DNA of 64,000 nucleotides. Source: a virus. Taxonomy: Duplodnaviria; Heunggongvirae; Uroviricota; Caudoviricetes. Numbering within the stretch: position 1 is the stretch's first letter; each line of letters begins with the position of its first letter. Where the stretch lies: the IMG/VR virus record IMGVR_UViG_3300033076_000726, positions 55,240 to 119,239 of that record; one strand, written 5' to 3'. The position numbers and the translations under genes are program-made. Shown here in pieces: positions 1-64,000 of the stretch. The notes beneath the pieces were generated by a model. It saw nothing but the letters and a program-made list of their open reading frames with translations, made no database searches and was not told where the DNA came from.

Positions 1-2
1 AT

Positions 3-257
3 AATTTAAGAAGATGGACAACATCTAATGATACGAATATCGGTACTGTTGCTAAACCACACGCTAACTGTGGTGAGGAAAACTTCACAATGGGACAAGA
101 TTGGCAATACATGCTTGGAAATTATGATGGAACAGGACAAAACAATACAAGTTGGAAATTCTATTATGCAAGTGATACAGGTTCAAATAGTGTACAAGGT
201 TTAGCTCCAGGTGTAAATGCGGGAACATCTTCAGGCACATGTGGGTGGAGAGCATAA
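3..257 (+). CDS. 3' fragment of a G/S/T/N-rich protein truncated by the window start (fibre/structural-like)
   Basis: Open frame from the window edge to TAA at 255-257; ends ...SNSVQGLAPGVNAGTSSGTCGWRA. Gly/Ser/Thr/Asn-rich composition resembles phage fibre C-termini. Confidence 0.4.
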   Translation, partial: NLRRWTTSNDTNIGTVAKPHANCGEENFTMGQDWQYMLGNYDGTGQNNTSWKFYYASDTGSNSVQGLAPGVNAGTSSGTCGWRA

Positions 258-304
258 TTAACTTGATTTTATCAATATTTTTAATTATATTTAAATAAAA
301 AAAT

Positions 305-1069
305 ATGGAAAAGAAATTCGAATACGAAAGAATATCACACAATTTAAGTGATGAAGACAAGAAATTATTAGAAATTGCTGAAGGATTAAGTTTTGCATTA
401 CCAAAGTACAAGGCTGAAAATTTCGTAGGAGGTTCTCAAATTACACCATACGCTAAATTAAGACAATGGTTAATGGAATTGAGAACGAGAGAAGATGCCG
501 CGGAACATATGGAATATCTTAAACGTAAAAAAGAAATTGAAATTGAATTAGAACATGAGAAAATAGAATATATTACGGAACCATTAAAAAGAGAATTAGT
601 TGAATTGGCAATTAAAGATATGCACATTGATTTGAGAAAATACAATAGAAATTTAAAAGATGCATATAGAGAAAGACAAATTTTTATTGATTTAATTAGA
701 GATTTTCTTGAAAGTGAGGATGGTAAATTACCTGATGGTACATCTCTAATGGAAATATTCAACAATCAATTACTTGAGGACAAATATGAAAAAGAGTATT
801 GGAGTGTTCGTATGGCTAAACAAGCGATGTTGGATATGATTTCATATGGTAGAGTCGGTACCGGTAATTTAGATTCAATTTTAATGATGTCACCTGAACA
901 ACAAAAAGAAGTTATGGCATTGGCATCATCGTATACTGTTACTATCGATAGAAATATAAACACTTTGATGGGTATGGCGGCAACAAACCAAACTTTAATT
1001 GATGGGCAATTAAAAGACCAATTTAAAATTGGTACAGCTAATGATGATTTAAATGAAAAATTATTATAA
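305..1069 (+). CDS. hypothetical protein
   Basis: 254-aa ORF, ATG start, first of a co-directional overlapping gene block; no recognisable motif. Confidence 0.6.
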   Translation: MEKKFEYERISHNLSDEDKKLLEIAEGLSFALPKYKAENFVGGSQITPYAKLRQWLMELRTREDAAEHMEYLKRKKEIEIELEHEKIEYITEPLKRELVELAIKDMHIDLRKYNRNLKDAYRERQIFIDLIRDFLESEDGKLPDGTSLMEIFNNQLLEDKYEKEYWSVRMAKQAMLDMISYGRVGTGNLDSILMMSPEQQKEVMALASSYTVTIDRNINTLMGMAATNQTLIDGQLKDQFKIGTANDDLNEKLL

Positions 1070-1809
1070 TGAAACATATTATTTTTAAAATGAGTATTGA
1101 GTCACCAGGTTATGTGATTAAATTGGGTAGTTATTTGAACTACACCGTTGGTAGAATTCCTGATGAATATGATGATAATAGAGTTGAATTAAAAAAGATG
1201 AACGCAGTTGTTGTTCCTGAAGAATTTGCAAGAGGTTATCTTTTTGCGGATATCTATAAAGACTACGTTTCAATACGAACTAATTCACACATTATTGATG
1301 AATTCCCACAATTTGCAAATTCAGGTGAAACGGAATCTGAAAAAGTTAAATACTTTTTAACAAATGAAGATAGAGAATTGGGTGTTAAATTTAACAAATT
1401 TGTTATGTTAAAAGTAATTGCCGATAGATTTTCAGAAAGAATGAAAAATCTTATTGTCGATGCGTCAGATTTGGAAATGGCAACATGGGAAGAACAAAAA
1501 AGAGAAGCGTTGGCATATCAATTAGATAATACCACATCAACACCTTTAATTGATATTTTAGCTGCAGGTAGAAATATTACAAGAGAAACATTGGTAAATA
1601 AAATTTTAACAAACGTCGAATCGTATAAAATTAAATTGGCAAATTTACTTGTTGAACAACAACAATTAGAACAACGAGTTAAAGCTTGTCAAACTATACC
1701 AGATTGCCATAGATTAAAACATGAAAAATTTGGTGTTAGTATGAGTTACCAACAACAACAAGATGAAAATGTACCAACTTCACCGCTGACGTTAACTATG
1801 GATTTCTAA
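1069..1809 (+). CDS. hypothetical protein
   Basis: 246-aa ORF; its ATG overlaps the upstream stop (TAATG); no motif recognised. Confidence 0.6.
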   Translation: MKHIIFKMSIESPGYVIKLGSYLNYTVGRIPDEYDDNRVELKKMNAVVVPEEFARGYLFADIYKDYVSIRTNSHIIDEFPQFANSGETESEKVKYFLTNEDRELGVKFNKFVMLKVIADRFSERMKNLIVDASDLEMATWEEQKREALAYQLDNTTSTPLIDILAAGRNITRETLVNKILTNVESYKIKLANLLVEQQQLEQRVKACQTIPDCHRLKHEKFGVSMSYQQQQDENVPTSPLTLTMDF

Positions 1810-1810
1810 T

Positions 1811-2455
1811 ATGGTTGAAAATTATTTAGAAACGTATGAATATGGTATCATAATATCAGATTTTATTGATTCTACAACAACAAATTCCCTTTCTAATAAA
1901 ATATTGGAAAGGGAATCTTACATTAAGGGACTTGACGATGGAAGTAAATTGCCAATGAAAATCGTCAATCAAGGTAATGTTACAAATTACCACACATATT
2001 ATAATTTATTAGATTTAGAAATCGAAGAAACTGAAACTTTGATATTAAAAATTAAAGAATTGATATTCAATACTTTCGGATGGGAAAATTTTTACATAAA
2101 AATGTGGGCAAATATTTTTAGAAAGGGAGATTATCTTGGATTACATAAGCATATGGACAATATCAGTCTTAAAAAATTCCCATATGCGGTAAGTGGACAT
2201 TGTTTTCTATATTCTTCAGAAAAAACATACACCACTTTTTTGTTTAAGAATAAAAAAATCAGTATATTTGATAGTAGTATCAATGTTGTCGATTTGGAAA
2301 ACAAACCAGGTGAAGTTTCCATATTCTCCTCATATGTTGAACATGAGTTTAAAAAATGGGACGGTGATTTAAGAGTCGGAATTGCATTTGATATTAACAA
2401 TGAACCTGATGCTAACATTGATTGGCTCAAAAATAGACAATTTAAATACGTTTAG
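1811..2455 (+). CDS. putative 2OG-Fe(II) oxygenase-like protein
   Basis: HKHMD (HxD) ... VEHEF (distal His) ... RVGIAF spacing resembles the 2OG-oxygenase facial triad plus Arg; assignment is tentative. Confidence 0.4.
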   Translation: MVENYLETYEYGIIISDFIDSTTTNSLSNKILERESYIKGLDDGSKLPMKIVNQGNVTNYHTYYNLLDLEIEETETLILKIKELIFNTFGWENFYIKMWANIFRKGDYLGLHKHMDNISLKKFPYAVSGHCFLYSSEKTYTTFLFKNKKISIFDSSINVVDLENKPGEVSIFSSYVEHEFKKWDGDLRVGIAFDINNEPDANIDWLKNRQFKYV

Positions 2456-3463
2456 ATGAATTTTGTTATAAATGGTACATGTGCTAAAGGATGTTCTTTT
2501 TGTTTCACTAAAGAAGAGGCAAGAACCAAACATACTTTAGGTGAAATGACTTTATCTAAAATAGATGAACTAATTGACCATTACAAACTTCATAAAAGTA
2601 AAGAAGAAATTACAATATTGGGAGGAGAACCAACACAACATTCTAATTTTACAGGAATAGTTGATCATATTATATCTAAAGGTTTGAAAATCAATTTAGT
2701 TAGTAATTTTTTATTTGGTAAATCGACAAGAGAATTTATTATAAAAAACATTAGACATATCAGATGGGTATTTCCAAATGCGGCCGAATTAGACGAGAAG
2801 AATCGAATGGTTATATTCAAAAAGAATTACAATGAAATATATGACGCTTATTTGAATACGTGGGGATTCGATAATCACCCAAGATTATATTTGGCCATTA
2901 CAATGTCAAATAATTGGAAAGAAAAGAATTTCTACGAATATATAAAATGGTTATACCACCAATTAGATGGTAAAATTAACGCAATTAGAGTTGGGTTAGA
3001 TTTAACAAATACATATCTTGTTAATAATAAAGATATGGGTTCTGAAATCACTAAAATATTAAAATTTGGAAAATATAATGACATTAAAATAACATCTGAT
3101 TGTCAAGTACCTCCATGTTTGTGGGAAGGTAAAACTGTTGAATCCGTCATGGAAAATTCGTTAGGGTTTGCAACATTTAAAATACCGGAATATGACACCA
3201 TATGTGGATTTATGCCATTAGATGTTTTCCCCGATGGAAGTTCGATACATTGTTATCCTTTGGAGGATAAAGTTAAAATAAAAAATGTATTGGATATTAG
3301 TGGTGAAAGTAATATCTTAGCATTAAGACAAGAGTTCGATAAATTATATAAAGAAAATCATAAAAATTATACATTACCAAAAGACTGTTTAGAATGTCAT
3401 TTCTATAAGACGTTATGTAACGGTATCTGTGGTGGATGTTTAGAGGGAAGTCAACATGAGTAA
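2456..3463 (+). CDS. radical SAM enzyme with C-terminal SPASM/twitch-like Cys cluster
   Basis: N-terminal CAKGCSFC (CxxxCxxC), ILGGEPTQH glycine-rich SAM motif, C-terminal Cys cluster CQVPPC...CGF...HCYP...CLECHF...CNGICGGC. Confidence 0.8.
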   Translation: MNFVINGTCAKGCSFCFTKEEARTKHTLGEMTLSKIDELIDHYKLHKSKEEITILGGEPTQHSNFTGIVDHIISKGLKINLVSNFLFGKSTREFIIKNIRHIRWVFPNAAELDEKNRMVIFKKNYNEIYDAYLNTWGFDNHPRLYLAITMSNNWKEKNFYEYIKWLYHQLDGKINAIRVGLDLTNTYLVNNKDMGSEITKILKFGKYNDIKITSDCQVPPCLWEGKTVESVMENSLGFATFKIPEYDTICGFMPLDVFPDGSSIHCYPLEDKVKIKNVLDISGESNILALRQEFDKLYKENHKNYTLPKDCLECHFYKTLCNGICGGCLEGSQHE

Positions 3464-4481
3464 AATATTTTCAATACCATTAAATCCAATGTTATCTGAA
3501 GAAGATTTCGTTGGTAAATTTGCACCATTTTTAGAGGAATATAAAGAATGGATTTATGATATCTATTTCACTTGTAGAATACCACCATTTACACAAGATG
3601 CTATGGGTACAGTATTCAAACAAGAAGACAGAGATGTTGTAATTGAAAACGCATTTCAAATTCAAGATGTGTTAGGAATTAAAATTAGTGCAACATTTAA
3701 TAATGTCAATGTATCCCCAAAGTTTGACAATTATAAATTGTTTATTGAACATCTTAAACCATTATATGAAAGGGGATTAAGAAGTATCACTTTAGCACAC
3801 GCACATTGGGTTGCTATGGGTATTAAAAATCATTTTCCCGATATGGAGGTTAAGAATACCATATTAAGAAAAGTGGCAACCGCTCAAGATTTCTGGTACA
3901 ACGCGGAACAAGGATTTGATTATGTCAATGTCGATAGAATCTTAATGAGAGATGTTGAAGAATTGAAAAATATTCGAAGAGCTCAATTACAATTTCAACA
4001 AAAACACGGAAGATATGTAAAAATTGCATTATTAACCAATGAAGGTTGTTTAGGAAGATGTCCTATGATGGATGAACACTACTCATATAATAATTTAAAA
4101 TTGGATAATGAATTACCATACTTTAGACATGAGATATCAAAAGTAACTTGTGAATATAAATGGGAAAAAGAAATAAATGCATTTTTCTTTAAAGCGGCAA
4201 CAATTCCTCCATTCAAAAAGGAATACGATGAATTTTTAAACTACATTGACGTGTTTAAAATGCACGGTAGAGATAGTTTCAATAGACTGGATGAAACGAT
4301 GGATATCGTTAAAGGATATGTTGCCGGTAATGAAACATTATCTGTCTCATCTAAATTATATTTGGATGGTGTACCATCTGACGAATTAGACGGTTGGAGA
4401 AATAAAATAAAGAAATGTAAATTCCAATGTTGGGATTGCAATTATTGCGACATTGTTGCGGATTATAAAAAAGGTAAATAA
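3456..4481 (+). CDS. Cys-rich hypothetical protein, partner of the radical SAM gene
   Basis: 341 aa; start overlaps the upstream stop; CLGRCPMMDEH and C-terminal CKFQCWDCNYCD clusters; no CxxxCxxC. Confidence 0.55.
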   Translation: MSKIFSIPLNPMLSEEDFVGKFAPFLEEYKEWIYDIYFTCRIPPFTQDAMGTVFKQEDRDVVIENAFQIQDVLGIKISATFNNVNVSPKFDNYKLFIEHLKPLYERGLRSITLAHAHWVAMGIKNHFPDMEVKNTILRKVATAQDFWYNAEQGFDYVNVDRILMRDVEELKNIRRAQLQFQQKHGRYVKIALLTNEGCLGRCPMMDEHYSYNNLKLDNELPYFRHEISKVTCEYKWEKEINAFFFKAATIPPFKKEYDEFLNYIDVFKMHGRDSFNRLDETMDIVKGYVAGNETLSVSSKLYLDGVPSDELDGWRNKIKKCKFQCWDCNYCDIVADYKKGK

Positions 4482-5143
4482 TGGATTACATTAAACATAT
4501 TGACGATTCAGTAAAGTGGGGAGAATTGGAGGTATCTAAACTTACTTTAGACATATTAAACATACATGGGATAACAAGTAATAAAGTTAAATGTCTATTA
4601 AATAATATATGTAACATAGATGGTGCCAATTATTTAGAAATCGGTGTCTTTAGAGGTTCTACATTTTGTTCCGCAATATATGGTAATAATATAACCGCAA
4701 CTGGAATTGACAATTGGAGTTCGCCATATTTGATGCCAAGTGGGGTTAGTCAAAAAATGAACTTCTATTTAAGGGACAAATCAAATGACCCTAAAGAGGA
4801 ATTCTTATCGAATGTCAAAAAATACGGTAACGTAGAAAAATTAAACGTTTATAGGGCAAATTATTTGGATTTTGATTATTCAACTATCGGTCCGTTGGAT
4901 ATTATTTTTTACGACGGGGAGACAAAGTACTATGACCAATATACTACAATAAAAAATCTAATACCTTATATGTCAAACAATTGTATTTTAATTATTGACG
5001 ATTGGAATTGGCAAAAAGAGGGTGCAACCAAAGCGTTGGAGGATTCAAATGCCTTTATAACATACCAAAAAAATCTATACACAAACGGAGAAGACTCAAA
5101 AGATTTTTGGAATGGAATCGGTATATTTTTAATTGAAAAGTAG
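4481..5143 (+). CDS. class I SAM-dependent methyltransferase (TylF/MycF/CmcI-like)
   Basis: YLEIGVFRGSTFCSAI (SAM-binding GxGxG-like segment) and IIFYDGETKYY...ILIIDDWNW, typical of the macrocin-O-methyltransferase fold. Confidence 0.65.
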   Translation: MDYIKHIDDSVKWGELEVSKLTLDILNIHGITSNKVKCLLNNICNIDGANYLEIGVFRGSTFCSAIYGNNITATGIDNWSSPYLMPSGVSQKMNFYLRDKSNDPKEEFLSNVKKYGNVEKLNVYRANYLDFDYSTIGPLDIIFYDGETKYYDQYTTIKNLIPYMSNNCILIIDDWNWQKEGATKALEDSNAFITYQKNLYTNGEDSKDFWNGIGIFLIEK

Positions 5144-5207
5144 TTCTATTTCTCACATTTTTTGTTTATATTTGAGTAATAATAAACTTTTCTTAAACAA
5201 AAAACAA

Positions 5208-6092
5208 ATGAGAAAAACAATCACAACACTATCGCTAATGTTAGTGTTATTGTTTACTACAACATTGTCATATGGTCAATATAGTAGTAGTGCAATTCAG
5301 AAAGGTTCAGAACAATCCTTAAAAGTTCAAACGGATACACTCCATAATCAATTACAAGAAATTGTTGTTAGTGCAAAGAAAGTTCCTTTGATGACAAGAG
5401 TTGGTGAATACAATCAACCACTTTGGTCAACAATTCGAATGTTTCCATCTACACGTGTTTACATTATGAATCCACCAAATACAGTAATGTATGAGAAGTG
5501 GTTCGATATTAGACAACGTAGAAATGGTCCGGCACAAATCAGAATGAGAGATGAATTCACATTCGGTTTAGGTAAGAGACTTCAATTAGATGTATATTCA
5601 CACACAGTTTATGACGGTTATAATGGTGATAAGGAATTCAAATGGAGAGGATTTTCTTGGGAATTCAGATACGCATTAGCCGATTGGGGTAAACTATGGG
5701 GTAATCCAACAATCTATTGGGAAACCAAAATGTTAGATGGTCGTTGGGGAATTGAACCAAAACTATTGTTAGGAGATAGAGTAGGTAGAAATGGTGTGTG
5801 GGGATTCAATGCAATCTATGAAGGTAACTTAGGTGGTACTAAAGAAGAACAAGAACGTGAATATGCGTATACCGCATCATATGCAAAAATCCTAAACAAT
5901 GATTTAACATTAGGTGTTTCACATATGTTTAGATACAATGACTATGAAGGTGGTTCACAAGAATGGTATCTCGGACCATTAGTACAATACCGATTCACCA
6001 ACAAAGCATATTTGAATGTTGAACATATGCCAGGTTTAAATCAAGACGCAAAATTATCAAGAACCACAATTATATTCGGATGGAGATTTTAA
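5208..6092 (+). CDS. secreted outer-membrane beta-barrel-like protein
   Basis: ATG at 5208 gives MRKTITTLSLMLVLLFTTTLSYGQ (Bacteroidetes-type signal peptide). C-terminus ...TTIIFGWRF ends in an aromatic residue like the OMP beta-signal. The track start at 5133 is a TTG upstream. Confidence 0.5.
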   Translation: MRKTITTLSLMLVLLFTTTLSYGQYSSSAIQKGSEQSLKVQTDTLHNQLQEIVVSAKKVPLMTRVGEYNQPLWSTIRMFPSTRVYIMNPPNTVMYEKWFDIRQRRNGPAQIRMRDEFTFGLGKRLQLDVYSHTVYDGYNGDKEFKWRGFSWEFRYALADWGKLWGNPTIYWETKMLDGRWGIEPKLLLGDRVGRNGVWGFNAIYEGNLGGTKEEQEREYAYTASYAKILNNDLTLGVSHMFRYNDYEGGSQEWYLGPLVQYRFTNKAYLNVEHMPGLNQDAKLSRTTIIFGWRF

Positions 6093-7087
6093 TCAAAGGA
6101 CAAGAATTCCTTGTCTACTTAATATTCATTATGTTCGTAACTGGTATCCTCAAGGAAAGAGGATACCTTATGGACATCTTTAGACTTTTAGAACAGAAAG
6201 TTAAATCAAAGAAGATGGTGGTCTTCTTAGTATCGTTATTTGGTGGAGTGTTACCAATACCAGGTCGTGTTGCATTATCAGCATCTATGTTGAATAGTAT
6301 TGCACCAGTTGATAATAAAAAACGTAAGAAGTTTGGTATTATCGATTACCTTGCAACACACCATTATTATTTATGGTCACCCTTGGAGAAGACTGTTATC
6401 ATACCTATGGCTGTATTAGGATTAACTTATGTGCAGTTTATGTCTTATATCTGGCCGTTGTTATTGATTTCAGGATTATACATCAGTTATTATATTCTAT
6501 CATTAGATGAAGATGAAATTGATATTGAAGTTAAAGACGACCCAATCGATTGGAAGAACATCTATCTTGTAGTTATCCCATTTCTAGCTACGATTATGAT
6601 GTGTGTTTTCTTTACTGATTATTATTTTGGATTCTTTATGGGGTTCACATTATGGTTGGTATATTATTCCAATAGTTGGAAAAAATTACTCGATTATGTG
6701 AATTGGGAACTGATATGGATTGTGGCGTTAGTTATTATTTTAGGTAACTTAATAGGTTCATATTATAATGTAATTGAAGGGTATATTAAACAATATAATA
6801 AACCTGAATATATATTGATTGTATCTATGATATCATTTTTATCCTCGTTTATGTTGGGGTCTTCTGCAAAATATGCTAGTATCGTAAGTTTATTAACAAG
6901 TGTATTTGGAATGCAATATTTTGTTTTATTTTTCACTTTAGAATACTCCGCATATCTAATATCCCCATCACACAAATGTCTACCAATAGGTCAAAAATAT
7001 TTCCACACAGGTTTTATGACATATTTGAAGGCTTTGATAATATGGATATCAATAATGATGACATATGCACTATTAACAATAATATAA
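6080..7087 (+). CDS. polytopic integral membrane protein
   Basis: 335 aa with 8 or more hydrophobic segments and a LFGGVLPIPGRVALSAS motif. Confidence 0.6.
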   Translation: MEILIKGQEFLVYLIFIMFVTGILKERGYLMDIFRLLEQKVKSKKMVVFLVSLFGGVLPIPGRVALSASMLNSIAPVDNKKRKKFGIIDYLATHHYYLWSPLEKTVIIPMAVLGLTYVQFMSYIWPLLLISGLYISYYILSLDEDEIDIEVKDDPIDWKNIYLVVIPFLATIMMCVFFTDYYFGFFMGFTLWLVYYSNSWKKLLDYVNWELIWIVALVIILGNLIGSYYNVIEGYIKQYNKPEYILIVSMISFLSSFMLGSSAKYASIVSLLTSVFGMQYFVLFFTLEYSAYLISPSHKCLPIGQKYFHTGFMTYLKALIIWISIMMTYALLTII

Positions 7088-7101
7088 AATACATATAAAA
7101 T

Positions 7102-7563
7102 ATGAATAAGATAAATTTAACATTAGGAGAAATTAGACAATTAAACGATGAAATTAACGGACTCATCAATCAAGAAACAGGTAACGTTATTTTTGAAGGA
7201 TTTTTAAATCAAAAAATTTCAATTTTATTAAAATATGAATTAACCGATTTAAGTGAATTTCTCGAAAAGGAAAAAAATAAAACCGAAAAAATAAAAGATG
7301 AACTGATTTTAAAATACGGTGAGGAGGATGAAAAGGGAATAAAGTTAAACATGTGGTTAATTGATAAGGACGATGAGGGTAAAATATTATCCAAAACCAT
7401 AAATCCAAAATACGTTCAATTTGATGAAGAAATGGGTAAACTTATGTTGATGGAGAAAGAAATTGAATATCCTGATATCACTAAAGATGATTTAAAAAAC
7501 ATCGGAGAAACGAAAGACAATTATCAAGTGTTATTTAAACTAATAAAAAAAGGGACTAATTAA
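7102..7563 (+). CDS. hypothetical protein (Lys/Glu-rich)
   Basis: 153-aa ORF, last gene of the first rightward block, convergent with the minus-strand glycan island. Confidence 0.55.
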   Translation: MNKINLTLGEIRQLNDEINGLINQETGNVIFEGFLNQKISILLKYELTDLSEFLEKEKNKTEKIKDELILKYGEEDEKGIKLNMWLIDKDDEGKILSKTINPKYVQFDEEMGKLMLMEKEIEYPDITKDDLKNIGETKDNYQVLFKLIKKGTN

Positions 7564-8662
7564 GTCCCTTTCTTATTTCTATCATCATATTTCCTATTTG
7601 ATATTCACCCGGTTCATAATGAGGTATTGACAATCTTAAAGTGTATAAAAGATACACATCCTCATCTGTAAACGGTGCGGTTTCGTAAATCATCACATCT
7701 ACGGTATCTGTAAGGGTAAATTTGGACCTTAAATCATATCTGGTATTCTTCTGTTCATTCTCAATATAATCTTCAGGAATACGTCCTAAATTGATTTTAT
7801 CAAAGAATGGCTCAATCTCAAACAATCTATTGGAATTATTCGTAGATAATCCCATTGTGAATGTGTTATATTTAAATTCCTTATCTTCCCAATATCTTAA
7901 TTCATTAAATGACATAATAGGAATCCCCCACTTTCTTACGAAATTTCTATTGGATGATATTTCAATAATTTGTCTATTGTTCTTCATATCATCACTAAAT
8001 CTTGATGTCTGTGAAACAAAATGATAAGTGATAGCCGATTCACAAGTTTTTAATTCATATCCTTTTAGTTTTGCACGAATAAGAAAATCATCGTCTTCAC
8101 AAAAACAAGGTGCGAAACTAAATCCATCAAACATCCCAACATCCTCAAACATTTTCTTATATCCGCTCATAAAGAACACAGCACCGTCATATAGGGTATC
8201 TGAGTTTTTCCATTGTTGAACGTAATTGTTGAAATGATATGTGTTAAAATTTAAGAACGATGAACCTAAATCTAATAGAACTTTACCAGGTCTTTTGTGA
8301 CCGGCAAAAATTGGTGGTTCAATTGTTGTATAAGACAATAACATATTTGGTTGTAATAATCGTTCAATGGCTTCTAAAAAACCTTCACCGATAACCATAT
8401 CGTTATGTATCAAAACAAGCTTTTCAGTATCAACTAATTTAATACCCGCATTATATGTTTCAGAAAATGTTAATCTATCATCATCATGAATAAATGAAAG
8501 ATTATTGTCCTCCAAAGATTCTAACCATTCTTTTGTTCCATCTGTAGAACCACCACTACTTATAACTAATGGTTCGTTTGGATATAAATCACGAAGATAT
8601 CTATAACATTCTTTTGTTAGATTTAATTTATTATATACCGCTAATACAAATGTTATATTCAT
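7556..8662 (-). CDS. glycosyltransferase family 2
   Basis: N-terminal ITFVLAVYNKLNLTKECYRYL...SSGGSTDGT and LIHNDMVIGEGF fit a GT-A/GT2 fold. Confidence 0.75.
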   Translation of the reverse strand: MNITFVLAVYNKLNLTKECYRYLRDLYPNEPLVISSGGSTDGTKEWLESLEDNNLSFIHDDDRLTFSETYNAGIKLVDTEKLVLIHNDMVIGEGFLEAIERLLQPNMLLSYTTIEPPIFAGHKRPGKVLLDLGSSFLNFNTYHFNNYVQQWKNSDTLYDGAVFFMSGYKKMFEDVGMFDGFSFAPCFCEDDDFLIRAKLKGYELKTCESAITYHFVSQTSRFSDDMKNNRQIIEISSNRNFVRKWGIPIMSFNELRYWEDKEFKYNTFTMGLSTNNSNRLFEIEPFFDKINLGRIPEDYIENEQKNTRYDLRSKFTLTDTVDVMIYETAPFTDEDVYLLYTLRLSIPHYEPGEYQIGNMMIEIRKGLN

Positions 8663-9525
8663 TACTTATTATTCAAATATTCAACAATGTAATCTTCAAT
8701 GTTTTTAGTTGGTTCCCAATCTAATTGAAGTCTGGCTTCAGAACTATCACATAAAGTTATTAACGCCTCACCTGGTTTATCATCAGTAAAAACATATTCG
8801 TGTTTGAACATTTTAGCAATATCCTCGATTGAATAATTCTTACCTCTACCTAATTCGAATATATGTCCCCATTTATCATAAGATTTAATTCGAATAAGAC
8901 CATCCACAATATCTTCAATGTGTGTGAAATCCCTTCTCTTAGTTCCATCACCATAAATTGTTAATGGTTGACCGTCTTCAATTGCTTTTTCCCACTTACC
9001 GATTAAAGTACAATATCCACCCTCCTTCAAATGATGAGGGCCATATACATTATAGAAACGAGCAACACTTGCTTTCAAATTAAAATGTTGTTGATACATT
9101 TGAATAATCTCTTCACCAACATCTTTACTAAAAGTATATGGATTTTTAAATTTACCACTATGGTGTGAACTACTTCCCGCATATATTAGTGGTATGTTAT
9201 TTTGTACACAATAATCTGCAATGTATAAAGTACCATTTGCATTTGTTTGAAAATAACCAACTGGATTTTTAAAGGATGGTTGTATACGTGCAATTGCAGC
9301 TAAATGATATACCACATCAAAAGTTTGACCATCATCCAAATACGGGTTCCAATTTCTTTTTCTAAATGATATGTCTTCATTAACATATTTTGCACCCTCT
9401 ACGTGATTTGTTCTAAACCCCGTAAAATAGTTATCAACGGAAACAACATTGTGTCCTTCACTAACTAATCTTTTAATTAAATTGGTACCAACAAATCCAG
9501 CACCACCAGTCACTAATACGTTCAT
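8662..9525 (-). CDS. NAD-dependent sugar-nucleotide dehydratase/epimerase (SDR; UXS/4,6-dehydratase-like)
   Basis: VLVTGGAGFVGTNL Rossmann GxxGxxG, VDNYFTG, catalytic YTFSK (YxxxK). Confidence 0.8.
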   Translation of the reverse strand: MNVLVTGGAGFVGTNLIKRLVSEGHNVVSVDNYFTGFRTNHVEGAKYVNEDISFRKRNWNPYLDDGQTFDVVYHLAAIARIQPSFKNPVGYFQTNANGTLYIADYCVQNNIPLIYAGSSSHHSGKFKNPYTFSKDVGEEIIQMYQQHFNLKASVARFYNVYGPHHLKEGGYCTLIGKWEKAIEDGQPLTIYGDGTKRRDFTHIEDIVDGLIRIKSYDKWGHIFELGRGKNYSIEDIAKMFKHEYVFTDDKPGEALITLCDSSEARLQLDWEPTKNIEDYIVEYLNNK

Positions 9526-10646
9526 TATCTATTATTTACTATTTTAATTATTGATTCAATATCTTCATCCGTTAAACCTAAATGTAACGGTAAAGTTAAT
9601 TCATGTTTATCGTACCATTCTGCATTTACCAATCCACCCACTTTCTTAAATTCTCTAAATGGTTCATATTTGTCATTTCTTTTATAGTGCATACCACAGT
9701 AAACACCATTGTTTTTTAACAAATCATAAACCTCATCTCTGTCTTCAAAAAATAAAGGTAAAAAGTGTGACGAAGAAACTCTATCCGATTTATATTCAGG
9801 TAACAAAGCACCTTCGACACTATCTAAATAATATTGTGCAATTCTTCTACGACGCGTATTATTTTGATTGATTGTTTCTAAACCAATAATACCCATTGTA
9901 GATGCGATATCTGTTAAATGATACTTGTACCCAACTTCCTCAACTTCATAATCCCAATTGTATGTTGGTTTTTCAGTATTCAAATTACTTCTTGAAACAG
10001 TATCTTTATTGATACCTAACCATCTTAATTTATTTAAACGAGTATATAATTCTTCGTTGTTTGTTGAAATTGCACCACCATCCCCAACTGGTAAGTTTTT
10101 CACAGCTTGAAAACTCCAAACACAAATGTTATCAGTATCACCAATCATTTTACCATTGTACATTCCGCCAAATGCGTGTGCACAATCTTCAATAACAGGA
10201 ATACCATAACGATTGGCAATTTCATTGATACGAATCATATCACAACTATATCCACCGATATGAACAACGATAATCGCTTTAATTTCGTTATCTTCTTGTA
10301 ATGCTTGTTCAATAGAATCGGCACAAATATTACCGGTCATTTTTTCAACATCACAAAATACTGGAATATGACCTTCATACATAATTGCATGGTTTGTACT
10401 AACAAACGTATTTGATGTTGTAATGATTTTAGATTTAGGTGGTAAGTTTAAACACTTAACTGCTAAATGTAAACCAGCAGTTGCACTATTCAATGCAACA
10501 AAATACTTTGAACCGATATATTCGGATAATTTTGTTTCGAACTCCTTTGTTTTTGGACCCAATCCAATCCATCCTGAATTAAGAATTGGTCTTAATTCAT
10601 TTAGAATTCTTTCGGTGTCAATCATTGGTTTGAATACTTGTATCAT
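9525..10646 (-). CDS. DegT/DnrJ/EryC1/StrS-family PLP-dependent sugar aminotransferase
   Basis: ATAGLHLA, IIVVHIGGYSCDM, EDCAHAFGG, and SFQAVKNLPVGDGGAI (PLP-lysine region). Confidence 0.85.
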   Translation of the reverse strand: MIQVFKPMIDTERILNELRPILNSGWIGLGPKTKEFETKLSEYIGSKYFVALNSATAGLHLAVKCLNLPPKSKIITTSNTFVSTNHAIMYEGHIPVFCDVEKMTGNICADSIEQALQEDNEIKAIIVVHIGGYSCDMIRINEIANRYGIPVIEDCAHAFGGMYNGKMIGDTDNICVWSFQAVKNLPVGDGGAISTNNEELYTRLNKLRWLGINKDTVSRSNLNTEKPTYNWDYEVEEVGYKYHLTDIASTMGIIGLETINQNNTRRRRIAQYYLDSVEGALLPEYKSDRVSSSHFLPLFFEDRDEVYDLLKNNGVYCGMHYKRNDKYEPFREFKKVGGLVNAEWYDKHELTLPLHLGLTDEDIESIIKIVNNR

Positions 10647-11218
10647 AAATTTAAAAATTGTTGCGGTGTTATAAGATTTAATATTTCTTTTCTATTTTCA
10701 TCTAATAATTTAAAATCTAACACATCTGATTTTGGAAATAAGGTTTGTTTACCTTTACTAATAATACCAACACCGTGGTCAGTATCGACAACACACATAT
10801 TTAAATTTTCGTCTGTCATTCTGAATTTAACATATGCCTTCCATGTTGTCCCATTCCAAGTAGTTCCAAGAACATATTCTTCCACTTGATGTTCTTCTTT
10901 AATTGGACTACAGTCATGCATCACAATTGTTCCTCCATCACTTAAATGTTTTAATGAGTTGGTGATATCTTTTTCTACCTGATAATCAAGATGTAAACCA
11001 TCAATGAAGATAATATCATATTTTACGTTTTCATCTAATTGCTCAAAGAAATCGTCAGATGTAATTGGATAGTTACAACGACCCGCTGGGTCAACACCAT
11101 CCTTATGTTCAATATCAATTAGATTTAAATTGGATTCAGGGTCTCTAACTCCAATTTCTAAATACCGTTTATAATTATTTTTCTTGATTAAGTGATTGAT
11201 AATGTCTGTTCTTTTCAT
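10643..11218 (-). CDS. class I SAM-dependent methyltransferase (Methyltransf_24/TylF-like)
   Basis: YLEIGVRDPESN and DIIFIDGLHLDYQVEKD...LSDGGTIVMHDC. Confidence 0.7.
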   Translation of the reverse strand: MKRTDIINHLIKKNNYKRYLEIGVRDPESNLNLIDIEHKDGVDPAGRCNYPITSDDFFEQLDENVKYDIIFIDGLHLDYQVEKDITNSLKHLSDGGTIVMHDCSPIKEEHQVEEYVLGTTWNGTTWKAYVKFRMTDENLNMCVVDTDHGVGIISKGKQTLFPKSDVLDFKLLDENRKEILNLITPQQFLNL

Positions 11219-11729
11219 TCTTTTTTGCTTTTAAAATTATATCTGAATGTCCTCCATCCAAAGAATATGTTAGTTCGATAATTGTGAAATCTTCCTCAAA
11301 GAAATTTTGAATTTCTGTTAGACTCATTCGTACTTCATCTCCATAATTGTAGATGTTTGGTGATGAGGTATGTCCCTTCTCACATTTATCCGAACACATA
11401 GATAAAAATAAGAAACCTCCGTCACATAGTAAATCGGTAATTTGTTTTTTATAAAGATTTGGTTCAGGACAAAATTGAAATGAACTTATGGATGTCACAA
11501 AATTATATATCCCAATATGTTCTTCGGGGATAATGCCAGGTTCAATAACCACATCCACACCTTCTCCATCATATATGTCAAAACCAATTGCGTGTGATAT
11601 AATATTTTTAGTTGAACCGTTTATATTATACGCACCCACATCTGCAATTTTTGATGAATCGATACTAATCCTGTTTGATTTATACCAATCCTCAAGACGA
11701 TATTTTACATTATCATGCATATTGTTCAA
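11175..11729 (-). CDS. putative SAM-dependent methyltransferase
   Basis: IADVGAYNINGS (GxGxG-like), GVDVVIE, LLCDGGFLFLS; weaker match. Confidence 0.45.
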   Translation of the reverse strand: MNNMHDNVKYRLEDWYKSNRISIDSSKIADVGAYNINGSTKNIISHAIGFDIYDGEGVDVVIEPGIIPEEHIGIYNFVTSISSFQFCPEPNLYKKQITDLLCDGGFLFLSMCSDKCEKGHTSSPNIYNYGDEVRMSLTEIQNFFEEDFTIIELTYSLDGGHSDIILKAKKNEKNRHYQSLNQEK

Positions 11730-12624
11730 TAAGTTTTATCAGTTTTTCGGTTATAACTTTTGTACTTAAACTGTTCAAAATAAAAGGTTGAATATCTTTA
11801 AGATATCTTCTTCTGTTGTGGATGTTGTTTAATATATTAAGTGCGTTTTTTAATGATTGTGGGTCATTGGCAATCGCATAATCTAAATTGAATTCTTTTG
11901 CTAATTCTTCATAACTTCTTGATGAGTTAACAATACATGGTACACCACAAGCAATTGACGCAATCATTTTATTGTTACTCTTTACACCAGCATCTGAACC
12001 TAAATGAGATAATGCACATACATTTGATTTTCTTAAATCATCTACAAACGTATCAAGTCCCCATTGTGTTTTCGTAATCGGCGGTTGAACGTTTATGTTT
12101 CTTGCATCAGTTATTAAATTTAATTCAAATCTTGTTTCAATAATGTGAGGAACCATCCATTGTATCGACTGAGCATTTGGATAATTACCAAACCAAGCAA
12201 TTTTATTGGATACCTCAGGAGTTTCTAATATATCAACAACACCATAATCCAAACAATCCTCAATAACAATACATTCTTTACCAGTACCCAAAGAATCGAA
12301 ATGTTCTTTTCTACCCAAAGTATCTGTTGTAACAATATCGATATGTTCCATCATCTCTCTGAAATGTGGATTATTGTGTACAGGGTCATCGAAGTCAAAT
12401 ATTTTGAATCCTTCAAATGCTTTAACATATGTAAGTGTTTGGTTATCAATTCTTTTTTGAATGATTAGTATATCTGAATTGATATCAAAACCAATATTAC
12501 TTTCATACTTGTTAGAATGGTATCTGTTAATCGATTGATTTGGATAGAACAAACGTATTCTTGTTGATGCAAAGTTTTTTACATCATCATACATTGGTAT
12601 CCATGAAATTTTCTTAGTTGACAT
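11713..12624 (-). CDS. putative GT-B glycosyltransferase
   Basis: C-terminal SNNKMIASIACGVPCIVNSS resembles the GT4 donor-binding segment. Confidence 0.45.
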   Translation of the reverse strand: MSTKKISWIPMYDDVKNFASTRIRLFYPNQSINRYHSNKYESNIGFDINSDILIIQKRIDNQTLTYVKAFEGFKIFDFDDPVHNNPHFREMMEHIDIVTTDTLGRKEHFDSLGTGKECIVIEDCLDYGVVDILETPEVSNKIAWFGNYPNAQSIQWMVPHIIETRFELNLITDARNINVQPPITKTQWGLDTFVDDLRKSNVCALSHLGSDAGVKSNNKMIASIACGVPCIVNSSRSYEELAKEFNLDYAIANDPQSLKNALNILNNIHNRRRYLKDIQPFILNSLSTKVITEKLIKLIEQYA

Positions 12625-13210
12625 ATTCCCAATTAAATCTTAATCTTGGTGTTGACTCAACACCTTTTCTTTTTATTACTTCTAAATTATGTGTACTGTC
12701 TCTAACACCTTCACTTGAACTTTCCTTAGCGTATACTTTCGCTTTAATGTGTCTTAACTCATGTACTTCTAATAATCTTACACATTTATTATAGAAATGT
12801 ATATCATCATAACCATAGTTACCACAGAAGTCTTCATCATACCCACCAATCTTTTCAAAGTCATCTTTATGGATTACATAGATGTTTACACTATTAGTAT
12901 CTTCTCTACCTAAGTAATAAACACAACCACGTTTTAATTCTGTCTTTTCTAATTGTTCCATATTTTCTTTAGTCACTAAGTGGTCAATGTCTGCACATAA
13001 TATCCACCCATCGCTAATATGAAATCCTAAATTTCTTGCACCTGGTTGATTCCATTTAATGTCATCAGTTACCCTAACAACCTTAACACCATCCAATGGT
13101 CCTAATGGTTCCTTAGAACAATCATCAACAATAACAGTTTTCAATCCTTGTTCTAAAATACCTTGTATTCTTTCTCTTTGTCCGAAATATGTGTATAATA
13201 CTGTAATCAT
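12614..13210 (-). CDS. glycosyltransferase family 2-like (small)
   Basis: TVIVDDCSKEP and NQPGARNLGFHISDGWILCADIDHL (DxD-like). Confidence 0.55.
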   Translation of the reverse strand: MITVLYTYFGQRERIQGILEQGLKTVIVDDCSKEPLGPLDGVKVVRVTDDIKWNQPGARNLGFHISDGWILCADIDHLVTKENMEQLEKTELKRGCVYYLGREDTNSVNIYVIHKDDFEKIGGYDEDFCGNYGYDDIHFYNKCVRLLEVHELRHIKAKVYAKESSSEGVRDSTHNLEVIKRKGVESTPRLRFNWEYVN

Positions 13211-13213
13211 AAA

Positions 13214-13912
13214 TTATCTTAAATGTTTTCCTTGGTCATCAAAATACTCATTACCACCACTATCCCCTTTAACGGCATATAAGTTTGCATAACCTTTTAA
13301 TCTTTTTCTTTTTAATTTCTTATCTAATTTCCATATACAATATGGAAAACTAATTTGGTCTCTTGAACTAAATCTACATATTTGTTCCCACCACATTAAC
13401 TGTAATTGTTTAATTACATCTGTGGTTTTTACTATGAATGTCGAAAGTTCGAACAACCCAAATAATTCTGGCATCCCTTTAGATTTGTAGAACGCGAATT
13501 GATTATCAATATTTTGTTGATAGTCCAATCTCCAATGAACACATGCACCCATCTCTTGATATAAACAAGTTCTATCAGGATGTTTAAATAAAAAGATATC
13601 GGTATCGGCACCATACTCATCTATAATCAATTGAGGGTCTTTTTTTAATTGGTGGTTACCATCTTCCCAAATAATATATTCATATTGAGGGAACATTATT
13701 GACGATAAAATTTTATATGGTTTGGCATTTCTTCTATCAGTAAGTCCATCAATGGATGAAAATTCTAATACACTTCTTTGTTCCCAAACTTTAACTGTCT
13801 CGTCTTTCTTATCCACATATGCAATATAATCACAATTGTCAAAAACCTGTGGTGGGTCTAACAATTTATCTTTTCCTCCGGTGATTGCGGTTAATACTAA
13901 GAATTTTTTCAT
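13214..13912 (-). CDS. putative glycosyltransferase (TOD1/DUF616-like)
   Basis: N-terminal FLVLTAITGGKDKLLDP resembles the DUF616 'IYTAIFGxYDxL' start; tentative. Confidence 0.35.
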   Translation of the reverse strand: MKKFLVLTAITGGKDKLLDPPQVFDNCDYIAYVDKKDETVKVWEQRSVLEFSSIDGLTDRRNAKPYKILSSIMFPQYEYIIWEDGNHQLKKDPQLIIDEYGADTDIFLFKHPDRTCLYQEMGACVHWRLDYQQNIDNQFAFYKSKGMPELFGLFELSTFIVKTTDVIKQLQLMWWEQICRFSSRDQISFPYCIWKLDKKLKRKRLKGYANLYAVKGDSGGNEYFDDQGKHLR

Positions 13913-14619
13913 ATTTTTTCGTTTCTACAAAGTACAAGTAATTTATCATTATCCCATCCTGGGGAATATCTATTTTTATGTTCGGTCACAATAAAAGTCA
14001 TTGAATGGAAATACGACTCTAACGGTTCAAAATTCTTTGCGAAATCGTCTTCATTGGTACTTCTAAAAATATCCTCAACAATTAAATAACCACCTGGTTT
14101 TATGTAACGATATGCGTGATATGCGAATAATGTGTTATGAGGTAAATCATGTATCATATCATCAATTATCACATCAAATCCACCACCAGTCGATTGTAAA
14201 CACTCTTCAATTGACTCGGATTTATTAACATCCATGAAATGATATGTAGTGTTTTCTAAATTATCACTAATTGCTTTATTCATGTATGTTTGGTCATATT
14301 CAAATCCATGTAACTCGGCATATGGGAAGTATTCCCTCCAACACTTCATTGACATATTTTCGGCAATACCGCCTTCAGCAAATTTAATTGGTTTGTATCG
14401 TAATGACATAAATAACATATCATATACCGCCATGTATGGATGTCTATGTCCATCATGAACAACATATGGAGATTTATCTGTTGGATATTTTACACCCAAC
14501 TTACATAAATCAGTAATTGAATCTGATGAATCGATTATTAGTTTATTTATTATCATATTGTTCCGTAATATTTGTTTTGTTTTTCTTGTCTTTGTATTGT
14601 TTTGTGATGTTGAATACAA
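13909..14619 (-). CDS. class I SAM-dependent methyltransferase
   Basis: GGGFDVIIDDMIHD...YIKPGGYLIVEDIF (Methyltransf_24-like). Confidence 0.6.
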   Translation of the reverse strand: MYSTSQNNTKTRKTKQILRNNMIINKLIIDSSDSITDLCKLGVKYPTDKSPYVVHDGHRHPYMAVYDMLFMSLRYKPIKFAEGGIAENMSMKCWREYFPYAELHGFEYDQTYMNKAISDNLENTTYHFMDVNKSESIEECLQSTGGGFDVIIDDMIHDLPHNTLFAYHAYRYIKPGGYLIVEDIFRSTNEDDFAKNFEPLESYFHSMTFIVTEHKNRYSPGWDNDKLLVLCRNEKI

Positions 14620-15173
14620 TATTCTTCGTCATCAGGTAAGGAGGCAAATTTACTACCGCCTATAATCCTTTCATGAACTTTACCATACCATCTAAGATGT
14701 TTCTTATAAATTCTACCTTGTCTATCGGGAAAATTTATCCAACCCTTTTCATTTATGTTCCATCTCCAAGTGTCGATATGTTCTTGTGTTATCCCATCTA
14801 CTGTGTTAATACGGGGTACAAAGATTAAGTCTACGTTTGGGTTCATTTCAAGAATGTTATGTAAATTCTCAACCATATATTGACTAATCATCTCATCTGC
14901 GTCAATTTGATAGATATAATCACCAGTACAATAACCGTTTAATATGTTTTTAAAATCGGCAAAATTATCATTCCAATCAAAACATCTCCAAGTTTGAACA
15001 TTTGGTAGTTTATTATACGGTAATAGAAAATTTAATACGTCAGGGTCTCCATTTGTGTTATCATATAGAATCACTATTTCGTCCTGAGGTCTCTTGTAAT
15101 CCAATAAAAACGGGACTAATCTCCTTATTTCCGTCAATTCGTTGCAAATTGTTATTGCGTAACTTATCTTCAT
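14553..15173 (-). CDS. glycosyltransferase family 2
   Basis: MKISYAITICNELTEIRRL...EIVILYDNTNGD, then QIDADE (DxD). Confidence 0.65.
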   Translation of the reverse strand: MKISYAITICNELTEIRRLVPFLLDYKRPQDEIVILYDNTNGDPDVLNFLLPYNKLPNVQTWRCFDWNDNFADFKNILNGYCTGDYIYQIDADEMISQYMVENLHNILEMNPNVDLIFVPRINTVDGITQEHIDTWRWNINEKGWINFPDRQGRIYKKHLRWYGKVHERIIGGSKFASLPDDEEYCIQHHKTIQRQEKQNKYYGTI

Positions 15174-15264
15174 ATTTTCGTTTATTTTCTTCTATCGTTA
15201 ATTCTTCACATCTCCAACACCACTCAGCGTCTTTAGAATCCCAACTGTGTCTTTCACATCTCAT
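15061..15264 (-). CDS. small Zn-ribbon-like protein (uncertain)
   Basis: Internal ATG gives MRCERHSW...AEWCWRCEE (C-x2-H...C-x2-C) with an ATGA overlap onto the upstream ORF stop; overlaps the GT2 start by ~110 nt. Confidence 0.3.
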   Translation of the reverse strand: MRCERHSWDSKDAEWCWRCEELTIEENKRKYEDKLRNNNLQRIDGNKEISPVFIGLQETSGRNSDSI

Positions 15265-15488
15265 GCTCTTTGTCCTCCTATGTCCATCCAACGATTAAAA
15301 TATTCTAAATTAGTATTTAAACGTTGTATTCTACCTTCAAATATTGATGGTACACCATCGTTTATTCTTCTGGTTAATTCATCAATAATATTATTATCAA
15401 TTTCTCTCGCAATTTGTTCGGATAACATATTCGTTAATTCCGTTTCAACATCAACAACAAAGCCACGAAAAAATTTAAAACTATTCAT
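15261..15488 (-). CDS. hypothetical protein, member of the 'SFKF(F/L)RG' N-terminal family
   Basis: MNSFKFFRGFVVDVETEL...; N-terminus similar to the next ORF. Confidence 0.5.
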   Translation of the reverse strand: MNSFKFFRGFVVDVETELTNMLSEQIAREIDNNIIDELTRRINDGVPSIFEGRIQRLNTNLEYFNRWMDIGGQRA

Positions 15489-15738
15489 TTATTCTTTCCC
15501 TCGCAAATATTTTAAATCTTCTACCATTATGTTCGAATGTTATGTTCCCACCGGTTGTTGGTTGTATTGTCATAGTTAATGTATCATGACCCGTACCAAA
15601 CACGTGAGGTTCATCGTCATCGAATTGAAAACAATATTCATTATTTGTGTGAGGTGTGTTTTGTCTTAAAGATAATACCTGCATTGGTTCCAATCTTAAA
15701 AATATATCTTCATCACCTCTTAAAAATTTAAAACTCAT
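15481..15738 (-). CDS. hypothetical protein, tandem paralog (FDDDEP motif)
   Basis: Internal Met MSFKFLRGDED creates an ATGA overlap with the upstream gene; FQFDDDEPHVFG and C-terminal GRRFKIFARER shared with 15735-15998. Confidence 0.5.
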   Translation of the reverse strand: MSFKFLRGDEDIFLRLEPMQVLSLRQNTPHTNNEYCFQFDDDEPHVFGTGHDTLTMTIQPTTGGNITFEHNGRRFKIFARERINE

Positions 15739-15998
15739 TTTTGTTTGGGTCTTGCCCACATTTTAAAAGTCTTACCATTTTCACTATTGGTAAAAGTTAT
15801 AAACGATTGGTTTGTGTTTTGTAATTTAATTACAACTTCATGATTGGTTGAATTATCGTCTGATTGTGCAAACAATTGAGGTTCATCATCGTCAAATTGA
15901 ATCATCCACTCACACGGAGTATAATATTCAATTTCAGGAACATTAAGGTCAAATTCAACCTCAGGAGTTTCAATTTTCTTTTTTCTTGACTTAGCCAT
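15735..15998 (-). CDS. hypothetical protein, tandem paralog (FDDDEP motif)
   Basis: IQFDDDEPQLFA and GKTFKMWARPK match the neighbour. Confidence 0.55.
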   Translation of the reverse strand: MAKSRKKKIETPEVEFDLNVPEIEYYTPCEWMIQFDDDEPQLFAQSDDNSTNHEVVIKLQNTNQSFITFTNSENGKTFKMWARPKQK

Positions 15999-16000
15999 CT

Positions 16001-17257
16001 CTACTTAATTTTATTTAATTTAGGTAAAACTAATTTAGTTTCTTGTGGAATAACCATAAACGGCAAGATTATTGATTTAAACTTATCTTTCATTTTTTCC
16101 ATTGAAAAATTATTAACATTCTCTTCTCTCAAAACTTCAGATTTTTTTATAAACATATCATAATCTTTCTTAACTAATTTTAATACCTCAACAACTTCAC
16201 CATAATTTGCAGTAAACCATTTGGAACCTTTTATTATAAATGAATCAATTGCACTATCGTGAACATCTGTCAATTTACCTCCAACCATAATTGCCTTATC
16301 CATAGGTAAAAAATCTTTATGTCCCGACCAGTTAGATGCAACTATTGGTTTACCCGTCATTGAAAACTCTAACAATGGTCTACCAAACCCTTCACCTTTT
16401 GTTATTGATACCATTGATTTAATTTTTGGGTGGTTATATAGGTCATTCATTTCACTATCTGATAATTCACCAAATAACAAATAAATGGAAGGTGGATTTG
16501 GTATATCACTAACTAATCCTTGAATTTTCTTTCTGAAAGATTCTCTTTCTTTTATTGAAAATCCTGCGGACGATGTTTTTAAAACTAATGCGGGTTTATC
16601 TTCACTATCCTTAAACGCACTTGCAAAACATTTAATCAACATACCCACATCTTTTCTGTCTTGTCCTAAATCACCTTTTAACCAATGACCAACAAAAAGA
16701 TACGCAAAATCTTCCAAAATATCTAATTTAAAGTCATCATTTTTAATGTTGTTATAAACATTAGTATTAACACCTTCAAACAATACTTCAATAGGTTTTT
16801 CGATTCTATGTTGTTTAACTAATTTTCCAGTATTCTTTTCATTTTCATTATAAACAGTTTGTAATAATACATCCTTAGAAAATGTTGATGTGGTGATTAT
16901 CATATCCATTCTATTACAACCATCAACCCAATCTTTTGGTGCAATTGTTGTTTCAATACCCGCAGTAATTCCTATGTTAAATTTACCAACTCTTTGAAAT
17001 TCATTTGGTACTGTGACTTGAATATAAAGTTCGGGTGTCTGATTTAAATTAACTGTTACAATGTTCGATTCAATCCATTTGTGAAATGTATTATCACTTT
17101 CCAATGCGGTCATTGGTGTGGTTCCCCACATACAACTATCAATTTTAATATCAAACAAATCCATCTCATACAATGCTTGTAATAAATCTCTTGAATGTGC
17201 ACCGTACCCACTTCTCGTTTTTACTGGTCCTCTAAATAATAATGTTGGTTTGTTCAT
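16001..17257 (-). CDS. GT-B glycosyltransferase (GT4-like)
   Basis: GEGFGRPLLEFSMTGKPIVASNWSG fits the GT4 E-x7-E segment. Confidence 0.75.
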   Translation of the reverse strand: MNKPTLLFRGPVKTRSGYGAHSRDLLQALYEMDLFDIKIDSCMWGTTPMTALESDNTFHKWIESNIVTVNLNQTPELYIQVTVPNEFQRVGKFNIGITAGIETTIAPKDWVDGCNRMDMIITTSTFSKDVLLQTVYNENEKNTGKLVKQHRIEKPIEVLFEGVNTNVYNNIKNDDFKLDILEDFAYLFVGHWLKGDLGQDRKDVGMLIKCFASAFKDSEDKPALVLKTSSAGFSIKERESFRKKIQGLVSDIPNPPSIYLLFGELSDSEMNDLYNHPKIKSMVSITKGEGFGRPLLEFSMTGKPIVASNWSGHKDFLPMDKAIMVGGKLTDVHDSAIDSFIIKGSKWFTANYGEVVEVLKLVKKDYDMFIKKSEVLREENVNNFSMEKMKDKFKSIILPFMVIPQETKLVLPKLNKIK

Positions 17258-18636
17258 ACTAACTTATATAAATTAAATTTTTCTCTTGGTTTATAATTCA
17301 TCAATGCGGTTTCAATTCCCTCAACCATTTTATCACACATCACTTTTGATGAGAAGTTCTCAATTGCAAATTCACGACCCTTTAATCCTCTTTCTTTTCT
17401 ACCCTCTTTACCCCATGAATAAACTTCACTAATTGCTTGTGCAACATCATAATCGTTTACTCTATCATCAAAAATATAAGGTGTTGGTACCGAACCATTT
17501 ATGTTATTTGCAACTGACCATACTGGTTTAACCCATTCACCATGTTTTGTTGACCCGTGGTCTTTTTTAATATGAAGTGAACCAAATGTAATGTAATTGT
17601 CTGCGGTGTAATTAAAACCACATTGGTCTTGTAAACCTCCTGTTACATTTACAATGATTGGTGTTCCGGCCATTAGACTTTCGACTGTGGTTAAACCGAA
17701 ACCTTCATTGTTTGCAATGTTTATTGTGCAATCAGATGCGTTATATAATTCATTTAATTTATCCTGTTCTAATTTAATGTTGGTAAATTTAACATCGTAG
17801 TCAGGACATAAAGTATCTTTAACTGCATTTAAATCTGTACCATTATCGTCAACTGGTGCGGTGTGCATTAACAATAGACATTTATCAGATTCTTCCTTCG
17901 GTAACATGTCACAAAACAATTTATATGAATATATCACATCACTTGGTTGTTTTCTTCTTATGTTTCTATTGTTGTAAAATAAAATGAATTCATATTTCTT
18001 TTTTGAAAACAAAAACTTATCGAATTCATCTGAAATTTTATCAATCGGTTTGAACACCTCAGGATTTATTCCGTGTGGAACATAACTAATCTGCCAATCT
18101 TCTAAAGGTTTATATGTTGGTTCATCAGTCATTTTACCAACTCTATGAACAATACCATATGTTTGTTTAGATATACAACCAATCCAATCACAACTTTCAT
18201 AGAAATCTCTATTATATTTTGGGTCTGGTAAGTTATCCCATATGTGATAATAAAGTATTGGACATACTTGTCTTATTTCATGTTCATTATCATATAACCA
18301 TTGCCAATAATGTGGGTCGGTGAAATGTAAAATAGCATCTGGTTTTTCTTCTAATAATAATTTTCTAAGAATACCAATATCACCATAACCATTATATGGA
18401 ATTATTTTTAAATTAGCATCCTCAACACCCGTTCTCTTTCTAACATCGTCATTTATATCAACAACTTTTCCAAATTCAGGATGTTTAATTGCCCCACCTA
18501 ATTGAACCCAGTCGTATTTGTCAATTGTACCCAATACGATTTCTTTAGACATGGTGGCAATACCTGACGTCATTCGCAAATCGTCAGATAATAATAATAT
18601 TTTTTTCTTCTTCATTAAATCAATACTTTGAACCAC
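17254..18636 (-). CDS. GT-B glycosyltransferase (GT4-like)
   Basis: NNEGFGLTTVESLMAGTPIIVNVTGG. Confidence 0.75.
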   Translation of the reverse strand: MVQSIDLMKKKKILLLSDDLRMTSGIATMSKEIVLGTIDKYDWVQLGGAIKHPEFGKVVDINDDVRKRTGVEDANLKIIPYNGYGDIGILRKLLLEEKPDAILHFTDPHYWQWLYDNEHEIRQVCPILYYHIWDNLPDPKYNRDFYESCDWIGCISKQTYGIVHRVGKMTDEPTYKPLEDWQISYVPHGINPEVFKPIDKISDEFDKFLFSKKKYEFILFYNNRNIRRKQPSDVIYSYKLFCDMLPKEESDKCLLLMHTAPVDDNGTDLNAVKDTLCPDYDVKFTNIKLEQDKLNELYNASDCTINIANNEGFGLTTVESLMAGTPIIVNVTGGLQDQCGFNYTADNYITFGSLHIKKDHGSTKHGEWVKPVWSVANNINGSVPTPYIFDDRVNDYDVAQAISEVYSWGKEGRKERGLKGREFAIENFSSKVMCDKMVEGIETALMNYKPREKFNLYKLV

Positions 18637-18817
18637 TCACAGCTAAACCAGTGTGATTATCTATCTTTTCTCTAAAAGATTCGTCTTTATTATACAAGTC
18701 TAATGACCTGTTAACTAATTTTTGTAAGTTAATTGTACCATCAATGGCATTAACCTTGAATTTCTTATAAACGTCGTCCAATATATGAACACTCGTTAGC
18801 TTCTTCTCTATTTTCAT
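18620..18817 (-). CDS. small hypothetical protein
   Basis: 65-aa ORF, first gene of the leftward block. Confidence 0.4.
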   Translation of the reverse strand: MKIEKKLTSVHILDDVYKKFKVNAIDGTINLQKLVNRSLDLYNKDESFREKIDNHTGLAVSGSKY

Positions 18818-19133
18818 TATATATGTTTATACATTTATATATACTAAGTATACAAAAAATATCGGACAAAATCTATATTTCTGCCCGATATTTTTTTATT
18901 ATTGGTTAGTATTATCTGTTGTAGTTTGCTCCTGAACAGGTGCTGGTTGTGTAGGTACCGGTGTTTGTTGTTCGGTAATTTTAATTGTTAAAGGTACTGG
19001 TTCTGTTGCTGTATCCTGATTTCTTTTTTTACATCCGCATCCCATAATGTTTCTTTTTTTATAAATATTTTGGTTTATTAGTTTTTATTTCTTATACTTT
19101 GATTAAATGTAAACAAAAAGAAAATAAAAATCA
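18818..19133. promoter_or_regulatory. divergent intergenic region between the leftward glycan block and the rightward block
   Basis: 316 bp AT-rich spacer where transcription diverges; no consensus located. Confidence 0.3.
18899..19045 (-). CDS. small Pro/Thr/Gln-rich peptide (below track cutoff)
   Basis: Own translation: MGCGCKKRNQDTATEPVPLTIKITEQQTPVPTQPAPVQEQTTTDNTNQ (48 aa) in otherwise non-coding DNA. Confidence 0.3.
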   Translation of the reverse strand: MGCGCKKRNQDTATEPVPLTIKITEQQTPVPTQPAPVQEQTTTDNTNQ

Positions 19134-19817
19134 ATGGAAAAAGACTTTAAGCCGGTAAAAAGTGTGTACGGATCCAATTATGAAACAATTAAAAACATAA
19201 TGGAATTATATGGTATAGAACAGTTTGATTTGGATTGTACATATTCCAAAGGTAATTTTTGGAAAGATTTAAATGGTCCAAAACACAAAACAGATTTATA
19301 TCCTATAAATGAATCGGTAATCGAAGCCAACTCAGAAAATTTGCCGTTTGAAAACAATTCAATGAAAAGTATTATGTGGGACCCACCATTTGTTATTGTT
19401 GGTAGTGGTAATAGTCACAGAAACGGTAAAGAAGGTAGTTCTATTATTGCAAAAAGATTTGAGGGGTATGGAACTTACGAGGATTTAAAATCAAACTACA
19501 ATAACACATTGAAAGAATTGTATAGAATTACCGAAGATGGTGGTTTTGTTGTGATGAAATGTCAAGATACCGTATCGGGAGGTAAACAATATTTCAGTCA
19601 CGTCATGGTTATGAACATGGCATATAGAATTGGATTTTACCCAAGAGATTTATTTGTATTAACTTCAAATGTTAGAGTCAATGCCTTTAACGGTACAAAA
19701 TGGACTAAACAATATCATGCAAGAAAATATCATTCTTATTTTTGGGTATTTGAAAAAGTAAAACCAAAAGTTAAATACGATTATATAAATACGTGTATTG
19801 TTGAGGATGAACAATAA
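19134..19817 (+). CDS. putative amino (N6-A/N4-C) methyltransferase-like protein
   Basis: SENLPFENNSMKSIMWDPPFVI (D12/beta-class DPPY-type motif IV) followed by LKELYRITEDGGFVVMKC; no clear FxGxG motif I, so it may be truncated or non-canonical. Confidence 0.4.
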   Translation: MEKDFKPVKSVYGSNYETIKNIMELYGIEQFDLDCTYSKGNFWKDLNGPKHKTDLYPINESVIEANSENLPFENNSMKSIMWDPPFVIVGSGNSHRNGKEGSSIIAKRFEGYGTYEDLKSNYNNTLKELYRITEDGGFVVMKCQDTVSGGKQYFSHVMVMNMAYRIGFYPRDLFVLTSNVRVNAFNGTKWTKQYHARKYHSYFWVFEKVKPKVKYDYINTCIVEDEQ

Positions 19818-20544
19818 ATACAAATATAGTTTTTACCCTAAAAATAAAACATTACTTTGGTGTCCCATGGATACGAAGGAAAGATTTTATGATAACCTCA
19901 AAAATGACCCGTCTAATGAAACTTTAAATTATTATTTGAATAATCCAATCGAATATCAATTCAATAATAATGGATTCAGAACGGCGGATGATTTTAATAT
20001 AAATGAAGAAGGTAATGTTTATTTGGGTTGTAGTTTCACTATGGGTATTGGATTACATCTCGAAGATACGTGGGCGTATAAATTAAATCAGACTATCGGT
20101 GGAAAATTTTGGAACCTATCATTAGGTGGGTCAAGTATTATGAGTCAATTTAGAATATTATATGGTTTTCATGAAGAATTGAAAATTAAAAATATTTTTC
20201 ATTTCGCACCGATACTACCGAGGTATGAATTTTTTATTGATGGAAAACCAAGAATAATAAGTATACATGATAAAGAACATGAAGAATTATATTCTAAGTA
20301 CTTAATTGACAATGAACAACTTAATTTATTGTATATCACATATGTTAATTCAATTAAAAATTTAGCAAATAAAATAGGATGTAACTATTATCATTTGGGT
20401 TATTTTCCTGATAGGTATGATAAACTTGCAAGAGATTTGGCTCACCCATCGAAAAAATTTCACGACACCCTTTACGATGTTTTTTTAAATAAGATAAGGA
20501 ATGAAGATTACAGTATTGAATACCAATTTAATGAAACTATCTAA
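19807..20544 (+). CDS. hypothetical protein (possible SGNH-like fold)
   Basis: ATG at 19807 (track start 19798 is TTG); LGCSFTMGIG resembles GDSx with Cys replacing Asp. Confidence 0.45.
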   Translation: MNNKYKYSFYPKNKTLLWCPMDTKERFYDNLKNDPSNETLNYYLNNPIEYQFNNNGFRTADDFNINEEGNVYLGCSFTMGIGLHLEDTWAYKLNQTIGGKFWNLSLGGSSIMSQFRILYGFHEELKIKNIFHFAPILPRYEFFIDGKPRIISIHDKEHEELYSKYLIDNEQLNLLYITYVNSIKNLANKIGCNYYHLGYFPDRYDKLARDLAHPSKKFHDTLYDVFLNKIRNEDYSIEYQFNETI

Positions 20545-20899
20545 CTGGATTTTGAGGAGTACCTAAGTACATGGCAACCTTATCTCCAACTTTCCAACCA
20601 TTAGATGTTCCGGCGGGAAACTCTATAACATGGTCACCGATTCCGGTATATCTTGGTAAAGTCATTTGACGTGGATTTGGTGCGGGACAGTTAGGGTGTA
20701 TTCGGCTAATACGATTATTTGTAACAAACACAATATCAAGGGGTATGAGACAATTTTTCATCCAAAATGAATGATGTCCTTTACCCATTTTAAAAACCAT
20801 ACATCCTTCTAATGAATCTCTACCCATCATTCCCTTTTCAATTTCTTCATCGGTTGATAAATATTCGGCGGGAAATGTTTTGTTGTTAATATGAACCAT
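20537..20899 (-). CDS. DUF192-family protein
   Basis: KNCLIPLDIVFVTNNRISRIHPNCPAPNP resembles the DUF192/COG1430 core; lone minus-strand gene. Confidence 0.5.
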   Translation of the reverse strand: MVHINNKTFPAEYLSTDEEIEKGMMGRDSLEGCMVFKMGKGHHSFWMKNCLIPLDIVFVTNNRISRIHPNCPAPNPRQMTLPRYTGIGDHVIEFPAGTSNGWKVGDKVAMYLGTPQNPVR

Positions 20900-21131
20900 A
20901 TTGATAATTATTTGGAATTTTAATATAAATTTACTATATTAGTGAAAAAAAGGAAATGAAACTAAGACAGATAATTTACGTGATGATGATAGTCACGGGT
21001 ATATTGGTTGAAAAATATGGACTTAGAGGTGCCGACCCTAATTTAGTTAATTATTTTGGGTGGGGTGCAATAAGTCTTGGGTCGTTTAATATAATATTAG
21101 ACTATTTTAAAAAACCTAAAAAATAAACAAC
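20900..21131. promoter_or_regulatory. divergent intergenic region (start of the long rightward block)
   Basis: 232-bp AT-rich spacer between the DUF192 gene (-) and the 21132 gene (+); contains a 56-aa hydrophobic ORF. Confidence 0.35.
20956..21126 (+). CDS. small hydrophobic peptide (below cutoff)
   Basis: Own translation MKLRQIIYVMMIVTGILVEKYGLRGADPNLVNYFGWGAISLGSFNIILDYFKKPKK. Confidence 0.3.
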   Translation: MKLRQIIYVMMIVTGILVEKYGLRGADPNLVNYFGWGAISLGSFNIILDYFKKPKK

Positions 21132-21731
21132 ATGGCAAAGTTCACTAAAAAATGGCAGAAGGATTTTGAGAAAAGATATTCTGATGCAATGAAAACATTA
21201 TCGGATTTAGAACTTGAGTTTATGACAATGGAGGCGACTAATCCGGATGAATGGACAATAAAATATACTTCACCTAAAGTTGACACCGTTGAATTTGGTA
21301 GATTAGATAGTTTCTATGTAGATTTATCAAACGATGATGATGAATCCAAAGGACAAGTCCCAAGTGTTTCAATCAAGCTATGTACCGCTGTTGGTAACTT
21401 CGAATTTATGTCTCTTGATTTGGAACAACTAATTTCAATTAGAAATAGATTGATGGAGGCAATTGACGAATTCAAGCGACCACTTAAACCAGTTAAAGAA
21501 GTTGTTGATTATGATTTGGATGATTGTGGTGATGAAGAAGATGATGAATATCATGAATTTACAATTAAAGCAGAACAACCACTTACACAATCTTGGACAT
21601 ATACTGTAACCGCAAGAAGTGCATGTGAGGCAATCAAAATGGTTGAGGAAGACCCGTGGCAAGAAGGTGTTGTTAATAATGACGATAACGACTATTATGA
21701 TTATGGTGAAATTGAATATGAATCAATTTAG
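21132..21731 (+). CDS. acidic protein (candidate DNA mimic)
   Basis: 199 aa with runs DDDESKG, DYDLDDCGDEEDDEYHE, NDDNDYYDYGEIEYESI. Confidence 0.55.
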   Translation: MAKFTKKWQKDFEKRYSDAMKTLSDLELEFMTMEATNPDEWTIKYTSPKVDTVEFGRLDSFYVDLSNDDDESKGQVPSVSIKLCTAVGNFEFMSLDLEQLISIRNRLMEAIDEFKRPLKPVKEVVDYDLDDCGDEEDDEYHEFTIKAEQPLTQSWTYTVTARSACEAIKMVEEDPWQEGVVNNDDNDYYDYGEIEYESI

Positions 21732-21735
21732 TAAT

Positions 21736-22335
21736 ATGGCAAACTACAAATTAAAAGTACACGGGTGGGAACTAAACGCATCGGCACATTCACTCACCAA
21801 TGAACAGGTTGAAGACCTTCGAGAATATCAAGAAGAAAACGGTCACGATGAACTTAGTGAAATGGCTTGGGATATCGAAACTGTTGTTGATGGATATGAA
21901 CCATTCAGTACCAACATGTGGGTTATTGATGTTCCAATGGATAATGATAGATTGGAATTCATAATCGAAGATGAGAATGGTGAAACCGTCGGTACATTCA
22001 AGTTGGATGATATGACTGACCATTATGAAGTCGTTGAAGATTATGAAGGTAGAAATTTAAATGGTTACCCTGAAGAAGATGGTGATGAAAACATTCTACT
22101 TTTCTTTGAGGAAAATAAAGGAATTGTTTACGGTTTTAATTTAGAATCTGAAGAAATACCTACAGCCAAAGATTTCTCATATATTAGAGGTTCAATCGAT
22201 ACACCCGATGGTGATTGGGACTTTGTCGATAAAGTATTCTTTAAAGGAACAGAATTAGAGATTGACTTTGATTTTCAAGATACAAGAGGGAAGGCATTAA
22301 CCGTGCAACTTTGGACATTAAATGATGTAGACTAA
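21736..22335 (+). CDS. acidic protein (candidate DNA mimic)
   Basis: The ATG at 21736 (MANYKLKVHGW) follows the stop of the previous gene; the track start at 21619 would overlap. Sequence is very Asp/Glu-rich. Confidence 0.55.
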   Translation: MANYKLKVHGWELNASAHSLTNEQVEDLREYQEENGHDELSEMAWDIETVVDGYEPFSTNMWVIDVPMDNDRLEFIIEDENGETVGTFKLDDMTDHYEVVEDYEGRNLNGYPEEDGDENILLFFEENKGIVYGFNLESEEIPTAKDFSYIRGSIDTPDGDWDFVDKVFFKGTELEIDFDFQDTRGKALTVQLWTLNDVD

Positions 22336-22347
22336 ATAAAATTAAAT

Positions 22348-22653
22348 ATGGACGCACAATTATTACAGTTAGAAACCGATATGTCTAACTACCAAAAAGT
22401 AAAAGAACTAATATTACAAAAATTAGTCGGTGAAGGTTTATTAGACCAAGATGATGCAAATGAATTTGATGAGAGATGTCAAGTATTAGTATACAAAGGA
22501 ACTTGGTTTAGTAAATGGTTTGATAAAAACGTAAAAGTAGAAAAGCCAGATGCGGATAAGAAGGGTTGGTATATGAGAATTGTCGAATTGAAAGAAAAAG
22601 AAGACGAAGTGGATAGATTATTAAGAAGAACAACAGGAGATTATGATGAATAA
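22348..22653 (+). CDS. hypothetical protein
   Basis: 101-aa ORF. Confidence 0.5.
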   Translation: MDAQLLQLETDMSNYQKVKELILQKLVGEGLLDQDDANEFDERCQVLVYKGTWFSKWFDKNVKVEKPDADKKGWYMRIVELKEKEDEVDRLLRRTTGDYDE

Positions 22654-22942
22654 TTATTTACTAATTTTATTTTTTCAAATTATGTTTAACATCTTCAAAG
22701 TAATGGAGATAAGGTTTACATATGAGAATAAAATAAAAAGTTTATTGGTCAATAGTGTTTGGATAAATTTAATGGCATTAGGGTCAACCTACTATTCATT
22801 AGATGGTTTATTCAGAGGTGATTATCTAGGTATAATTTTTTATATTATGGGTAGTATTGTTGGTAAGTGGTTTGCCATGGTTCACTATGACGCAATAAAA
22901 GAAAAGTTAAAACCATATTTTAAAAGAAATAATGAAGAATAG
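22643..22942 (+). CDS. small membrane protein
   Basis: 99 aa with 2-3 hydrophobic helices. Confidence 0.45.
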   Translation: MMNNYLLILFFQIMFNIFKVMEIRFTYENKIKSLLVNSVWINLMALGSTYYSLDGLFRGDYLGIIFYIMGSIVGKWFAMVHYDAIKEKLKPYFKRNNEE

Positions 22943-23147
22943 AGAACCAAAGTATTTGACAGACTTCTTTCTTTATAATAAGAAATATCATTGGTTTATC
23001 ATACCAACGATTGTTTTCTTTTATAGAAAAGATGTATTTTTTTCAACAGGATGTTACACACCAGCAATTGGGTTTAGTGTAAGATGGTTAACATTTTTTA
23101 TGGGAATACAATTTCAAATAAATCCATATTATACAAATGAAAAATAA
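22932..23147 (+). CDS. small membrane protein
   Basis: 71 aa, hydrophobic. Confidence 0.4.
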   Translation: MKNREPKYLTDFFLYNKKYHWFIIPTIVFFYRKDVFFSTGCYTPAIGFSVRWLTFFMGIQFQINPYYTNEK

Positions 23148-23505
23148 CGAAGTTAAAACCTGGCACATTTTAGTGTTTATGTTAATGGTGACCTCATCAA
23201 TCTATATGATTTATGATAAACCAGAAATAGCATATGATACTATTAAAACAAATTGTAAAGAAGATTCATTACAAACCGTAATAAGTAATTTAGAGGGAAC
23301 CTTAAAGTCTGAAGAAGATGGTTGGGATTCAAAAGAAAGACGTTATGATGATATAATTGGTGAGTATGAATTTATGATGAATTATTTACACGATTATCAT
23401 ATTGAGGCATATAGAGATATTCATAGAGTTACTGGAATGAAAGAAAAATATTCTCGTGAAATTGAAAAAGAGAATAAACAAAGATTAAGCATTAGTAAGT
23501 TTTAA
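23137..23505 (+). CDS. hypothetical protein with N-terminal TM helix
   Basis: WHILVFMLMVTSSIYMIY anchor. Confidence 0.5.
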   Translation: MKNNEVKTWHILVFMLMVTSSIYMIYDKPEIAYDTIKTNCKEDSLQTVISNLEGTLKSEEDGWDSKERRYDDIIGEYEFMMNYLHDYHIEAYRDIHRVTGMKEKYSREIEKENKQRLSISKF

Positions 23506-23506
23506 T

Positions 23507-24136
23507 ATGAAGTTGTTTACATTCGGAGATAGTTTTAGTGAAGGTTACAATGAGTATGCCATATGGTCAACTTCTTATGTGAAGTGGAAAGGTTATAAAC
23601 CTAAAATATTTTCAGAAATTATATCGGAGAAATTAGGATGTGACCTCATAAATTATGGTGTTGGTGGAAATGATAACTACTCAATTTTGGAATCATTCTT
23701 TAAACATTATTCAGAAATAAAAAGTGATGATATAGTACTAATAAATTGGTCGTCAATTGAAAGGTTTAGAGTTGTAACCAAAAGTGGGGAATGGATTACA
23801 ATGGTGCCAAATTTTAAAAACGTATTAGATGATTTGGACATTTCAGAAAGAACGGTAGAAGAAATGTTTGTTAATAGAATGTCTGATAAGTTTTTAAATG
23901 AGGTAAATTATTGGATTGATTATATTAACCTAACAAACACCCACAATACCATAATTCATTGGACACCGTTTACCACTAAATTAAATTGTTATCCTTTTGG
24001 TGGTTATCACACAATAGGTGATGAAACGAATTTTGAATTGGTTGATGGTCATTTTTCGGAAAAGGGTCAAAAGCAATTGGCAGAAGACATAATGAAAATT
24101 ATACAAACAAAATCAGAAAGAAAAAATTTAATATGA
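23507..24136 (+). CDS. SGNH/GDSL hydrolase
   Basis: N-terminal FTFGDSFSEG (GDSx block I); distal DGHFSEKG (DxxH block V-like). Confidence 0.65.
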   Translation: MKLFTFGDSFSEGYNEYAIWSTSYVKWKGYKPKIFSEIISEKLGCDLINYGVGGNDNYSILESFFKHYSEIKSDDIVLINWSSIERFRVVTKSGEWITMVPNFKNVLDDLDISERTVEEMFVNRMSDKFLNEVNYWIDYINLTNTHNTIIHWTPFTTKLNCYPFGGYHTIGDETNFELVDGHFSEKGQKQLAEDIMKIIQTKSERKNLI

Positions 24137-25179
24137 ATACATTAGACATCAAATATCAAGAACTATTACAAGATATCATCGATAATGGGATTGTTAAAAC
24201 CGATAGAACGGGAACTGGTACTATATCAGTATTCGGTCGTCAAATTCGTCATAAGATGTCCCAAGGTTTCCCATTACTTACAACTAAAAAGATGGCGTGG
24301 AAAACAATGGTAATTGAATTGTTATGGTTTTTACGTGGAGACACAAATATAAAATATCTGATTGATAATGGTTGTCACATTTGGGATGGGGATGCTTATA
24401 AGAATTACCAAAAGAAAATGACCGAATGGTTTGGTAATGAAAGTCAACTAACCAAAGAACTATTTGTTGATAAAATCAAAACCGATGATGAGTTTGCAGA
24501 AAAATGGGGTGAATTAGGACCAATCTATGGTAAGCAATGGAGAGATTGGACTAAACCAAATCACACTTGGGGAACAGACCAAATCCAAAACTTAATTAAC
24601 GAACTTAAAACAAATCCTGATAGTAGAAGGTTAATGGTATCGGCTTGGAATGTAGGTGAGTTAGACCAAATGGTTTTACCACCTTGTCATTATGGATTTC
24701 AAGTTTATACTAGAGAGTTAAATATTGAAGAAAGATTAGATTTAGCATCAAAAACTTATGGTAATTTATTTGAGCCGTTTGATTTCCACAAAGTAGACCA
24801 TGAAGAAATTGATAAATTATATCCGGTCCCAAAACGAGCAATCTCTTTAATGTGGAATCAAAGAAGTGTGGATACATTTTTAGGTTTACCATTTAATATC
24901 GCATCATATGGTTTATTATTGGAAATTATATCCAAAGAGGTGGGTATGGTTCCAGATGAGTTGATTGGTAATTTGGGAGACGTTCATTTATACTCAAACC
25001 ATATTGAACAGGCAAAAGAACAAATTAGTAGAGAACCTTTTAAGAATCTACCATTATTGAAAATAGAAGAAAATGTTAAAAGATTGGAAGGTGATTCCTT
25101 ACCGATGTATAAATTAGAGGATTTTACATTAGTAAATTATGAATCACACCCAACAATTAAAGCACCTTTATCAAATTAG
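24133..25179 (+). CDS. thyA: thymidylate synthase (ThyA family) with two insertions
   Basis: TDRTGTGT, LPPCH (catalytic Cys), QRSVDTFLGLPFNIASY; ~40-aa inserts between IWDGDA...GELGPIYG and between FQVYT...ISLMWNQRS. Confidence 0.9.
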   Translation: MNTLDIKYQELLQDIIDNGIVKTDRTGTGTISVFGRQIRHKMSQGFPLLTTKKMAWKTMVIELLWFLRGDTNIKYLIDNGCHIWDGDAYKNYQKKMTEWFGNESQLTKELFVDKIKTDDEFAEKWGELGPIYGKQWRDWTKPNHTWGTDQIQNLINELKTNPDSRRLMVSAWNVGELDQMVLPPCHYGFQVYTRELNIEERLDLASKTYGNLFEPFDFHKVDHEEIDKLYPVPKRAISLMWNQRSVDTFLGLPFNIASYGLLLEIISKEVGMVPDELIGNLGDVHLYSNHIEQAKEQISREPFKNLPLLKIEENVKRLEGDSLPMYKLEDFTLVNYESHPTIKAPLSN

Positions 25180-25180
25180 T

Positions 25181-25657
25181 ATGAAAAAAATTACATTTAT
25201 TATTACATTTTTAATGATTGGGTCTATTGGATATGGTCAAAATCAATTTATAGATTATGTCGAATACAGTAAACTAAACCCAACAAAATTAACCCCATTA
25301 ACATCATTTGTAATGGAATGGTATGGGGTAAAATATCGTTTAGGTGGTAGTACCAAAAGAGGTATTGACTGCTCCCAATTTACTAAAAAATTATATTGGG
25401 AGGTTTATGGTTTGAAATTGGGTAAAAATTGTGCAGAACAATGGAATCAAACCAAAAGAGTAAAGAAAGATAGTTTACAGGTTGGAGATATAGTATTCTT
25501 TAGAAGTAGACAAAGTCCAAGTGGTTGGCATTGTGGGTTGTATTTGGGTAACGATACTTTCGCTCATGCCGCAAATAAAAAGGAAGGGGTTAAAATAAGT
25601 AGCTTATTTGAACCCCGTTACCTACGCTCATATAAGGGGGCAGGACGTTTAAATTAA
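25181..25657 (+). CDS. NlpC/P60 cell-wall peptidase with signal peptide
   Basis: MKKITFIITFLMIGSIGYGQ signal peptide; GIDCSQF (catalytic Cys) and HCGLYLGND...AHA (His). Confidence 0.8.
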   Translation: MKKITFIITFLMIGSIGYGQNQFIDYVEYSKLNPTKLTPLTSFVMEWYGVKYRLGGSTKRGIDCSQFTKKLYWEVYGLKLGKNCAEQWNQTKRVKKDSLQVGDIVFFRSRQSPSGWHCGLYLGNDTFAHAANKKEGVKISSLFEPRYLRSYKGAGRLN

Positions 25658-25788
25658 CGACCCTGACCTCTATATTTCTTAGGTTTTTGAGCCTTAGGAC
25701 CCCAAGATTTTTGAGACCTTCCGCTCTTCCTTTTTCCGAAGGTAATCTTCATTGAAGATGCACCACCTTTACCTTTTGCTTTTGCCAT
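25654..25788 (-). CDS. small basic peptide (below cutoff; uncertain)
   Basis: Own translation MAKAKGKGGASSMKITFGKRKSGRSQKSWGPKAQKPKKYRGQGR; convergent with the NlpC/P60 gene. Confidence 0.25.
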   Translation of the reverse strand: MAKAKGKGGASSMKITFGKRKSGRSQKSWGPKAQKPKKYRGQGR

Positions 25789-25859
25789 AAAAAAACATTT
25801 ATGTATATAAGTATATGTCAAATATTTTTCATATTATTGTACCATAATAACATATAACC

Positions 25860-27719
25860 ATGGAGGAAATATATACCGAAAAATTTAGTCATGCAACTAT
25901 CACGTTATTTAGAGATTATTCTAAATTAACTGAAAAGAAAACCTCACTTAATTCAATGCATGTCAACTTGGATGGGTTTGAAGACGAGGAGGAATTTTTT
26001 GATGATTCGTATACAACTAATGAAAAATTGTTGTCCTCTGTTCTTAGGGAACCGGAACCAGTAAAAGGAAGGGTAGTCAATTTCCCAACTAAAAACGGTA
26101 AAAAGAAAACGCATTTCTTTTATGAGAATAGTGACGTGGTTGAAAGATTCAACCTAAATTTTGCTATTTACGAATTTGATACTATAAATGACAGACAAAT
26201 AAAAAGACACTATGGTAATCCATTTTCGGAGGTTACAATAACAACAACCGAAAGGTCAGTTAGAAAATTTGGGGATAAGGTTACCATTAAAATCTATCAC
26301 GGCTCAAAGTATAGAAAATTCAATTCAATTTATTTTAAAAAGAGTTACCACGTGTTTTCGGTAACTATAAACACGAAGACCGGTAATTTCACAATATTAG
26401 AAAAGAGTAAAAATGGACGAAACTCCAATTCAAAATTTAGAACAAACTCTTTTATGATGTTGAATAACACCGCAATATCCAATTATTCATTTTTTAATGT
26501 TGCTAAGAATTTCAAAAAGAAATCTAGGTTATATAATGAAATGATAAATTCATTTAATGATGTTGAATTCACCTCAAAAATACATGAGTTATTATTTGGT
26601 AACAAACCAAAATTATTTGTAAACTATACAACAAACCCAAATAAATTTACAACCGATTTAATGTCATTCTTTGTTGAAAAGAAACAAATAAGAATTCCTG
26701 ATGGTGACATTGAATATCTTTTGTCTAAATTTTACCCTACCGAAAAGTATCTTAAAAAGAACGATAGAAAATTAGTTGCATCGGTATTAGACACTATCGG
26801 TTTAAAATCAAAATCAACAATCAAAATTGTACACAAATACCCTAACATAGATTTGGAAGGTCTTCATTGGTTATGCAATAGATTGGGAGATAACTACTCA
26901 AAGTATTTGGGTAATCTAAACGATGATGTTTTAAGTAGGTCATCAAGAACAGATACACCATATTCATATGGTGGTATAACTAAAGAAACATTATTACATT
27001 TTTCTTCACAACAAAGATATACACCATTATCTGATATTGAAAAGGAAAATTTAATCAGAGTATTGTCTGATGATAGTACTAATAGAAATATATTATCGGG
27101 ACAATCTATAAGAATGTATGATGACCATTTTAATATGATTGACAAAATAAGAAAATACATTCCCGATATCTTCATGAAAGCAAAAAGCATGAAAGAGTTC
27201 AATGAAGAACATAGAGAACTTTCAAAAATATTAAGCGGGATTAGAAAGGGATGGGTAATTGAATATCAATACGATGAGAAAACATTAAAAGATATTGAAG
27301 AACCTATTCAATGTTTATATGACGATAAGTCTTTACATACATTGTATCCTGTCATTTTGAAAAGAGAAGAAGAATATGTTGAAGAAGGTGATTTCATGCA
27401 CCATTGTGTTGCATCATATGCAGATAAAGATAAGTCAATGATTGTATCTTTAAGAAATGAAGATGGTTCAGATAGGGTTACTGTGGAATATGAAATTCAA
27501 AATGGTAAACCAATACAAAAAAGACATTTCTGTAATAAAGTTCCACCTGAAACATTTAATGATGGGTTATTGTTGTTAGATGATAAAATTAGATTACACG
27601 CAAGATGGGGTACATTAAATTGGAAGGAGAAAAAGAAAGTACCGGTAAAAATAAATGGGATGGAAATAAATTTAGACGATAGGGGACCCAGACAAGCCGA
27701 ATTTAGATTACCTTTTTAA
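25860..27719 (+). CDS. hypothetical protein, paralog family member A
   Basis: 619 aa; C-terminal ...FMHHCVASYADKDKSMIVSLRNEDG...VTVEYEIQNGKPIQ is shared with 27750-29150 and 48445-49449. Confidence 0.6.
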   Translation: MEEIYTEKFSHATITLFRDYSKLTEKKTSLNSMHVNLDGFEDEEEFFDDSYTTNEKLLSSVLREPEPVKGRVVNFPTKNGKKKTHFFYENSDVVERFNLNFAIYEFDTINDRQIKRHYGNPFSEVTITTTERSVRKFGDKVTIKIYHGSKYRKFNSIYFKKSYHVFSVTINTKTGNFTILEKSKNGRNSNSKFRTNSFMMLNNTAISNYSFFNVAKNFKKKSRLYNEMINSFNDVEFTSKIHELLFGNKPKLFVNYTTNPNKFTTDLMSFFVEKKQIRIPDGDIEYLLSKFYPTEKYLKKNDRKLVASVLDTIGLKSKSTIKIVHKYPNIDLEGLHWLCNRLGDNYSKYLGNLNDDVLSRSSRTDTPYSYGGITKETLLHFSSQQRYTPLSDIEKENLIRVLSDDSTNRNILSGQSIRMYDDHFNMIDKIRKYIPDIFMKAKSMKEFNEEHRELSKILSGIRKGWVIEYQYDEKTLKDIEEPIQCLYDDKSLHTLYPVILKREEEYVEEGDFMHHCVASYADKDKSMIVSLRNEDGSDRVTVEYEIQNGKPIQKRHFCNKVPPETFNDGLLLLDDKIRLHARWGTLNWKEKKKVPVKINGMEINLDDRGPRQAEFRLPF

Positions 27720-27749
27720 CTACACAATATCAATAAATCCATATATCTT

Positions 27750-29150
27750 TTGTATATGGATTTATTATTTAGACACACACAAGAAAAGACCGATAAAGGT
27801 TTAACAAAATCTTTATGTGAATTACAATTATTACAAGATGATTCCGTTTTGATATTTGACGCTAAGTACGATTTTGAATATAGTAGATATGGAGATAGAA
27901 AGAAAGTATTCTTCCAACATCAACTATGTTTAAACATCAACAACGGAGATATCAATACCACATACTCCATAAAGAATGATAATTTAACAACTGAAAAATC
28001 ATTTAAAAATAAAACAATTTCCAAAAGAAATGATTTCAGTTTGATTTTCGATTTGTGTGAAAATGGTTTTGTTCGAGGTGAAAAAAGAATCGGGTATTGG
28101 GGTGTTAAATTCCACAGAGCACAAGATTCAATTATGAAACTACTGGTTGAAATTCTACAACCCAATTTTACGTTAGAATATTATAGAACAAAGAATTATC
28201 TAAACGACGCCAAGATAAATAGATTATATGATTTAATGGTGGATTATCATTTAGATGTGAAGGGAATTAAATCTCACGATGGTATATACTATGACATCCA
28301 ACACAATTACCCAAAGAAAAAATGGTTAGAGAAAAATGATTTTAAATTTCTTCCTGCAATATTAGATTCATACGGAATTAAATCAAAATATTTGATTGGA
28401 GAGTTAAACAAGAATACAAATAAACCAATACACATACAATCTTTAAATTACATCTGTAAATTATTTGGGAGTAATCATATTGACTACTTGAAACAATTTA
28501 ATTGGGAACAACATTGTTATGAACTACCTCCCAATAAAAGAATACATGAATTGAAAAATGAATCGGAAAAAATGTGTATGGTAAAGACAATAGAAAATTG
28601 GGAAACCGAAACATTAAAAAGTGATTCACTTGTTTATTCACTAAATAAATTATTCTCAATCCGTGAATTATTAGAATCAAAAGGAATTGATTTAAGATAT
28701 AAAGCGAAAACGGATAGTGATTTTGAAAATCATATGGAGACTTGGTCAGGAGTAAAATTACATTTCACCAGAGGATATAAAATAAAGTATGATTTACCAA
28801 AGGAGTTTATTGATGTTATTGAAGAAGAGATTGTTGTCGATGATAAACTTTATAAACCAACTGTATTGGTTTCGGAAGAGGATTATAGAATTGAGGGTTA
28901 TAATATGAAGAACTGCATGGCCAAACAATTCTTACACGGAGCCGTTTATGTTTTCGTATCTATGTCACATAAAAGAAAAAAGATTAACCTACAATATAAA
29001 AAGGGTAAACTAATACAGAGTTATGGTAAAGCGAATACCGCAGTCGACGAGGATTTATTCCAAAGGGCAATTGATATTCTAACCGATAGGATGGAAAAAC
29101 ATCTAACCTTTGATTGGAAAAAAGAAAAATACGATTTCATAACCCATTGA
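27750..29150 (+). CDS. hypothetical protein, paralog family member B
   Basis: 466 aa; ...MKNCMAKQFLHGAVYVFVSMSHKRKKINLQYKKGKLIQ; also shares the mid-region YGIKSKY...ICKLFGSN segment. Confidence 0.6.
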   Translation: MYMDLLFRHTQEKTDKGLTKSLCELQLLQDDSVLIFDAKYDFEYSRYGDRKKVFFQHQLCLNINNGDINTTYSIKNDNLTTEKSFKNKTISKRNDFSLIFDLCENGFVRGEKRIGYWGVKFHRAQDSIMKLLVEILQPNFTLEYYRTKNYLNDAKINRLYDLMVDYHLDVKGIKSHDGIYYDIQHNYPKKKWLEKNDFKFLPAILDSYGIKSKYLIGELNKNTNKPIHIQSLNYICKLFGSNHIDYLKQFNWEQHCYELPPNKRIHELKNESEKMCMVKTIENWETETLKSDSLVYSLNKLFSIRELLESKGIDLRYKAKTDSDFENHMETWSGVKLHFTRGYKIKYDLPKEFIDVIEEEIVVDDKLYKPTVLVSEEDYRIEGYNMKNCMAKQFLHGAVYVFVSMSHKRKKINLQYKKGKLIQSYGKANTAVDEDLFQRAIDILTDRMEKHLTFDWKKEKYDFITH

Positions 29151-29168
29151 TTTTCAATGGGTTTTTTA
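29143..29168 (+). terminator. rho-independent terminator
   Basis: cccattg-atttt-caatggg followed by tttttt; the stop codon lies in the stem. Confidence 0.5.
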
Positions 29169-29257
29169 TTTTTTTAAAAAATATTCTAAAATATTTTTGT
29201 ATATTAAAAATAATCACATAAATTTGTTGTGTTGTTAAACTAATAAACAAAATAAAC

Positions 29258-30235
29258 ATGAAAAAAGAACACGTATTTTTATCTCTATTTGCTGGTTATG
29301 GCGGGTCAAGATTATCTGCTGAGTATGCTGGATTAAATGTTGTTAAACATTACAGTAGTGAAGTGGAAGAGTCTTCAATCAAAGTATTGAACGCAAATTT
29401 TCCCGATACTATTCAAGTTGGTGATGTTCGTAATCTTAAACCCGAAGATTTTTTAGATGTAACCGTTATTGATGGAGGTTCACCATGTCAATGTCTATCA
29501 TTTATGGGTAAGAAAAAAGGTTTCTCAACCACAACTGAGATTGACATTTTAACTTTAGAACATTATGAACAATTGGTATCTGAAGGATTTGAATTCGAAG
29601 GTCAATCATATTTGTTTTGGGAATTCGTTAGGTTATATCGTGGTATTCGCGACCTACAAATTGAAAGAGGTTTACCAGTTCTTAATTTCTTGTTAGAAAA
29701 CGTTAAGATGACAAAGAAGTGGGAGAATGTTATTAGTGACGCGTTAGGTGTTAAACCAATTGTATTTGACGCAGCTCGTGTTTGGGGACAAAGTCGTATT
29801 CGTTTATTTTGGACAGATATTGAAGGAGTACAAGTACCTGAAGATAGAGGAATAACAATTGGTAATATTGTTAATGGTGCAAAGAATGGTGTTGGTTTTA
29901 GAGGTCGTAAAGGTAAAGATGGAAAATATTTTTATCCGAAAACAACTCGAATTGATGGTAAATCAAATTGTTTAGTTACACAACTTGGTTCAACAAATAG
30001 AAAGGGTGAATCATTTGGCACAGGATTTTATGAGACAGAATCTGGTGAGATTAAACAATTAACCATTATGGAAGCGGAAGTACTTCAAGGACTTAAAGCG
30101 GGATATACTAACGTTGAAGGTGTGACCGCAACCAAAAGAATCAAGATGATTGGTAACGGATGGTGTATTCCAGTGACTGGTCACATCTATAGTTTCTTAA
30201 ATAATAAACAAATTTTGAAATCTCAGAAAAAATAA
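29258..30235 (+). CDS. C5-cytosine DNA methyltransferase
   Basis: FAGYGG (motif I), GGSPCQ (motif IV PC), LLENV (motif VI). Confidence 0.9.
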   Translation: MKKEHVFLSLFAGYGGSRLSAEYAGLNVVKHYSSEVEESSIKVLNANFPDTIQVGDVRNLKPEDFLDVTVIDGGSPCQCLSFMGKKKGFSTTTEIDILTLEHYEQLVSEGFEFEGQSYLFWEFVRLYRGIRDLQIERGLPVLNFLLENVKMTKKWENVISDALGVKPIVFDAARVWGQSRIRLFWTDIEGVQVPEDRGITIGNIVNGAKNGVGFRGRKGKDGKYFYPKTTRIDGKSNCLVTQLGSTNRKGESFGTGFYETESGEIKQLTIMEAEVLQGLKAGYTNVEGVTATKRIKMIGNGWCIPVTGHIYSFLNNKQILKSQKK

Positions 30236-30303
30236 CTATATTAGATTTATGGAACCGAAAGAATCAAAATCAAATAGTCATTTTTGGATAAGTATTTTTA
30301 AAT

Positions 30304-30330
30304 CAGGCATCAGATTTGGTGCCTGTTTTT
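30304..30330 (+). terminator. rho-independent terminator
   Basis: caggca-(10 nt)-tgcctg then ttttt. Confidence 0.5.
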
Positions 30331-30424
30331 CTCTTTTCCAAGGACACTTAGAAGTTGCGGCAATTTTATTGGGACTTGCTGAAGTTTTAGGAATTGCGGA
30401 GGAAATATTTTAAACATAAATAAA

Positions 30425-30694
30425 ATGAAAACATTTAAAGACATTCAATTTGAAATCATTTCAGATGATTTTATGAAAGGAAAAACTGGTCGCATCAATT
30501 TTGAAAATGGATGGGGAGCTTCTGTTGTATCTCACACATATTCATACGGTGGTCCTGCCGGTTTATACGAATTGGCGGTTTTAGATTCTGAAGGTGAACT
30601 ACATTATGAGAATCCCGTAGCTCAAGGTGATGTAAGAGGACATCTAACAGAAGATGAAGTAACCGATTTACTAATCGAAATACAAAACTTATAA
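30425..30694 (+). CDS. hypothetical protein
   Basis: 89-aa ORF. Confidence 0.5.
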   Translation: MKTFKDIQFEIISDDFMKGKTGRINFENGWGASVVSHTYSYGGPAGLYELAVLDSEGELHYENPVAQGDVRGHLTEDEVTDLLIEIQNL

Positions 30695-30696
30695 AA

Positions 30697-30972
30697 ATGT
30701 CATCACAAGTAAAATTTTACATCGTAAGTCTTTTAATTGGGTTTACAATAATATCAATCAAATATGTAAACTCAATTGACGAACTAAAAAAATGTCAAAC
30801 CGATAAGTACCACGTTAGTGGTGGAGATATTCAAAAAGAAGAATTACAAGATTCATTATTCATACTTCAAAGTAACTTAGGAAGATATGAAATGGCACTT
30901 GAAATTTTAAAAGAAAAAGACAGTCTCTCAGCACAAAAGTTTGAGGAGATATTATTCACCGAAACTGAATAA
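30697..30972 (+). CDS. hypothetical protein with N-terminal TM
   Basis: YIVSLLIGFTIISI anchor. Confidence 0.45.
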   Translation: MSSQVKFYIVSLLIGFTIISIKYVNSIDELKKCQTDKYHVSGGDIQKEELQDSLFILQSNLGRYEMALEILKEKDSLSAQKFEEILFTETE

Positions 30973-31279
30973 AATGAGTAAAAGGCAAGGGGAGTTCCAT
31001 TTAGGTAATGGAGACTTCATAAATTTAAAAACATCACAAATAGTAAAATTAACCGAAAATTTTACAATCTATTCTGAGGATGGGCCAATAACAATAAATG
31101 TTGAAGTATCTTCAGATTTCGCAAAAATACCTGAAAAATATCACGAAATCTTTTTTAATGTTTTATCTTCAAAATATTTAAATAAGGTGAATTTTGGTGA
31201 TAATCCATTTTCAGAATGTCGACCAATTATCAAAAGAAAATGGTGGCAATTTTGGAAACCAAAATACATAGAACAATAA
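30941..31279 (+). CDS. hypothetical protein
   Basis: 112-aa ORF. Confidence 0.45.
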   Translation: MRRYYSPKLNKMSKRQGEFHLGNGDFINLKTSQIVKLTENFTIYSEDGPITINVEVSSDFAKIPEKYHEIFFNVLSSKYLNKVNFGDNPFSECRPIIKRKWWQFWKPKYIEQ

Positions 31280-31290
31280 AAAACCACTAT

Positions 31291-31434
31291 ATGATTTACA
31301 TTTTAATTGGATTAACTGTGTCCATAATATGGATTGGATTTGAAATGTGGAGAGCACCTATGATGGATGAACAAACCGGTAAAGTAATAAAACCAGGTAA
31401 AAAACTTAGTGACATATGGCAAAAGCGATTTTAG
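31291..31434 (+). CDS. small membrane peptide
   Basis: ATG at 31291 gives MIYILIGLTVSIIWIGFEMW...; the track ORF 31216 overlaps the upstream gene. Confidence 0.35.
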   Translation: MIYILIGLTVSIIWIGFEMWRAPMMDEQTGKVIKPGKKLSDIWQKRF

Positions 31435-31676
31435 AGTTTGACTTAAATGACCATGATGATAAAATGGCACACAAACGTGCTATTAAATCAACAGACTTAG
31501 CACTTGCTCTTTGGGAGATTGAAATGAATCTAAGAAAGAGACTCGAAAGAGAATTAGAATTCAAAGAGTTTAAAAATGAGGATGTTGAGGTTTATGATGT
31601 TATTGATATGTGTATGGATAACATACTTAAAACAATCGGCGACCATAATATTGACATTGAAGATTTAATAGAATAA
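31416..31676 (+). CDS. hypothetical protein
   Basis: 86-aa ORF. Confidence 0.5.
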
Positions 31677-31680
31677 AATT

Positions 31681-32013
31681 ATGATTACTGTAACAGATAA
31701 AGCGTTACATCACCTATTAGAATTGATGGTGAGTGAAGGTTTAACACCCGACACCCACCATCTTCGCGTTAGTGTGATTGGCGGAGGATGTAGTGGACTC
31801 TCATATAAGATGGATTTTGATGATGTTGAAGATATCACAGATGAAGTGGTTCAATTGGACGGAGGATTAAAAGTGGTTATTGATAGAAAATCAATATTAT
31901 ATCTTTTTGGTACCGAACTAGATTATTCTGACGGGTTAAATGGTAAGGGATTTAGTTGGGGTAATCCAAATGCAAGTAGAACTTGTGGATGTGGTGAATC
32001 TTTTTCATTATGA
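31681..32013 (+). CDS. HesB/IscA-family iron-sulfur cluster insertion (A-type carrier) protein
   Basis: [15 protein letters not shown] and C-terminal CGCGESF signature. Confidence 0.85.
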
Positions 32014-32732
32014 GAATTGCCGTTTTAGTTTTTGGTGAGTATAGAGAACTGGACATTGCAATTAAATCGTGGAAATTTTTAAATGAATACGATTGTGATG
32101 TCTATGTCTCAACTTGGGATAAATCTATTCAGATAAGGAACGATTTAAACATTAACATCATAGAAGATGTCACATTAGATAGGATTCTCAATCAATTACC
32201 AAACGCAACAGTTTCAATTAAAAACCAAGACGATGTTAGTTTTCTAAATGGGAACACACAGAAGATGTTTTATCATTGGAAGGAATCGTTTAGGTTGATG
32301 AAAGAAAGTAATAAACATTATGATTCTATAATGTTATTAAGACCTGACCTTCATTTCGAATTAAACGACCACTCAATATTTCGTGAGTTAAACGAAATAG
32401 ACACACTCTATTGTAATAAGTTAATAAATGCTAGTGGTTACGTTTCACCAAAGCCATTTCTTTTAACAGATACATTTTATTTTGGGAACCACAATGAGAT
32501 GTGTAAATTCATAAGTGAATTAGATGTTGTTTCTTCGGAAGTTAATCCACATAAACAATTATATAAGTTATCCACAAAATTGGGATTAAAAACAAAGATT
32601 GTGGATTTTGATATAATCATAATGAGACCAACATTAAGGGAAATAACATCACCATCAATTGAAACAATCCGTGAGAAGTTTTATGAATGGAAATTCATCG
32701 ATACTCCATTAAATAAAACTAAGTTAGTATAA
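32010..32732 (+). CDS. hypothetical protein, paralog of 52654-53505
   Basis: [14 protein letters not shown]...[20 protein letters not shown] shared with the 52654 ORF. Confidence 0.55.
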
Positions 32733-32788
32733 TTTTTTATTTTCAATTTTTTTTAGTATCTTTAGATAAACATTTAAATTATAAAGTT

Positions 32789-33070
32789 ATGCCAGAATTT
32801 ACAGCAGAAGTTGACATCGACCCAAGTGAGTTCATTGACTCATGTAGTAAAAGTGAAAGAAAAAGATTAGTTGAAATCTTAATTGAAGACGGCGACATCG
32901 ACCCACCACAGGATGAAGTGTGGAAAAATAATGGAGTTAAAAACCCCAACATAAACGATTTGACGTTTTGGAATAGTTTAGACCATTTAAAAAAATGTAG
33001 GGACTTATTGTCAATTCACGAAGAAAACTACATCAATAACATGGCGGCGAAGTATAAACACTTACGTTAA
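32789..33070 (+). CDS. hypothetical acidic protein
   Basis: 93-aa ORF. Confidence 0.5.
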   Translation: MPEFTAEVDIDPSEFIDSCSKSERKRLVEILIEDGDIDPPQDEVWKNNGVKNPNINDLTFWNSLDHLKKCRDLLSIHEENYINNMAAKYKHLR

Positions 33071-33780
33071 TGAAGGTATTGGAATTGTTTGCGGGCAGTC
33101 GCTCGGTTGGTAAAATTTCCGAAAGTTTAGGGATGGAAGTTTTTTCATCTGACTTGGTTGAATTTGAAGGGATTCATTATCCAATTAGTATATTGGATTT
33201 TGATGTAAAGAAAGTACCGTTTAAACCAGATGTTATTTGGGCATCACCCCCATGTACAAGTTTTAGTGTTGCATCATTAGGACACCATTGGACTGGAGGT
33301 AAAGGTGCTTACATTCCTAAAACAGATGGCGCAAGATTAGGTATCGAGTTAGTTAAGAAAACAATAGAAATAATAGAACATTTTAATCCAAGATATTGGT
33401 TCATGGAAAATCCAAGAGGAGTACTTCGTAAAATGCCATTCATGGCAGACTTTAAACGACACACAGTAACATATTGTCAATATGGTGATGAACGAATGAA
33501 ACCAACTGACATATGGACCAATAGCAATATGTGGGTTCCTCGTCCAATGTGTAAGAATGGTGACCCTTGTCATGTTGCAGCACCAAGAGGTTCTAAAACG
33601 GGAACACAAGGCAGAAGTAACGCATATGAAAGAAGTAAAATTCCTGAACAGTTATGTTTAGAAATATTATCAAGTTGTATGAATAATGACAAACCGTTTT
33701 ATTGTTCTGTTGAAGATGATGGTGGAGATAGATGTGACAAACAATGTAACAGATGTCGAATGACTGAAGAAAATGAGTAA
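33070..33780 (+). CDS. C5-cytosine DNA methyltransferase (compact)
   Basis: LELFAGSRSVG (motif I-like), ASPPCTSFSVAS (PC motif IV), FMENPRG (ENV-like), Cys-rich C-terminus. Confidence 0.8.
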   Translation: MKVLELFAGSRSVGKISESLGMEVFSSDLVEFEGIHYPISILDFDVKKVPFKPDVIWASPPCTSFSVASLGHHWTGGKGAYIPKTDGARLGIELVKKTIEIIEHFNPRYWFMENPRGVLRKMPFMADFKRHTVTYCQYGDERMKPTDIWTNSNMWVPRPMCKNGDPCHVAAPRGSKTGTQGRSNAYERSKIPEQLCLEILSSCMNNDKPFYCSVEDDGGDRCDKQCNRCRMTEENE

Positions 33781-33782
33781 AA

Positions 33783-34463
33783 ATGAAAATAAAACATCCT
33801 TTAGTTAAAGGTAAAGTAAAAGAAATAAAACCATACATCTATTGTGTTTCAGTTGATGACAACTATGATAGAGCTATGTTGTTTTGTCGTTATCAAGAAT
33901 TTTACGAATCACCATATAAACAATTCAGAGGAAAATATTTCACATGGATGGAGTATATGAAATTCTATAAGAATGTTTGGAAAAAAGATGTATTCACATA
34001 TCCTGAAGATTGGTCTGGTTATAATATCCCATCTAATGTTTTAGAAAAGGCACACGATAAGTTTTATAAAGAAACTGAATATGATAATATAATGAATGAC
34101 ATTTATTTTTATTGTGCATTAGATGCTCAAAATAAAAATAATGGGACAAGACATGATTGGTATTTGATTGGTGCAAGTTCTAAAGATAAAGGTACTATGA
34201 ACCACGAGATTGCACATGGTTTATATTATACAAATAAAGAATACAAATTAAGAATGACGTATCAATTATCTTTAATCCCTAAAAAGACTATGGATAAAAT
34301 AGATAAGAAACTTATAAAGATGGGATATGTCAATGATAGAAAAATTTTAGATGACGAAGCACAAGCATTTCTATCAACCGGTCTTTATAATGGTTTGGAT
34401 ATTAAAGAAATTGAGAAGTATGAAAAACCATTCATAAAAGTATTCAAAGAATTTAATAGATGA
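33783..34463 (+). CDS. hypothetical protein with HExxH motif
   Basis: TMNHEIAHGLYY; possible zincin-like metallopeptidase. Confidence 0.45.
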   Translation: MKIKHPLVKGKVKEIKPYIYCVSVDDNYDRAMLFCRYQEFYESPYKQFRGKYFTWMEYMKFYKNVWKKDVFTYPEDWSGYNIPSNVLEKAHDKFYKETEYDNIMNDIYFYCALDAQNKNNGTRHDWYLIGASSKDKGTMNHEIAHGLYYTNKEYKLRMTYQLSLIPKKTMDKIDKKLIKMGYVNDRKILDDEAQAFLSTGLYNGLDIKEIEKYEKPFIKVFKEFNR

Positions 34464-34807
34464 GAATATATCGATTCTATAAAGACGAATATGGTTGGTT
34501 CATAGACTTGCCTGGATGGGAAGGTGAGAAATATGATTTACAAATGGTTGCGGGTGCGGATACATTTTTAGATTTATTATCTCAAGGAGAAACTGATGTA
34601 TATGTTACATTATCCACTAAGCCATTTGAGAATTGTGAAGTGTTAATGTTTGAACATTATGGTAGATTAGAGGCATGGGAATTGGGTGAAGGTGCTTGGT
34701 ATGTGTTAAGTACTTATAAAGGACAACATTACGATTTAAAGATGTGGTTATGTGATGTAACCAAATTTGTATTTGGGGATTTACCTGATAAAATATATTT
34801 TAGATGA
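34460..34807 (+). CDS. hypothetical protein
   Basis: 115-aa ORF. Confidence 0.5.
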   Translation: MRIYRFYKDEYGWFIDLPGWEGEKYDLQMVAGADTFLDLLSQGETDVYVTLSTKPFENCEVLMFEHYGRLEAWELGEGAWYVLSTYKGQHYDLKMWLCDVTKFVFGDLPDKIYFR

Positions 34808-35397
34808 AAGTAATATTTTTAGACCACGATGGTGTGATATGTTTATCAACCGAATGGGGTGGTCGGTTTAAGAAACAAAGAGAAGCAGGTAGGAAATTAT
34901 CACAATCGGTAGCATCGTTACCCGTGATGTCCCGTTTTGATAACTTCAATAAAAAGGCAATCAAAGTTTTGAATGAAATCTTGGAAGAAACTAATGCTGA
35001 AATTGTTGTCTCATCTGATTGGAAAAGATGGGCAACTGTTGAGGAGATGGGTGAGTATTATGAATCACAAGGTCTCAAAAAGAAACCAATAGACTTTACA
35101 CCAAACTTGGGTCAATGTACTTGGTACATCGGAGCATATCCTGCAGGATTTGTTTGGTCTCGTGAATGGGAATTGGAACAAACAAGAAGTATTGAGATTA
35201 AACAATACTTGGTTGACCATCCTGAAATAACACATTGGGTTGCTATTGATGATTTGAGAATGGGTAAAACTGGTTTGGATTATTCCATTTCATATGAACA
35301 TGAATGGGGTTTAGATAATTTTGTTGAAACACCATTAAGTTCTGAAGGGATTAAACAAAGCGGTATTAAAGATAAGATTTTAAAATTTTTATTATGA
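34804..35397 (+). CDS. HAD-superfamily hydrolase-like protein
   Basis: MKVIFLDHDGVI (DxDGx motif I), SSDWKRW, WVAIDDL (DD motif). Confidence 0.45.
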   Translation: MKVIFLDHDGVICLSTEWGGRFKKQREAGRKLSQSVASLPVMSRFDNFNKKAIKVLNEILEETNAEIVVSSDWKRWATVEEMGEYYESQGLKKKPIDFTPNLGQCTWYIGAYPAGFVWSREWELEQTRSIEIKQYLVDHPEITHWVAIDDLRMGKTGLDYSISYEHEWGLDNFVETPLSSEGIKQSGIKDKILKFLL

Positions 35398-35657
35398 TGA
35401 CATTCATATTGTTGATAATATTGGCAGGTTTTTGTTTACCCGAACCTCCTGGTATATTAGGTGTACTCCTCCATTATTATGTTTTTGGTGGTAAAGAAGA
35501 AGAACAAAGAGAGATAAGAAAGTGGCAAAGACTTAATGAAATTGAAAGGGAATTGAGAAAAGATGGTAAAACTCTTCACGATGAAATTAAATTGGCACGA
35601 AAAGGTAAAAGTAAATATTTTAAGACATTAGGGAGTTATGAAGAAACTGATTTGTAA
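35394..35657 (+). CDS. hypothetical protein with N-terminal TM
   Basis: 87-aa ORF. Confidence 0.45.
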   Translation: MMTFILLIILAGFCLPEPPGILGVLLHYYVFGGKEEEQREIRKWQRLNEIERELRKDGKTLHDEIKLARKGKSKYFKTLGSYEETDL

Positions 35658-35820
35658 ATTGTTCGGACACAAATATTCATACAATTTTGTATGGATGCCA
35701 TCTAAATGTATTTGTAAAAGATGTGGTATGAAATGGAAAACGATTGATAATCCGAATTATATTCCGGGCGAATCTAATCCATTGTCTGAAGATTTAAAAG
35801 TTTGGGTGGAAGATAATTAG
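35638..35820 (+). CDS. small zinc-ribbon protein
   Basis: CKLFGHKY...CICKRCG. Confidence 0.4.
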   Translation: MKKLICKLFGHKYSYNFVWMPSKCICKRCGMKWKTIDNPNYIPGESNPLSEDLKVWVEDN

Positions 35821-35838
35821 AATTAAACAAATAACATT

Positions 35839-36009
35839 ATGACAAGTTTTTTTATAGTTGCAATTATAGTTTTTAGTTTCTCGGCATTGATTTCATATTT
35901 TTGGGTGAGAGGATTTGACTACATGATGAAGAATCATCCCGATTATAAGGGTGACGATTTGTTTGGTGAGTTTGATGAGAATGATAAAAATCAAATAGGT
36001 AATGGCTAA
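35839..36009 (+). CDS. small membrane peptide (below cutoff)
   Basis: Own translation MTSFFIVAIIVFSFSALISYFWVRGFDYMMKNHPDYKGDDLFGEFDENDKNQIGNG. Confidence 0.3.
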   Translation: MTSFFIVAIIVFSFSALISYFWVRGFDYMMKNHPDYKGDDLFGEFDENDKNQIGNG

Positions 36010-36397
36010 AAAGAAACCAGATTTAGTTGTATGGGATGAAGAGAAAGGTTACTATCAAAGAGGATTAACTTATGGTAGTAATCAAGGCGCACCTGCAATT
36101 AAATTAGAAGATGTTGGAGGGTGGAAACAAATGCAGGCGGGAGTTGCCAATAAACAATTCAAAACAAAATACGAAGAACTTGTTGAGGAGTTTAAGAAAC
36201 TTGTTGATGAAGTGAATTGGAATGAATTGGTATACCAATCCACATACTCATTTATACCCGTTATGAATGAAATTTATCATTTATATGTTAGGGAAGATGA
36301 GACTACCTTTTTATCGTTAATATCCCCCGACCAATGGAATAAAAAATACGTCGGGTCATTCAAATTAGATTCAACTCAAAAATGGGTAAAAGTGTAG
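36002..36397 (+). CDS. hypothetical protein
   Basis: 131-aa ORF. Confidence 0.5.
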   Translation: MAKKKPDLVVWDEEKGYYQRGLTYGSNQGAPAIKLEDVGGWKQMQAGVANKQFKTKYEELVEEFKKLVDEVNWNELVYQSTYSFIPVMNEIYHLYVREDETTFLSLISPDQWNKKYVGSFKLDSTQKWVKV

Positions 36398-36418
36398 TTT
36401 ATTGATATTTATATTGAT

Positions 36419-37696
36419 ATGAAGAATAATCTTAAAGAACAGTTAGAGAGAATACACAAATTAAACTACGGAAAACAAGTAGTAAATGAAGGTTTTTTAG
36501 ATAAATTACTCGGTAGAAAAGACGAAAAGAAAGCCGATGTAGTCGAACCCGACGTTCAAAAATTCTTCGACACATTAGAAACAGCATCCAAAGGTAACGG
36601 AATCACTCAACAAGAAAGAGGTTCAATGACGTTCCAAAAGGAAGTTGAAACTATGCAAATTGGTTTAATACTTCTTGGATATGAATTACCTAGATTTGGT
36701 GTTGATGGTTTATTTGGTCCTGAAACGGGTGCCGCGGTTCAAAAATTTAAAAAGGATAATTCACAATTAAATGAAGATGCCGCTGATTTAAGAAATACCT
36801 TATCTTCATTAGGATATCAAGAAAAATCGGGACAATTAACAAGTGGTGGAGATATTTCCGACGAACTTAGTAATATTGTTAGTGAGGTATTAAAAACATT
36901 TAAAAGTCAAAAACCAAATGTTAAAGTGGTAGTTACATCAGGTAACGATAAGTTTCACCAAGGTGTCGGATATAATAGTAAACACACTTTAGGTCAGGCG
37001 GTTGATTTGGTTCTTCAACCATATAATAGTGAAAACGCAAATGCATTTAAATCTATCTTAGATTCTTTCAAATCTAAGAACAACAAATTCAATTATATTG
37101 ATGAATATACCAACCCATCAAAAGCCTCAACAGGAGGACATTTTCACTTACAATATGGGGAAGGTGTGGGTTCATCAGTTACTGGAGAAGTTGCAACACC
37201 CGAAATGTTGCAAAAGTTAATTCAATTATTGAAAGAAAGAGGTGTTAAGGCAAGTGAGATTCAACAATATAGTAATGTTAGTAACATAAATTATACTGGT
37301 TCAACTGACAACGAATTCTATAAAACATTATTAACCGCACTACAAGCACCTGTTACCCAAGAGAATATGAAATTCCTATTTGCGTGGAGACAAGCGGAAG
37401 GTAAGGGTGGAATAAACAATCCATTCAATACGACTTGGGATTTACCTGGTTCAACAGTAATGAACTCACACGGAGTTAGAAACTATAAGAGTGCACAAGA
37501 TGGTTTAGTTGCAACAATTAAAACCCTTAAAAACGGTAGATATAATTGTATTTTAAGTGGATTAAGAAACGATTTAGGTGCCGATAGAATTGCACAATGC
37601 GAATCCCTAAAAACTTGGGGTACGGGTGATTTAGTTGCTAAAGTCGTTAGTAGTTACAATGCGGGGGCTTCACCTAAAATTGCTAGTTTAGCTTAA
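36419..37696 (+). CDS. cell-wall hydrolase/endolysin: peptidoglycan-binding domain plus peptidase M15
   Basis: GLILLGYELPRFGVDGLFGPETGAAVQKFK (PG_binding_1-like); VVTSGNDKFH...HTLGQAVD (H-x6-D) and GGHFHLQY zinc ligands. Confidence 0.7.
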   Translation: MKNNLKEQLERIHKLNYGKQVVNEGFLDKLLGRKDEKKADVVEPDVQKFFDTLETASKGNGITQQERGSMTFQKEVETMQIGLILLGYELPRFGVDGLFGPETGAAVQKFKKDNSQLNEDAADLRNTLSSLGYQEKSGQLTSGGDISDELSNIVSEVLKTFKSQKPNVKVVVTSGNDKFHQGVGYNSKHTLGQAVDLVLQPYNSENANAFKSILDSFKSKNNKFNYIDEYTNPSKASTGGHFHLQYGEGVGSSVTGEVATPEMLQKLIQLLKERGVKASEIQQYSNVSNINYTGSTDNEFYKTLLTALQAPVTQENMKFLFAWRQAEGKGGINNPFNTTWDLPGSTVMNSHGVRNYKSAQDGLVATIKTLKNGRYNCILSGLRNDLGADRIAQCESLKTWGTGDLVAKVVSSYNAGASPKIASLA

Positions 37697-37771
37697 TATT
37701 TTTATAATTTTTAAAGATTTTATTGGATATTTCAAATAATAAGTTTAGATTTACACTCTAAACTTATTATT

Positions 37772-38053
37772 ATGCCAAAAGAAACATGTATCTTATGTGG
37801 TAAAGAAACACACGAAGAAATAACAACACACGTGGATTTTAGAACAGGTTATATTGACGGGATGGGACAACTTTGTATTGGTTGTTATAATAAATCCCAT
37901 TATCAAGGTTACGTTACTGATGATGAAATTAAACGAATCATGAAGAACAGAACCACATTGGTTACAATATCAGCTGAAGATATATTGAATACACCAAACG
38001 ACATGGAGTTGGGTGCCAAGGTTAGAAAACAATATTACGAAACAAACAAATAA
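37772..38053 (+). CDS. small zinc-ribbon protein
   Basis: CILCGKETHEE...CIGCYNKSH. Confidence 0.45.
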   Translation: MPKETCILCGKETHEEITTHVDFRTGYIDGMGQLCIGCYNKSHYQGYVTDDEIKRIMKNRTTLVTISAEDILNTPNDMELGAKVRKQYYETNK

Positions 38054-38054
38054 C

Positions 38055-38522
38055 ATGAACATTTTCTTTTTAGATTGGAGTCCTAAAAAATGTGCGGAAT
38101 ATCATAACGACAAACATGTGGTTAAAATGATATTAGAAACTGCCCAATTACTTTGTGGAGCACATTGGGCAACAGGTGGAGAAGCACCATATAAACTGTC
38201 ACATAAGAATCACCCGTGTTCTATATGGGTTAGAGAGGATTTACAGAACTACATTTGGTTGGTGGACTTAGGATTCAATTTATGTGAAGAGTACACATAT
38301 AGGTACGGAAAACGTCATAAAACTCAAGACATCATTGAATGGTGTGCATATCATAGACCAAATATTAAGGATAGGGAATTTACACCCCCAGCACTTGCAA
38401 TGCCTGAAGAATATAAGGTTTACGGAGATACAATTCAATCATATAGAAATTATTATATGGGTGATAAAAAAGAATTTTGTAAATGGAAGGGTAGAGTTAA
38501 TCCAGAATGGTTCCAAATGTAA
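38055..38522 (+). CDS. hypothetical protein
   Basis: ATG at 38055 (MNIFFLDW...); the track start 38013 overlaps the upstream gene. Confidence 0.5.
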   Translation: MNIFFLDWSPKKCAEYHNDKHVVKMILETAQLLCGAHWATGGEAPYKLSHKNHPCSIWVREDLQNYIWLVDLGFNLCEEYTYRYGKRHKTQDIIEWCAYHRPNIKDREFTPPALAMPEEYKVYGDTIQSYRNYYMGDKKEFCKWKGRVNPEWFQM

Positions 38523-38563
38523 TAATCCGAGTATTTATATACATATAAGAAATTTTAATTGAA

Positions 38564-39970
38564 ATGAAAGAAATATCAAAGAAGGACTTAGTATCTTTAG
38601 TAACCGAAAATCAATTCGATATTGACGAAATGGGTTACACCCCAAGATTCCAAACAACCAAAACTAAATCAGGTAGACTTGAAAGAGGTCAAGGTAAGAA
38701 AAAAATTGACCCTGTTACAGGTAAAGAAATTGAACCACAAGCATCAAGAGTTAAACCTTTAATTCACCCAACAATGAGTGTTGCAAAGAATGAAAAGGAA
38801 AAATATCCAATGGCTTATGTACTTAACACATCAAGAAAGTTGGGTGAAGGTACTATTGTTGTTGCGGTTGGAGAATCAACTGAAGAAGAGCTAATGAACA
38901 ATAAAGAATTTACCGATTGGTTTGAGGATGTTGTTGTTCCTTTGGTTGGTGTTTTGACTCCTGAAAAGGGAACAATTCACTTTGTTGATTTTATTGCAAC
39001 GGGACATCAAAAAGCATATCCTGAATATCTACAAAAACCAAGTAGTGAAGAATTTAGAAACGCATTTGCTGAAAAAACTGGTGTGGATTTAAATCTCGGT
39101 ATTGGTACAAAAGACTTAACACCAAAGACATATTATTTACTTGCACTTCGTAAACCGATGGAAGAGTTTATGAGTAATGTTCAAGAAAATTTATATTTAT
39201 CAGGATTCCCACCGATTAACTATCCAACACAGGACCCAGGACATCAAAAAAGAGGGTTTAATCAGTATTCAAAAATTGATAACAACAGTGCATTAGTTCA
39301 AAGTCACTCAGTTTACACATATGACAACTATCCTGAATTCATGAAATCAGCATTAGGATTGATTAAGTTAAATAATCTACCTGATGGTGAAGAAAAGAAT
39401 ATCGAAATTAGTGACGCAGAATACCAAGCAAGACAATACAATGCTGGTGTTAACTGGAGTGTTGAAAGAAAACAAATAAAAACAAGTTCTGATTTTAAAA
39501 GAGACCCACTTACTCGAGTTTATAAATTAGATAGACGAGGTATGAAGGCTGAAGAGAAGGACTACGTTACAATGACATCATTTGAATTGAAGAGTGAAAC
39601 CGTTAACAATGGACAAATTGAATTCACAGGTGAAGTTAGTGTTGAAATTAGTGAAAAATTAAGAGAAGAATCATTAAGAGGTGGTGGTAATTTGAAACCT
39701 GTTGTTACTTTTAGAGCAAACGCAGCAACAAATTATTCAGAACCAATTCAATTCGACCCAAAAAGAAGTATTTTGGACAACCCAAAAGTTATGAGAACAT
39801 TGAAAGTGGTGTTTGATGATTTGGCAAGTCAAATTGCAGCATATTCTAAGAATGAAGCGATGCTTCAATTGAAGGAAAGAGTATTCAAAACAAAAGACCA
39901 AGTAACTCGTTTGAAAATGAATGAAAATGAAATCATAGATTTGGTTAAAACAGTTATTAAAAATAAGTAA
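38564..39970 (+). CDS. large hypothetical protein (possibly structural)
   Basis: 468-aa ORF followed by a strong terminator. Confidence 0.6.
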   Translation: MKEISKKDLVSLVTENQFDIDEMGYTPRFQTTKTKSGRLERGQGKKKIDPVTGKEIEPQASRVKPLIHPTMSVAKNEKEKYPMAYVLNTSRKLGEGTIVVAVGESTEEELMNNKEFTDWFEDVVVPLVGVLTPEKGTIHFVDFIATGHQKAYPEYLQKPSSEEFRNAFAEKTGVDLNLGIGTKDLTPKTYYLLALRKPMEEFMSNVQENLYLSGFPPINYPTQDPGHQKRGFNQYSKIDNNSALVQSHSVYTYDNYPEFMKSALGLIKLNNLPDGEEKNIEISDAEYQARQYNAGVNWSVERKQIKTSSDFKRDPLTRVYKLDRRGMKAEEKDYVTMTSFELKSETVNNGQIEFTGEVSVEISEKLREESLRGGGNLKPVVTFRANAATNYSEPIQFDPKRSILDNPKVMRTLKVVFDDLASQIAAYSKNEAMLQLKERVFKTKDQVTRLKMNENEIIDLVKTVIKNK

Positions 39971-40022
39971 ACCTCTCCTGGTAAGTAACCACGGACTGAC
40001 TCAAGTTGAGTTTTGTTACAAT

Positions 40023-40049
40023 CCCCACAGAAATGTGGGGATTTTTTTT
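40023..40049 (+). terminator. rho-independent terminator
   Basis: ccccaca-gaaa-tgtgggg then a and 8 T. Confidence 0.55.
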
Positions 40050-40108
40050 ATGATATATTTTAGAATATCCAAAATATATGTTACATTTGTGTATTAACTC
40101 ACAACATA

Positions 40109-40612
40109 ATGGGAACAAACTATTACAGAATACCGACACACGAGGAAATGGTTACTCGTAAAATGGAATTATTAGGTCATGTAAATGGTCTAGATTTAAC
40201 ACCAGGAAACATTGAAGGTGGTTTTAGAACCATTAGCCCTACTAAAAATTGGGAATGGTTTTCACCGTGGGAAATGTTCTTAATGGATACCAGTATTCAT
40301 TTGGGGAAAAGAAGTAGTGGATGGAAGTTCTGTTGGAATTTTCACAATAACAAATACTATTCAGACAAAGAAAGTTTATTTGAATTCATTCGTTCAGGTA
40401 GAGTTGTTGATGAATATGGTGAAGAACAAGATGTTGAAGAATTCATTACAATGGCGTTGGAATGGGGTGAACCGAATGGTTTGGTTGTAAACGAAGAATA
40501 TCGTAGAAAAGAAAGAACCAAAGGACACGGTTCATTCTGGTTGGATAATGAAAAGTACGATGATTTAATAATCGATGGGCTTCGAGTGAGCTCATCAACA
40601 GATTTTTGTTAA
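40109..40612 (+). CDS. hypothetical protein
   Basis: 167-aa ORF. Confidence 0.55.
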   Translation: MGTNYYRIPTHEEMVTRKMELLGHVNGLDLTPGNIEGGFRTISPTKNWEWFSPWEMFLMDTSIHLGKRSSGWKFCWNFHNNKYYSDKESLFEFIRSGRVVDEYGEEQDVEEFITMALEWGEPNGLVVNEEYRRKERTKGHGSFWLDNEKYDDLIIDGLRVSSSTDFC

Positions 40613-40645
40613 TATAAAAAAACTAATTATAAAAATAATATTTTA

Positions 40646-42793
40646 ATGGCAGAACTTTACAATTACAGAAAGGAAGAATCTAAACCAAGACCAATGGATT
40701 TCAATGCTGAGGATAAACACCTCGACATGATGAGAGCCATTGCACCTTTCGCAAAAGCTAAGGTTCAAGAAAACGTCACAGACGTTGAGATTATACCGAG
40801 TACCAAAAATACAAAATTAGCACTTGTGTTAATGCCCGAGTGGTCACCTAACTTTCCGCCATTTAGTATTGCTCGTTTATCTGCCGTTTCAAGAAAGGCC
40901 GGTTATAATACTAAGTGTTTCGATTTTAATGTTAAAGTACATAATGAATCTCGTAAATGGTTATTGGAAAATAAAATTGACTTTGACCCCTTTGATGGTG
41001 CTCGTGAATGGAAATGGAATCCACCACATTACTACGAAGAAATTCACCAACATACGGAACCATTATTTAAAGAGTACCTAAAAGATATTATGGCATTTGA
41101 CCCTGATGTTGTTGGGTTTACATTATATTATTGTAATGAACAACCGGTTAAGTGGATGATGACCGAGTTAAAGAAACTAAAACCATCAATAAAAATATTA
41201 TTAGGGGGACCACACGTTGCGTTGAGACAATATCAATTCTTAGACCCTAATGATTATCCACAAGGTGTAATTGATTATGCGGTTAATGGTGAAGGTGAAA
41301 TGATTTTGTTACAAATATTAAATGAAATAGAAAAGGGTGTGGTTCATCCAACGATGCAATATTTGGCACAACCTGAAAACCAAAGATTAAATTTAAATAA
41401 TCTACCATTACCTGATTATTCAACATTTGATTTTAATGAGTATGTTTATCCAAACGGAGTTAACACAGAATTCAGTAGAGGTTGTATTGCTAAATGTTCT
41501 TTCTGTGAAGAAACACATTTTTGGAAGTATAGACAAAGACAGGCGGTTGATGCGATAACGGAAATCGAATGGTTATATTATAACAAAGGTACCGATGTTA
41601 TTTGGTTCATTGATAGTTTAGTTAATGGTAACTTAAATGAATTAAGAGCATTTTGTAAAGGTGTTGTTGCAAAGGGAATGAAGATACATTGGACGGGTTA
41701 TGCTAGACATGATGGTCGAATGGATTTAGAATATTATAAAGACTTGAAGGCGGGTGGTTGTGAGATGTTGAGTTATGGTTGTGAATCTGGTAGTCAGAAA
41801 GTACTTAACGATATGTTAAAAGGAGTTACCATTCAAGAAATGGAAGATAACTTGGCATCGGGTAAAGTTGTTGGTGTTGGTGGATTGACGAACTGGATTG
41901 TAGGTTTCCCAACTGAAGACTATGAAGACTTTGGACACACGATGAGTTTCATTTGGAGAAATAGAAACACAAGTATATTAACAATTGCGGCTGGTTTTGG
42001 TTTTGGATTAGGTGTTAATACGGTTGCCGGACAAAACATTGAACGTTTCAATATATCACCATTCTTTTACTTAGGTAGTTGGATGAGAGATGATTATAAA
42101 TTATCTAAGATACATGTTTTGAATAGAGTAAAATCATTTGCGATATTCTTACAAAATATGAAAAGTGAAGAACCGATTAGTGTACCGTGGAGACCTAACT
42201 TACCTGAGTTTCATTACACACTAACATTTGACAATCCCGATAAACTAATTGAGATTGATTATGAAACTGGTTTTGATTACAATATCATTAAACCTAACAT
42301 TAGTAATTTCGCAGATAGTTTAGTTAACGAAATGTTTGTTCTGTTTAGATTATTTTGGAGAACAAGGGGTGGATTTGAGATTCATTTAAAATATGATGAG
42401 GAGTTGGATATGATTGAATTTGGTGCTAGAAATGCTGGACCATATTGGGCTGACCATCATTTTAAGATAGATGATGAAGGTAAGTGGACATATAAATGTA
42501 AACATAAATTTACACAACCGGCATATGACCCTGTTGAAAGAATTCCATTTAGATTAGAAGACTATTCATATACTAAATTAAATGCATCGACAAGAGCAAG
42601 AAAAATTGCAAAACCAAGATGGGGTGAAGAAGGTAGACCTGACCCCGAATTTAAACAACTAGAAATACAACTATTTCACATGAATAGTAATGTTGATTTT
42701 AGTTTTGAATATGAGTGGGAAGGTTCGGGAGATTGGTCAAATAAACCAGTCGAAGAAATTACCCCATTACCAAATAAAAAGACATTGATATGA
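40646..42793 (+). CDS. B12-binding (class B) radical SAM enzyme with long C-terminal extension
   Basis: N-terminal B12-binding-like LALVLMPEW...DVVGFTLYY...KILLGGPH; radical SAM FSRGCIAKCSFCEE (CxxxCxxC). Confidence 0.8.
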   Translation: MAELYNYRKEESKPRPMDFNAEDKHLDMMRAIAPFAKAKVQENVTDVEIIPSTKNTKLALVLMPEWSPNFPPFSIARLSAVSRKAGYNTKCFDFNVKVHNESRKWLLENKIDFDPFDGAREWKWNPPHYYEEIHQHTEPLFKEYLKDIMAFDPDVVGFTLYYCNEQPVKWMMTELKKLKPSIKILLGGPHVALRQYQFLDPNDYPQGVIDYAVNGEGEMILLQILNEIEKGVVHPTMQYLAQPENQRLNLNNLPLPDYSTFDFNEYVYPNGVNTEFSRGCIAKCSFCEETHFWKYRQRQAVDAITEIEWLYYNKGTDVIWFIDSLVNGNLNELRAFCKGVVAKGMKIHWTGYARHDGRMDLEYYKDLKAGGCEMLSYGCESGSQKVLNDMLKGVTIQEMEDNLASGKVVGVGGLTNWIVGFPTEDYEDFGHTMSFIWRNRNTSILTIAAGFGFGLGVNTVAGQNIERFNISPFFYLGSWMRDDYKLSKIHVLNRVKSFAIFLQNMKSEEPISVPWRPNLPEFHYTLTFDNPDKLIEIDYETGFDYNIIKPNISNFADSLVNEMFVLFRLFWRTRGGFEIHLKYDEELDMIEFGARNAGPYWADHHFKIDDEGKWTYKCKHKFTQPAYDPVERIPFRLEDYSYTKLNASTRARKIAKPRWGEEGRPDPEFKQLEIQLFHMNSNVDFSFEYEWEGSGDWSNKPVEEITPLPNKKTLI

Positions 42794-43443
42794 TAAAGAT
42801 AGATGATAATATAAGAGTGTGGATAACATCTGACACTCATTACGCCCACAAAAATATATGTCGTGGTGTAACTAATTGGAGATTACCTAATGGTGATATT
42901 CCTGAAAAACAAACACGACCTTTTGAGACAATTGAAAAGATGAATTCAGCAATTGTTAATAACATTAACGAAGTTGTTGGACAAGATGATATTCTAATTC
43001 ACTTAGGTGATTGGAGTTTTGGTGGATTTGAAAACATTGAAGAATTCCATAACAGATTGATTTGTAAGAACATACATTTGATTCTGGGTAATCATGACCA
43101 TCACATTGATAGAAATAGAGGGGATGTTAAAAAACTTTTTATGAGTGTGAGTTGGTTTGACCAATTTGAATATCAAGGAGAAACAATCGAGATGTGTCAT
43201 TACCCAATATCAAGTTGGAACGGACTTCGTAAAGGACGTATACATTTACATGGACATTGCCATTTACCTTTCGATAAAAAGATTAGTAATGGTCGTCGTA
43301 TGGATGTTGGTATGGATGGTAGTTTAGAATTTGCACCATATGATTTAAAAGATGTAATTAAAGCACTCAAAAGACATCAAATAGGTTCTGAATTGGGTAC
43401 TGATGACCATCATATGGATGATATTGTTGGAATTGTTGGATAA
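42790..43443 (+). CDS. calcineurin-like metallophosphoesterase
   Basis: ITSDTHYAH, LGDWSFGG, GNHDHH, HLHGHCH metal-binding motifs. Confidence 0.8.
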   Translation: MIKIDDNIRVWITSDTHYAHKNICRGVTNWRLPNGDIPEKQTRPFETIEKMNSAIVNNINEVVGQDDILIHLGDWSFGGFENIEEFHNRLICKNIHLILGNHDHHIDRNRGDVKKLFMSVSWFDQFEYQGETIEMCHYPISSWNGLRKGRIHLHGHCHLPFDKKISNGRRMDVGMDGSLEFAPYDLKDVIKALKRHQIGSELGTDDHHMDDIVGIVG

Positions 43444-43494
43444 AATTTTTTTATATCAAATATATTTCTTATTATTGAATAAACACATAAGTTT

Positions 43495-43845
43495 ATGGAA
43501 AAGGAACAATTAAAGCAAGAAATTATTGACACCTTTAAAAAGTTGTCATCATTAGAAAAACAATTCAAGGAATTGTATGAAGATGAAGAAGTTGGGTTAG
43601 ACACAAAAGACGAATTAGTTACTGATGTTAATTATGTTTTTGTACATAATGATTTTCCTGATGTTACAAGACAAAACGAACAATGGGTTGGTTTAGCGTT
43701 AGAAACAACTACAGGTCTTAAGTTTCATTTTAATTTCCATGATACCGATAATGTTGAAGAAGTTATTCTTGGGATGCAAGAGATGAGAGATTTTGTTGAA
43801 GATAAAAATGAGAATTGGGAACCAGAAGATTTAGAAGAAGATTAA
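43495..43845 (+). CDS. hypothetical acidic protein
   Basis: 116-aa ORF. Confidence 0.5.
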   Translation: MEKEQLKQEIIDTFKKLSSLEKQFKELYEDEEVGLDTKDELVTDVNYVFVHNDFPDVTRQNEQWVGLALETTTGLKFHFNFHDTDNVEEVILGMQEMRDFVEDKNENWEPEDLEED

Positions 43846-43855
43846 ATTTAAAAAT

Positions 43856-44293
43856 ATGAATATCAAACAAGCACTTAAAAAGAAAAACAAACTCGTAGGT
43901 TTAATCAACGAAGAGTTTTATAAAGCATCACACTATAATGTTGTTGATGAAGGCAATCCACGTCCATATTCGGCGACAGAATCTATTGGAAAGTGGATGC
44001 AATTAACAAACGATTTAATCGTTTTGAAAACACAAATTCATAAAGCTAACTTACCGGTTTATGATAAGATTTTTGAATTATCAGAATTAAAAAATCAAGT
44101 GAAACATTTGAAAACGCTTAACTGTGCATCCGGTAAAGTTAATGGTGGAAGATGGGGTGAAGGTGAACCAGTAATTAAACACGCAGAAATTAACATTGTT
44201 GAAAAAGATAGTATGGTTAAAAACTTGGAGGCGAGAATCGAAACCTTACAAGATGAATTAGACCAATGGAATCATAACACAACAATCGATTAA
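43856..44293 (+). CDS. hypothetical protein
   Basis: 145-aa ORF. Confidence 0.5.
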   Translation: MNIKQALKKKNKLVGLINEEFYKASHYNVVDEGNPRPYSATESIGKWMQLTNDLIVLKTQIHKANLPVYDKIFELSELKNQVKHLKTLNCASGKVNGGRWGEGEPVIKHAEINIVEKDSMVKNLEARIETLQDELDQWNHNTTID

Positions 44294-44510
44294 AAATATT
44301 GGTTGGGGGACGAGGGAAAATTATTTAAATCAATATGAATGGTCACAAACCATTTGACATATTCAATCTGCTAAAGTCTGATAACTTGATGATGTTTATG
44401 AACTCAAAAATTAAAAATCAACAAGTCAACAGTTAACCGTCAAACTTTAAAACTCTTTTAAGATTTATTTAATTGGAACTTTGAACCCAACCATCCTTAA
44501 AACTCACACC

Positions 44511-44861
44511 ATGAAAGAAACATTAAAAAAAACATTTAACCCAAAAATATTGTCAGTAGTTGGGGTTGTACTCGGAATTATTTTGATTTTTGAATTCATA
44601 GTATTTCCAGGATTAACCGCTTCAGATACAATATTAAACATTATTTCATTATTACTCGGCGGATTCTCAATTCTTTTCGCTTTCCATTTTATTCAATGGA
44701 AAAATCTATTTGATTTTTTATCAGAAGAGGATGAAAAACCAATTCCACCGGGAGAAACAGAACTCGATTATCTACCCAAAGAAGAGGTGATTAAAAAGAA
44801 AAGAGCGACTAAAAAGAAACCAGAACCACATGTAGTTCATCCAAAAGTAAAAAGAAAATAA
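44511..44861 (+). CDS. membrane protein with Lys-rich tail
   Basis: ATG at 44511 (the track start is TTG); two TM helices then KKKRATKKKPEPHVVHPKVKRK. Confidence 0.45.
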   Translation: MKETLKKTFNPKILSVVGVVLGIILIFEFIVFPGLTASDTILNIISLLLGGFSILFAFHFIQWKNLFDFLSEEDEKPIPPGETELDYLPKEEVIKKKRATKKKPEPHVVHPKVKRK

Positions 44862-44862
44862 T

Positions 44863-45348
44863 ATGGAATATAACATAATTGAAGGGGATTTAATTGAATT
44901 GGCAAAGAATAAACAATTCGATGTTATAACACACGGTTGTAATTGTTTCAATGCAATGGCTGGAGGATTAGCACCACAAATGGCTAGAGCGTTTGGTTGT
45001 GATAGATTCTTTCTTGAAAGTAAAAGGTTCGAAGGAATGAAAGAAAAGTTGGGTAAAATTGATTGGGAATATAATACCAAATATAGATTGTTTGTTGTTA
45101 ATTCCTATACACAATATAGACCAGGACCGGATTTCAGACTAAATGCACTTAAATCGTGTTTAAAAAGTATGAATAGAATATTTGCGGGTAAACATATTGG
45201 ACTACCAAAGATTGGTGCGGGTATTGGTGGTGGTGATTGGGGTGCGATTGAATCTGCAATAAAAAGTAATTTAAGAAATTGTGATGTGACAGTTGTTACA
45301 TTTACACCAACACCATTAACAACCACATCACCTATTTTAACAAAATAA
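44863..45348 (+). CDS. macro domain protein (TARG1/OARD1/DarG-macro-like)
   Basis: DVITHGCNCFNAMAGGLAPQMARAFG resembles the HC(I/N)...MGxGIA...F segment of TARG1-type macro domains. Confidence 0.65.
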   Translation: MEYNIIEGDLIELAKNKQFDVITHGCNCFNAMAGGLAPQMARAFGCDRFFLESKRFEGMKEKLGKIDWEYNTKYRLFVVNSYTQYRPGPDFRLNALKSCLKSMNRIFAGKHIGLPKIGAGIGGGDWGAIESAIKSNLRNCDVTVVTFTPTPLTTTSPILTK

Positions 45349-45349
45349 T

Positions 45350-45706
45350 ATGGAAATTTTATTAGTATTAACAATTCTATTATTGATTTTAGAAGTTTCT
45401 ACCATTGCAACATATGGTTGGTACATTAAAGATGATGTTGTGTTTGATTATCTATATGAATTTGAACCGTTTGAAAAAAATCCATTTGATAATAAAATAC
45501 TGGGACCGGTTCTTAATGTTGATGGGGATATAAAAAAAATGATTCATAGAGCAAAAAATGGTAAATATATTTCACACACACCGTTTTCACCTTTAAGTAA
45601 GTACCATATTTCAGGTAAGGGACCAATTTTAAGATGGACAGAGGCACATAAAGTAATTAACAATTTGTATAAAACAACTAAAACAAAACAATATGGCGAA
45701 ATTTGA
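45350..45706 (+). CDS. hypothetical protein with N-terminal TM
   Basis: 118 aa; overlaps the SPFH gene start. Confidence 0.5.
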   Translation: MEILLVLTILLLILEVSTIATYGWYIKDDVVFDYLYEFEPFEKNPFDNKILGPVLNVDGDIKKMIHRAKNGKYISHTPFSPLSKYHISGKGPILRWTEAHKVINNLYKTTKTKQYGEI

Positions 45707-46637
45707 TAGATACAATAACCGATGGGATAATCGAGGTAATCGTAGGTCCGAGGAAGAATTGGACCTAATGGAAGAAGAATTTAATAACGAACAAACAATT
45801 AAAATTAAAAAAACAATGAAAACAATTGTAACAGGTGTGGTGGGATTTTTCCTAATTATTTTTCTTTTCTTTTCATGTGAAAGAATTGATGCTGGACACG
45901 TTGGTGTAAAGGTAAACTTATATGGTGATAATAAAGGTGTAAGTGATGTAACTGAAGTTACTGGTATGGTATTCTTTAATCCAATCACTCACAACATTTA
46001 TGAATTCCCAACATTTATTCAACACAAAGAATATACTGGCGACAATTCATTCATCGTAAACAGTAGAGACGGTAGTGAGTTCCACGTATCTCCAATCATC
46101 AACTACTCAGTACAAAGAGAAAAGGTACCACAAATCTTTGCTAAGTATCGTAGAAGTTTAGAACAGATTGAAGAAGGGTTCTTAAAGACCGCAGTATTCG
46201 ACGCGTTTAGATTAGCAACAAACAAATATACCGCAGATGAATTGATTAGTAATCGAGCTCAATTTGAGATTGAAGTTCGTAAGTTATTGGAAGGTCAATT
46301 GTTACATGAAGGGTTTGTTGTAAATCAATTTACATCTAATCTATTATATCCTGAATCATTTAAGAACGCAATAAACGCCAAGAACAATGCGGTTCAAGCT
46401 GCTTTGATGGCAGAGAATAAAGTTAAACAAGCTGAAGCTGAAGCTAAGATTAAAGTGGCAACCGCTGAAGGTAACGCTCAGGCGATGTTAACAACCGCTA
46501 AGGCTGAGTCTGAAGCAAACAGAATGAAACAATCTACTTTGAATTCATTATTGTTACAACAATTGTGGATTGAAAAATGGGACGGAAAGTTACCGGTTTA
46601 CGGTCAAACCCCACAATTATTTAAAGGAGTTAACTAG
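45693..46637 (+). CDS. SPFH/band-7 (prohibitin/flotillin-like) membrane protein
   Basis: N-terminal TM, then IDAGHVGVKVNLYG SPFH core and a C-terminal Ala/Glu-rich coiled coil. Confidence 0.8.
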   Translation: MAKFDRYNNRWDNRGNRRSEEELDLMEEEFNNEQTIKIKKTMKTIVTGVVGFFLIIFLFFSCERIDAGHVGVKVNLYGDNKGVSDVTEVTGMVFFNPITHNIYEFPTFIQHKEYTGDNSFIVNSRDGSEFHVSPIINYSVQREKVPQIFAKYRRSLEQIEEGFLKTAVFDAFRLATNKYTADELISNRAQFEIEVRKLLEGQLLHEGFVVNQFTSNLLYPESFKNAINAKNNAVQAALMAENKVKQAEAEAKIKVATAEGNAQAMLTTAKAESEANRMKQSTLNSLLLQQLWIEKWDGKLPVYGQTPQLFKGVN

Positions 46638-46648
46638 TAGTTCATAAA

Positions 46649-46680
46649 CCCCGATTAGGACATTCCCATCGGGGTTTTTT
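46649..46680 (+). terminator. rho-independent terminator
   Basis: ccccgat-(12 nt)-atcgggg then tttttt. Confidence 0.55.
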
Positions 46681-46831
46681 CTATTCTTTTGTTATATTTA
46701 TTTACATGACAAAAGCAGAAAAAAAGAAGAAGAATAGAATCAAAATGGGTAAAGAAACCCGTAAGATGAATCAAAAGAAGGGACTTCATAAGAAAAAAAC
46801 CTAATAATCAGTATTTATATATAAAAAAGAC

Positions 46832-47095
46832 ATGTCAAAAATAGTAAAATTAAAACAAGAAGATATTGAAAAGATAGTTAACAATATCGTTAACGAACAA
46901 GTTGATGAGGAAACACACGAACTTGATGAACAACCTCAGGACGATAAAATACAGATTTTTTTAGGGAAAGATGAGAATGGAGTAATCTATGTTATCAACT
47001 CTAAAACTGGAGATATCCTTGGAAGAAAGGATATGAGTGGTAAGATTTCCGGTTTGGAAAGTGGTTCCGAAGAATTAGGAATGGCAGCTGAGTAA
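46832..47095 (+). CDS. hypothetical acidic protein
   Basis: 87-aa ORF between two terminators. Confidence 0.5.
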   Translation: MSKIVKLKQEDIEKIVNNIVNEQVDEETHELDEQPQDDKIQIFLGKDENGVIYVINSKTGDILGRKDMSGKISGLESGSEELGMAAE

Positions 47096-47118
47096 CACCA
47101 ATATATTATAAACAAAAA

Positions 47119-47141
47119 CCCTCAATTTTGAGGGTTTTTTT
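47119..47141 (+). terminator. rho-independent terminator
   Basis: ccctca-attt-tgaggg then ttttttt. Confidence 0.55.
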
Positions 47142-47187
47142 ATGCCCATTTTTTGTTAAAACGAAAAAAATTACTTATATTTAAAAT

Positions 47188-47658
47188 ATGAACACAAAAT
47201 ACAAAATCTATTGTGACATGGACGGAGTTCTTGTCGACTTTGATAAAGGTTACTTTGAATTAACAGGTCACCAACTTGATGGTACACATCGTAATGACGA
47301 AAATTTTTGGGACCCGATAAACAAAGCGGGTTATGACTTTTGGGCAAACTTAAAATGGATGTCAGATGGTAAAAGATTGTGGAATTATATAAAAAAATAT
47401 AATCCTGAAATATTATCCGCACCATCAAGACAACCAGAATCGAGAGTGGCTAAACACGACTGGATTAACAAAGAATTACCAGGTGTTCATTTAATACTTC
47501 GTAGTGCTAAACATAAGAAAGATTTTGCAACCCCCACATCAATTTTGATTGACGATAGAATTGACAACATTCAAGGATGGAGAGATGCGGGTGGAATCGG
47601 TATTCATCATGTTAGTGCAAAACACACAATTGACCAACTAAAAGTTTTAGACTTATAA
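47188..47658 (+). CDS. 5'(3')-deoxyribonucleotidase (HAD, NT5C family)
   Basis: KIYCDMDGVLVDF (motif I) matches the NT5C-family start. Confidence 0.75.
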   Translation: MNTKYKIYCDMDGVLVDFDKGYFELTGHQLDGTHRNDENFWDPINKAGYDFWANLKWMSDGKRLWNYIKKYNPEILSAPSRQPESRVAKHDWINKELPGVHLILRSAKHKKDFATPTSILIDDRIDNIQGWRDAGGIGIHHVSAKHTIDQLKVLDL

Positions 47659-47668
47659 ATCATATATT

Positions 47669-47911
47669 ATGTTATTCAGATATCAAATCACATTGGACTT
47701 GGATGTTGAATTTGAAGCGCCATTGTTAGGTGCCGACAATACCAAACATAAGAGAAAATATGCAAACTCAATTGCCAAGAAAATACTTCAAGAAATGACG
47801 AGACTTAATGATACGTCAAAAATTGTGGACAGAAATATCGAAGAAGATAATTTTAATGGAAGAGTTAAGGGTCACATTCATTTAGGTAAATCAGAAAAAA
47901 ACAAATACTAA
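47669..47911 (+). CDS. hypothetical protein
   Basis: 80-aa ORF. Confidence 0.5.
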   Translation: MLFRYQITLDLDVEFEAPLLGADNTKHKRKYANSIAKKILQEMTRLNDTSKIVDRNIEEDNFNGRVKGHIHLGKSEKNKY

Positions 47912-48195
47912 TGAAAAAAATATTATTAGTGCTAATGTTATTGGGAGTGATGACATTAGAGGCGAGTCCTAAATATAGAATTGAAACTTGGGTAAGTGAT
48001 GGTGTAAATTTTTATAAACCACAAAAAAAAGTTTGGTTTAAAACAAATTATTTCTACCTACCGTTTAAAGTGTGGGTTTCCTCCGATTATCCATTTCAAA
48101 ATAAATGGCAAGCTGAAGAGATAATTAACAATTGGAAAAGGGAATATGAGGAAAGTAAAATGTATCGTAAATCAAATTACATTGAAATAAAATAA
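47911..48195 (+). CDS. secreted hypothetical protein
   Basis: MKKILLVLMLLGVMTLEA signal peptide. Confidence 0.5.
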   Translation: MKKILLVLMLLGVMTLEASPKYRIETWVSDGVNFYKPQKKVWFKTNYFYLPFKVWVSSDYPFQNKWQAEEIINNWKREYEESKMYRKSNYIEIK

Positions 48196-48198
48196 ATT

Positions 48199-48393
48199 AT
48201 GAATATGTTTAAATTGTTATTATTCGTTTGTCTATCCTTTATTTTTGGATTTGGAATATGGTATTTAATTTTTTGGTTTTTCACCAATGAACCAAATTTA
48301 TTTGTTTGGCATTGGGTAACCAAAACACTCTTCCTTATGTTTTCATTTTCATCGACAACGGGGATTATGAATTCAATAGAAAAAGAATTATAA
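48199..48393 (+). CDS. small membrane protein
   Basis: 64 aa with two TM helices. Confidence 0.45.
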   Translation: MNMFKLLLFVCLSFIFGFGIWYLIFWFFTNEPNLFVWHWVTKTLFLMFSFSSTTGIMNSIEKEL

Positions 48394-48444
48394 AATTTGG
48401 TATTATAAAAATAAAATATTATTATTAGATAAAATATAGTTAAA

Positions 48445-49449
48445 ATGTCAAGAGCTAAAGAATTAAAAGAAAAGCCCGAGAATAACATCAACATGTTTGA
48501 ATTGTTTTCATTATTATCACCTGAAGGTAAATCAAAATACACCGAAACTTTGATTCGTATAATGAAAAAAACACCGAACATTGATGAGCATAAAAAAGAA
48601 ATTATCGAAAGACTTAGTGATGAGTTTAAGATACCTAAAGAAACATTAAAAAAATTCACAACATTAGAGATTGTTTTCTTTTACCGAATGATTGATTCAA
48701 TGTTTAATTTTTCAGATTTGAAAGCATTCCAAAAGTTTTGTGAATTAAATGAAAGAGGTTTAATTAAACAAAATGATTTGAGTAGATATAATTCATTCGA
48801 TGAAGTGTTATCAGAATTAAGTCTTGCTGAAATGGTTGCCGATATGAAAGATATGGAGAAACAAATTCGTATCGTATTTGAAAGTGACGAATGGTTAATG
48901 GTTAGACCTTTAACATATACTGCATCAAGAAAATATGGTTCAAACACTAAATGGTGCACAACACAAGAAAACAATCCTGATTACTTTATGAAGTATGCCA
49001 GTAGAGGTGTTTTAATATATGCCATTAACAAAAAGAACGGTTATAAAGTTGCGAGCTTTAATTCTTTAGATAAAAACGAACCCGAATTTTCATTTTGGAA
49101 CCAAAAGGATGTGAGGATTGATTCTATGCAAACAGAATTACCTGACAACCTTTTGGGTATGATTAAGAGAGAATCAACAATTGATGCTAAAACAAATCGT
49201 TTCTTGTTATCGGATGAAGAAAGAACTAAAGAAGAAAGATTGTTAAGAAGTAAAGGACACTTTATAGGTGAACAAAATATACCATCAGAACCAGTTCCAA
49301 TTGAAAATAACAGAAGAGGTCGTGTTCGTAGAGCCTTAACAAATAATATAGAGGATGAGGTTGGATTAGAAGAACCTGAACCTGAGATGGATATGACCGA
49401 ACAGGCACCAGTAATGGAACTCCCAAGAAGTGCGTCTTTTAATGGGTAG
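48445..49449 (+). CDS. hypothetical protein carrying the conserved module of the 25860/27750 family
   Basis: KWCTTQENNPDYFMKYASRGVLIYAINKKNGYKVASF parallels HHCVASYADK.../MKNCMAKQF... of the paralogs. Confidence 0.55.
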   Translation: MSRAKELKEKPENNINMFELFSLLSPEGKSKYTETLIRIMKKTPNIDEHKKEIIERLSDEFKIPKETLKKFTTLEIVFFYRMIDSMFNFSDLKAFQKFCELNERGLIKQNDLSRYNSFDEVLSELSLAEMVADMKDMEKQIRIVFESDEWLMVRPLTYTASRKYGSNTKWCTTQENNPDYFMKYASRGVLIYAINKKNGYKVASFNSLDKNEPEFSFWNQKDVRIDSMQTELPDNLLGMIKRESTIDAKTNRFLLSDEERTKEERLLRSKGHFIGEQNIPSEPVPIENNRRGRVRRALTNNIEDEVGLEEPEPEMDMTEQAPVMELPRSASFNG

Positions 49450-49457
49450 GGATATTT

Positions 49458-49640
49458 ATGATAATGAAAACTAAAATTAAAAGATGGTTAATTTGGACTT
49501 TTATTATCTTATTCCTGTTATATGGTTTGATTTACCACACCTATGTAATTCTGTTTTTCTTGTTTTTAATCATTGGAGGAGGATATTTATTGTTTAAGGG
49601 AGGTTCCCAATTAAAGAAACTATTCGACGAATTAAAATGA
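49458..49640 (+). CDS. small membrane protein
   Basis: 60 aa, 2 TM. Confidence 0.4.
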   Translation: MIMKTKIKRWLIWTFIILFLLYGLIYHTYVILFFLFLIIGGGYLLFKGGSQLKKLFDELK

Positions 49641-49870
49641 AAATAAAACTAACAGAATCTCAATACAATAAAGTTCTTTTAGAATACTATGATAGTGAAA
49701 AACTATACAGAAAGGACTTGGTTGTGGCCAAATTAAAACAAGGTCCAAAGTATATTCGTGAATACATTAAAGGATTACCGAGCATCTTATGTACCGATTC
49801 TAACGGTAATGAGGTAATTTGTACTAAAATACCTGAAGTAATATATCAGTACCTTTTTGGAAATTTCTAA
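49637..49870 (+). CDS. hypothetical protein
   Basis: 77-aa ORF. Confidence 0.45.
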   Translation: MKIKLTESQYNKVLLEYYDSEKLYRKDLVVAKLKQGPKYIREYIKGLPSILCTDSNGNEVICTKIPEVIYQYLFGNF

Positions 49871-49923
49871 AAAATATTTGGAATATTCTAACTAATCCCC
49901 TATTTTTGTACAAAATATAACAT

Positions 49924-50307
49924 ATGAGTACATTGGTTAAGATTAGTCCTTACGTTTTCCCCGGTATTAAAAATAAGGATGAAATAAAGAAAATTAAGAA
50001 GTTCAAGAGAGATAGAATTAGTCTGGATGACATCCTTTTAATCATTGCCAGAAACTGTAACGTCAACTTAAAAGATATCACATCCAGAATTAGAAAAAGA
50101 GAGGTGATTGATGCTAGATTCATCTTTATCAATACGTTAAGAGAACAATTTAATTATACCTATGAGGCAATAGGTGAAATGTTAGAAAGAGACCACACAA
50201 CTATCATCCACGCGGTTAACACACACAGAGAAAGGTACCACCAATATAGTGACTATAAACAAGTTAGTGACGGTGTCTATGAAGACATTAAAAACATTAT
50301 AGAATAA
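49924..50307 (+). CDS. hypothetical protein
   Basis: 127-aa ORF. Confidence 0.5.
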   Translation: MSTLVKISPYVFPGIKNKDEIKKIKKFKRDRISLDDILLIIARNCNVNLKDITSRIRKREVIDARFIFINTLREQFNYTYEAIGEMLERDHTTIIHAVNTHRERYHQYSDYKQVSDGVYEDIKNIIE

Positions 50308-50852
50308 TGAAAACACTTATTATACATCCAAAAGACGAAACTACAACGTTTCTTGATATCGTTTACAAGGATATCCCAAACCAAACATTGGTTACCGGTG
50401 GATACACAAAAGGAGAAATTCAACAACTCATCAGGGAACATGATAGAGTCATGATGATGGGTCACGGAAGTCCTAAGGGTCTTTTTAGTGTGGGAATGTT
50501 CGATTCCTCTAATGGTTATATCATTGACCATTTAATGGTTTCTTGTTTAATGGAGAAAAAGGATAATGTCTACATTTGGTGCAATGCCGATGGGTTTGTT
50601 AGAACTTTTGGGTTAAAAGGGTTTTATAGTGGGATGTTCATTAGTGAGATTGAGGAGGCGGACTATTGTGGGATTCCAGGTACCGACCAGGAACTCATAG
50701 ACGAGTCAAATTACGGGTTTGTTAACATCATATCCAAATACATTACTGAGAATACTGAGGTCATTCATGAGAACGTAATGAAGGAATATGGGGTTATTGC
50801 AGAAGAGAATCCCGTGGCATTATATAATCATATGAGATTGTACAAATCGTAG
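50307..50852 (+). CDS. hypothetical protein
   Basis: 181-aa ORF. Confidence 0.55.
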   Translation: MKTLIIHPKDETTTFLDIVYKDIPNQTLVTGGYTKGEIQQLIREHDRVMMMGHGSPKGLFSVGMFDSSNGYIIDHLMVSCLMEKKDNVYIWCNADGFVRTFGLKGFYSGMFISEIEEADYCGIPGTDQELIDESNYGFVNIISKYITENTEVIHENVMKEYGVIAEENPVALYNHMRLYKS

Positions 50853-50871
50853 GTTTTATATATTTATCTAT

Positions 50872-51402
50872 ATGGCTAAAATAGTTAAACTTACGAAAAA
50901 TGATTTGATTCGAATAGTAGAAGAGACTTTGAACATTCTACCTAATCAAAATGATTTACCCAAACAATTAAGTGAGATGGAAAAAATCACAAATGAGGGT
51001 AAAAAAACAATAAACAGAATATATAATTTTGTTATGGACCTAAGTCTTAGAGAGATATTAGAAGACCCCAGTAAATACGATAAGTTACTTCAAGATATTG
51101 AAAACACTCAAGACGTTTATTCTAAAAAACATGACCAATTCTATGATATTATCGAATCTCATTGGGATGCTTATATCAATGATGAGATGGACGATGAAAC
51201 TAGAGACACCTATAACAAGTACAATCATGTCCTTAATGAACTTTACAATGTAAGTGATGGTATGAATACTTTATATAGGATATTTGAAGAGATGCATTTT
51301 ACCGTGAATCGTACAAGTCTATTAAAAGATTTTACGGACACATATCCAAACCAAACGATAAACATTGGCACAGCTTTAAACAACAATACCGATGAAAATT
51401 AA
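50872..51402 (+). CDS. hypothetical protein
   Basis: 176-aa ORF. Confidence 0.55.
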   Translation: MAKIVKLTKNDLIRIVEETLNILPNQNDLPKQLSEMEKITNEGKKTINRIYNFVMDLSLREILEDPSKYDKLLQDIENTQDVYSKKHDQFYDIIESHWDAYINDEMDDETRDTYNKYNHVLNELYNVSDGMNTLYRIFEEMHFTVNRTSLLKDFTDTYPNQTINIGTALNNNTDEN

Positions 51403-51628
51403 AATAACAGAAGAAACATATAAAAGATTACAAGGACATCTATTAAAAGAAGATGGTATTGTAACTGAAAAGGTACAAGTAAACGAGAATCATCAATTAT
51501 TGGAATATGACGAGTTTTTCGATAATGTGACTACCAAACTAAGGAATAGTAAAAAGGAAGTAAAAAAACCAAAACAAGACGGTTTCAATACCTTCGACGA
51601 GTTGAAAGGTAATTTAAAATATTTTTAA
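51392..51628 (+). CDS. hypothetical protein
   Basis: 78-aa ORF followed by a terminator. Confidence 0.45.
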   Translation: MKIKITEETYKRLQGHLLKEDGIVTEKVQVNENHQLLEYDEFFDNVTTKLRNSKKEVKKPKQDGFNTFDELKGNLKYF

Positions 51629-51631
51629 TAA

Positions 51632-51655
51632 AACCCCCGATTAGGGGGTTTTTTA
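51632..51655 (+). terminator. rho-independent terminator
   Basis: aaccccc-gatta-gggggtt then ttttt. Confidence 0.55.
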
Positions 51656-51684
51656 TTTGGTATTGTCGATATATTTTTGTATTT

Positions 51685-51870
51685 TTGGTGATGGAAGTAA
51701 AAGTAACAATTAAATACCACATTGAAGTCGGTCAGGAAACTATTCAATGTGAATCGTTAGAACAGGCAGAAAGAAAGTTAAAAAGTCTTAGAGTATCTGA
51801 AGCTGAATGTTATTTGTATAGAACAGAGTTTCATGGTAAGTCTATAAAAATAACTTATCTGATGTCATAA
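51685..51870 (+). CDS. small hypothetical protein
   Basis: 61-aa ORF. Confidence 0.4.
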   Translation: MVMEVKVTIKYHIEVGQETIQCESLEQAERKLKSLRVSEAECYLYRTEFHGKSIKITYLMS

Positions 51871-51881
51871 ACATTATTTAT

Positions 51882-52202
51882 ATGTTGGTAACTAAAAAAA
51901 TGAAACTCGAATTTGAAGAAAAAGGTTTGAGATACTGTGGGTGTTGCGATAAGGTTAAGGATATCGAACTTTTTTATAGTAAAAAAATGAAACATTCTAA
52001 TTTTACTAAATGTACTAGATGTAGAAGTTTTTTGAGTAAAGAAAAGAAAAATAAGGAAGAACAAAAATATGTTGACGAAAAAAGAAATACTGAGTGGTTT
52101 AAAAACTATCTTGAGAAAAGAGAGGGTAAATTAAAATCAACTAAGAGTAGTCATTCATATTATAAGAAAATGGTTTGGCAATCATATTTTTTAAAAAGAT
52201 AA
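51882..52202 (+). CDS. Lys-rich zinc-finger-like protein
   Basis: CGCCDKV...CTRCRSF. Confidence 0.45.
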   Translation: MLVTKKMKLEFEEKGLRYCGCCDKVKDIELFYSKKMKHSNFTKCTRCRSFLSKEKKNKEEQKYVDEKRNTEWFKNYLEKREGKLKSTKSSHSYYKKMVWQSYFLKR

Positions 52203-52654
52203 TGACCATAGTTTGTAATTTATACAAGGATACTGAAATAACTTTAAACATTCCTAATGTAAAAGTTATTAACACGCCATATGATTTTACGGTATCCACA
52301 TATAAAAATATTGGATTGGGTGGTATTGATATTGAAGAGGAGTTATTTAAATATGATTCAGTATTTGGTGAACAAAAATATACACAGTCTATTTTAATTT
52401 GGGATTCAAATGGGGTCAATATAAAAAAAATTATTGAGAGTATCGGTGAACCCAAACCCGATGAAATTTATTTAGAATCTATAAAACCAAATTTTAAACA
52501 TAGTTGGTTTGGTGGTCATAAAAACGCGGTGGTAACTTTATCGTCGGCTATAATGTCGGCTAATACCATGATATTAGATAATCCTGAAAAAATACATAAT
52601 AATATCATTCCTTGGATGGGAAATAGAATTGGATTAAATTTATTTGAAATATAA
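52175..52654 (+). CDS. hypothetical protein
   Basis: 159-aa ORF (start uncertain). Confidence 0.45.
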   Translation: MAIIFFKKIMTIVCNLYKDTEITLNIPNVKVINTPYDFTVSTYKNIGLGGIDIEEELFKYDSVFGEQKYTQSILIWDSNGVNIKKIIESIGEPKPDEIYLESIKPNFKHSWFGGHKNAVVTLSSAIMSANTMILDNPEKIHNNIIPWMGNRIGLNLFEI

Positions 52655-53505
52655 TGAAAGTTGCAATATTTTTAAGGGGTCATGCTAGAACGTGGAATCT
52701 AATAAAAAACGAAACAATTGAATTGTTTAATACTTTATATGATAACCCCGATTGGTATATTGCGATGTGGGATTCAGGAACCGTAAATAATGAAGCGATT
52801 TATGAGGATTTCAAAAATTATAATTTAGTTTATCTAAATGCATCTGTAAAAGAAACCGGTGCAATTGTAAGAAATAACTTTCATGAACAATCCGTTGAAT
52901 ATGAATCTTCATTTAAAAAAAATAATTATTTGAAGATTGCTTACTTAGATTCAATATTATCAATTGCAAAAAGAAAACGAGAAGTTAGTTTTAATTTTGA
53001 TTATGACTTTGTGATTTTTATTAGACCGGATGTTTTATATAAAATTGAAAATAAAAATTTTAAACATCTAAAATCTAAAATATTTTCATTGGAGATAACA
53101 AATTTAGATATTCATTTTGAATCAACTAAAGATGATTATCCAATGTCTTCCGATTTTTTCATGAAGGCGGGTTCGGTTGCGTCTAATGTATTTTGTTCAA
53201 GATTATATGATACTGAGTTAACATTAAATAAGAAAAATTTATACATTGCCAATCCACATCATAAACTAACATCATTCTATATGAAACATAGACTAATCTA
53301 CCAAAAATCTGGTATGGTTGAGCCTATGTTGATAAGACCAGATTATATGGATTTTTTAAATGGTAAATTAGAATATAACAAAGATGTTATTGATTCACAT
53401 AGATTCGCATATAATTGGAAAAACATGGTTAAAGAAGAAAGATTTGTGGATATAAAAAAATACATGGACCAACATAATATTAGTTATAAAGATTATTTAT
53501 TTTAA
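52654..53505 (+). CDS. hypothetical protein, paralog of 32010-32732
   Basis: MKVAIFLRGHARTW...DWYIAMWDSG, IFIRPDV, NPHHKL. Confidence 0.55.
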   Translation: MKVAIFLRGHARTWNLIKNETIELFNTLYDNPDWYIAMWDSGTVNNEAIYEDFKNYNLVYLNASVKETGAIVRNNFHEQSVEYESSFKKNNYLKIAYLDSILSIAKRKREVSFNFDYDFVIFIRPDVLYKIENKNFKHLKSKIFSLEITNLDIHFESTKDDYPMSSDFFMKAGSVASNVFCSRLYDTELTLNKKNLYIANPHHKLTSFYMKHRLIYQKSGMVEPMLIRPDYMDFLNGKLEYNKDVIDSHRFAYNWKNMVKEERFVDIKKYMDQHNISYKDYLF

Positions 53506-54236
53506 TGAAATATAAAAACAATAAATTAAATGTTGTAATCCCAATGGCGGGATTGGGTAGTCGATTCCAAAAGGTTGGATACGAATTGCCAAAACCATTG
53601 ATTGATGTTAATGGAAAACCGATGGTTAAATTGGTTGTTGAATCCATGAACATAGATGCTCATTTCATATACATCGTTCAAAAGGAACATAGACTCGATT
53701 ATCCATTGGATGATATTTTATCTTTCACTCCTAACTTCTCAATTGTGGAAGTTAATGGATTAACTGAAGGTGCTGCGTGTAGTGTGTTGGCATCTAAAGA
53801 ACTAATCAATAATGATAACCCTTTAATCATCATGAATTCAGACCAGTTAATTATATGGGACTCAAATGATTTCATGGGTGCGGTTAAAGAATATGATGGC
53901 GCAATAATGTGTTTCGAAGCATATGATGAGAAGTGGTCATTTGCAAGGGTAAACAGCAACACCAATCTAATAACTGAGGTTGCGGAAAAAAGAGCAATAT
54001 CAAATAAGGCAACTGCAGGAATTTACTATTGGAAACATGGTTCGGATTTTGTTAAATCCGCAGAACAAATGATTGATAAGAACATCCGAGTTAATAATGA
54101 ATTTTATGTTTGTCCTGTTTATAACGAAGCAATCGGTAATGGTTTACAAATATACAACTATATGATTGAATCAAAAGATATGTGGGGACTTGGGACGCCA
54201 GAAGATTTAGAATATTATTTAAAAAATTATAAATGA
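53505..54236 (+). CDS. sugar-phosphate nucleotidyltransferase (NTP_transferase fold)
   Basis: NVVIPMAGLGSRFQKVGYELPKPLIDVNGKPMV matches the G-x-G-x-R...K...PKPL signature. Confidence 0.7.
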   Translation: MKYKNNKLNVVIPMAGLGSRFQKVGYELPKPLIDVNGKPMVKLVVESMNIDAHFIYIVQKEHRLDYPLDDILSFTPNFSIVEVNGLTEGAACSVLASKELINNDNPLIIMNSDQLIIWDSNDFMGAVKEYDGAIMCFEAYDEKWSFARVNSNTNLITEVAEKRAISNKATAGIYYWKHGSDFVKSAEQMIDKNIRVNNEFYVCPVYNEAIGNGLQIYNYMIESKDMWGLGTPEDLEYYLKNYK

Positions 54237-54481
54237 AATTAGAAATTGGTGAATTATATAAAGTTATCGATATTCCCGAAGCTGAACATTGTTTAAAATG
54301 TAAACCTTGTATTCGATTAAGATTGATGGAAATGGGATTCATATGTGGTGAAATAATTAAAATCAAATTACGTCAAAACGGGGTTTATTTAGTTTCCCTA
54401 TTAACTAATAGTGGTGAGGTTTGTCAAACCATAGCCCTGAGGGATAGTGAATTAAATAAAATAGTGTTAGAAAAGCTATAA
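54233..54481 (+). CDS. FeoA-like small SH3-fold protein
   Basis: LRLMEMGFICGEIIKI...IALRDSELNKIVL fits the FeoA consensus. Confidence 0.5.
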   Translation: MKLEIGELYKVIDIPEAEHCLKCKPCIRLRLMEMGFICGEIIKIKLRQNGVYLVSLLTNSGEVCQTIALRDSELNKIVLEKL

Positions 54482-54522
54482 TATTTTTTGGAATATTCTG
54501 AAAAATTAGTTACATTTGTCCT

Positions 54523-54768
54523 ATGGACAAAGAGTGTGAAAAATCTAAATTCACTAAAAAAGGTGCGAAGACTGCTCTGAACTATATCAGAGATACTCGC
54601 TTCGGTAGAAAACAATACCGAAGAGAGATACGCTCGTACCATTGTCCACTATGTGGTTCTTGGCATTTAACATCAAAAGAGGATGATGGTGCAACTCCTG
54701 AAATAGAATTACCTAAAATCTTATTAAGACCCGAATGGGAGAAACTAATTAAAAACTATGATGAATGA
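54523..54768 (+). CDS. small zinc-ribbon protein
   Basis: YHCPLCGSWH. Confidence 0.45.
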   Translation: MDKECEKSKFTKKGAKTALNYIRDTRFGRKQYRREIRSYHCPLCGSWHLTSKEDDGATPEIELPKILLRPEWEKLIKNYDE

Positions 54769-55343
54769 GAATATTGATTATAACATATCCAAGGTCGGGT
54801 GGATATTCTTTAAGTACTTGGATTTCAAGTGAATTAAACTATATTCATTTACACGAACCGTTTTCCCCGAATCACGAAGAACTTCTTGATTATATTGACC
54901 ACGATAACATTGTGGTTAAAGAGTTTTTATTTAGAATTGATAATGATTTCATATCTAAATTTGATAAGGTGATAATTCATAAACGATTGAATTTTAGAGA
55001 TGTTGCAATCAGTTGGGTTTATTCGGATAATAAAGTTGGTGATTATAAAAATCACAAAACATATGAATTAAATAACGACTGGGTTGAAAGACATAAGGAT
55101 GAAATCAATCGAATGGAAAACTGGGTTGGAAAATTATCAGAAAAATTAGATGAGTTGAATATCAATGCGTTAAGAACAACATACGAAAACTTATTTGAAG
55201 AAAAAGAAGATGTTGAAAAAGTTAAATCGTTTCTTAACATGGGTGATTTAAAGTATTTGGATTTATTAGATAGTAAACGAAGATTACAAAATGGTACTAT
55301 TGGTATGAATTATATTCAAAGAAAACGAGATACTTTGATATAG
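54765..55343 (+). CDS. sulfotransferase-family protein
   Basis: ITYPRSGGYSLSTW (5'-PSB PKSGTTW-like) and FRDVAISWVYS (3'-PB RDxxxxxxS-like). Confidence 0.6.
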   Translation: MRILIITYPRSGGYSLSTWISSELNYIHLHEPFSPNHEELLDYIDHDNIVVKEFLFRIDNDFISKFDKVIIHKRLNFRDVAISWVYSDNKVGDYKNHKTYELNNDWVERHKDEINRMENWVGKLSEKLDELNINALRTTYENLFEEKEDVEKVKSFLNMGDLKYLDLLDSKRRLQNGTIGMNYIQRKRDTLI

Positions 55344-55400
55344 TTTTGGAATATTCAAAAAAATATAATATCTTTGGAGAAGAAACAAACACATACAAAA

Positions 55401-55796
55401 ATGAATATACTATTATTTTTAATGATGTTCGTTATATTTCCACAGGAAGTTAACGAAGATAGTATAGAAGTTGAACCGTTTGAAGTTGTTACCCTAACAA
55501 CATATAAGTCTGTTGGTTCTGAGACAGATAAACACCCAAGAATTACCGCATCTGGTTTTAAAATTAGTAAGAAGAATCCAAAGAAACATCGCATAATGGC
55601 GGTGTCAAGAGATTTAAAAAAGAAATATCCGTTTGGAACAAAACTTACAATCAAAAACGCAGGTAAATTCAATGGTGAATACGTCGTCCAAGATGTCATG
55701 AATAAACGATATAAAAAACGTATCGATATTCTTATCAACCCAAAAGACAAACAAACAACAATTAAAAATGTTAAACTAATTAAACCAAAAGAATAA
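55401..55796 (+). CDS. 3D-domain protein (MltA-like C-terminal domain) with signal peptide
   Basis: ITASGFKI...IMAVSRD...PFGTKLTI...GEYVVQDV...RIDIL match the conserved 3D-domain Asp pattern; ATG at 55401. Confidence 0.6.
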   Translation: MNILLFLMMFVIFPQEVNEDSIEVEPFEVVTLTTYKSVGSETDKHPRITASGFKISKKNPKKHRIMAVSRDLKKKYPFGTKLTIKNAGKFNGEYVVQDVMNKRYKKRIDILINPKDKQTTIKNVKLIKPKE

Positions 55797-55797
55797 A

Positions 55798-56310
55798 ATG
55801 ATAGTAGAAAAGGCTTATAAAGTTGTATTGTTAGATGGTAGTGAACCATCAACATTATACAATACAATGCAAGATGCGGTTAGAGCTCACAGAGGTAACA
55901 TTAAAAAGTTAGTTGAGGTTCTACCCAAAGTCACAAAGAAAAAAGTTGAGGTTACTCATGACCAACTCGCCATTGTGATTAGTGCTCGTAGTAATGAGGA
56001 CTTAGACATTTCTAAAGATTGTGGTTATGCGGTAATGTATAATTGTCCTAAGAGAGATAAAATATATGAAGGTATGGTTTATCTTGAGGTGTCTGATGAA
56101 TATGTGTTGGAAGCAACCATAACTAAATTAGAAAAATACGAAAAAGGTATCCATCATCATTGGAAGGGTCCTGGTTATAGACCTAACAAAGAATGGAAAT
56201 GGGCGTTGTTTCATAAAAACGGAAAGATTATTAGTAGAGAATCTGCCGAATTAAAATACAACAATCCATTAAAGGGAACACAAGGAGGAATCAGTTACAT
56301 TAAACTTTAA
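55798..56310 (+). CDS. hypothetical protein
   Basis: 170-aa ORF. Confidence 0.55.
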   Translation: MIVEKAYKVVLLDGSEPSTLYNTMQDAVRAHRGNIKKLVEVLPKVTKKKVEVTHDQLAIVISARSNEDLDISKDCGYAVMYNCPKRDKIYEGMVYLEVSDEYVLEATITKLEKYEKGIHHHWKGPGYRPNKEWKWALFHKNGKIISRESAELKYNNPLKGTQGGISYIKL

Positions 56311-56403
56311 CAAAATGGAATTCTATAAAGTAGTAATTTTATGTATCTTATGGTTTTCCGTCGGATACAAATTTGGTAACAAAGAAAAATAACATTCATT
56401 AAC

Positions 56404-57003
56404 ATGATTGATAACATTAAGCTTATAAAACCATTGTTGACATTTGATAAGGAAGGTGACTTCTATCAATTGTATGTTTTTCTGCGCAAGAAAGACCAAC
56501 CCGAAGGTGAGAAAGATAATCATCAATCAGTTAGAACAATCAAATCATATTGCATCACATCACATGAATATCTTGATAAAAGATATGATGAGATTAAGAT
56601 GTTATGTGAGGTGTTTAAGGCACGTGCTTATATCCATGTGTGTAAACAAAATCATATGGATGTTGGGTTGAACATGATATCTGAAATCGTTACTCGTATT
56701 CAATCTGGCCAAATAAATCAAAAGAATGTGTTTGATTCCGTAGTTGGACAAATCAAAACACAAGAGAAGAGATGGATTGTGGATATAGATTCAAAAGAGA
56801 ATGGAATTGAAAACTTAATCAGTAATGAAATCTATATGTTAAGACCAGAGGGGCCGAAGGTTGAGGCAGTTATTCCAACAAATAGTGGAGTTCATCTTAT
56901 TACAAAACGATTCGATGTAACGGAATTTAAAAAACAATTTCCTAACACCGATATTCAAAAGAAAAACCCAACATTATTATATTATCCAAACTCATTAAAT
57001 TAA
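56404..57003 (+). CDS. hypothetical protein
   Basis: 199-aa ORF. Confidence 0.55.
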   Translation: MIDNIKLIKPLLTFDKEGDFYQLYVFLRKKDQPEGEKDNHQSVRTIKSYCITSHEYLDKRYDEIKMLCEVFKARAYIHVCKQNHMDVGLNMISEIVTRIQSGQINQKNVFDSVVGQIKTQEKRWIVDIDSKENGIENLISNEIYMLRPEGPKVEAVIPTNSGVHLITKRFDVTEFKKQFPNTDIQKKNPTLLYYPNSLN

Positions 57004-57009
57004 AATCAA

Positions 57010-57246
57010 ATGAAAACATTATTAGGAATTATTATAGGATTAGTATTGATGTCACTAATTTCTTGTGAACCACAAAACACACAAACAGAACATGTTGTAT
57101 CTGAATCAGTTTCTAACTTTAAAAAAGTTGCAGATAGATTAGAAATATCATCTGGTTATGTTTCAGTTTACACTTATGGCGATGATACTTTGTACATTGT
57201 TGAGGGACGTAGTCAATCATATCCAGTTGGAATAACTGTTAAATAA
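57010..57246 (+). CDS. small lipoprotein
   Basis: MKTLLGIIIGLVLMSLISC lipobox. Confidence 0.5.
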   Translation: MKTLLGIIIGLVLMSLISCEPQNTQTEHVVSESVSNFKKVADRLEISSGYVSVYTYGDDTLYIVEGRSQSYPVGITVK

Positions 57247-57273
57247 TACGAATCACAACTTTATAAATCCATT

Positions 57274-57864
57274 ATGAGGGGAGTAATTTTATTTTTATGT
57301 TTAACTATGGTATCTTTTAAATCTGAGACAGGTAGAAGGATATTATTTGTGGGAGATAGTTTAACTTGTTATAGTGGTGGATGGCAATCAAGTGTGGCTA
57401 AGGGTATGGATATGAAGTTTCATAACATATCAAAAGGAGGTAAAAGAACTAAGTGGATGTTATCAACATTGGAATCTTACTTAAAGAAAAATGAATTTCA
57501 TTCAACTTTAATTATATACGGTGGTATCAATGATTCATTTGCGATGACTAGTGAAACGGAAACATTGAATAACATTCAATCGATGGTTGACTTAGGTAAT
57601 CTATATGAGATGGAAGTCATTGTTATTGTTGGTTATAACCCTGAGAAGGTTAATGTTAGAACAACTTATGACGATGCAACAACCACTCGTTGTAGAAATC
57701 GATACATAAAACTACAAAAGAAAATTCAAGAAAGAATTACTGGATGTAGAATCATTCCTATGGATAATACTGTAGACAGAAGTGATTCTGATGATGGTAT
57801 TCATTTAAAATCTTCAGGACATAAGAAATTTGCCAAACACGTTTTAAATGAATTATTAAAATGA
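57274..57864 (+). CDS. SGNH/GDSL hydrolase
   Basis: ILFVGDSLTCYSGG block I, DDGIHLKSSGH block V (DxxH). Confidence 0.6.
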   Translation: MRGVILFLCLTMVSFKSETGRRILFVGDSLTCYSGGWQSSVAKGMDMKFHNISKGGKRTKWMLSTLESYLKKNEFHSTLIIYGGINDSFAMTSETETLNNIQSMVDLGNLYEMEVIVIVGYNPEKVNVRTTYDDATTTRCRNRYIKLQKKIQERITGCRIIPMDNTVDRSDSDDGIHLKSSGHKKFAKHVLNELLK

Positions 57865-58199
57865 AACGAATAGCAACATTACCATATGATGAAATTGATT
57901 TTGTTTGGATATCCAATCATTACGATGTTCATCTATCTGGTTTGTGTAGAATGGGAAACACATTATTTTGGTTTGAAACTAAAATAGAAGGTGATTATGA
58001 AAAAATAACATGTGATATCTACATGTTATCGTTTTGGGAGGAAGTTAAATTCAGATTAAGAAAGTTTCTATTTGAACAAATGGTTGGTTATCATTGGTCT
58101 TATCCAAAAACAAAGAGTAAGGGTTTCTATTATAGGAAACCTGAGTGGTTATATAAAAGATTGTTTAAGTTGTACTATAAAATTAGAAAATTTCTATGA
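57861..58199 (+). CDS. hypothetical protein
   Basis: 112-aa ORF. Confidence 0.5.
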   Translation: MKRIATLPYDEIDFVWISNHYDVHLSGLCRMGNTLFWFETKIEGDYEKITCDIYMLSFWEEVKFRLRKFLFEQMVGYHWSYPKTKSKGFYYRKPEWLYKRLFKLYYKIRKFL

Positions 58200-58435
58200 C
58201 ACCATTTAAAAAAACGGTTGTATTTGCAATGTTGTTAATTGCATTTGTGACATTTGTAAAGTTGATTAGTTTGTTTACATCTGATAAACCCGCAAAGTAT
58301 ACAATATATGCCGCAGACAGAGTGTATCATTGTAACCAGTTTAATGTTACAGGAAGAACAATATATTTTAGAGATACAAATAAGAAAAATGTTTGTATCA
58401 ATGGAGACTATACATTGATTTACGAAAACAATTAG
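58196..58435 (+). CDS. small membrane protein
   Basis: N-terminal TM. Confidence 0.45.
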   Translation: MTPFKKTVVFAMLLIAFVTFVKLISLFTSDKPAKYTIYAADRVYHCNQFNVTGRTIYFRDTNKKNVCINGDYTLIYENN

Positions 58436-58437
58436 TG

Positions 58438-58593
58438 ATGATAAAAAGATTATTTGCAAAATTTATAGAGTTTAGATTCACAGACATTGTTAATGGTAAA
58501 CCGGTTAATCTTTATGAATGTAAAGATGGTACACGTTTTATGGCTCACTCTAAATGGGACTCGATATTTTTTCACGTTGATATAGAAAATTAA
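58438..58593 (+). CDS. small hypothetical protein
   Basis: ATG at 58438 (MIKRLFAKF...); the track start overlaps the upstream gene. Confidence 0.35.
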   Translation: MIKRLFAKFIEFRFTDIVNGKPVNLYECKDGTRFMAHSKWDSIFFHVDIEN

Positions 58594-58597
58594 AAAT

Positions 58598-58909
58598 ATG
58601 AAATTAGGAGAATTCATCAAACAATTTTCTCACAATAATATTGTGAGATTACATTACAAAATTAAAGGTGGACATCAATGTGTCTTAGAAAGTTGGGATG
58701 ATGTTTCGATGGACCACGAGATTGTGAATGGTAAAGGTAAGAATCGTCACTACATTAACAATGAGGTATTAGGTTTAGTAGGTATAAACTTTCGAAGTGG
58801 TGACACACATTACCCTGAAGCTATCAATATCGTAATTGAGGAATTGGAAAACCAACCATTGATTGAAGAAATAAAAGAAGAACAAATACAATACAGTGAA
58901 GCCATTTAA
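58598..58909 (+). CDS. hypothetical protein
   Basis: 103-aa ORF. Confidence 0.5.
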   Translation: MKLGEFIKQFSHNNIVRLHYKIKGGHQCVLESWDDVSMDHEIVNGKGKNRHYINNEVLGLVGINFRSGDTHYPEAINIVIEELENQPLIEEIKEEQIQYSEAI

Positions 58910-59396
58910 ATTTTTTCAGAAGGGGACACTCGATGACCCGCAGATGTTAAATGATTTAACTCAAGCAACCGCATCGTTTAATGAGGACACTCCTGGTGGT
59001 CATATGTATCGAAGAAGATTATATCACACAGACCGTGCCACATATGATAGATTGTATCGAGGTACACATATGGAGGCGGATAGATATTATTTTGACAGGG
59101 AGTTAGGACGTTTTGAAACTATTCAACCAACTCAATTAACCAGACAAAGAATCGAAGACCAAGAGCACCAAGAAAGATTGAGATTGATTAGAAGAATAAA
59201 TGGTGGAGAAAGAATTGTACCATTCTTCACCGGCACACCAATAGCAACAACAACAAATCCAAAATGGTGGATGAAGATAAAGATATTCTTTCAAGAACAG
59301 TTTTGGTTTAAAGACCCAGCAGGTGTAATTGCAATTGCCGGAGGATTAACAATATTTGTAATTCTAACGATAGCAAAAATATTAAGTGTGTGGTAA
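58896..59396 (+). CDS. MKPFKFFQ-family protein with C-terminal TM
   Basis: N-terminus MKPFKFFQKG; C-terminal AGVIAIAGGLTIFVILTIAKIL anchor. Confidence 0.55.
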   Translation: MKPFKFFQKGTLDDPQMLNDLTQATASFNEDTPGGHMYRRRLYHTDRATYDRLYRGTHMEADRYYFDRELGRFETIQPTQLTRQRIEDQEHQERLRLIRRINGGERIVPFFTGTPIATTTNPKWWMKIKIFFQEQFWFKDPAGVIAIAGGLTIFVILTIAKILSVW

Positions 59397-59692
59397 AAGA
59401 TTTTAAATTTTTTCAAGATAACAATCAGGATGAGATAACACCACACAATGGTGCATCGTGGATGTGGGGAAGACTTGAGAATCTTGACCAATACAATTAC
59501 GATATTGCATTAGATTATCATTTTGGTATTCATTCATTTCTAAATCAATTTCCTGATGGACATATTGCAATAATCTTATCAATTACCGGTCCTGATGGTT
59601 TTGTACATAGTATTGATAATGATGGAATTGGTTGGAGATTTGATATATTAGTGGATTTGATTGCAATTCAATGGATAAGATTTAGACCTTAA
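59390..59692 (+). CDS. MKPFKFFQ-family protein
   Basis: MVKDFKFFQDN N-terminus. Confidence 0.5.
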   Translation: MVKDFKFFQDNNQDEITPHNGASWMWGRLENLDQYNYDIALDYHFGIHSFLNQFPDGHIAIILSITGPDGFVHSIDNDGIGWRFDILVDLIAIQWIRFRP

Positions 59693-59695
59693 TAT

Positions 59696-59950
59696 ATGAA
59701 ACCATTTAAATTTTTTCAAAATAAACCCGAGAGAGTATTCACCGACTACATGGATAGGATGGATGATTATTTCTTGGGTGGAATAAGGGAAGAACCTACT
59801 CCCATCCCATACGAACAATATCAAGGTTGGGATGCACATCATAACAATCTCCCACCAGGTCAATGTCCATATGATATTGGAACAATAGAACGTGAACATT
59901 GGATGACGGGTTGGAGTAATAGGGAAAACTGGGAACAACAACCCCAATAG
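59696..59950 (+). CDS. MKPFKFFQ-family protein
   Basis: MKPFKFFQNKPE N-terminus. Confidence 0.5.
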   Translation: MKPFKFFQNKPERVFTDYMDRMDDYFLGGIREEPTPIPYEQYQGWDAHHNNLPPGQCPYDIGTIEREHWMTGWSNRENWEQQPQ

Positions 59951-59958
59951 TATAAAGA

Positions 59959-60696
59959 ATGGCAAAGATTGAAATAGATTATGAAAAGAAGTACGGATAT
60001 CTAAAGATAATTCGTGAAGTTCCGACACCTGAGGGTCAGAAGTACACGGGTAGGTTGATTTTGTGTAAATGTGATTGTGGGGTGGAGAAGGTAATCAAAC
60101 TTACTAATGTGGTAAATGGTGCAACAACATCTTGTGGTTGTCAGAAATTTAAAAATTCCAAGGAGAATGGATTAAAGAGTAGGAGAACATTTTTAAATGT
60201 TGGGGATGTATATGGTAGATTAAAGGTGAAAAGGGAGGTTGAGGGTATTAGATACAATAATCAAAAAAGGGACCATAGACAATATGAGTGTGAATGTACA
60301 TGTGGGAACATATGTGTGGTTCAGATGAGACATTTAACGGCGGGAAAGACCACATCATGTGGTTGTTATAGAATTGAGAGGAGTTTGGAGACAATTACAA
60401 AGCATGATATGCATAAGACTTCCGAGTATAAGGCTTGGCAATCATTAAAACAGAGATGTTATAATCCCAAGACCATACATTTTAAGGATTATGGTGGAAG
60501 AGGACTAACGGTATGTGATAGGTGGTTGGAATCATTTGAGAATTTTTTTGAGGATATGGGTTTCAAACCCACTCCGACGCATAGTATTGATAGGATTGAT
60601 AACCATAAATTGATTGACGCCTATTCCAAAGATAATTGTAGATGGGCAACAAAGAAGGAACAGGTTGATAATAGAAGGATAAACGAGTCCAAATAA
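59959..60696 (+). CDS. HNH (HNH_3-type) endonuclease with duplicated Cys-rich repeats
   Basis: Two repeats (LILCKCDCG...TSCGC and YECECTCG...TSCGC), then HSIDRIDNHK...DNCRWATKKEQVDNRR (HNH_3-like). Confidence 0.6.
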   Translation: MAKIEIDYEKKYGYLKIIREVPTPEGQKYTGRLILCKCDCGVEKVIKLTNVVNGATTSCGCQKFKNSKENGLKSRRTFLNVGDVYGRLKVKREVEGIRYNNQKRDHRQYECECTCGNICVVQMRHLTAGKTTSCGCYRIERSLETITKHDMHKTSEYKAWQSLKQRCYNPKTIHFKDYGGRGLTVCDRWLESFENFFEDMGFKPTPTHSIDRIDNHKLIDAYSKDNCRWATKKEQVDNRRINESK

Positions 60697-60719
60697 ATAC
60701 ATACGGTATTTAATGGTAT

Positions 60720-61040
60720 ATGGCCAAGAAGAAATTACAAAAGATTGTTAAGGAATGGAATGAATGTGGACCCAAAGAGGTGTTCGAAGGGGTAAGAGAT
60801 AACTTCATCTTTGGATTCTTGGGTGCGACCATTGTGGTATTCATATCCACCAGAACTGATATCATGGTTATATTGGGATATTTGGCATACTATTTCTTTA
60901 TGGGGAGGATTGTTAATCGTCCCAAATACGTCACCGACCTTGGTAGACTCATCGTATTCCCAATCCCATCGGCACTTGGTGCGTTCACTGGATATAAGTT
61001 ATCTTATATTATTCAGACGTACTTTATGAGTGTCCTATAA
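60720..61040 (+). CDS. small membrane protein
   Basis: 106 aa, 2-3 TM. Confidence 0.5.
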   Translation: MAKKKLQKIVKEWNECGPKEVFEGVRDNFIFGFLGATIVVFISTRTDIMVILGYLAYYFFMGRIVNRPKYVTDLGRLIVFPIPSALGAFTGYKLSYIIQTYFMSVL

Positions 61041-61300
61041 CCACATCTTCCTCTTCTTCTTTTACGAATACGTAGGATTGTACGGAGGGTAATCCACTAT
61101 ATTGACATAGACTATCGTCACCTACCAATAGTAATTCATCTTTATCGAAGTATACTCCATCACTATGCATGTCTGCTAACGGTCTATAAGATATTCCTTT
61201 CATGTGTTTATTTGTTTAGACCACAAAGTTAAACAATAGATTTGACATAAAAAAATTTAAATTATTTGGGATATATCGGAATATATTGTATATTTGGTAT

Positions 61301-61627
61301 ATGAAACCGTTTAAGTTCTTAAAGAATCCGATTGCAACCGCTCACGATGGTGGTTATATATACGCGGGGGAAACGTTCTATACAATGAATAAGGAGGAAT
61401 TTTCATCAATTACGGGGAGAATGATTCCCAAATATACTATTGTAAGAAGATATGTTGGAAAGAAGTTTGCAATCGTATTCAAACCTGACTATGATTCATT
61501 ATGGTATTTCCGTAGTGAACAGAACGCGGAATATCTAAGGGATATATGGGAAAGACAGGATAGAATGACAGAAGGCGGGGAGATATTCAACAATCAATCA
61601 GATATAACAATAACATTCAATAGATGA
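61301..61627 (+). CDS. MKPFKFFQ-family protein
   Basis: ATG at 61301 gives MKPFKFLKNP. Confidence 0.5.
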   Translation: MKPFKFLKNPIATAHDGGYIYAGETFYTMNKEEFSSITGRMIPKYTIVRRYVGKKFAIVFKPDYDSLWYFRSEQNAEYLRDIWERQDRMTEGGEIFNNQSDITITFNR

Positions 61628-61914
61628 AAAATACATTCAGAAAGACCATAAAGGATAATAGACTCGAAGAACTATCTGATAGAGTTAGAAGAGGTATACC
61701 TGTATCTATGGGAGAAGCCATGGAAGTAATAGAATACCAAGAACAACTAAGAAAGAATAAACTCTCTTTCACAGATAAGATTCTCAAATTCTTTAAGGTA
61801 AAGAATAATGTAGTAGAGAAAACATTAGGATGTATTCATGAACAAAGATATAGGGAATACTATAGAGAAGGATGTTATAAGTGTTGGGAATGTCATAAAG
61901 TTATTGTTGAGTAG
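61624..61914 (+). CDS. hypothetical protein
   Basis: 96-aa ORF. Confidence 0.45.
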   Translation: MKNTFRKTIKDNRLEELSDRVRRGIPVSMGEAMEVIEYQEQLRKNKLSFTDKILKFFKVKNNVVEKTLGCIHEQRYREYYREGCYKCWECHKVIVE

Positions 61915-61915
61915 T

Positions 61916-62248
61916 ATGAACATAGTAGACTTCATAGATGAACTAAGAAATACTGACAGGTATATTCATCACATCTACACAAAAGGAGGTTGTTATAAGT
62001 TTCACCTCCTACTAAGTAAGATGTATAAAGGTTGTATACCATATACGAATGGGAATCATATTATCACAAGGTATAAGGGAAAATATTATGACATATATGG
62101 TGAAGTGGATAATCAAGATGGATTCAGAAAACTATCTACTATGGAAAAACCACAGGTTGAGAAATGGTCCTTCCATATGAATAATCTTCTTGTACTAAAG
62201 GATTGTCCCCATTGTGATGAACCGATTATTATAGAGAACTTATCATGA
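61916..62248 (+). CDS. hypothetical protein
   Basis: Internal ATG avoids a 77-nt overlap with the upstream gene. Confidence 0.45.
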   Translation: MNIVDFIDELRNTDRYIHHIYTKGGCYKFHLLLSKMYKGCIPYTNGNHIITRYKGKYYDIYGEVDNQDGFRKLSTMEKPQVEKWSFHMNNLLVLKDCPHCDEPIIIENLS

Positions 62249-62694
62249 AAGTATATTATTGTTTTGAATGTGACTCTAAGGAAAATATACATCATCATCA
62301 TGTGATTCCACAGAGTAAAGGGGGAACTAAAACCATACCCTTATGTGAAGTTTGTCACGGTAAAGTACATGGGATTGATTTTACTAACCATGGAATATTG
62401 ACAAGAGAAGGATTGAAACGAGCCAAAGATAGAGGAGTTAAATTAGGTTCACCTCAGAATCTAACAAAGGTTGCCACATTAAAGGGTGTTGAATCTATTA
62501 AAAGGAATCGTATTGAGAATGAAAATTGGATATTCTGTAAGAACTTTATAGATGAATTTGTAAAGGTAAATGGATATCTAAATTATACCCAGATAAGTAA
62601 TCTCTTAAATGAACAAGGACATAAGACAAGACATAATAAGAAGTTTACTCCGAGTATAGTAAGAAGAGTACATCTAAATTTTAATACACCCTGA
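62245..62694 (+). CDS. HNH homing-endonuclease-like protein with resolvase-like DNA-binding tail
   Basis: YYCFECDSKENIHHHHVIPQSKGGTKTIPLCEVCHGKVHG (HNH core); C-terminal LKRAKDRGVKLGSP resembles the serine-recombinase C-terminal segment. Confidence 0.7.
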   Translation: MKVYYCFECDSKENIHHHHVIPQSKGGTKTIPLCEVCHGKVHGIDFTNHGILTREGLKRAKDRGVKLGSPQNLTKVATLKGVESIKRNRIENENWIFCKNFIDEFVKVNGYLNYTQISNLLNEQGHKTRHNKKFTPSIVRRVHLNFNTP

Positions 62695-62724
62695 AGGGAG
62701 GGAGTCGAAAGACTCCCGACCGAC
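62690..62724. repeat. left arm of long-range inverted repeat closing the GC-rich island
   Basis: cctgaaggga-[gggagtc-gaaa-gactccc hairpin]-cgaccgac; partners at 63355-63364 and 63333-63340. Confidence 0.6.
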
Positions 62725-63332
62725 AATACCGGTTCCAGAACCCCATAATAAAACCCCTCTAATATAGTCAGAATCCACACTATTTTCCCCCTAAAATTAG
62801 ACCGAATTTTTTCCTGTTTTTAGTACAAAAACCTGTACTTTTTTCTGACACTTTTATCGTGATCGAAAAATATATACTAAATTATCTTTTTTTATCTAAA
62901 ATTTGGGATACCAGTATTACAATCCACAAATTCCCACTTTTCCCCACGGGCTAGGAATGTATTACGGGATTGACCCTTGCGTGAATCACGACCCATTTTA
63001 TTTCCGGTACCAGAATATAACCATTTTAGTGTAATACGGACCTCCCTACACTTCGTTTCGGTCGGTCCTTCATCCCGTTTATATTATAGTATTATGTAAT
63101 ACATATTATACCATATAACGTGTCATACATTATAGGTCCTAACCCCCCTGAAGGGGACTCGACAGAGTCCCCGTAATTCTTGCCAGACAAATATGGGTAA
63201 TACACTATGGTCATAATATTGTGATATTGTCTGGCAACTGTACGGGATGAAGGGGGTCCGTTAGGACCCCCGTATAATGGGTTATATGTATTACATAGTT
63301 TACTGGATTAAGTCCACAAAAGAAGTGATTGA

Positions 63333-63364
63333 GTCGGTCGGACTCTACGAGTCCTCCCTTCAGG
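63333..63364. repeat. right arm of long-range inverted repeat
   Basis: gtcggtcg-[ggactc-tac-gagtcc]-tcccttcagg, reverse complement of the left-arm segments. Confidence 0.6.
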
Positions 63365-63705
63365 ATGGTAATACATCCCTGAATCTTAGAATAGTTATAT
63401 GGTTTTTAGAAAAACCCTTAGGGAATTTTCGACGGGGACTTAGAATAGTACAATATATACCCCTGTCATACAGTCCCACATGTATGGTGTAATACCCACG
63501 TTCCACGTGGAACCTTCACCACGGGATGAAGGGACGACCCGAAGGGGAGTCCCGTAATCAGTTAATCCAGTAAAGTTTGTGGACCTTCTTCCTCCCTAAG
63601 AACAAGGTAAGGAATATCTCTGACATGTACAAATAAGAAGGGTCCCCGTACAGCTAACATGAGCAACTGTAGGAGACCCCGAAGTCTTATTGGAAGTAGT
63701 ACTTA

Positions 63706-63888
63706 CTATCGACCTAACAATTCGTTACGGAATGAAACCGCTTTACGTTTGTTAGAGAAGTTCTTAGAGTACTTCTTACCGTTGATACTAACACGTACAC
63801 GGTATGATGAACCGTCGTGGTAGATGTTGTCAGATACAGGAACATAAGTGGTTACAGTCTGACGGCGTGTTGATGATTGTTTTTTCAT
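63706..63888 (-). CDS. AP2/Arm-like DNA-binding domain protein (short; possibly endonuclease-associated or a remnant)
   Basis: YRVRVSINGKKYSKNFSNKRKAVSFRNELL resembles AP2/integrase-arm DNA-binding domains; abuts the repeat island. Confidence 0.4.
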   Translation of the reverse strand: MKKQSSTRRQTVTTYVPVSDNIYHDGSSYRVRVSINGKKYSKNFSNKRKAVSFRNELLGR

Positions 63889-64000
63889 GTGTTTTATTAT
63901 TTTATACTAAAATATAGTAAATAATATCCACAATAAAAAATCTGCCGGCAAAATATTTTTACATGTCCCCTAATCCAGTAAACTTCGGAGTCCTGATCAC

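What the first reader, a model, noticed from the sequence alone, without database searches (positions are those of the whole stretch)
58896..61627. Family of small proteins sharing the N-terminal tag MKPFKFFQ, with a related SFKF(F/L)RG tag in a distant tandem set
Four ORFs start with almost the same octapeptide and then diverge completely: 58896 MKPFKFFQKG, 59390 MVKDFKFFQDN, 59696 MKPFKFFQNK and 61301 MKPFKFLKNP.

At 15261-15998 on the other strand, three tandem ORFs begin MNSFKFFRG, MSFKFLRG and MAKSRKKK... Two of them share FDDDEP and a C-terminal (R/K)xFK(I/M)(F/W)AR.

A conserved N-terminal leader on otherwise unrelated small proteins is what is seen for capsid-targeting or propeptide sequences cleaved by a prohead protease (T4 internal proteins, jumbo-phage head proteins). 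It is also seen for a shared export or packaging signal. The conservation also extends into the nucleotide sequence just upstream, which could indicate a shared translational or regulatory element.
Basis: seen in the sequence. Interest (0 to 1): 0.6.

Follow-up and report, generated by a model that had tools for sequence, protein, structure and literature searches.

The report
Shared peptide tag on phage proteins
An uncultured group of large flavobacterial phages starts dozens of otherwise unrelated small proteins with the same seven-residue tag (M-x-x-F-K-F-F/L), which looks like an address label sending them all to one partner, possibly the virus head, and has not been described before.

Summary
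Six window ORFs (four at 58.9-61.6 kb, two at 15.3-15.7 kb) start M-x(1-3)-F-K-F-(F/L); about 0.02 are expected by chance. Synonymous codons vary as in the rest of the genes and nothing upstream is shared, so the selection is on the peptide, not on RNA or DNA.

The same tag heads 6-20 tandem small genes (46-189 aa) per 20 kb in uncultured viral contigs up to 335 kb. In 132 non-redundant members F, K and F are essentially invariant, while the bodies fall into at least 25 BLAST-unrelated groups. No cultured phage, bacterial genome or paper shows it.

An AlphaFold model leaves the tag outside the folded core. Two tagged subfamilies are built from fragments of a T4-type major capsid protein. One widespread 116-128 aa form carries the motif at both termini.

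The phage is related to T4-like Flavobacterium myophages. However, the tag is not followed by a protease-cleavage consensus, the bodies are mostly acidic, and the arrays lie among early-type accessory genes.

Best reading (about 0.35): a terminal docking peptide that addresses a fast-evolving protein repertoire to one partner, most likely the procapsid. That would make it a functional analogue of the T4 capsid-targeting sequence, not a homologue. Docking to a non-capsid hub is nearly as likely.

The parts
58896..59396 (+). Tagged gene A (166 aa, GTG start; tag MKPFKFF = 58896-58916). Basic body (pI 9.0) with a C-terminal transmembrane anchor.
   Evidence: orthologs in L009, L010 and L011
58907..58909 (+). 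TAA stop of the upstream gene (58598-58909), embedded in the TTT-AAA (F-K) codons of A's tag, giving a 14-nt overlap. This is the commonest junction type in the arrays.
   Evidence: 22 of 54 junctions use this embedded TAA
59390..59692 (+). Tagged gene B (100 aa, GTG start; tag MVKDFKFF = 59390-59413). It overlaps A by 7 nt.
   Evidence: ATG-started ortholog in L007
59696..59950 (+). Tagged gene C (84 aa; tag MKPFKFF = 59696-59716). Acidic body with a weak RMF-like CPY...W..GW motif.
59959..60696 (+). HNH homing-type endonuclease that interrupts the tagged array. It is not a family member.
   Evidence: phrog_374, E 1.2e-65
61265..61296 (+). Bacteroidota-type promoter (TTTGGGATAT...N...TATATTTG) ending 5 nt before D's ATG.
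61301..61627 (+). Tagged gene D (108 aa; tag MKPFKFL = 61301-61321, with synonymous codons TTT AAG TTC TTA). 59 metagenomic homologs keep the tag.
15261..15488 (-). Tagged gene E (75 aa; tag MNSFKFF = 15468-15488). It is a shortened member of the 'mini-Gp23' subfamily: tag plus a spine-helix segment derived from a T4-type major capsid protein, ending in GGQRA.
15481..15738 (-). Tagged gene F (85 aa from the ATG at 15738; tag MSFKFL = 15721-15738). Its ortholog in L030 starts MNFKFFRD.
15735..15998 (-). Gene G (87 aa), an untagged paralog of F.

Best explanation
The heptapeptide M-x(1-3)-F-K-F-(F/L)-x-(G/K/N) is a short terminal docking motif, an alternating aromatic/basic peptide of the kind expected to bind as a beta-strand. 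It is fused to a large, fast-diversifying set of small phage proteins so that they all bind one common partner. The most likely partner is the T4-type procapsid (the capsid-protein E-loop or the scaffold). Tagged proteins would then be loaded into, or attached to, the head and delivered with the DNA. That makes the tag a functional analogue of the T4 capsid-targeting sequence on its polymorphic internal proteins. Unlike the T4 leader, this tag is not homologous to it, appears not to be cleaved off, and can work at either end of a protein.

Shown: the tag is real, selected at peptide level, lies outside the fold, is specific to this lineage, sits on at least 25 unrelated bodies, and occurs at both termini of capsid-protein-derived mini-proteins.

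Inferred: the binding mode, the identity of the partner, and packaging.
For: 1. Enrichment: 6 observed against 0.018 expected N-terminal matches in the window; 109 N-terminal against 17 interior matches in the related loci.
2. Peptide-level selection: F1 is TTT 49 / TTC 9; F2 is TTT 35 / TTC 23; position 4 is F or L through seven codons; no shared upstream nucleotides.
3. F132/K131/F132 are invariant in 132 non-redundant members and nothing is conserved beyond position +5. Bodies fall into 25 BLAST-unrelated clusters.
4. The AlphaFold model of D (pLDDT 81.7) has the tag at pLDDT about 59, outside the beta core.
5. Lineage: the window's GT1 and GT2 are syntenic orthologs of genes in T4-like Flavobacterium phage immuto (E 1e-118 and 8e-71), which has a gp20 portal, a gp21-like protease and a Gp23 capsid protein.
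6. Two tagged subfamilies are T4-type capsid-protein fragments. P0064 residues 14-64 are 43% identical to capsid residues 310-360. L008:5576-6046 carries the RR..VQPL N-arm segment. The mini-Gp23 profile finds 875 cluster representatives, of which about 100 small ones match from the tag onward.
7. Nine 116-128 aa composites have the layout tag / strand 2 + spine helix / N-arm + strand 1 / tag, circularly permuted relative to the capsid protein. This puts both motif copies at the position of the E-loop hairpin. One of them ends at a verified stop codon.
8. The mini-Gp23 model is not confidently folded alone (pLDDT 58), as expected for a partner-dependent fragment.
9. The format (short N-terminal leader, 8-20 kDa unrelated proteins, T4-type phage) matches the T4 CTS paradigm (PMC9026906).
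Against: 1. No protease-site consensus follows the tag.
2. Bodies are mostly acidic (median pI 5.45; 81 of 132 below pI 6), unlike the basic T4 internal proteins. The A subfamily has a C-terminal membrane anchor.
3. The arrays lie among helicase, ligase, methyltransferase, phosphatase and HNH genes, not head genes.
4. D has a host-type, presumably early, promoter. No T4-type late promoter lies upstream of any of the 131 tagged genes examined.
5. The lineage's own capsid protein, scaffold and protease could not be retrieved, so no partner is identified.
6. Related cultured phage immuto has the same head machinery but no tagged genes in the 113 kb scanned. In 780 kb of immuto-like head modules there is only 1 tagged ORF.
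Confidence: 0.35

Rival explanations
1. The tag docks to a common partner that is not the capsid. This could be a host hub (chaperone, protease adaptor, translation factor or ribosome) or a phage-encoded adaptor. The arrays would then be an early host-takeover or anti-defence arsenal, with each member recruited to the same machine through the tag.
For: The arrays have early-type context and tight translational coupling. D has a host-type promoter. The bodies are small, mostly acidic and orphan, as is typical of anti-defence or takeover proteins. The motif works at either terminus. One body is RMF-like. One carries the capsid-protein segment that is probably equivalent to the EF-Tu-binding Gol region of T4 gp23 (PMC3014915; the mapping of Gol to this segment is from memory).
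Against: No partner is identified. The exact tag is not found as a recurring signal in 185,579 bacterial and archaeal genomes: 7 isolated chance-level hits. The capsid-derived members are more naturally explained by a capsid partner.
Confidence: 0.3
2. The tag is a recognition leader for a protein-modifying enzyme, such as the glycosyltransferases, radical-SAM enzymes or methyltransferases of the large modification island. This would resemble a RiPP leader, or the paired recognition sequences that flank a core peptide. Tagged proteins would be the substrates.
For: E and F lie inside a conserved glycosylation cluster, syntenic in L030-L032 and L127. The window carries 2OG-Fe(II) oxygenase, radical-SAM, B12-radical-SAM and methyltransferase genes. 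'Conserved leader plus hypervariable cores in tandem' is the RiPP precursor layout. The motif at both ends of the composites recalls flanking recognition sequences.
Against: Immuto has the orthologous glycosylation cluster without any tagged gene. The main arrays are 40 kb from the island. The 'cores' are folded proteins of 40-180 aa and the leader has only 7 residues. No RiPP-recognition-element protein was seen.
Confidence: 0.1
3. The tag is a self-complementary beta-strand zipper. Tags pair with each other, so tagged proteins co-assemble into mixed oligomers or a condensate, with no dedicated receptor.
For: The F-K-F-(F/L) pattern is alternating aromatic/basic, of the kind known from self-assembling peptides (my own knowledge of FKFE-type and KLVFF/KFFE peptides). 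In composites the two motif copies would be neighbours in space, and they resemble each other more than copies in other proteins do (0.78 against 0.61 identity, n = 11).
Against: The co-variation signal is weak. AlphaFold does not place the tag in a strand. Uncontrolled aggregation of over 20 proteins seems costly. Nothing was tested directly.
Confidence: 0.1
4. The conservation is a passive relic of common ancestry. Tandem duplicates kept only their first codons, and the tag has no function.
For: The genes are in tandem arrays, and some bodies are detectably paralogous (F/G; merged clusters).
Against: F-K-F is invariant across 132 members and at least 25 unrelated bodies, while everything after +5 is random. 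Within the D subfamily the tag is as conserved as the fold core over 50-78% identity. Frameshift overprinting was tested and gave 0 hits. The motif recurs at C-termini.
Confidence: 0.05
5. The conserved element acts at nucleotide level, as a translational coupling or re-initiation signal, a binding site for a translational repressor, or a recombination site for cassette shuffling.
For: In 22 of 54 junctions the upstream gene stops at the TAA inside the F-K codons. Nearly all junctions overlap. The starts lack a Shine-Dalgarno sequence.
Against: Synonymous sites vary as in the gene bodies. Position 4 uses seven codons, including CTN. TTC at F1 (9 of 58) abolishes the embedded TAA. No upstream conservation exists. 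The motif also occurs at C-termini, and on genes with their own promoter. The 41% share of embedded-TAA junctions is close to the one-third expected from frame alone.
Confidence: 0.03

Closest known systems
T4 capsid-targeting sequence (CTS) on internal proteins IPI, IPII, IPIII and the polymorphic IP-locus proteins of T-even phages
   Same: A short N-terminal peptide shared by otherwise unrelated small (8-20 kDa) proteins of a T4-type phage. The genes are clustered and vary between related phages. The peptide is a linear signal outside the mature fold (PMC9026906).
   Different: There is no sequence similarity to MKTYQEFIAE (sequence recalled from memory). The tag has 7 residues, not 10-19. 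No Glu-type cleavage site follows it. The bodies are mostly acidic rather than basic. There are up to 20 members per 20 kb instead of 3-4 per genome. The motif also occurs at C-termini. Virion location is untested.
Propeptides of head and ejection proteins in giant phages (phiKZ, 201phi2-1, SPN3US), cleaved by the prohead protease
   Same: Large phages, many head-internal proteins and paralogous families.
   Different: Those proteins share a cleavage motif (S/A/G-x-E, from my own knowledge), not a common N-terminal leader. That motif occurs after the tag in only 22% of members here.
Lambda gpD-type decoration proteins, whose N-terminus docks as an extra beta-strand on the capsid-protein E-loop and N-arm (my own knowledge)
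   Same: A flexible N-terminal peptide that becomes a strand on the capsid E-loop is the binding mode proposed here. In the composite mini-proteins the motif sits at the position of the E-loop hairpin.
   Different: gpD is a single conserved protein, not a tag shared by many unrelated proteins. No structural evidence is available here.
Polymorphic effector systems with a conserved N-terminal trafficking module and variable C-terminal domains (e.g. MIX, LXG, Rhs/PAAR-linked toxins; PMC3482391)
   Same: The logic is the same: a constant address label plus a diversifying payload encoded in arrays.
   Different: Those modules are whole domains for secretion systems in bacteria. Here it is a 7-residue peptide in a phage with no secretion apparatus.
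RiPP precursor families with one leader and many hypervariable cores (e.g. prochlorosins; my own knowledge)
   Same: A conserved N-terminal recognition sequence with unrelated sequences downstream, many tandem genes, and modification enzymes in the genome.
   Different: RiPP leaders are tens of residues long and cores are short peptides. Here the 'cores' are folded proteins, and the related phage with the same enzymes lacks the family.

Membership tests
T4 capsid-targeting sequence / internal proteins | A short N-terminal leader shared by otherwise unrelated small proteins of the same phage | tested here: met
T4 capsid-targeting sequence / internal proteins | Sequence similarity of the leader to the T4 CTS (MKTYQEFIAE) | tested here: not met
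   Consensus M-[KI]-[KR]-[PD]-F-K-F-[FL] shares only the initial M-K with the T4 sequence, which is recalled from memory.
T4 capsid-targeting sequence / internal proteins | The leader ends at a prohead-protease site (cleavage after Glu in an L/I-x-E context) and is removed | tested here: not met
   [LIV]-x-E within +4..+24: 14% observed against 23% in shuffles. No conserved residue after +5. Actual cleavage cannot be tested.
T4 capsid-targeting sequence / internal proteins | Cargo proteins are basic and DNA-associated | tested here: not met
   Median body pI 5.45; 81 of 132 are acidic; one subfamily is membrane-anchored.
T4 capsid-targeting sequence / internal proteins | The phage builds a T4-type head (gp20 portal, gp21 protease, gp22 scaffold, gp23 capsid protein) | tested here: inconclusive
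   Syntenic GT orthologs tie the phage to T4-like Flavobacterium phage immuto, which has these genes. The tagged capsid-protein fragments are of Gp23 type. The lineage's own head genes were not retrieved.
T4 capsid-targeting sequence / internal proteins | The proteins are present inside virions, and the leader is necessary and sufficient for packaging | not testable with these tools
   Needs virion proteomics and fusion experiments.
Sec / Tat / lipoprotein signal peptides | A positively charged n-region followed by a hydrophobic h-region of 10 or more residues and a cleavage site or lipobox | tested here: not met
   Positions +4 to +15 are polar and variable. TM-like segments occur only at the C-terminus of one subfamily.
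ClpS N-degron | A free N-terminal F/L/W/Y | tested here: inconclusive
   One to four residues precede the first Phe, so processing would be required. The motif also occurs at C-termini, which an N-degron does not explain.
RiPP leader peptide | A leader of tens of residues recognised by a dedicated enzyme encoded next to the precursors, with a short core peptide | tested here: not met
   The leader has 7 residues and the bodies are folded proteins of 40-180 aa. The main arrays have no adjacent modifying enzyme.
Gp23 major capsid protein family (PF07068), for gene E and the mini-Gp23 subfamily | A complete HK97-type fold (N-arm, E-loop, P domain, A domain; about 400-650 aa) | tested here: not met
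   Only a segment of about 50 residues (strand 2 plus spine helix) is homologous. The proteins are 60-130 aa. The Pfam score is below the curated cutoff (22.9 against 24.4 bits).

The most novel reading that the evidence does not exclude
FKFFxG is a new, lineage-wide protein-addressing code that works at either terminus by beta-strand pairing with a capsid E-loop-like element. Through it, uncultured T4-like flavobacterial phages (contigs up to 335 kb) would load or display dozens of unrelated, rapidly turning-over effector proteins on their virions. These include circularly permuted mini-capsid proteins that could act as adaptors or as decoys for capsid-sensing immunity. It would be a modular cargo system far larger than the T4 CTS system and independent of it.
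Probability: 0.2. Interest if true: 0.9.

Novelty: new variant of a known kind. Interest (0 to 1): 0.72.

Why it matters
If the tag is an addressing signal, it reveals in one step a whole repertoire of proteins that a major, uncultured group of marine and aquatic flavobacterial phages sends to a single destination. There are dozens of such proteins per genome and hundreds of protein clusters in metagenomes. That would convert a large block of viral 'dark matter' ORFs into a defined functional class. It would also give a 7-residue handle for engineering cargo into such phages, as the T4 CTS did for T4. Finally, it would provide a second, independent example of how phages evolve polymorphic injected or displayed effector sets. 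The capsid-protein-derived, circularly permuted mini-proteins with the motif at both ends are an unusual evolutionary object in their own right.

Tried and rejected
1. Nucleotide-level element. Alignment of the starts shows no shared upstream sequence, and synonymous sites in the tag vary freely. Rejected.

2. Bodies created by frameshift overprinting of duplicated genes. Shifted-frame translations against all bodies gave 0 hits. Rejected.

3. A host-derived signal. The back-translated tag found only 7 isolated chance-level hits in 185,579 bacterial and archaeal genomes, one of which looked like a SecE N-terminus. Rejected.

4. Cultured relatives carrying the family. Megablast and tblastn against 50,697 phage records found none. 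The closest cultured relative by glycosyltransferase orthologs, phage immuto, has no tagged gene in the 113 kb scanned.

5. T4-type late promoter TATAAATA. It is absent upstream of 131 tagged genes and under-represented in the window. Uninformative on timing.

6. Finding the lineage's own capsid protein or protease. I tried an EIAREIDN pattern scan, immuto-capsid-related loci, look-ups at both window ends and a PHROG scan of 78 window genes. All failed.

7. Function from fold. D's confident body has no match in PDB or BFVD.

8. The 484-kb uncultured phage hit (LR756508) turned out to be an ordinary full-length capsid protein.

9. Immuto gene _91, which sits in the slot of E/F/G, is unrelated to them.

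10. Literature. 'FKFF' plus 'phage' gave no papers, and no description of the family was found.
Full report
**Observation.** A (58896, GTG) starts MKPFKFFQKG, B (59390, GTG) starts MVKDFKFFQDN, C (59696) starts MKPFKFFQNK and D (61301) starts MKPFKFLKNP. E (15488, minus strand) starts MNSFKFFRG and F (15738, minus strand) starts MSFKFLRG. G (15998, minus strand) is untagged but is a paralog of F (38% identity, E 2e-11).

The two GTG starts are supported by ATG-started orthologs elsewhere and by independent gene calls on the same phage in other metagenomes. Six of the 13 FKF[FL] matches in the six-frame translation of the window lie at ORF starts. Amino-acid composition predicts 0.018 N-terminal matches.

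The one part of the observation that fails is the claimed conservation of nucleotides upstream. Beyond the start codon and the K/P codons nothing is shared.

**Peptide, not nucleic acid.** Across 58 tagged genes the first Phe is TTT 49 / TTC 9, Lys is AAA 45 / AAG 12, and the second Phe is TTT 35 / TTC 23. The fourth position is Phe or Leu through seven different codons. This is close to the codon usage of the same genes outside the tag. D itself uses TTT AAG TTC TTA. The selection is therefore on the amino acids.

A side effect of the F-K codons is a TAA in the -1 frame. In 22 of 54 junctions the upstream gene terminates at that TAA, giving overlaps of 14, 11 or 17 nt. Most other junctions are ATGA or TAATG. 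The arrays are therefore tightly coupled translationally. However, the share of embedded-TAA junctions (41%) is close to what frame alone would give.

**Extent.** A degenerate back-translation of MKPFKFFQ hit six IMG/VR contigs of 38-335 kb. Fetching loci through one conserved subfamily gave ten loci on contigs of up to 335 kb. These carry 6-20 tagged ORFs per 20 kb. All are 46-189 aa and nearly all lie on one strand.

In 132 non-redundant members the profile is M-(I)-[KR]-[PDETQ]-F(132)-K(131)-F(132)-[F90/L42]-[QRKST]-[G43/K38/N15], with nothing conserved after that. With the first 12 residues removed, 60 proteins fall into 25 BLAST-unrelated clusters, many of which are conserved as orthologs between phages. 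Within the D subfamily (59 homologs at 50-78% identity) the F-K-F is as conserved as the core of the fold.

Controls were negative:
- Bacterial and archaeal genomes gave 7 isolated chance-level hits.
- 780 kb of head-module loci from related T4-like phages gave one tagged ORF, against 119 in 186 kb of array loci.
- No cultured phage in 50,697 records carries the family.
- No paper mentions it.

**Anatomy.** An AlphaFold model of D built on 35 homologs is confident for residues 10-90 (pLDDT 84-94). It leaves residues 1-9 at about 59, outside the beta core. The tag is therefore a free linear motif. The body has no structural match in PDB or BFVD.

Bodies are mostly acidic (median pI 5.45). The A subfamily ends in a transmembrane anchor. 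Pfam and PHROGs recognise almost nothing in 58 members, apart from weak Gp23 hits (2 members) and weak RMF hits (2 members).

**Lineage and context.** Start regions lack Shine-Dalgarno sequences (17 of 131) and are A-rich from -14 to -3. Host-type Bacteroidota promoters (TTTG-N17-21-TAnnTTTG) are enriched in the window (10 against 4.2 expected), and one ends 5 nt before D's ATG.

The window's GT1 and GT2 are syntenic orthologs (43% identity, E 1e-118; 49% identity, E 8e-71) of genes _90 and _92 of the T4-like Flavobacterium phage vB_FspM_immuto. That phage has a gp20 portal, a gp21-like prohead protease and a Gp23 capsid protein. The window phage therefore belongs to the wider group of T4-like flavobacterial myophages.

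The arrays themselves lie among a metallophosphatase, a GT2, a DEAD-box helicase, a DNA ligase, a methyltransferase and HNH endonucleases, not head genes. The strongest 25 PHROG families matching 78 window genes include no head or packaging family.

**Capsid-protein-derived members.** E gave a weak Pfam Gp23 hit. Its more distant homologs make the homology clear. P0064 residues 14-64 are 43% identical to residues 310-360 of a T4-like capsid protein, which correspond to the return strand of the E-loop plus the spine helix.

This 'mini-Gp23' subfamily is very large: 521 hits in the word-indexed search and 875 cluster representatives in the exhaustive one. About 100 small proteins match the profile from the tag onward, whereas full-length capsid proteins match only from profile position 12-14. 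Of the roughly 90 whose sequences I read, nearly all start M-x(1-3)-FKFF(H/R/E)G, with a few variants such as FIFF, FTFF or YKFF. E orthologs sit at a conserved position in the glycosylation cluster.

A second tagged subfamily (e.g. L008:5576-6046) carries the capsid-protein N-arm segment RR..IAQDLVPVQPL. This is the most conserved part of Gp23-type capsid proteins. From memory, it is equivalent to the EF-Tu-binding Gol region of T4 gp23, whose properties are given in PMC3014915.

Nine 116-128 aa 'composites' combine both segments in the order tag / strand 2 + helix / N-arm + VQPM + strand 1 / second FKFFxG-like motif, and they end right there. One such gene (L127:3878-4255, MLYKFKFIRG...FKNFKILRG*) ends at a verified stop codon and lies in the same glycosylation cluster.

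This order is circularly permuted relative to a capsid protein, with the break at the tip of the E-loop hairpin, so the two motif copies would be neighbours in space. They resemble each other somewhat more than copies in other proteins do (0.78 against 0.61, n = 11), which is weak support only. The mini-Gp23 model is not confidently folded alone (pLDDT 58).

The T4 capsid-targeting sequence is a 10-19-residue N-terminal propeptide. It is necessary and sufficient for loading unrelated 8-20 kDa basic proteins into the prohead core, and gp21 removes it after a Glu (PMC9026906).

The format matches, but several defining features do not:
- There is no sequence similarity to the T4 leader.
- No [L/I/V]-x-E enrichment follows the tag (14% against 23% in shuffles), and [S/A/G]-x-E occurs in only 22% of members.
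- The bodies are acidic rather than basic.
- The genomic context is of the early type.

The lineage's own head genes could not be reached, so the tag's presence on, or fit to, head proteins is untested.

**Inference.** Several readings are made unlikely by three facts: the motif is invariant on unrelated folds, it lies outside the fold, and it also works at C-termini. These readings are an N-terminus-specific process (degron, signal peptide, initiation), a nucleic-acid element, and a passive relic of ancestry.

What remains is a docking motif for a common partner. The capsid is the most likely partner because the phage is T4-related, the format copies the T4 CTS paradigm, and the only bodies of recognisable origin are capsid-protein contact elements with the motif at the E-loop position. 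I put this at about 0.35.

A non-capsid hub for early takeover or anti-defence proteins is nearly as likely (0.30), given the context, the charge of the bodies and D's promoter. A modification leader (0.10) and a self-pairing zipper (0.10) are not excluded.

**Novelty.** No database, cultured phage or paper describes the tag. As a kind of thing (a short leader shared by polymorphic small proteins of a T4-type phage) it has a precedent, so I class it as a new variant of a known kind. It differs from that precedent in sequence, scale, apparent lack of cleavage, use at both termini, and its association with circularly permuted capsid-protein fragments.

Noticed in passing
window 49877-49908, 51656-51687, 54487-54518, 55345-55376, 61265-61296 (+ strand): A class of host-type Bacteroidota promoters with an extended -33 box, TTTGG(A/G)ATAT(T/A)C ... 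TAnnTTTG. In three cases the -7 box ends 4-5 nt before the ATG (51691, 54523, 61301), which suggests leaderless or near-leaderless mRNAs. The pattern is enriched (10 against 4.2 expected).
   Followed up: partly
window 59696-59950: Tagged protein C carries a ribosome-modulation-factor-like motif, GQCPYDIGTIEREHWMTGW (PF04957, E 2.3e-4, below the curated cutoff; phrog_10492, E 6e-4).
   Followed up: no
window 1811-18615 (both strands): A large sugar- and protein-modification island: 2OG-Fe(II) oxygenase, radical SAM, methyltransferases, an aminotransferase, an epimerase and several GT1/GT2 glycosyltransferases. The two glycosyltransferases compared (GT1 16001-17257, GT2 14553-15173) are syntenic orthologs of Flavobacterium phage immuto genes _90 and _92. 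Tagged genes E and F, and the untagged paralog G, occupy a slot that holds an unrelated gene in immuto.
   Followed up: partly
related proteins P0239, P0247, P0255, P0259, P0267, P0269, P0277, P0299; L127:3878-4255: A family of 116-128 aa proteins that are circularly permuted fragments of a T4-type major capsid protein (strand 2 + spine helix, then N-arm + VQPM + strand 1). They carry an FKFFxG-like motif at both termini and lie in phage glycosylation clusters.
   Followed up: partly
L008:5576-6046 and orthologs in L011, L012, L020, L023, L024, L025 and L028: A tagged subfamily carries the capsid-protein N-arm segment RR.AGRTIAQDLVPVQPLGPP. This is probably the counterpart of the T4 gp23 Gol region, which binds EF-Tu and triggers the Lit abortive-infection protease. 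It could be a decoy or an EF-Tu binder.
   Followed up: no
window 59959-60696 and 62245-62694: An HNH endonuclease interrupts the tagged array, and a second HNH-like gene lies nearby. Similar HNH genes sit beside arrays in related contigs (e.g. L027:13697-14989), suggesting that mobile endonucleases contribute to turnover of the arrays.
   Followed up: no
window 40646-42793: A 715-aa B12-binding radical-SAM protein (PF02310 + PF04055) with no relative in 50,697 phage records.
   Followed up: no
window 58896-59396: Tagged protein A and its orthologs are tail-anchored by a single C-terminal transmembrane helix. If the tag is a cytoplasmic docking peptide, this member would tether the partner to the membrane.
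   Followed up: no
array loci L008, L012, L020-L029; window 58907-58909: Many array genes end in ...ETI* or ...ENI*. Their last codons and stop are read from the next gene's ATG-AAA-CCA-TTT-AA in the -1 frame, so the tag region is dual-coding.
   Followed up: yes

Follow-up and report, generated by a model that had tools for sequence, protein, structure and literature searches.

A gene-free island of about 1 kb (62690-63705), lying between two converging gene blocks in the DNA of an uncultured phage, appears to be a cis-acting DNA locus, most likely a phage replication origin joined to a centromere-like site or maintenance locus; we place the probability of this reading at about one half. The island was analyzed within a 64 000-nt stretch of viral DNA (the window), together with its available flanks and homologous islands from related phages. 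Its conservation, synteny and anatomy are established, as are the lack of a consensus RNA fold in its core and the DNA-type character of its hairpins. Judged from this anatomy, the core, the hairpins, a DnaA box and a parS-like palindrome most likely form an origin with DNA hairpin priming signals. An initial annotation had interpreted the stretch as either a large, ornate noncoding RNA or a nested MITE-like element. It is partly supported, having rightly recognized a selected, structure-forming and non-coding element; however, the features of the island point to a DNA-level control region rather than to a large RNA or a transposon.

Location, composition and conservation of the island

The gap extends from the stop codon of a 149-aa HNH gene (62694) to that of a minus-strand gene for a 60-aa protein (63706). 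Its GC content is 41.2%, compared with 31.8% for the window, and this rise is owing to the flanks (43-47%) and not to the central core (33.7%). The description of a GC-rich stretch devoid of a credible open reading frame (ORF) was borne out by these values and by a longest ORF of 71 aa, for which neither a homologue nor conservation was found. A hidden gene in the core was considered and rejected: the small ORFs are not conserved, and a 34-aa minus-strand ORF is broken by a stop codon in L029. When 62686-63370 was folded against shuffled sequence, a control proposed in the initial annotation, the native sequence was strongly better on both strands (z = -7.9 for plus and -5.6 for minus), and such an excess on both strands is what palindromic DNA should be expected to give.

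About 56 distinct contigs of related uncultured jumbo phages, including viral contigs of 180-333 kb, carry a homologue at this position, set between the same converging gene blocks with the same 60-aa gene adjoining. The island is kept at this syntenic site in all relatives compared, with identities of 44-100%. Among GenBank phages, no match was found to the island or to 20 kb of the window (BLASTN), nor to two proteins (tblastn); the phage group is uncultured. A bacterial copy, prophage or attP was also sought and rejected, a pattern scan of 185 579 bacterial and archaeal genomes (one per species) having returned chance matches only. The cumulative GC skew peaks at the island.

On the left, the island adjoins a free-standing homing endonuclease gene of the HNH plus resolvase-type HTH kind (62245-62694, plus strand; Pfam HNH/HNH_5 and PHROG HNH matches). 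Its position in relatives is taken by other endonucleases (HNH of 462 aa and 368 aa, GIY-YIG and LAGLIDADG) or, in one, by a GNAT gene, and at least five unrelated homing-endonuclease genes occur at this left border across the relatives. The HNH gene is an interchangeable neighbour of the island and not its partner; a hot spot of homing endonucleases is to be expected in proximity to a constrained target sequence. On the right, a minus-strand gene (63706-63888) that is always linked to the island encodes a basic 60-aa protein with an arm-type/AP2-like DNA-binding fold. It is matched by 190 protein clusters, and the 120 best of those listed are all at least 69% identical. The AlphaFold model (pLDDT 83) comprises a three-strand sheet plus a helix, and Foldseek returned integrase arm-binding domains (3jtz and 3rmp) and then AP2, with weak E-values of 0.2-0.8; the protein is a candidate trans-acting factor. 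No terminase or recombinase gene was found near the island, and the 64-kb window and its available flanks yielded no gene for an initiator, a primase, ParA or ParB.

The AT-rich core and its surrounding signals

The sole part of the island conserved in all relatives is an AT-rich core of 255 nt (62785-63036, no strand assigned), which was matched by nhmmer in IMG/VR and metagenome contigs with E-values of 1e-10 to 1e-68; the 45 unique sequences have a mean identity of 62%. Consensus RNA folding of these 45 sequences gave only three pairs (-3 kcal/mol) on either strand, a result that covers the core, the variable right part of the island not being assessable as one fold. The A/T tracts of the core are phased with a periodicity of 10-12 nt (power 0.50 versus 0.11 in controls), and we propose that its DNA is intrinsically bent. 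Its sub-features are CCTGTTTTTA (62813-62822), TTATCGTGATC (62854-62864), TATAC/TATC boxes at 62873, 62883 and 62893, the DnaA-box-like CAATCCACA (62920-62928) with CCAC at 62924, 62934 and 62944, and GGGATTGACCCTTGCGTGAA (62966-62985).

The window's own DnaA box, CAATCCACA, matches at 7 of 9 positions. Across the cores, a perfect box is found in 26 of 45 (58%) and a box with at most one mismatch in 39 of 45 (87%), compared with 1.5% and 14% of random windows, respectively. In most relatives it is followed by CCCAC boxes at 10-nt spacing, and it is retained even where lineages have that segment inverted (TTATCCACA versus TGTGGATAA). The signal stems from this conservation across relatives and not from clustering in the window: DnaA-box-like 9-mers are common throughout this AT-rich genome, and their clustering, when assessed from the window alone, was not significant. 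At the level of the family, the arrangement by which DnaA-dependent or iteron-type origins are recognized, a DnaA box beside an AT-rich unwinding region, is present. Iteron-like C-rich direct repeats (ACCCCATAAT, ACCCCTCTAAT and TCCCCCTAAAAT; 62740-62800) all lie on the plus strand, which accounts for the GC skew of -0.36 there; relatives have two to six copies of (T)TACCCC(T)AA, with place and orientation unchanged.

A perfect parS-like palindrome, GTTCCACGTGGAAC, is located at 63500-63513; the window has no other exact match, and chance alone would give 0.09 matches with one mismatch allowed. Chromosomal parS is a 16-bp palindrome of the TGTTNCACGTGAAACA family, and GTTCCACGTGGAAC coincides exactly with the central 14 bp of published chromosomal consensus sequences (PMC7022226). 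Among the relatives, the palindrome is found in 21 of 56 (∼40%), once each and always inside the island, with none elsewhere in 366 kb; their forms are TGTTCCACGTGAAAC, TGTTTCACGTGAAAC and TGTTCCACGTGGAACA. By sequence, the copies in the window and in the relatives would all qualify as TGTTNCACGTGAAACA-family chromosomal parS sites. A scan of the window and available flanks gave no ParA/ParB signature motif, GERRxRA of ParB included.

Ten GTMATAC(A) boxes form an array between 62914 and 63495 (plus strand at 63031, 63096, 63122, 63197, 63368, 63465 and 63489; minus strand at 62914, 62959 and 63288). Every copy of GTAATAC and GTCATAC in the 64-kb window falls inside this array, whereas 9-10 and 4-7 copies, respectively, would be expected outside it; in relatives, the array starts at the right end of the core. 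As a separate observation, the GTMATAC 7-mer divides the genome into two domains, being totally absent from one and in about ninefold excess in the other, with the island exactly at the border. GTATTAC was considered as a promoter and rejected, as it has no extended consensus, lies at irregular distances from start codons and occurs in all reading frames.

The right part of the island also contains a unit bounded by a 25-nt inverted repeat, I1 (63093-63117 and 63273-63297, 80% complementary), which holds two of the type-1 hairpin modules described below and a long hairpin, TTGCCAGACAA ... TTGTCTGGCAA (63180-63237; repeat I20; DNA fold -10.6 kcal/mol, z = -3.7). Relatives keep this hairpin while exchanging a G-C pair for A-T. 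A minus-strand terminator block follows at 63381-63458; in relatives it has the form AACCCTT...AAGGGTT and then a T run, closes the leftward operon and is 80-83% identical, directly after their ∼295-aa ORF. The window's copy of the block is weakened and folds weakly, and no remnant of that ORF was found in the window. Finally, an operator half-site, TTTACTGGATTA, lies on the minus strand at 63563-63574, with other copies at 63299-63310 (plus reading) and 63971-63982; this motif, often in the palindromic form TTTACTGGA..TCCAGTAAA, occurs upstream of many minus-strand genes to the right.

Strand-specific hairpin modules

Each island has five to seven hairpin modules of ∼35-40 nt, which are strand-specific and oppositely oriented around the core, with more of them to its right. 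On the left, a type-2 module on the plus strand (62690-62724; CC TGAA GG-GA-GGGAGTC gaaa GACTCCC-GA-CC GAC; DNA fold -8.7 kcal/mol, z = -3.0) contains the TGA stop codon of the HNH gene (62692-62694). Directly after the core, a module on the minus strand (63037-63078) reads GGGA TGAA GGACC [gaccgaaacgaagtgtaggga] GGTCC GT. Two type-1 modules follow on the plus strand: CC TGAA GGGGACTC gaca GAGTCCCC GTAAT at 63147-63177 (DNA fold -9.3 kcal/mol, z = -3.3) and CGGGA TGAA GGGGGTCC gtta GGACCCCC GTATAAT at 63243-63278 (DNA fold -10.3 kcal/mol, z = -3.9). The inverted partner of the left module is a type-2 module on the minus strand at 63330-63364 (CC TGAA GG-GA-GGACTC gta GAGTCC-GA-CC GAC); the stems of these two differ in this genome (GGACTC versus GGGAGTC), and the copies are therefore maintained independently. 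The last is a type-3 module on the plus strand at 63521-63558 (ACGGGA TGAA GGGAC ga CC cgaa GG gga GTCCC GTAAT; DNA fold -7.9 kcal/mol), in which G/A mismatches flank an inner mini-hairpin and which in relatives takes the form GGGCC-GA-CC-GAA-GG-GA-GGCCC.

The module to the left of the core has the plus orientation in all 34 relatives in which one was detected. Of 52 relatives, 37 have their nearest right-hand module on the minus strand and 12 on the plus strand, and in three it went undetected, some of the apparent exceptions carrying CGAAGG for TGAAGG and so being missed by the search pattern. Of 116 distinct modules, 114 have stems paired throughout by Watson-Crick rules, and G·T pairs are absent. 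In an alignment of 30 modules picked for perfect stems, five of the seven stem positions show two-sided changes, and one-sided changes are absent. Inferring a transcribed strand from the asymmetry of G·T and A·C was also tried, and was uninformative because the stems are without mismatches.

The loops are GNA or GNNA in 104 of the 116 modules, often within CCGAAGG and only on the strand with the TGAA flank; GTTA and GAAA are frequent, and of the 156 loops of 3-4 nt, 150 have C·G as the closing pair. These loops and their C·G closure are the repertoire of stable DNA mini-hairpins and not that of RNA. The modules are followed by GTAAT or GACCGAC and have no U tract; a scan for intrinsic terminators gave only two weak terminator-like sites (1.6 expected), none of the modules combining a hairpin with a U tract; of all the structures here, the block at 63381-63458 alone has this form, on the minus strand in relatives. 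The other operon ends within the 72 kb of this genome carry no such module. The structural traits of ssi-type signals are found here: strand-specific DNA hairpins of ∼40 nt that come as a pair, one on each of the complementary strands, have conserved flanks and end in a GNA/GNNA mini-hairpin.

The pairings and hairpins in the initial annotation were all recovered by reading the sequence and with a repeat finder: cctgaaggga (62690-62699) is the exact reverse complement of 63355-63364 and cgaccgac (62717-62724) that of 63333-63340; the hairpins gggagtc-gaaa-gactccc (62700-62717), ggactc-tac-gagtcc (63340-63354), 63153-63172 and 63252-63271 are present, as are the inner pairs 63067-63077/63243-63253 (I16) and 63181-63190/63227-63236 (I20). 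The recurring motifs also stand, CGGGATGAAGGG having three copies in this region only (0.14 expected) and TAATCCAGTAAA exactly three. However, the assembly of these elements into one global fold with closing helices and a pseudoknot does not hold, the partners being inverted copies of the repeated hairpin module and of a GTAATAC-containing repeat. Only one of the loops, GAAA, is of the GNRA kind; GACA and GTTA are not.

Proposed mode of action, parallels and alternatives

If the island is an origin, the bent AT-rich core would be opened with binding at the DnaA box, perhaps by means of a phage initiator as well, for which the C-rich direct repeats, TTATCGTGATC and GGGGATTGACCC are candidate sites. 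Direct repeats lie on both sides (C-rich on the left and GTMATACA on the right); a cognate initiator gene was not found in the window or available flanks. Unwinding would bare the two bracketing modules on complementary strands, and each may then form a very stable DNA mini-hairpin with single-stranded flanks of TGAA (5') and GTAAT or GACCGAC (3'). A primase or a hairpin-reading polymerase would recognize these hairpins, with synthesis proceeding outward on both sides, as at ssiA and ssiB of RSF1010. To the right, the additional modules, the GTMATACA boxes with their shared orientation and the parS palindrome would serve as accessory sites and may bind the 60-aa DNA-binding protein and host ParB, and the terminator of the leftward operon would also be accommodated within the island.

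Such a mechanism has several parallels. RSF1010 has two 40-nt ssi inverted repeats on complementary strands; their 5' flank is the binding site of the primase, which begins synthesis on the 3' side of the hairpin (PMC8567376). The island resembles this IncQ origin (RSF1010/R1162 oriV, with ssiA and ssiB) in its inverted repeats of ∼40 nt on complementary strands by an AT-rich segment, its CCGAAGG-type hairpin cap, its conserved 5' flank and its nearby direct repeats (iterons) (PMC8567376, PMC13037366). However, there is no sequence homology, the RepA/B'/C genes were not seen at the island, and the island has five to seven modules rather than two, plus DnaA boxes and parS; furthermore, RSF1010 is an 8.7-kb plasmid, whereas the genome of the island is that of a >200-kb phage. 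Only GNA triloops yield extraordinarily stable DNA mini-hairpins, and these are reported at the origins of G4, St-1 and alpha3 (GCGAAAGC and GCGTTAGC), in RSF1010 ssiA (CCGAAGG) and in N4 promoters (PMC13037366). The complementary-strand origins of G4, St-1 and alpha3 share with the island GC-rich hairpins whose GAAA/GTTA loops are closed by C·G, and these hairpins act as DNA, not RNA, at the priming site (PMC13037366). They belong, however, to a packaged single-stranded genome and are served by host primase, whereas the double-stranded island would first need unwinding or extrusion.

Bacterial oriC and DnaA-dependent plasmid origins likewise have a TTATCCACA box followed by weaker phased boxes with an adjoining AT-rich meltable region, and a parS palindrome of the TGTTNCACGTGAAACA family within 1 kb is a further shared feature (PMC7022226). 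In contrast, the island has only one strong box, which is degenerate in the window, its parS is facultative and no dnaA or parAB genes are adjacent. In cluster A mycobacteriophages with extrachromosomal prophages, a non-coding segment of 0.4-0.5 kb by parABS is both required for replication and enough to support it, with no gene for a Rep protein (PMC7157519). The island is similarly a non-coding phage segment linked to a putative partition site; however, the origins of these temperate actinophages of ∼50 kb are transcribed, are thought to be RNA-primed and have no sequence homology to it.

An origin would be consistent with the conservation and synteny, the phased A/T core, the family-level DnaA box and the iteron-like repeats on one strand, and also with the DNA-type hairpins, the plus/minus geometry of the modules, the restriction of parS to the island and the endonuclease hot spot. 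Against it, the converging genes and the GC-skew peak resemble a terminus, and outgoing forks would meet transcription head-on; the DnaA box of the window is matched at 7 of 9 positions only, parS is found in ∼40% of relatives, the modules number five to seven and not two, and the genes for an initiator, a primase and the Par proteins were not found in the 64-kb window and available flanks. The same converging genes and GC-skew maximum would suit another cis-acting DNA site: a partition/centromere and protein-loading platform, a site for packaging (pac) or concatemer processing, a site of replication termination or dimer resolution, or a decoy titrating host DnaA and ParB. The parS palindrome, the dense co-oriented GTMATAC array beginning exactly at the core edge and the tightly linked small DNA-binding protein agree with such a site. 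We nevertheless consider it unlikely, as no terminase, recombinase or Par gene is nearby and as a DnaA box, an AT-rich phased region and bracketing strand-specific mini-hairpins are together most typical of initiation sites. Many metagenomic contigs stop in or near the island, which would also speak for a site of this kind, but these ends scatter over ∼10 nt where conserved sequence gives way to variable sequence, as occurs with assembly-graph forks; physical genome ends were rejected as their cause, assembly forks being likelier.

The modules could instead be promoters of the type used by the N4 virion RNA polymerase on single-stranded or supercoiled DNA, or the island a transcription-control hub of terminators or barriers between the converging operons. 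The hairpin stems of N4 promoters are 5-7 bp long. N4 early promoters are DNA mini-hairpins with a 5-bp stem and a 3-nt loop of GGA or GAA (PMC13037366), and they are strand-specific with conserved flanks, as are the modules; the left module lies directly behind the last plus-strand gene, and the island contains one canonical minus-strand terminator block. However, the N4 hairpins, with their 5-bp stems, precede early genes and all face the same way, whereas the island has stems of 7-9 bp in both orientations and no gene downstream of any module; with N4 geometry, the modules would fire outward into antisense or non-coding DNA. Lacking U tracts, the modules are not intrinsic terminators; a terminator needs neither a conserved 5' TGAA flank nor an invariant G...A loop, and the modules occur at this locus only and not at other operon ends in 72 kb. 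Both variants seem improbable.

A tolerant intergenic gap in which selfish mini-elements (GC-rich palindromes of the MITE, REP or GC-cluster kind) had accumulated, with an incidental conserved core, would account for the differences in module number and order among relatives, the nesting of modules in inverted repeats and the location at a hot spot of mobile endonuclease genes. Of the MITE proposal, the terminal inverted repeats stand (62690-62724 versus 63330-63364, and 63037-63078), whereas dispersed copies and a target-site duplication do not: no second copy of the island turned up in the 62.6 kb plus 8.7 kb of this genome or in the flanks of the relatives, and its own flanks (ACAC|...|GATG) show no duplication. 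No transposase was found either, and lineages that are only 44-60% identical have kept the same position and the same bracketing of the core by plus and minus modules. Because the two flanking hairpins differ in their stems within one genome, they are not homogenized transposon ends and do not reflect recent transposition. We regard this explanation as more improbable again.

Least probable of all is a large structured RNA or several small RNAs. The highly significant folding energy, the covarying hairpin stems, an A·C mismatch in the long hairpin of one relative that the minus strand would read as G·U, and the existence of RNA-based phage origins (PMC7157519) are outweighed by a core without a consensus fold on either strand, 116 stems without a G·U pair, DNA-type GNA/GNNA loops, modules on both strands and long-range 'helices' that are inverted copies of repeats. 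A conserved structure supported by covariation with G·U intermediates, which marks structured noncoding RNAs, was not found in the core or in the local hairpins. The island shares with GOLLD, ROOL, HEARO and group I/II introns a size range and a phage location adjoining an HNH gene, but it has no conserved global fold and no covariance-model match: the Rfam search that had been proposed gave nothing at gathering score in the whole window, and at E ≤ 10 the region 62400-64000 reached only 15-20 bits against thresholds of 34-75. Furthermore, no tRNA or tmRNA was found (ARAGORN), and TAnnTTTG host-type promoter boxes, present upstream of the neighbouring genes, are absent within the island.

The origin and maintenance reading can be extended tentatively to a 'mini-chromosome' cassette, in which a DnaA box and parS are joined to mini-hairpin signals of the IncQ/ssDNA-phage type at the border of the two GTMATAC domains. 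If this is true, the phage would enlist the DnaA and ParB/SMC of its host, possibly to be carried like a plasmid or to position its genome, and the small arm-type DNA-binding protein would read a domain-wide DNA code. The domain-wide exclusion and enrichment of GTMATAC is in itself a separate, puzzling signal.

To our knowledge, replication origins are not known for almost all jumbo phages and metagenome-only phages. The island offers a clonable and directly testable origin candidate, with a DnaA box, a bent AT-rich core, strand-specific mini-hairpins and parS. In addition, the combination of absent G·U pairs and C·G-closed GNA/GNNA loops provides a simple sequence-only test for distinguishing DNA from RNA hairpins in genome scans. 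If confirmed, the origin would tie large double-stranded DNA phages to the way in which IncQ plasmids and single-stranded DNA phages are primed, and would show a phage using the chromosome-initiation and segregation proteins of its host.

Extent and setting of the island

The gap without a credible open reading frame spans 1,011 nt (62695–63705) and lies between two stop codons, that of a 149-aa HNH gene (plus strand) on the left and that of a 60-aa gene (minus strand) on the right; this bears out the gene-free stretch of ∼1 kb in the initial annotation. Its description as GC-rich holds for the island as a whole (41% versus 32% for the window) but not for its centre (34%), the excess being due to the two flanks. 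All of the inverted repeats and hairpins described there were recovered in place by sequence reading and a repeat finder. Folding of 62686–63370 (685 nt) against shuffled sequence gave z-scores of −7.9 and −5.6 for the two strands, a sign of dense palindromes and not of RNA.

The window carries genes of a large phage with auxiliary functions (radical SAM enzymes, glycosyltransferases, thymidylate synthase, methyltransferases and PcfJ-like proteins). It was extended by five near-identical contigs, in which every gene right of the island points leftward, so that the island is flanked by gene blocks that converge on it. Motif and protein searches of IMG/VR and of metagenomes brought up about 56 distinct contigs with a homologous island, including viral contigs of 180–333 kb, and the same 60-aa gene adjoins the island in each. 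No copy was found in bacterial or archaeal genomes (one per species), and GenBank phages contained nothing similar to the DNA or to the two proteins tested. The 60-aa product is extremely conserved (identity is 69% or more in each of the best 120 of 190 clusters); its predicted structure is a three-strand sheet with a helix, for which the best structural matches, with weak E-values, are integrase arm-binding and AP2 domains. In many relatives a conserved ORF of ∼240–300 aa without a family match lies between this gene and the island (4210–5094, 4210–5106, 4065–5105, 4322–5032 and 4352–5251 in the homologous loci L029, L031, L033, L036 and L037, respectively); it is absent from the window, where no remnant was found.

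The left border is occupied by an HNH (three kinds), GIY-YIG or LAGLIDADG endonuclease gene or, in one relative, by a GNAT gene (window 62245–62694; L026 5222–5674; L029 5984–7372; L037 6418–7524; L127 11863–13146; L124 8769–10016). From relative to relative, mutually unrelated homing-endonuclease genes are found at this one position; the border is a homing-endonuclease hot spot adjoining constrained sequence. A second free-standing HNH gene (59959–60696; PHROG 374, E = 1e-65) is situated 2 kb upstream of the island, and four small neighbouring ORFs (58896–59396, 59390–59692, 59696–59950 and 61286–61627) share the N-terminal motif MKPFKFFQ, MKPFKFLK or VKDFKFFQ and look like a local paralogue family.

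Hairpin modules of the flanks

The GC-rich flanks are made up of one module family, in which TGAA is followed by a G-rich stem of 7–9 bp, a short loop, the complementary arm and then GTAAT/GTATAAT or GACCGAC, with tandem G/A mismatches in type-2 and type-3 modules. The pairs previously regarded as closing helices do exist, but they are merely the left module (62690–62724, plus) and an inverted copy (63330–63364, minus). The module to the left of the conserved core is on the plus strand in all 34 relatives with one detected, and the nearest one on the right is on the minus strand in 37 of 52, so that modules on complementary strands enclose the core. Copies of the module were found neither elsewhere in 72 kb of this genome nor in the flanks of the relatives. 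A long hairpin (63180–63237) is conserved in relatives, with a G–C to A–T exchange.

Stem sequences vary widely with pairing kept: in 30 sequences selected for perfect stems, both sides changed at five of seven positions, with 38 double changes. In a set of 116 distinct modules for which one mismatch was tolerated, 114 stems were perfect all the same, and no G·T pair occurred. On the TGAA-bearing strand the loops are mostly GNA (GAA 52, GTA 13, GGA 4, GCA 4) or GNNA (GTTA 10, GACA 7, GAAA 6 and others), together 104 of 116, and loops of 3–4 nt are closed by a C·G pair in 150 of 156 cases. This is the repertoire of the extraordinarily stable DNA mini-hairpins, which among triloops are formed only by GNA and which have been reported from the G4, St-1 and α3 origins (GCGAAAGC, GCGTTAGC), in RSF1010 ssiA (CCGAAGG) and in N4 promoters (GCGGAGC) (PMC13037366); their stability depends on the closing pair (PMC3201870). 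Because of these stems and loops, the minority share of GNRA among the tetraloops and folding energies of −8 to −10 kcal/mol with DNA parameters, the modules are read as strand-specific DNA hairpins.

Conserved core and right-hand domain

The core (62785–63036) is the one segment alignable across all relatives (mean identity 62%, minimum 44%; 45 unique sequences). For each strand RNAalifold returned three consensus pairs with an energy of −3 kcal/mol, so that the core is conserved as sequence and not as a fold. It contains CCTGTTTTTA, the almost invariant TTATCGTGATC, A/T tracts and TATC boxes with a phasing of 10–12 nt, a DnaA box with two CCCAC boxes after it, exactly 10 nt apart, and the invariant element GGGGATTGACCC..GAA. 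Of the 45 cores, 26 have a perfect DnaA box and 39 have one with at most one mismatch, versus 1.5% and 14% of random windows of this genome; the segment with the box is inverted in one lineage set, with the consensus 9-mer retained in the opposite orientation, and the window's own box is weaker (CAATCCACA). The core is preceded on its left by two to six C-rich direct repeats with the sequence (T)TACCCC(T)AA, which all share one strand. The ends of many metagenomic contigs fall in or beside the island (L125, L132, L139, L144, L148, L150 and others), six of them within some 10 nt immediately to the left of TTATCGTGATC (window ∼62840–62850); these are probably assembly-graph forks and less probably physical DNA ends.

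An array of GTMATAC (GTAATAC or GTCATAC) begins exactly at the right edge of the core. Counted on either strand, this motif is absent from 138.7 kb of left flanks at 56 loci (roughly 30 copies expected); its density is 5.7 per kb within the island and, across 156 kb of right flanks, 2.0 per kb. Its strand bias is 4:1, no extended sequence context was found and all reading frames are used. The same contrast separates window 1–62690 from 62914–63495 and from 6000–15052 of L002, a copy extending past the right end of the window, and likewise holds in 56 relatives. Operator-like sites, TTTACTGGA-N4-13-TCCAGTAAA, precede many of the right-hand minus-strand genes by 60–180 nt (window 63299–63310, 63563–63574 and 63971–63982; L002 9821, 10719, 10788/10808, 11685, 11758/11769, 13724/13735 and 14870/14890). 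TTTACTG occurs 15 times in 9 kb to the right versus none in 43.7 kb to the left, and Bacteroidota-type −7 boxes (TAnnTTTG) downstream of some operator-like sites hint at Bacteroidota as the host phylum.

An intrinsic terminator of the leftward operon in relatives corresponds to 63381–63458. Two otherwise near-identical copies, L001 and L004, differ within the island at local hypervariable spots, namely an 11-nt insertion with clustered substitutions (∼63431–63452) and a 5-nt replacement (63579–63584). A parS-like palindrome, GTTCCACGTGGAAC (63500–63513), is the sole exact match in the window (0.09 matches expected by chance, one mismatch allowed). A single copy of it or of one of the variants TGTTCCACGTGAAAC, TGTTTCACGTGAAAC and TGTTCCACGTGGAACA is present in 21 of 56 relatives, always within the island; none lies outside it in 366 kb, and the published chromosomal parS family includes the variants found here (PMC7022226).

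Function of the island

The island is most likely a cis-acting DNA locus serving as a replication origin (probability about 0.5), because repeats resembling iterons, a bent AT-rich region, a DnaA box accompanied by weak phased boxes and opposed hairpins on complementary strands come together there. Against this, genes converge on the island, the GC skew peaks there, parS is facultative and the DnaA box of the window itself is degenerate; searches of the window and the available flanks also revealed no initiator, primase or Par gene. Another DNA-site function has a modest chance. That the modules, with loops of the class seen in N4 promoters, act as N4-type promoters or a transcription hub is unlikely, and selfish palindromes, proposed initially as a MITE-like element, are quite unlikely for modules confined to the island. 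A large noncoding RNA, the other initial proposal, is very improbable despite the paired elements: Rfam gave no match at the gathering threshold and only chance-level matches at E up to 10, and a tRNA/tmRNA scan found none.

For an origin, the closest analogue is RSF1010 oriV, with two 40-nt inverted repeats, ssiA and ssiB, which are exposed by unwinding; primase attaches to the 5′ flank of the hairpin and begins synthesis on its 3′ side (PMC8567376). If this geometry is assumed, synthesis from the two bracketing modules would proceed outward from the core. The nearby parS would fit an origin-proximal centromere, and other phages offer examples of non-coding origins next to partition sites (PMC7157519).
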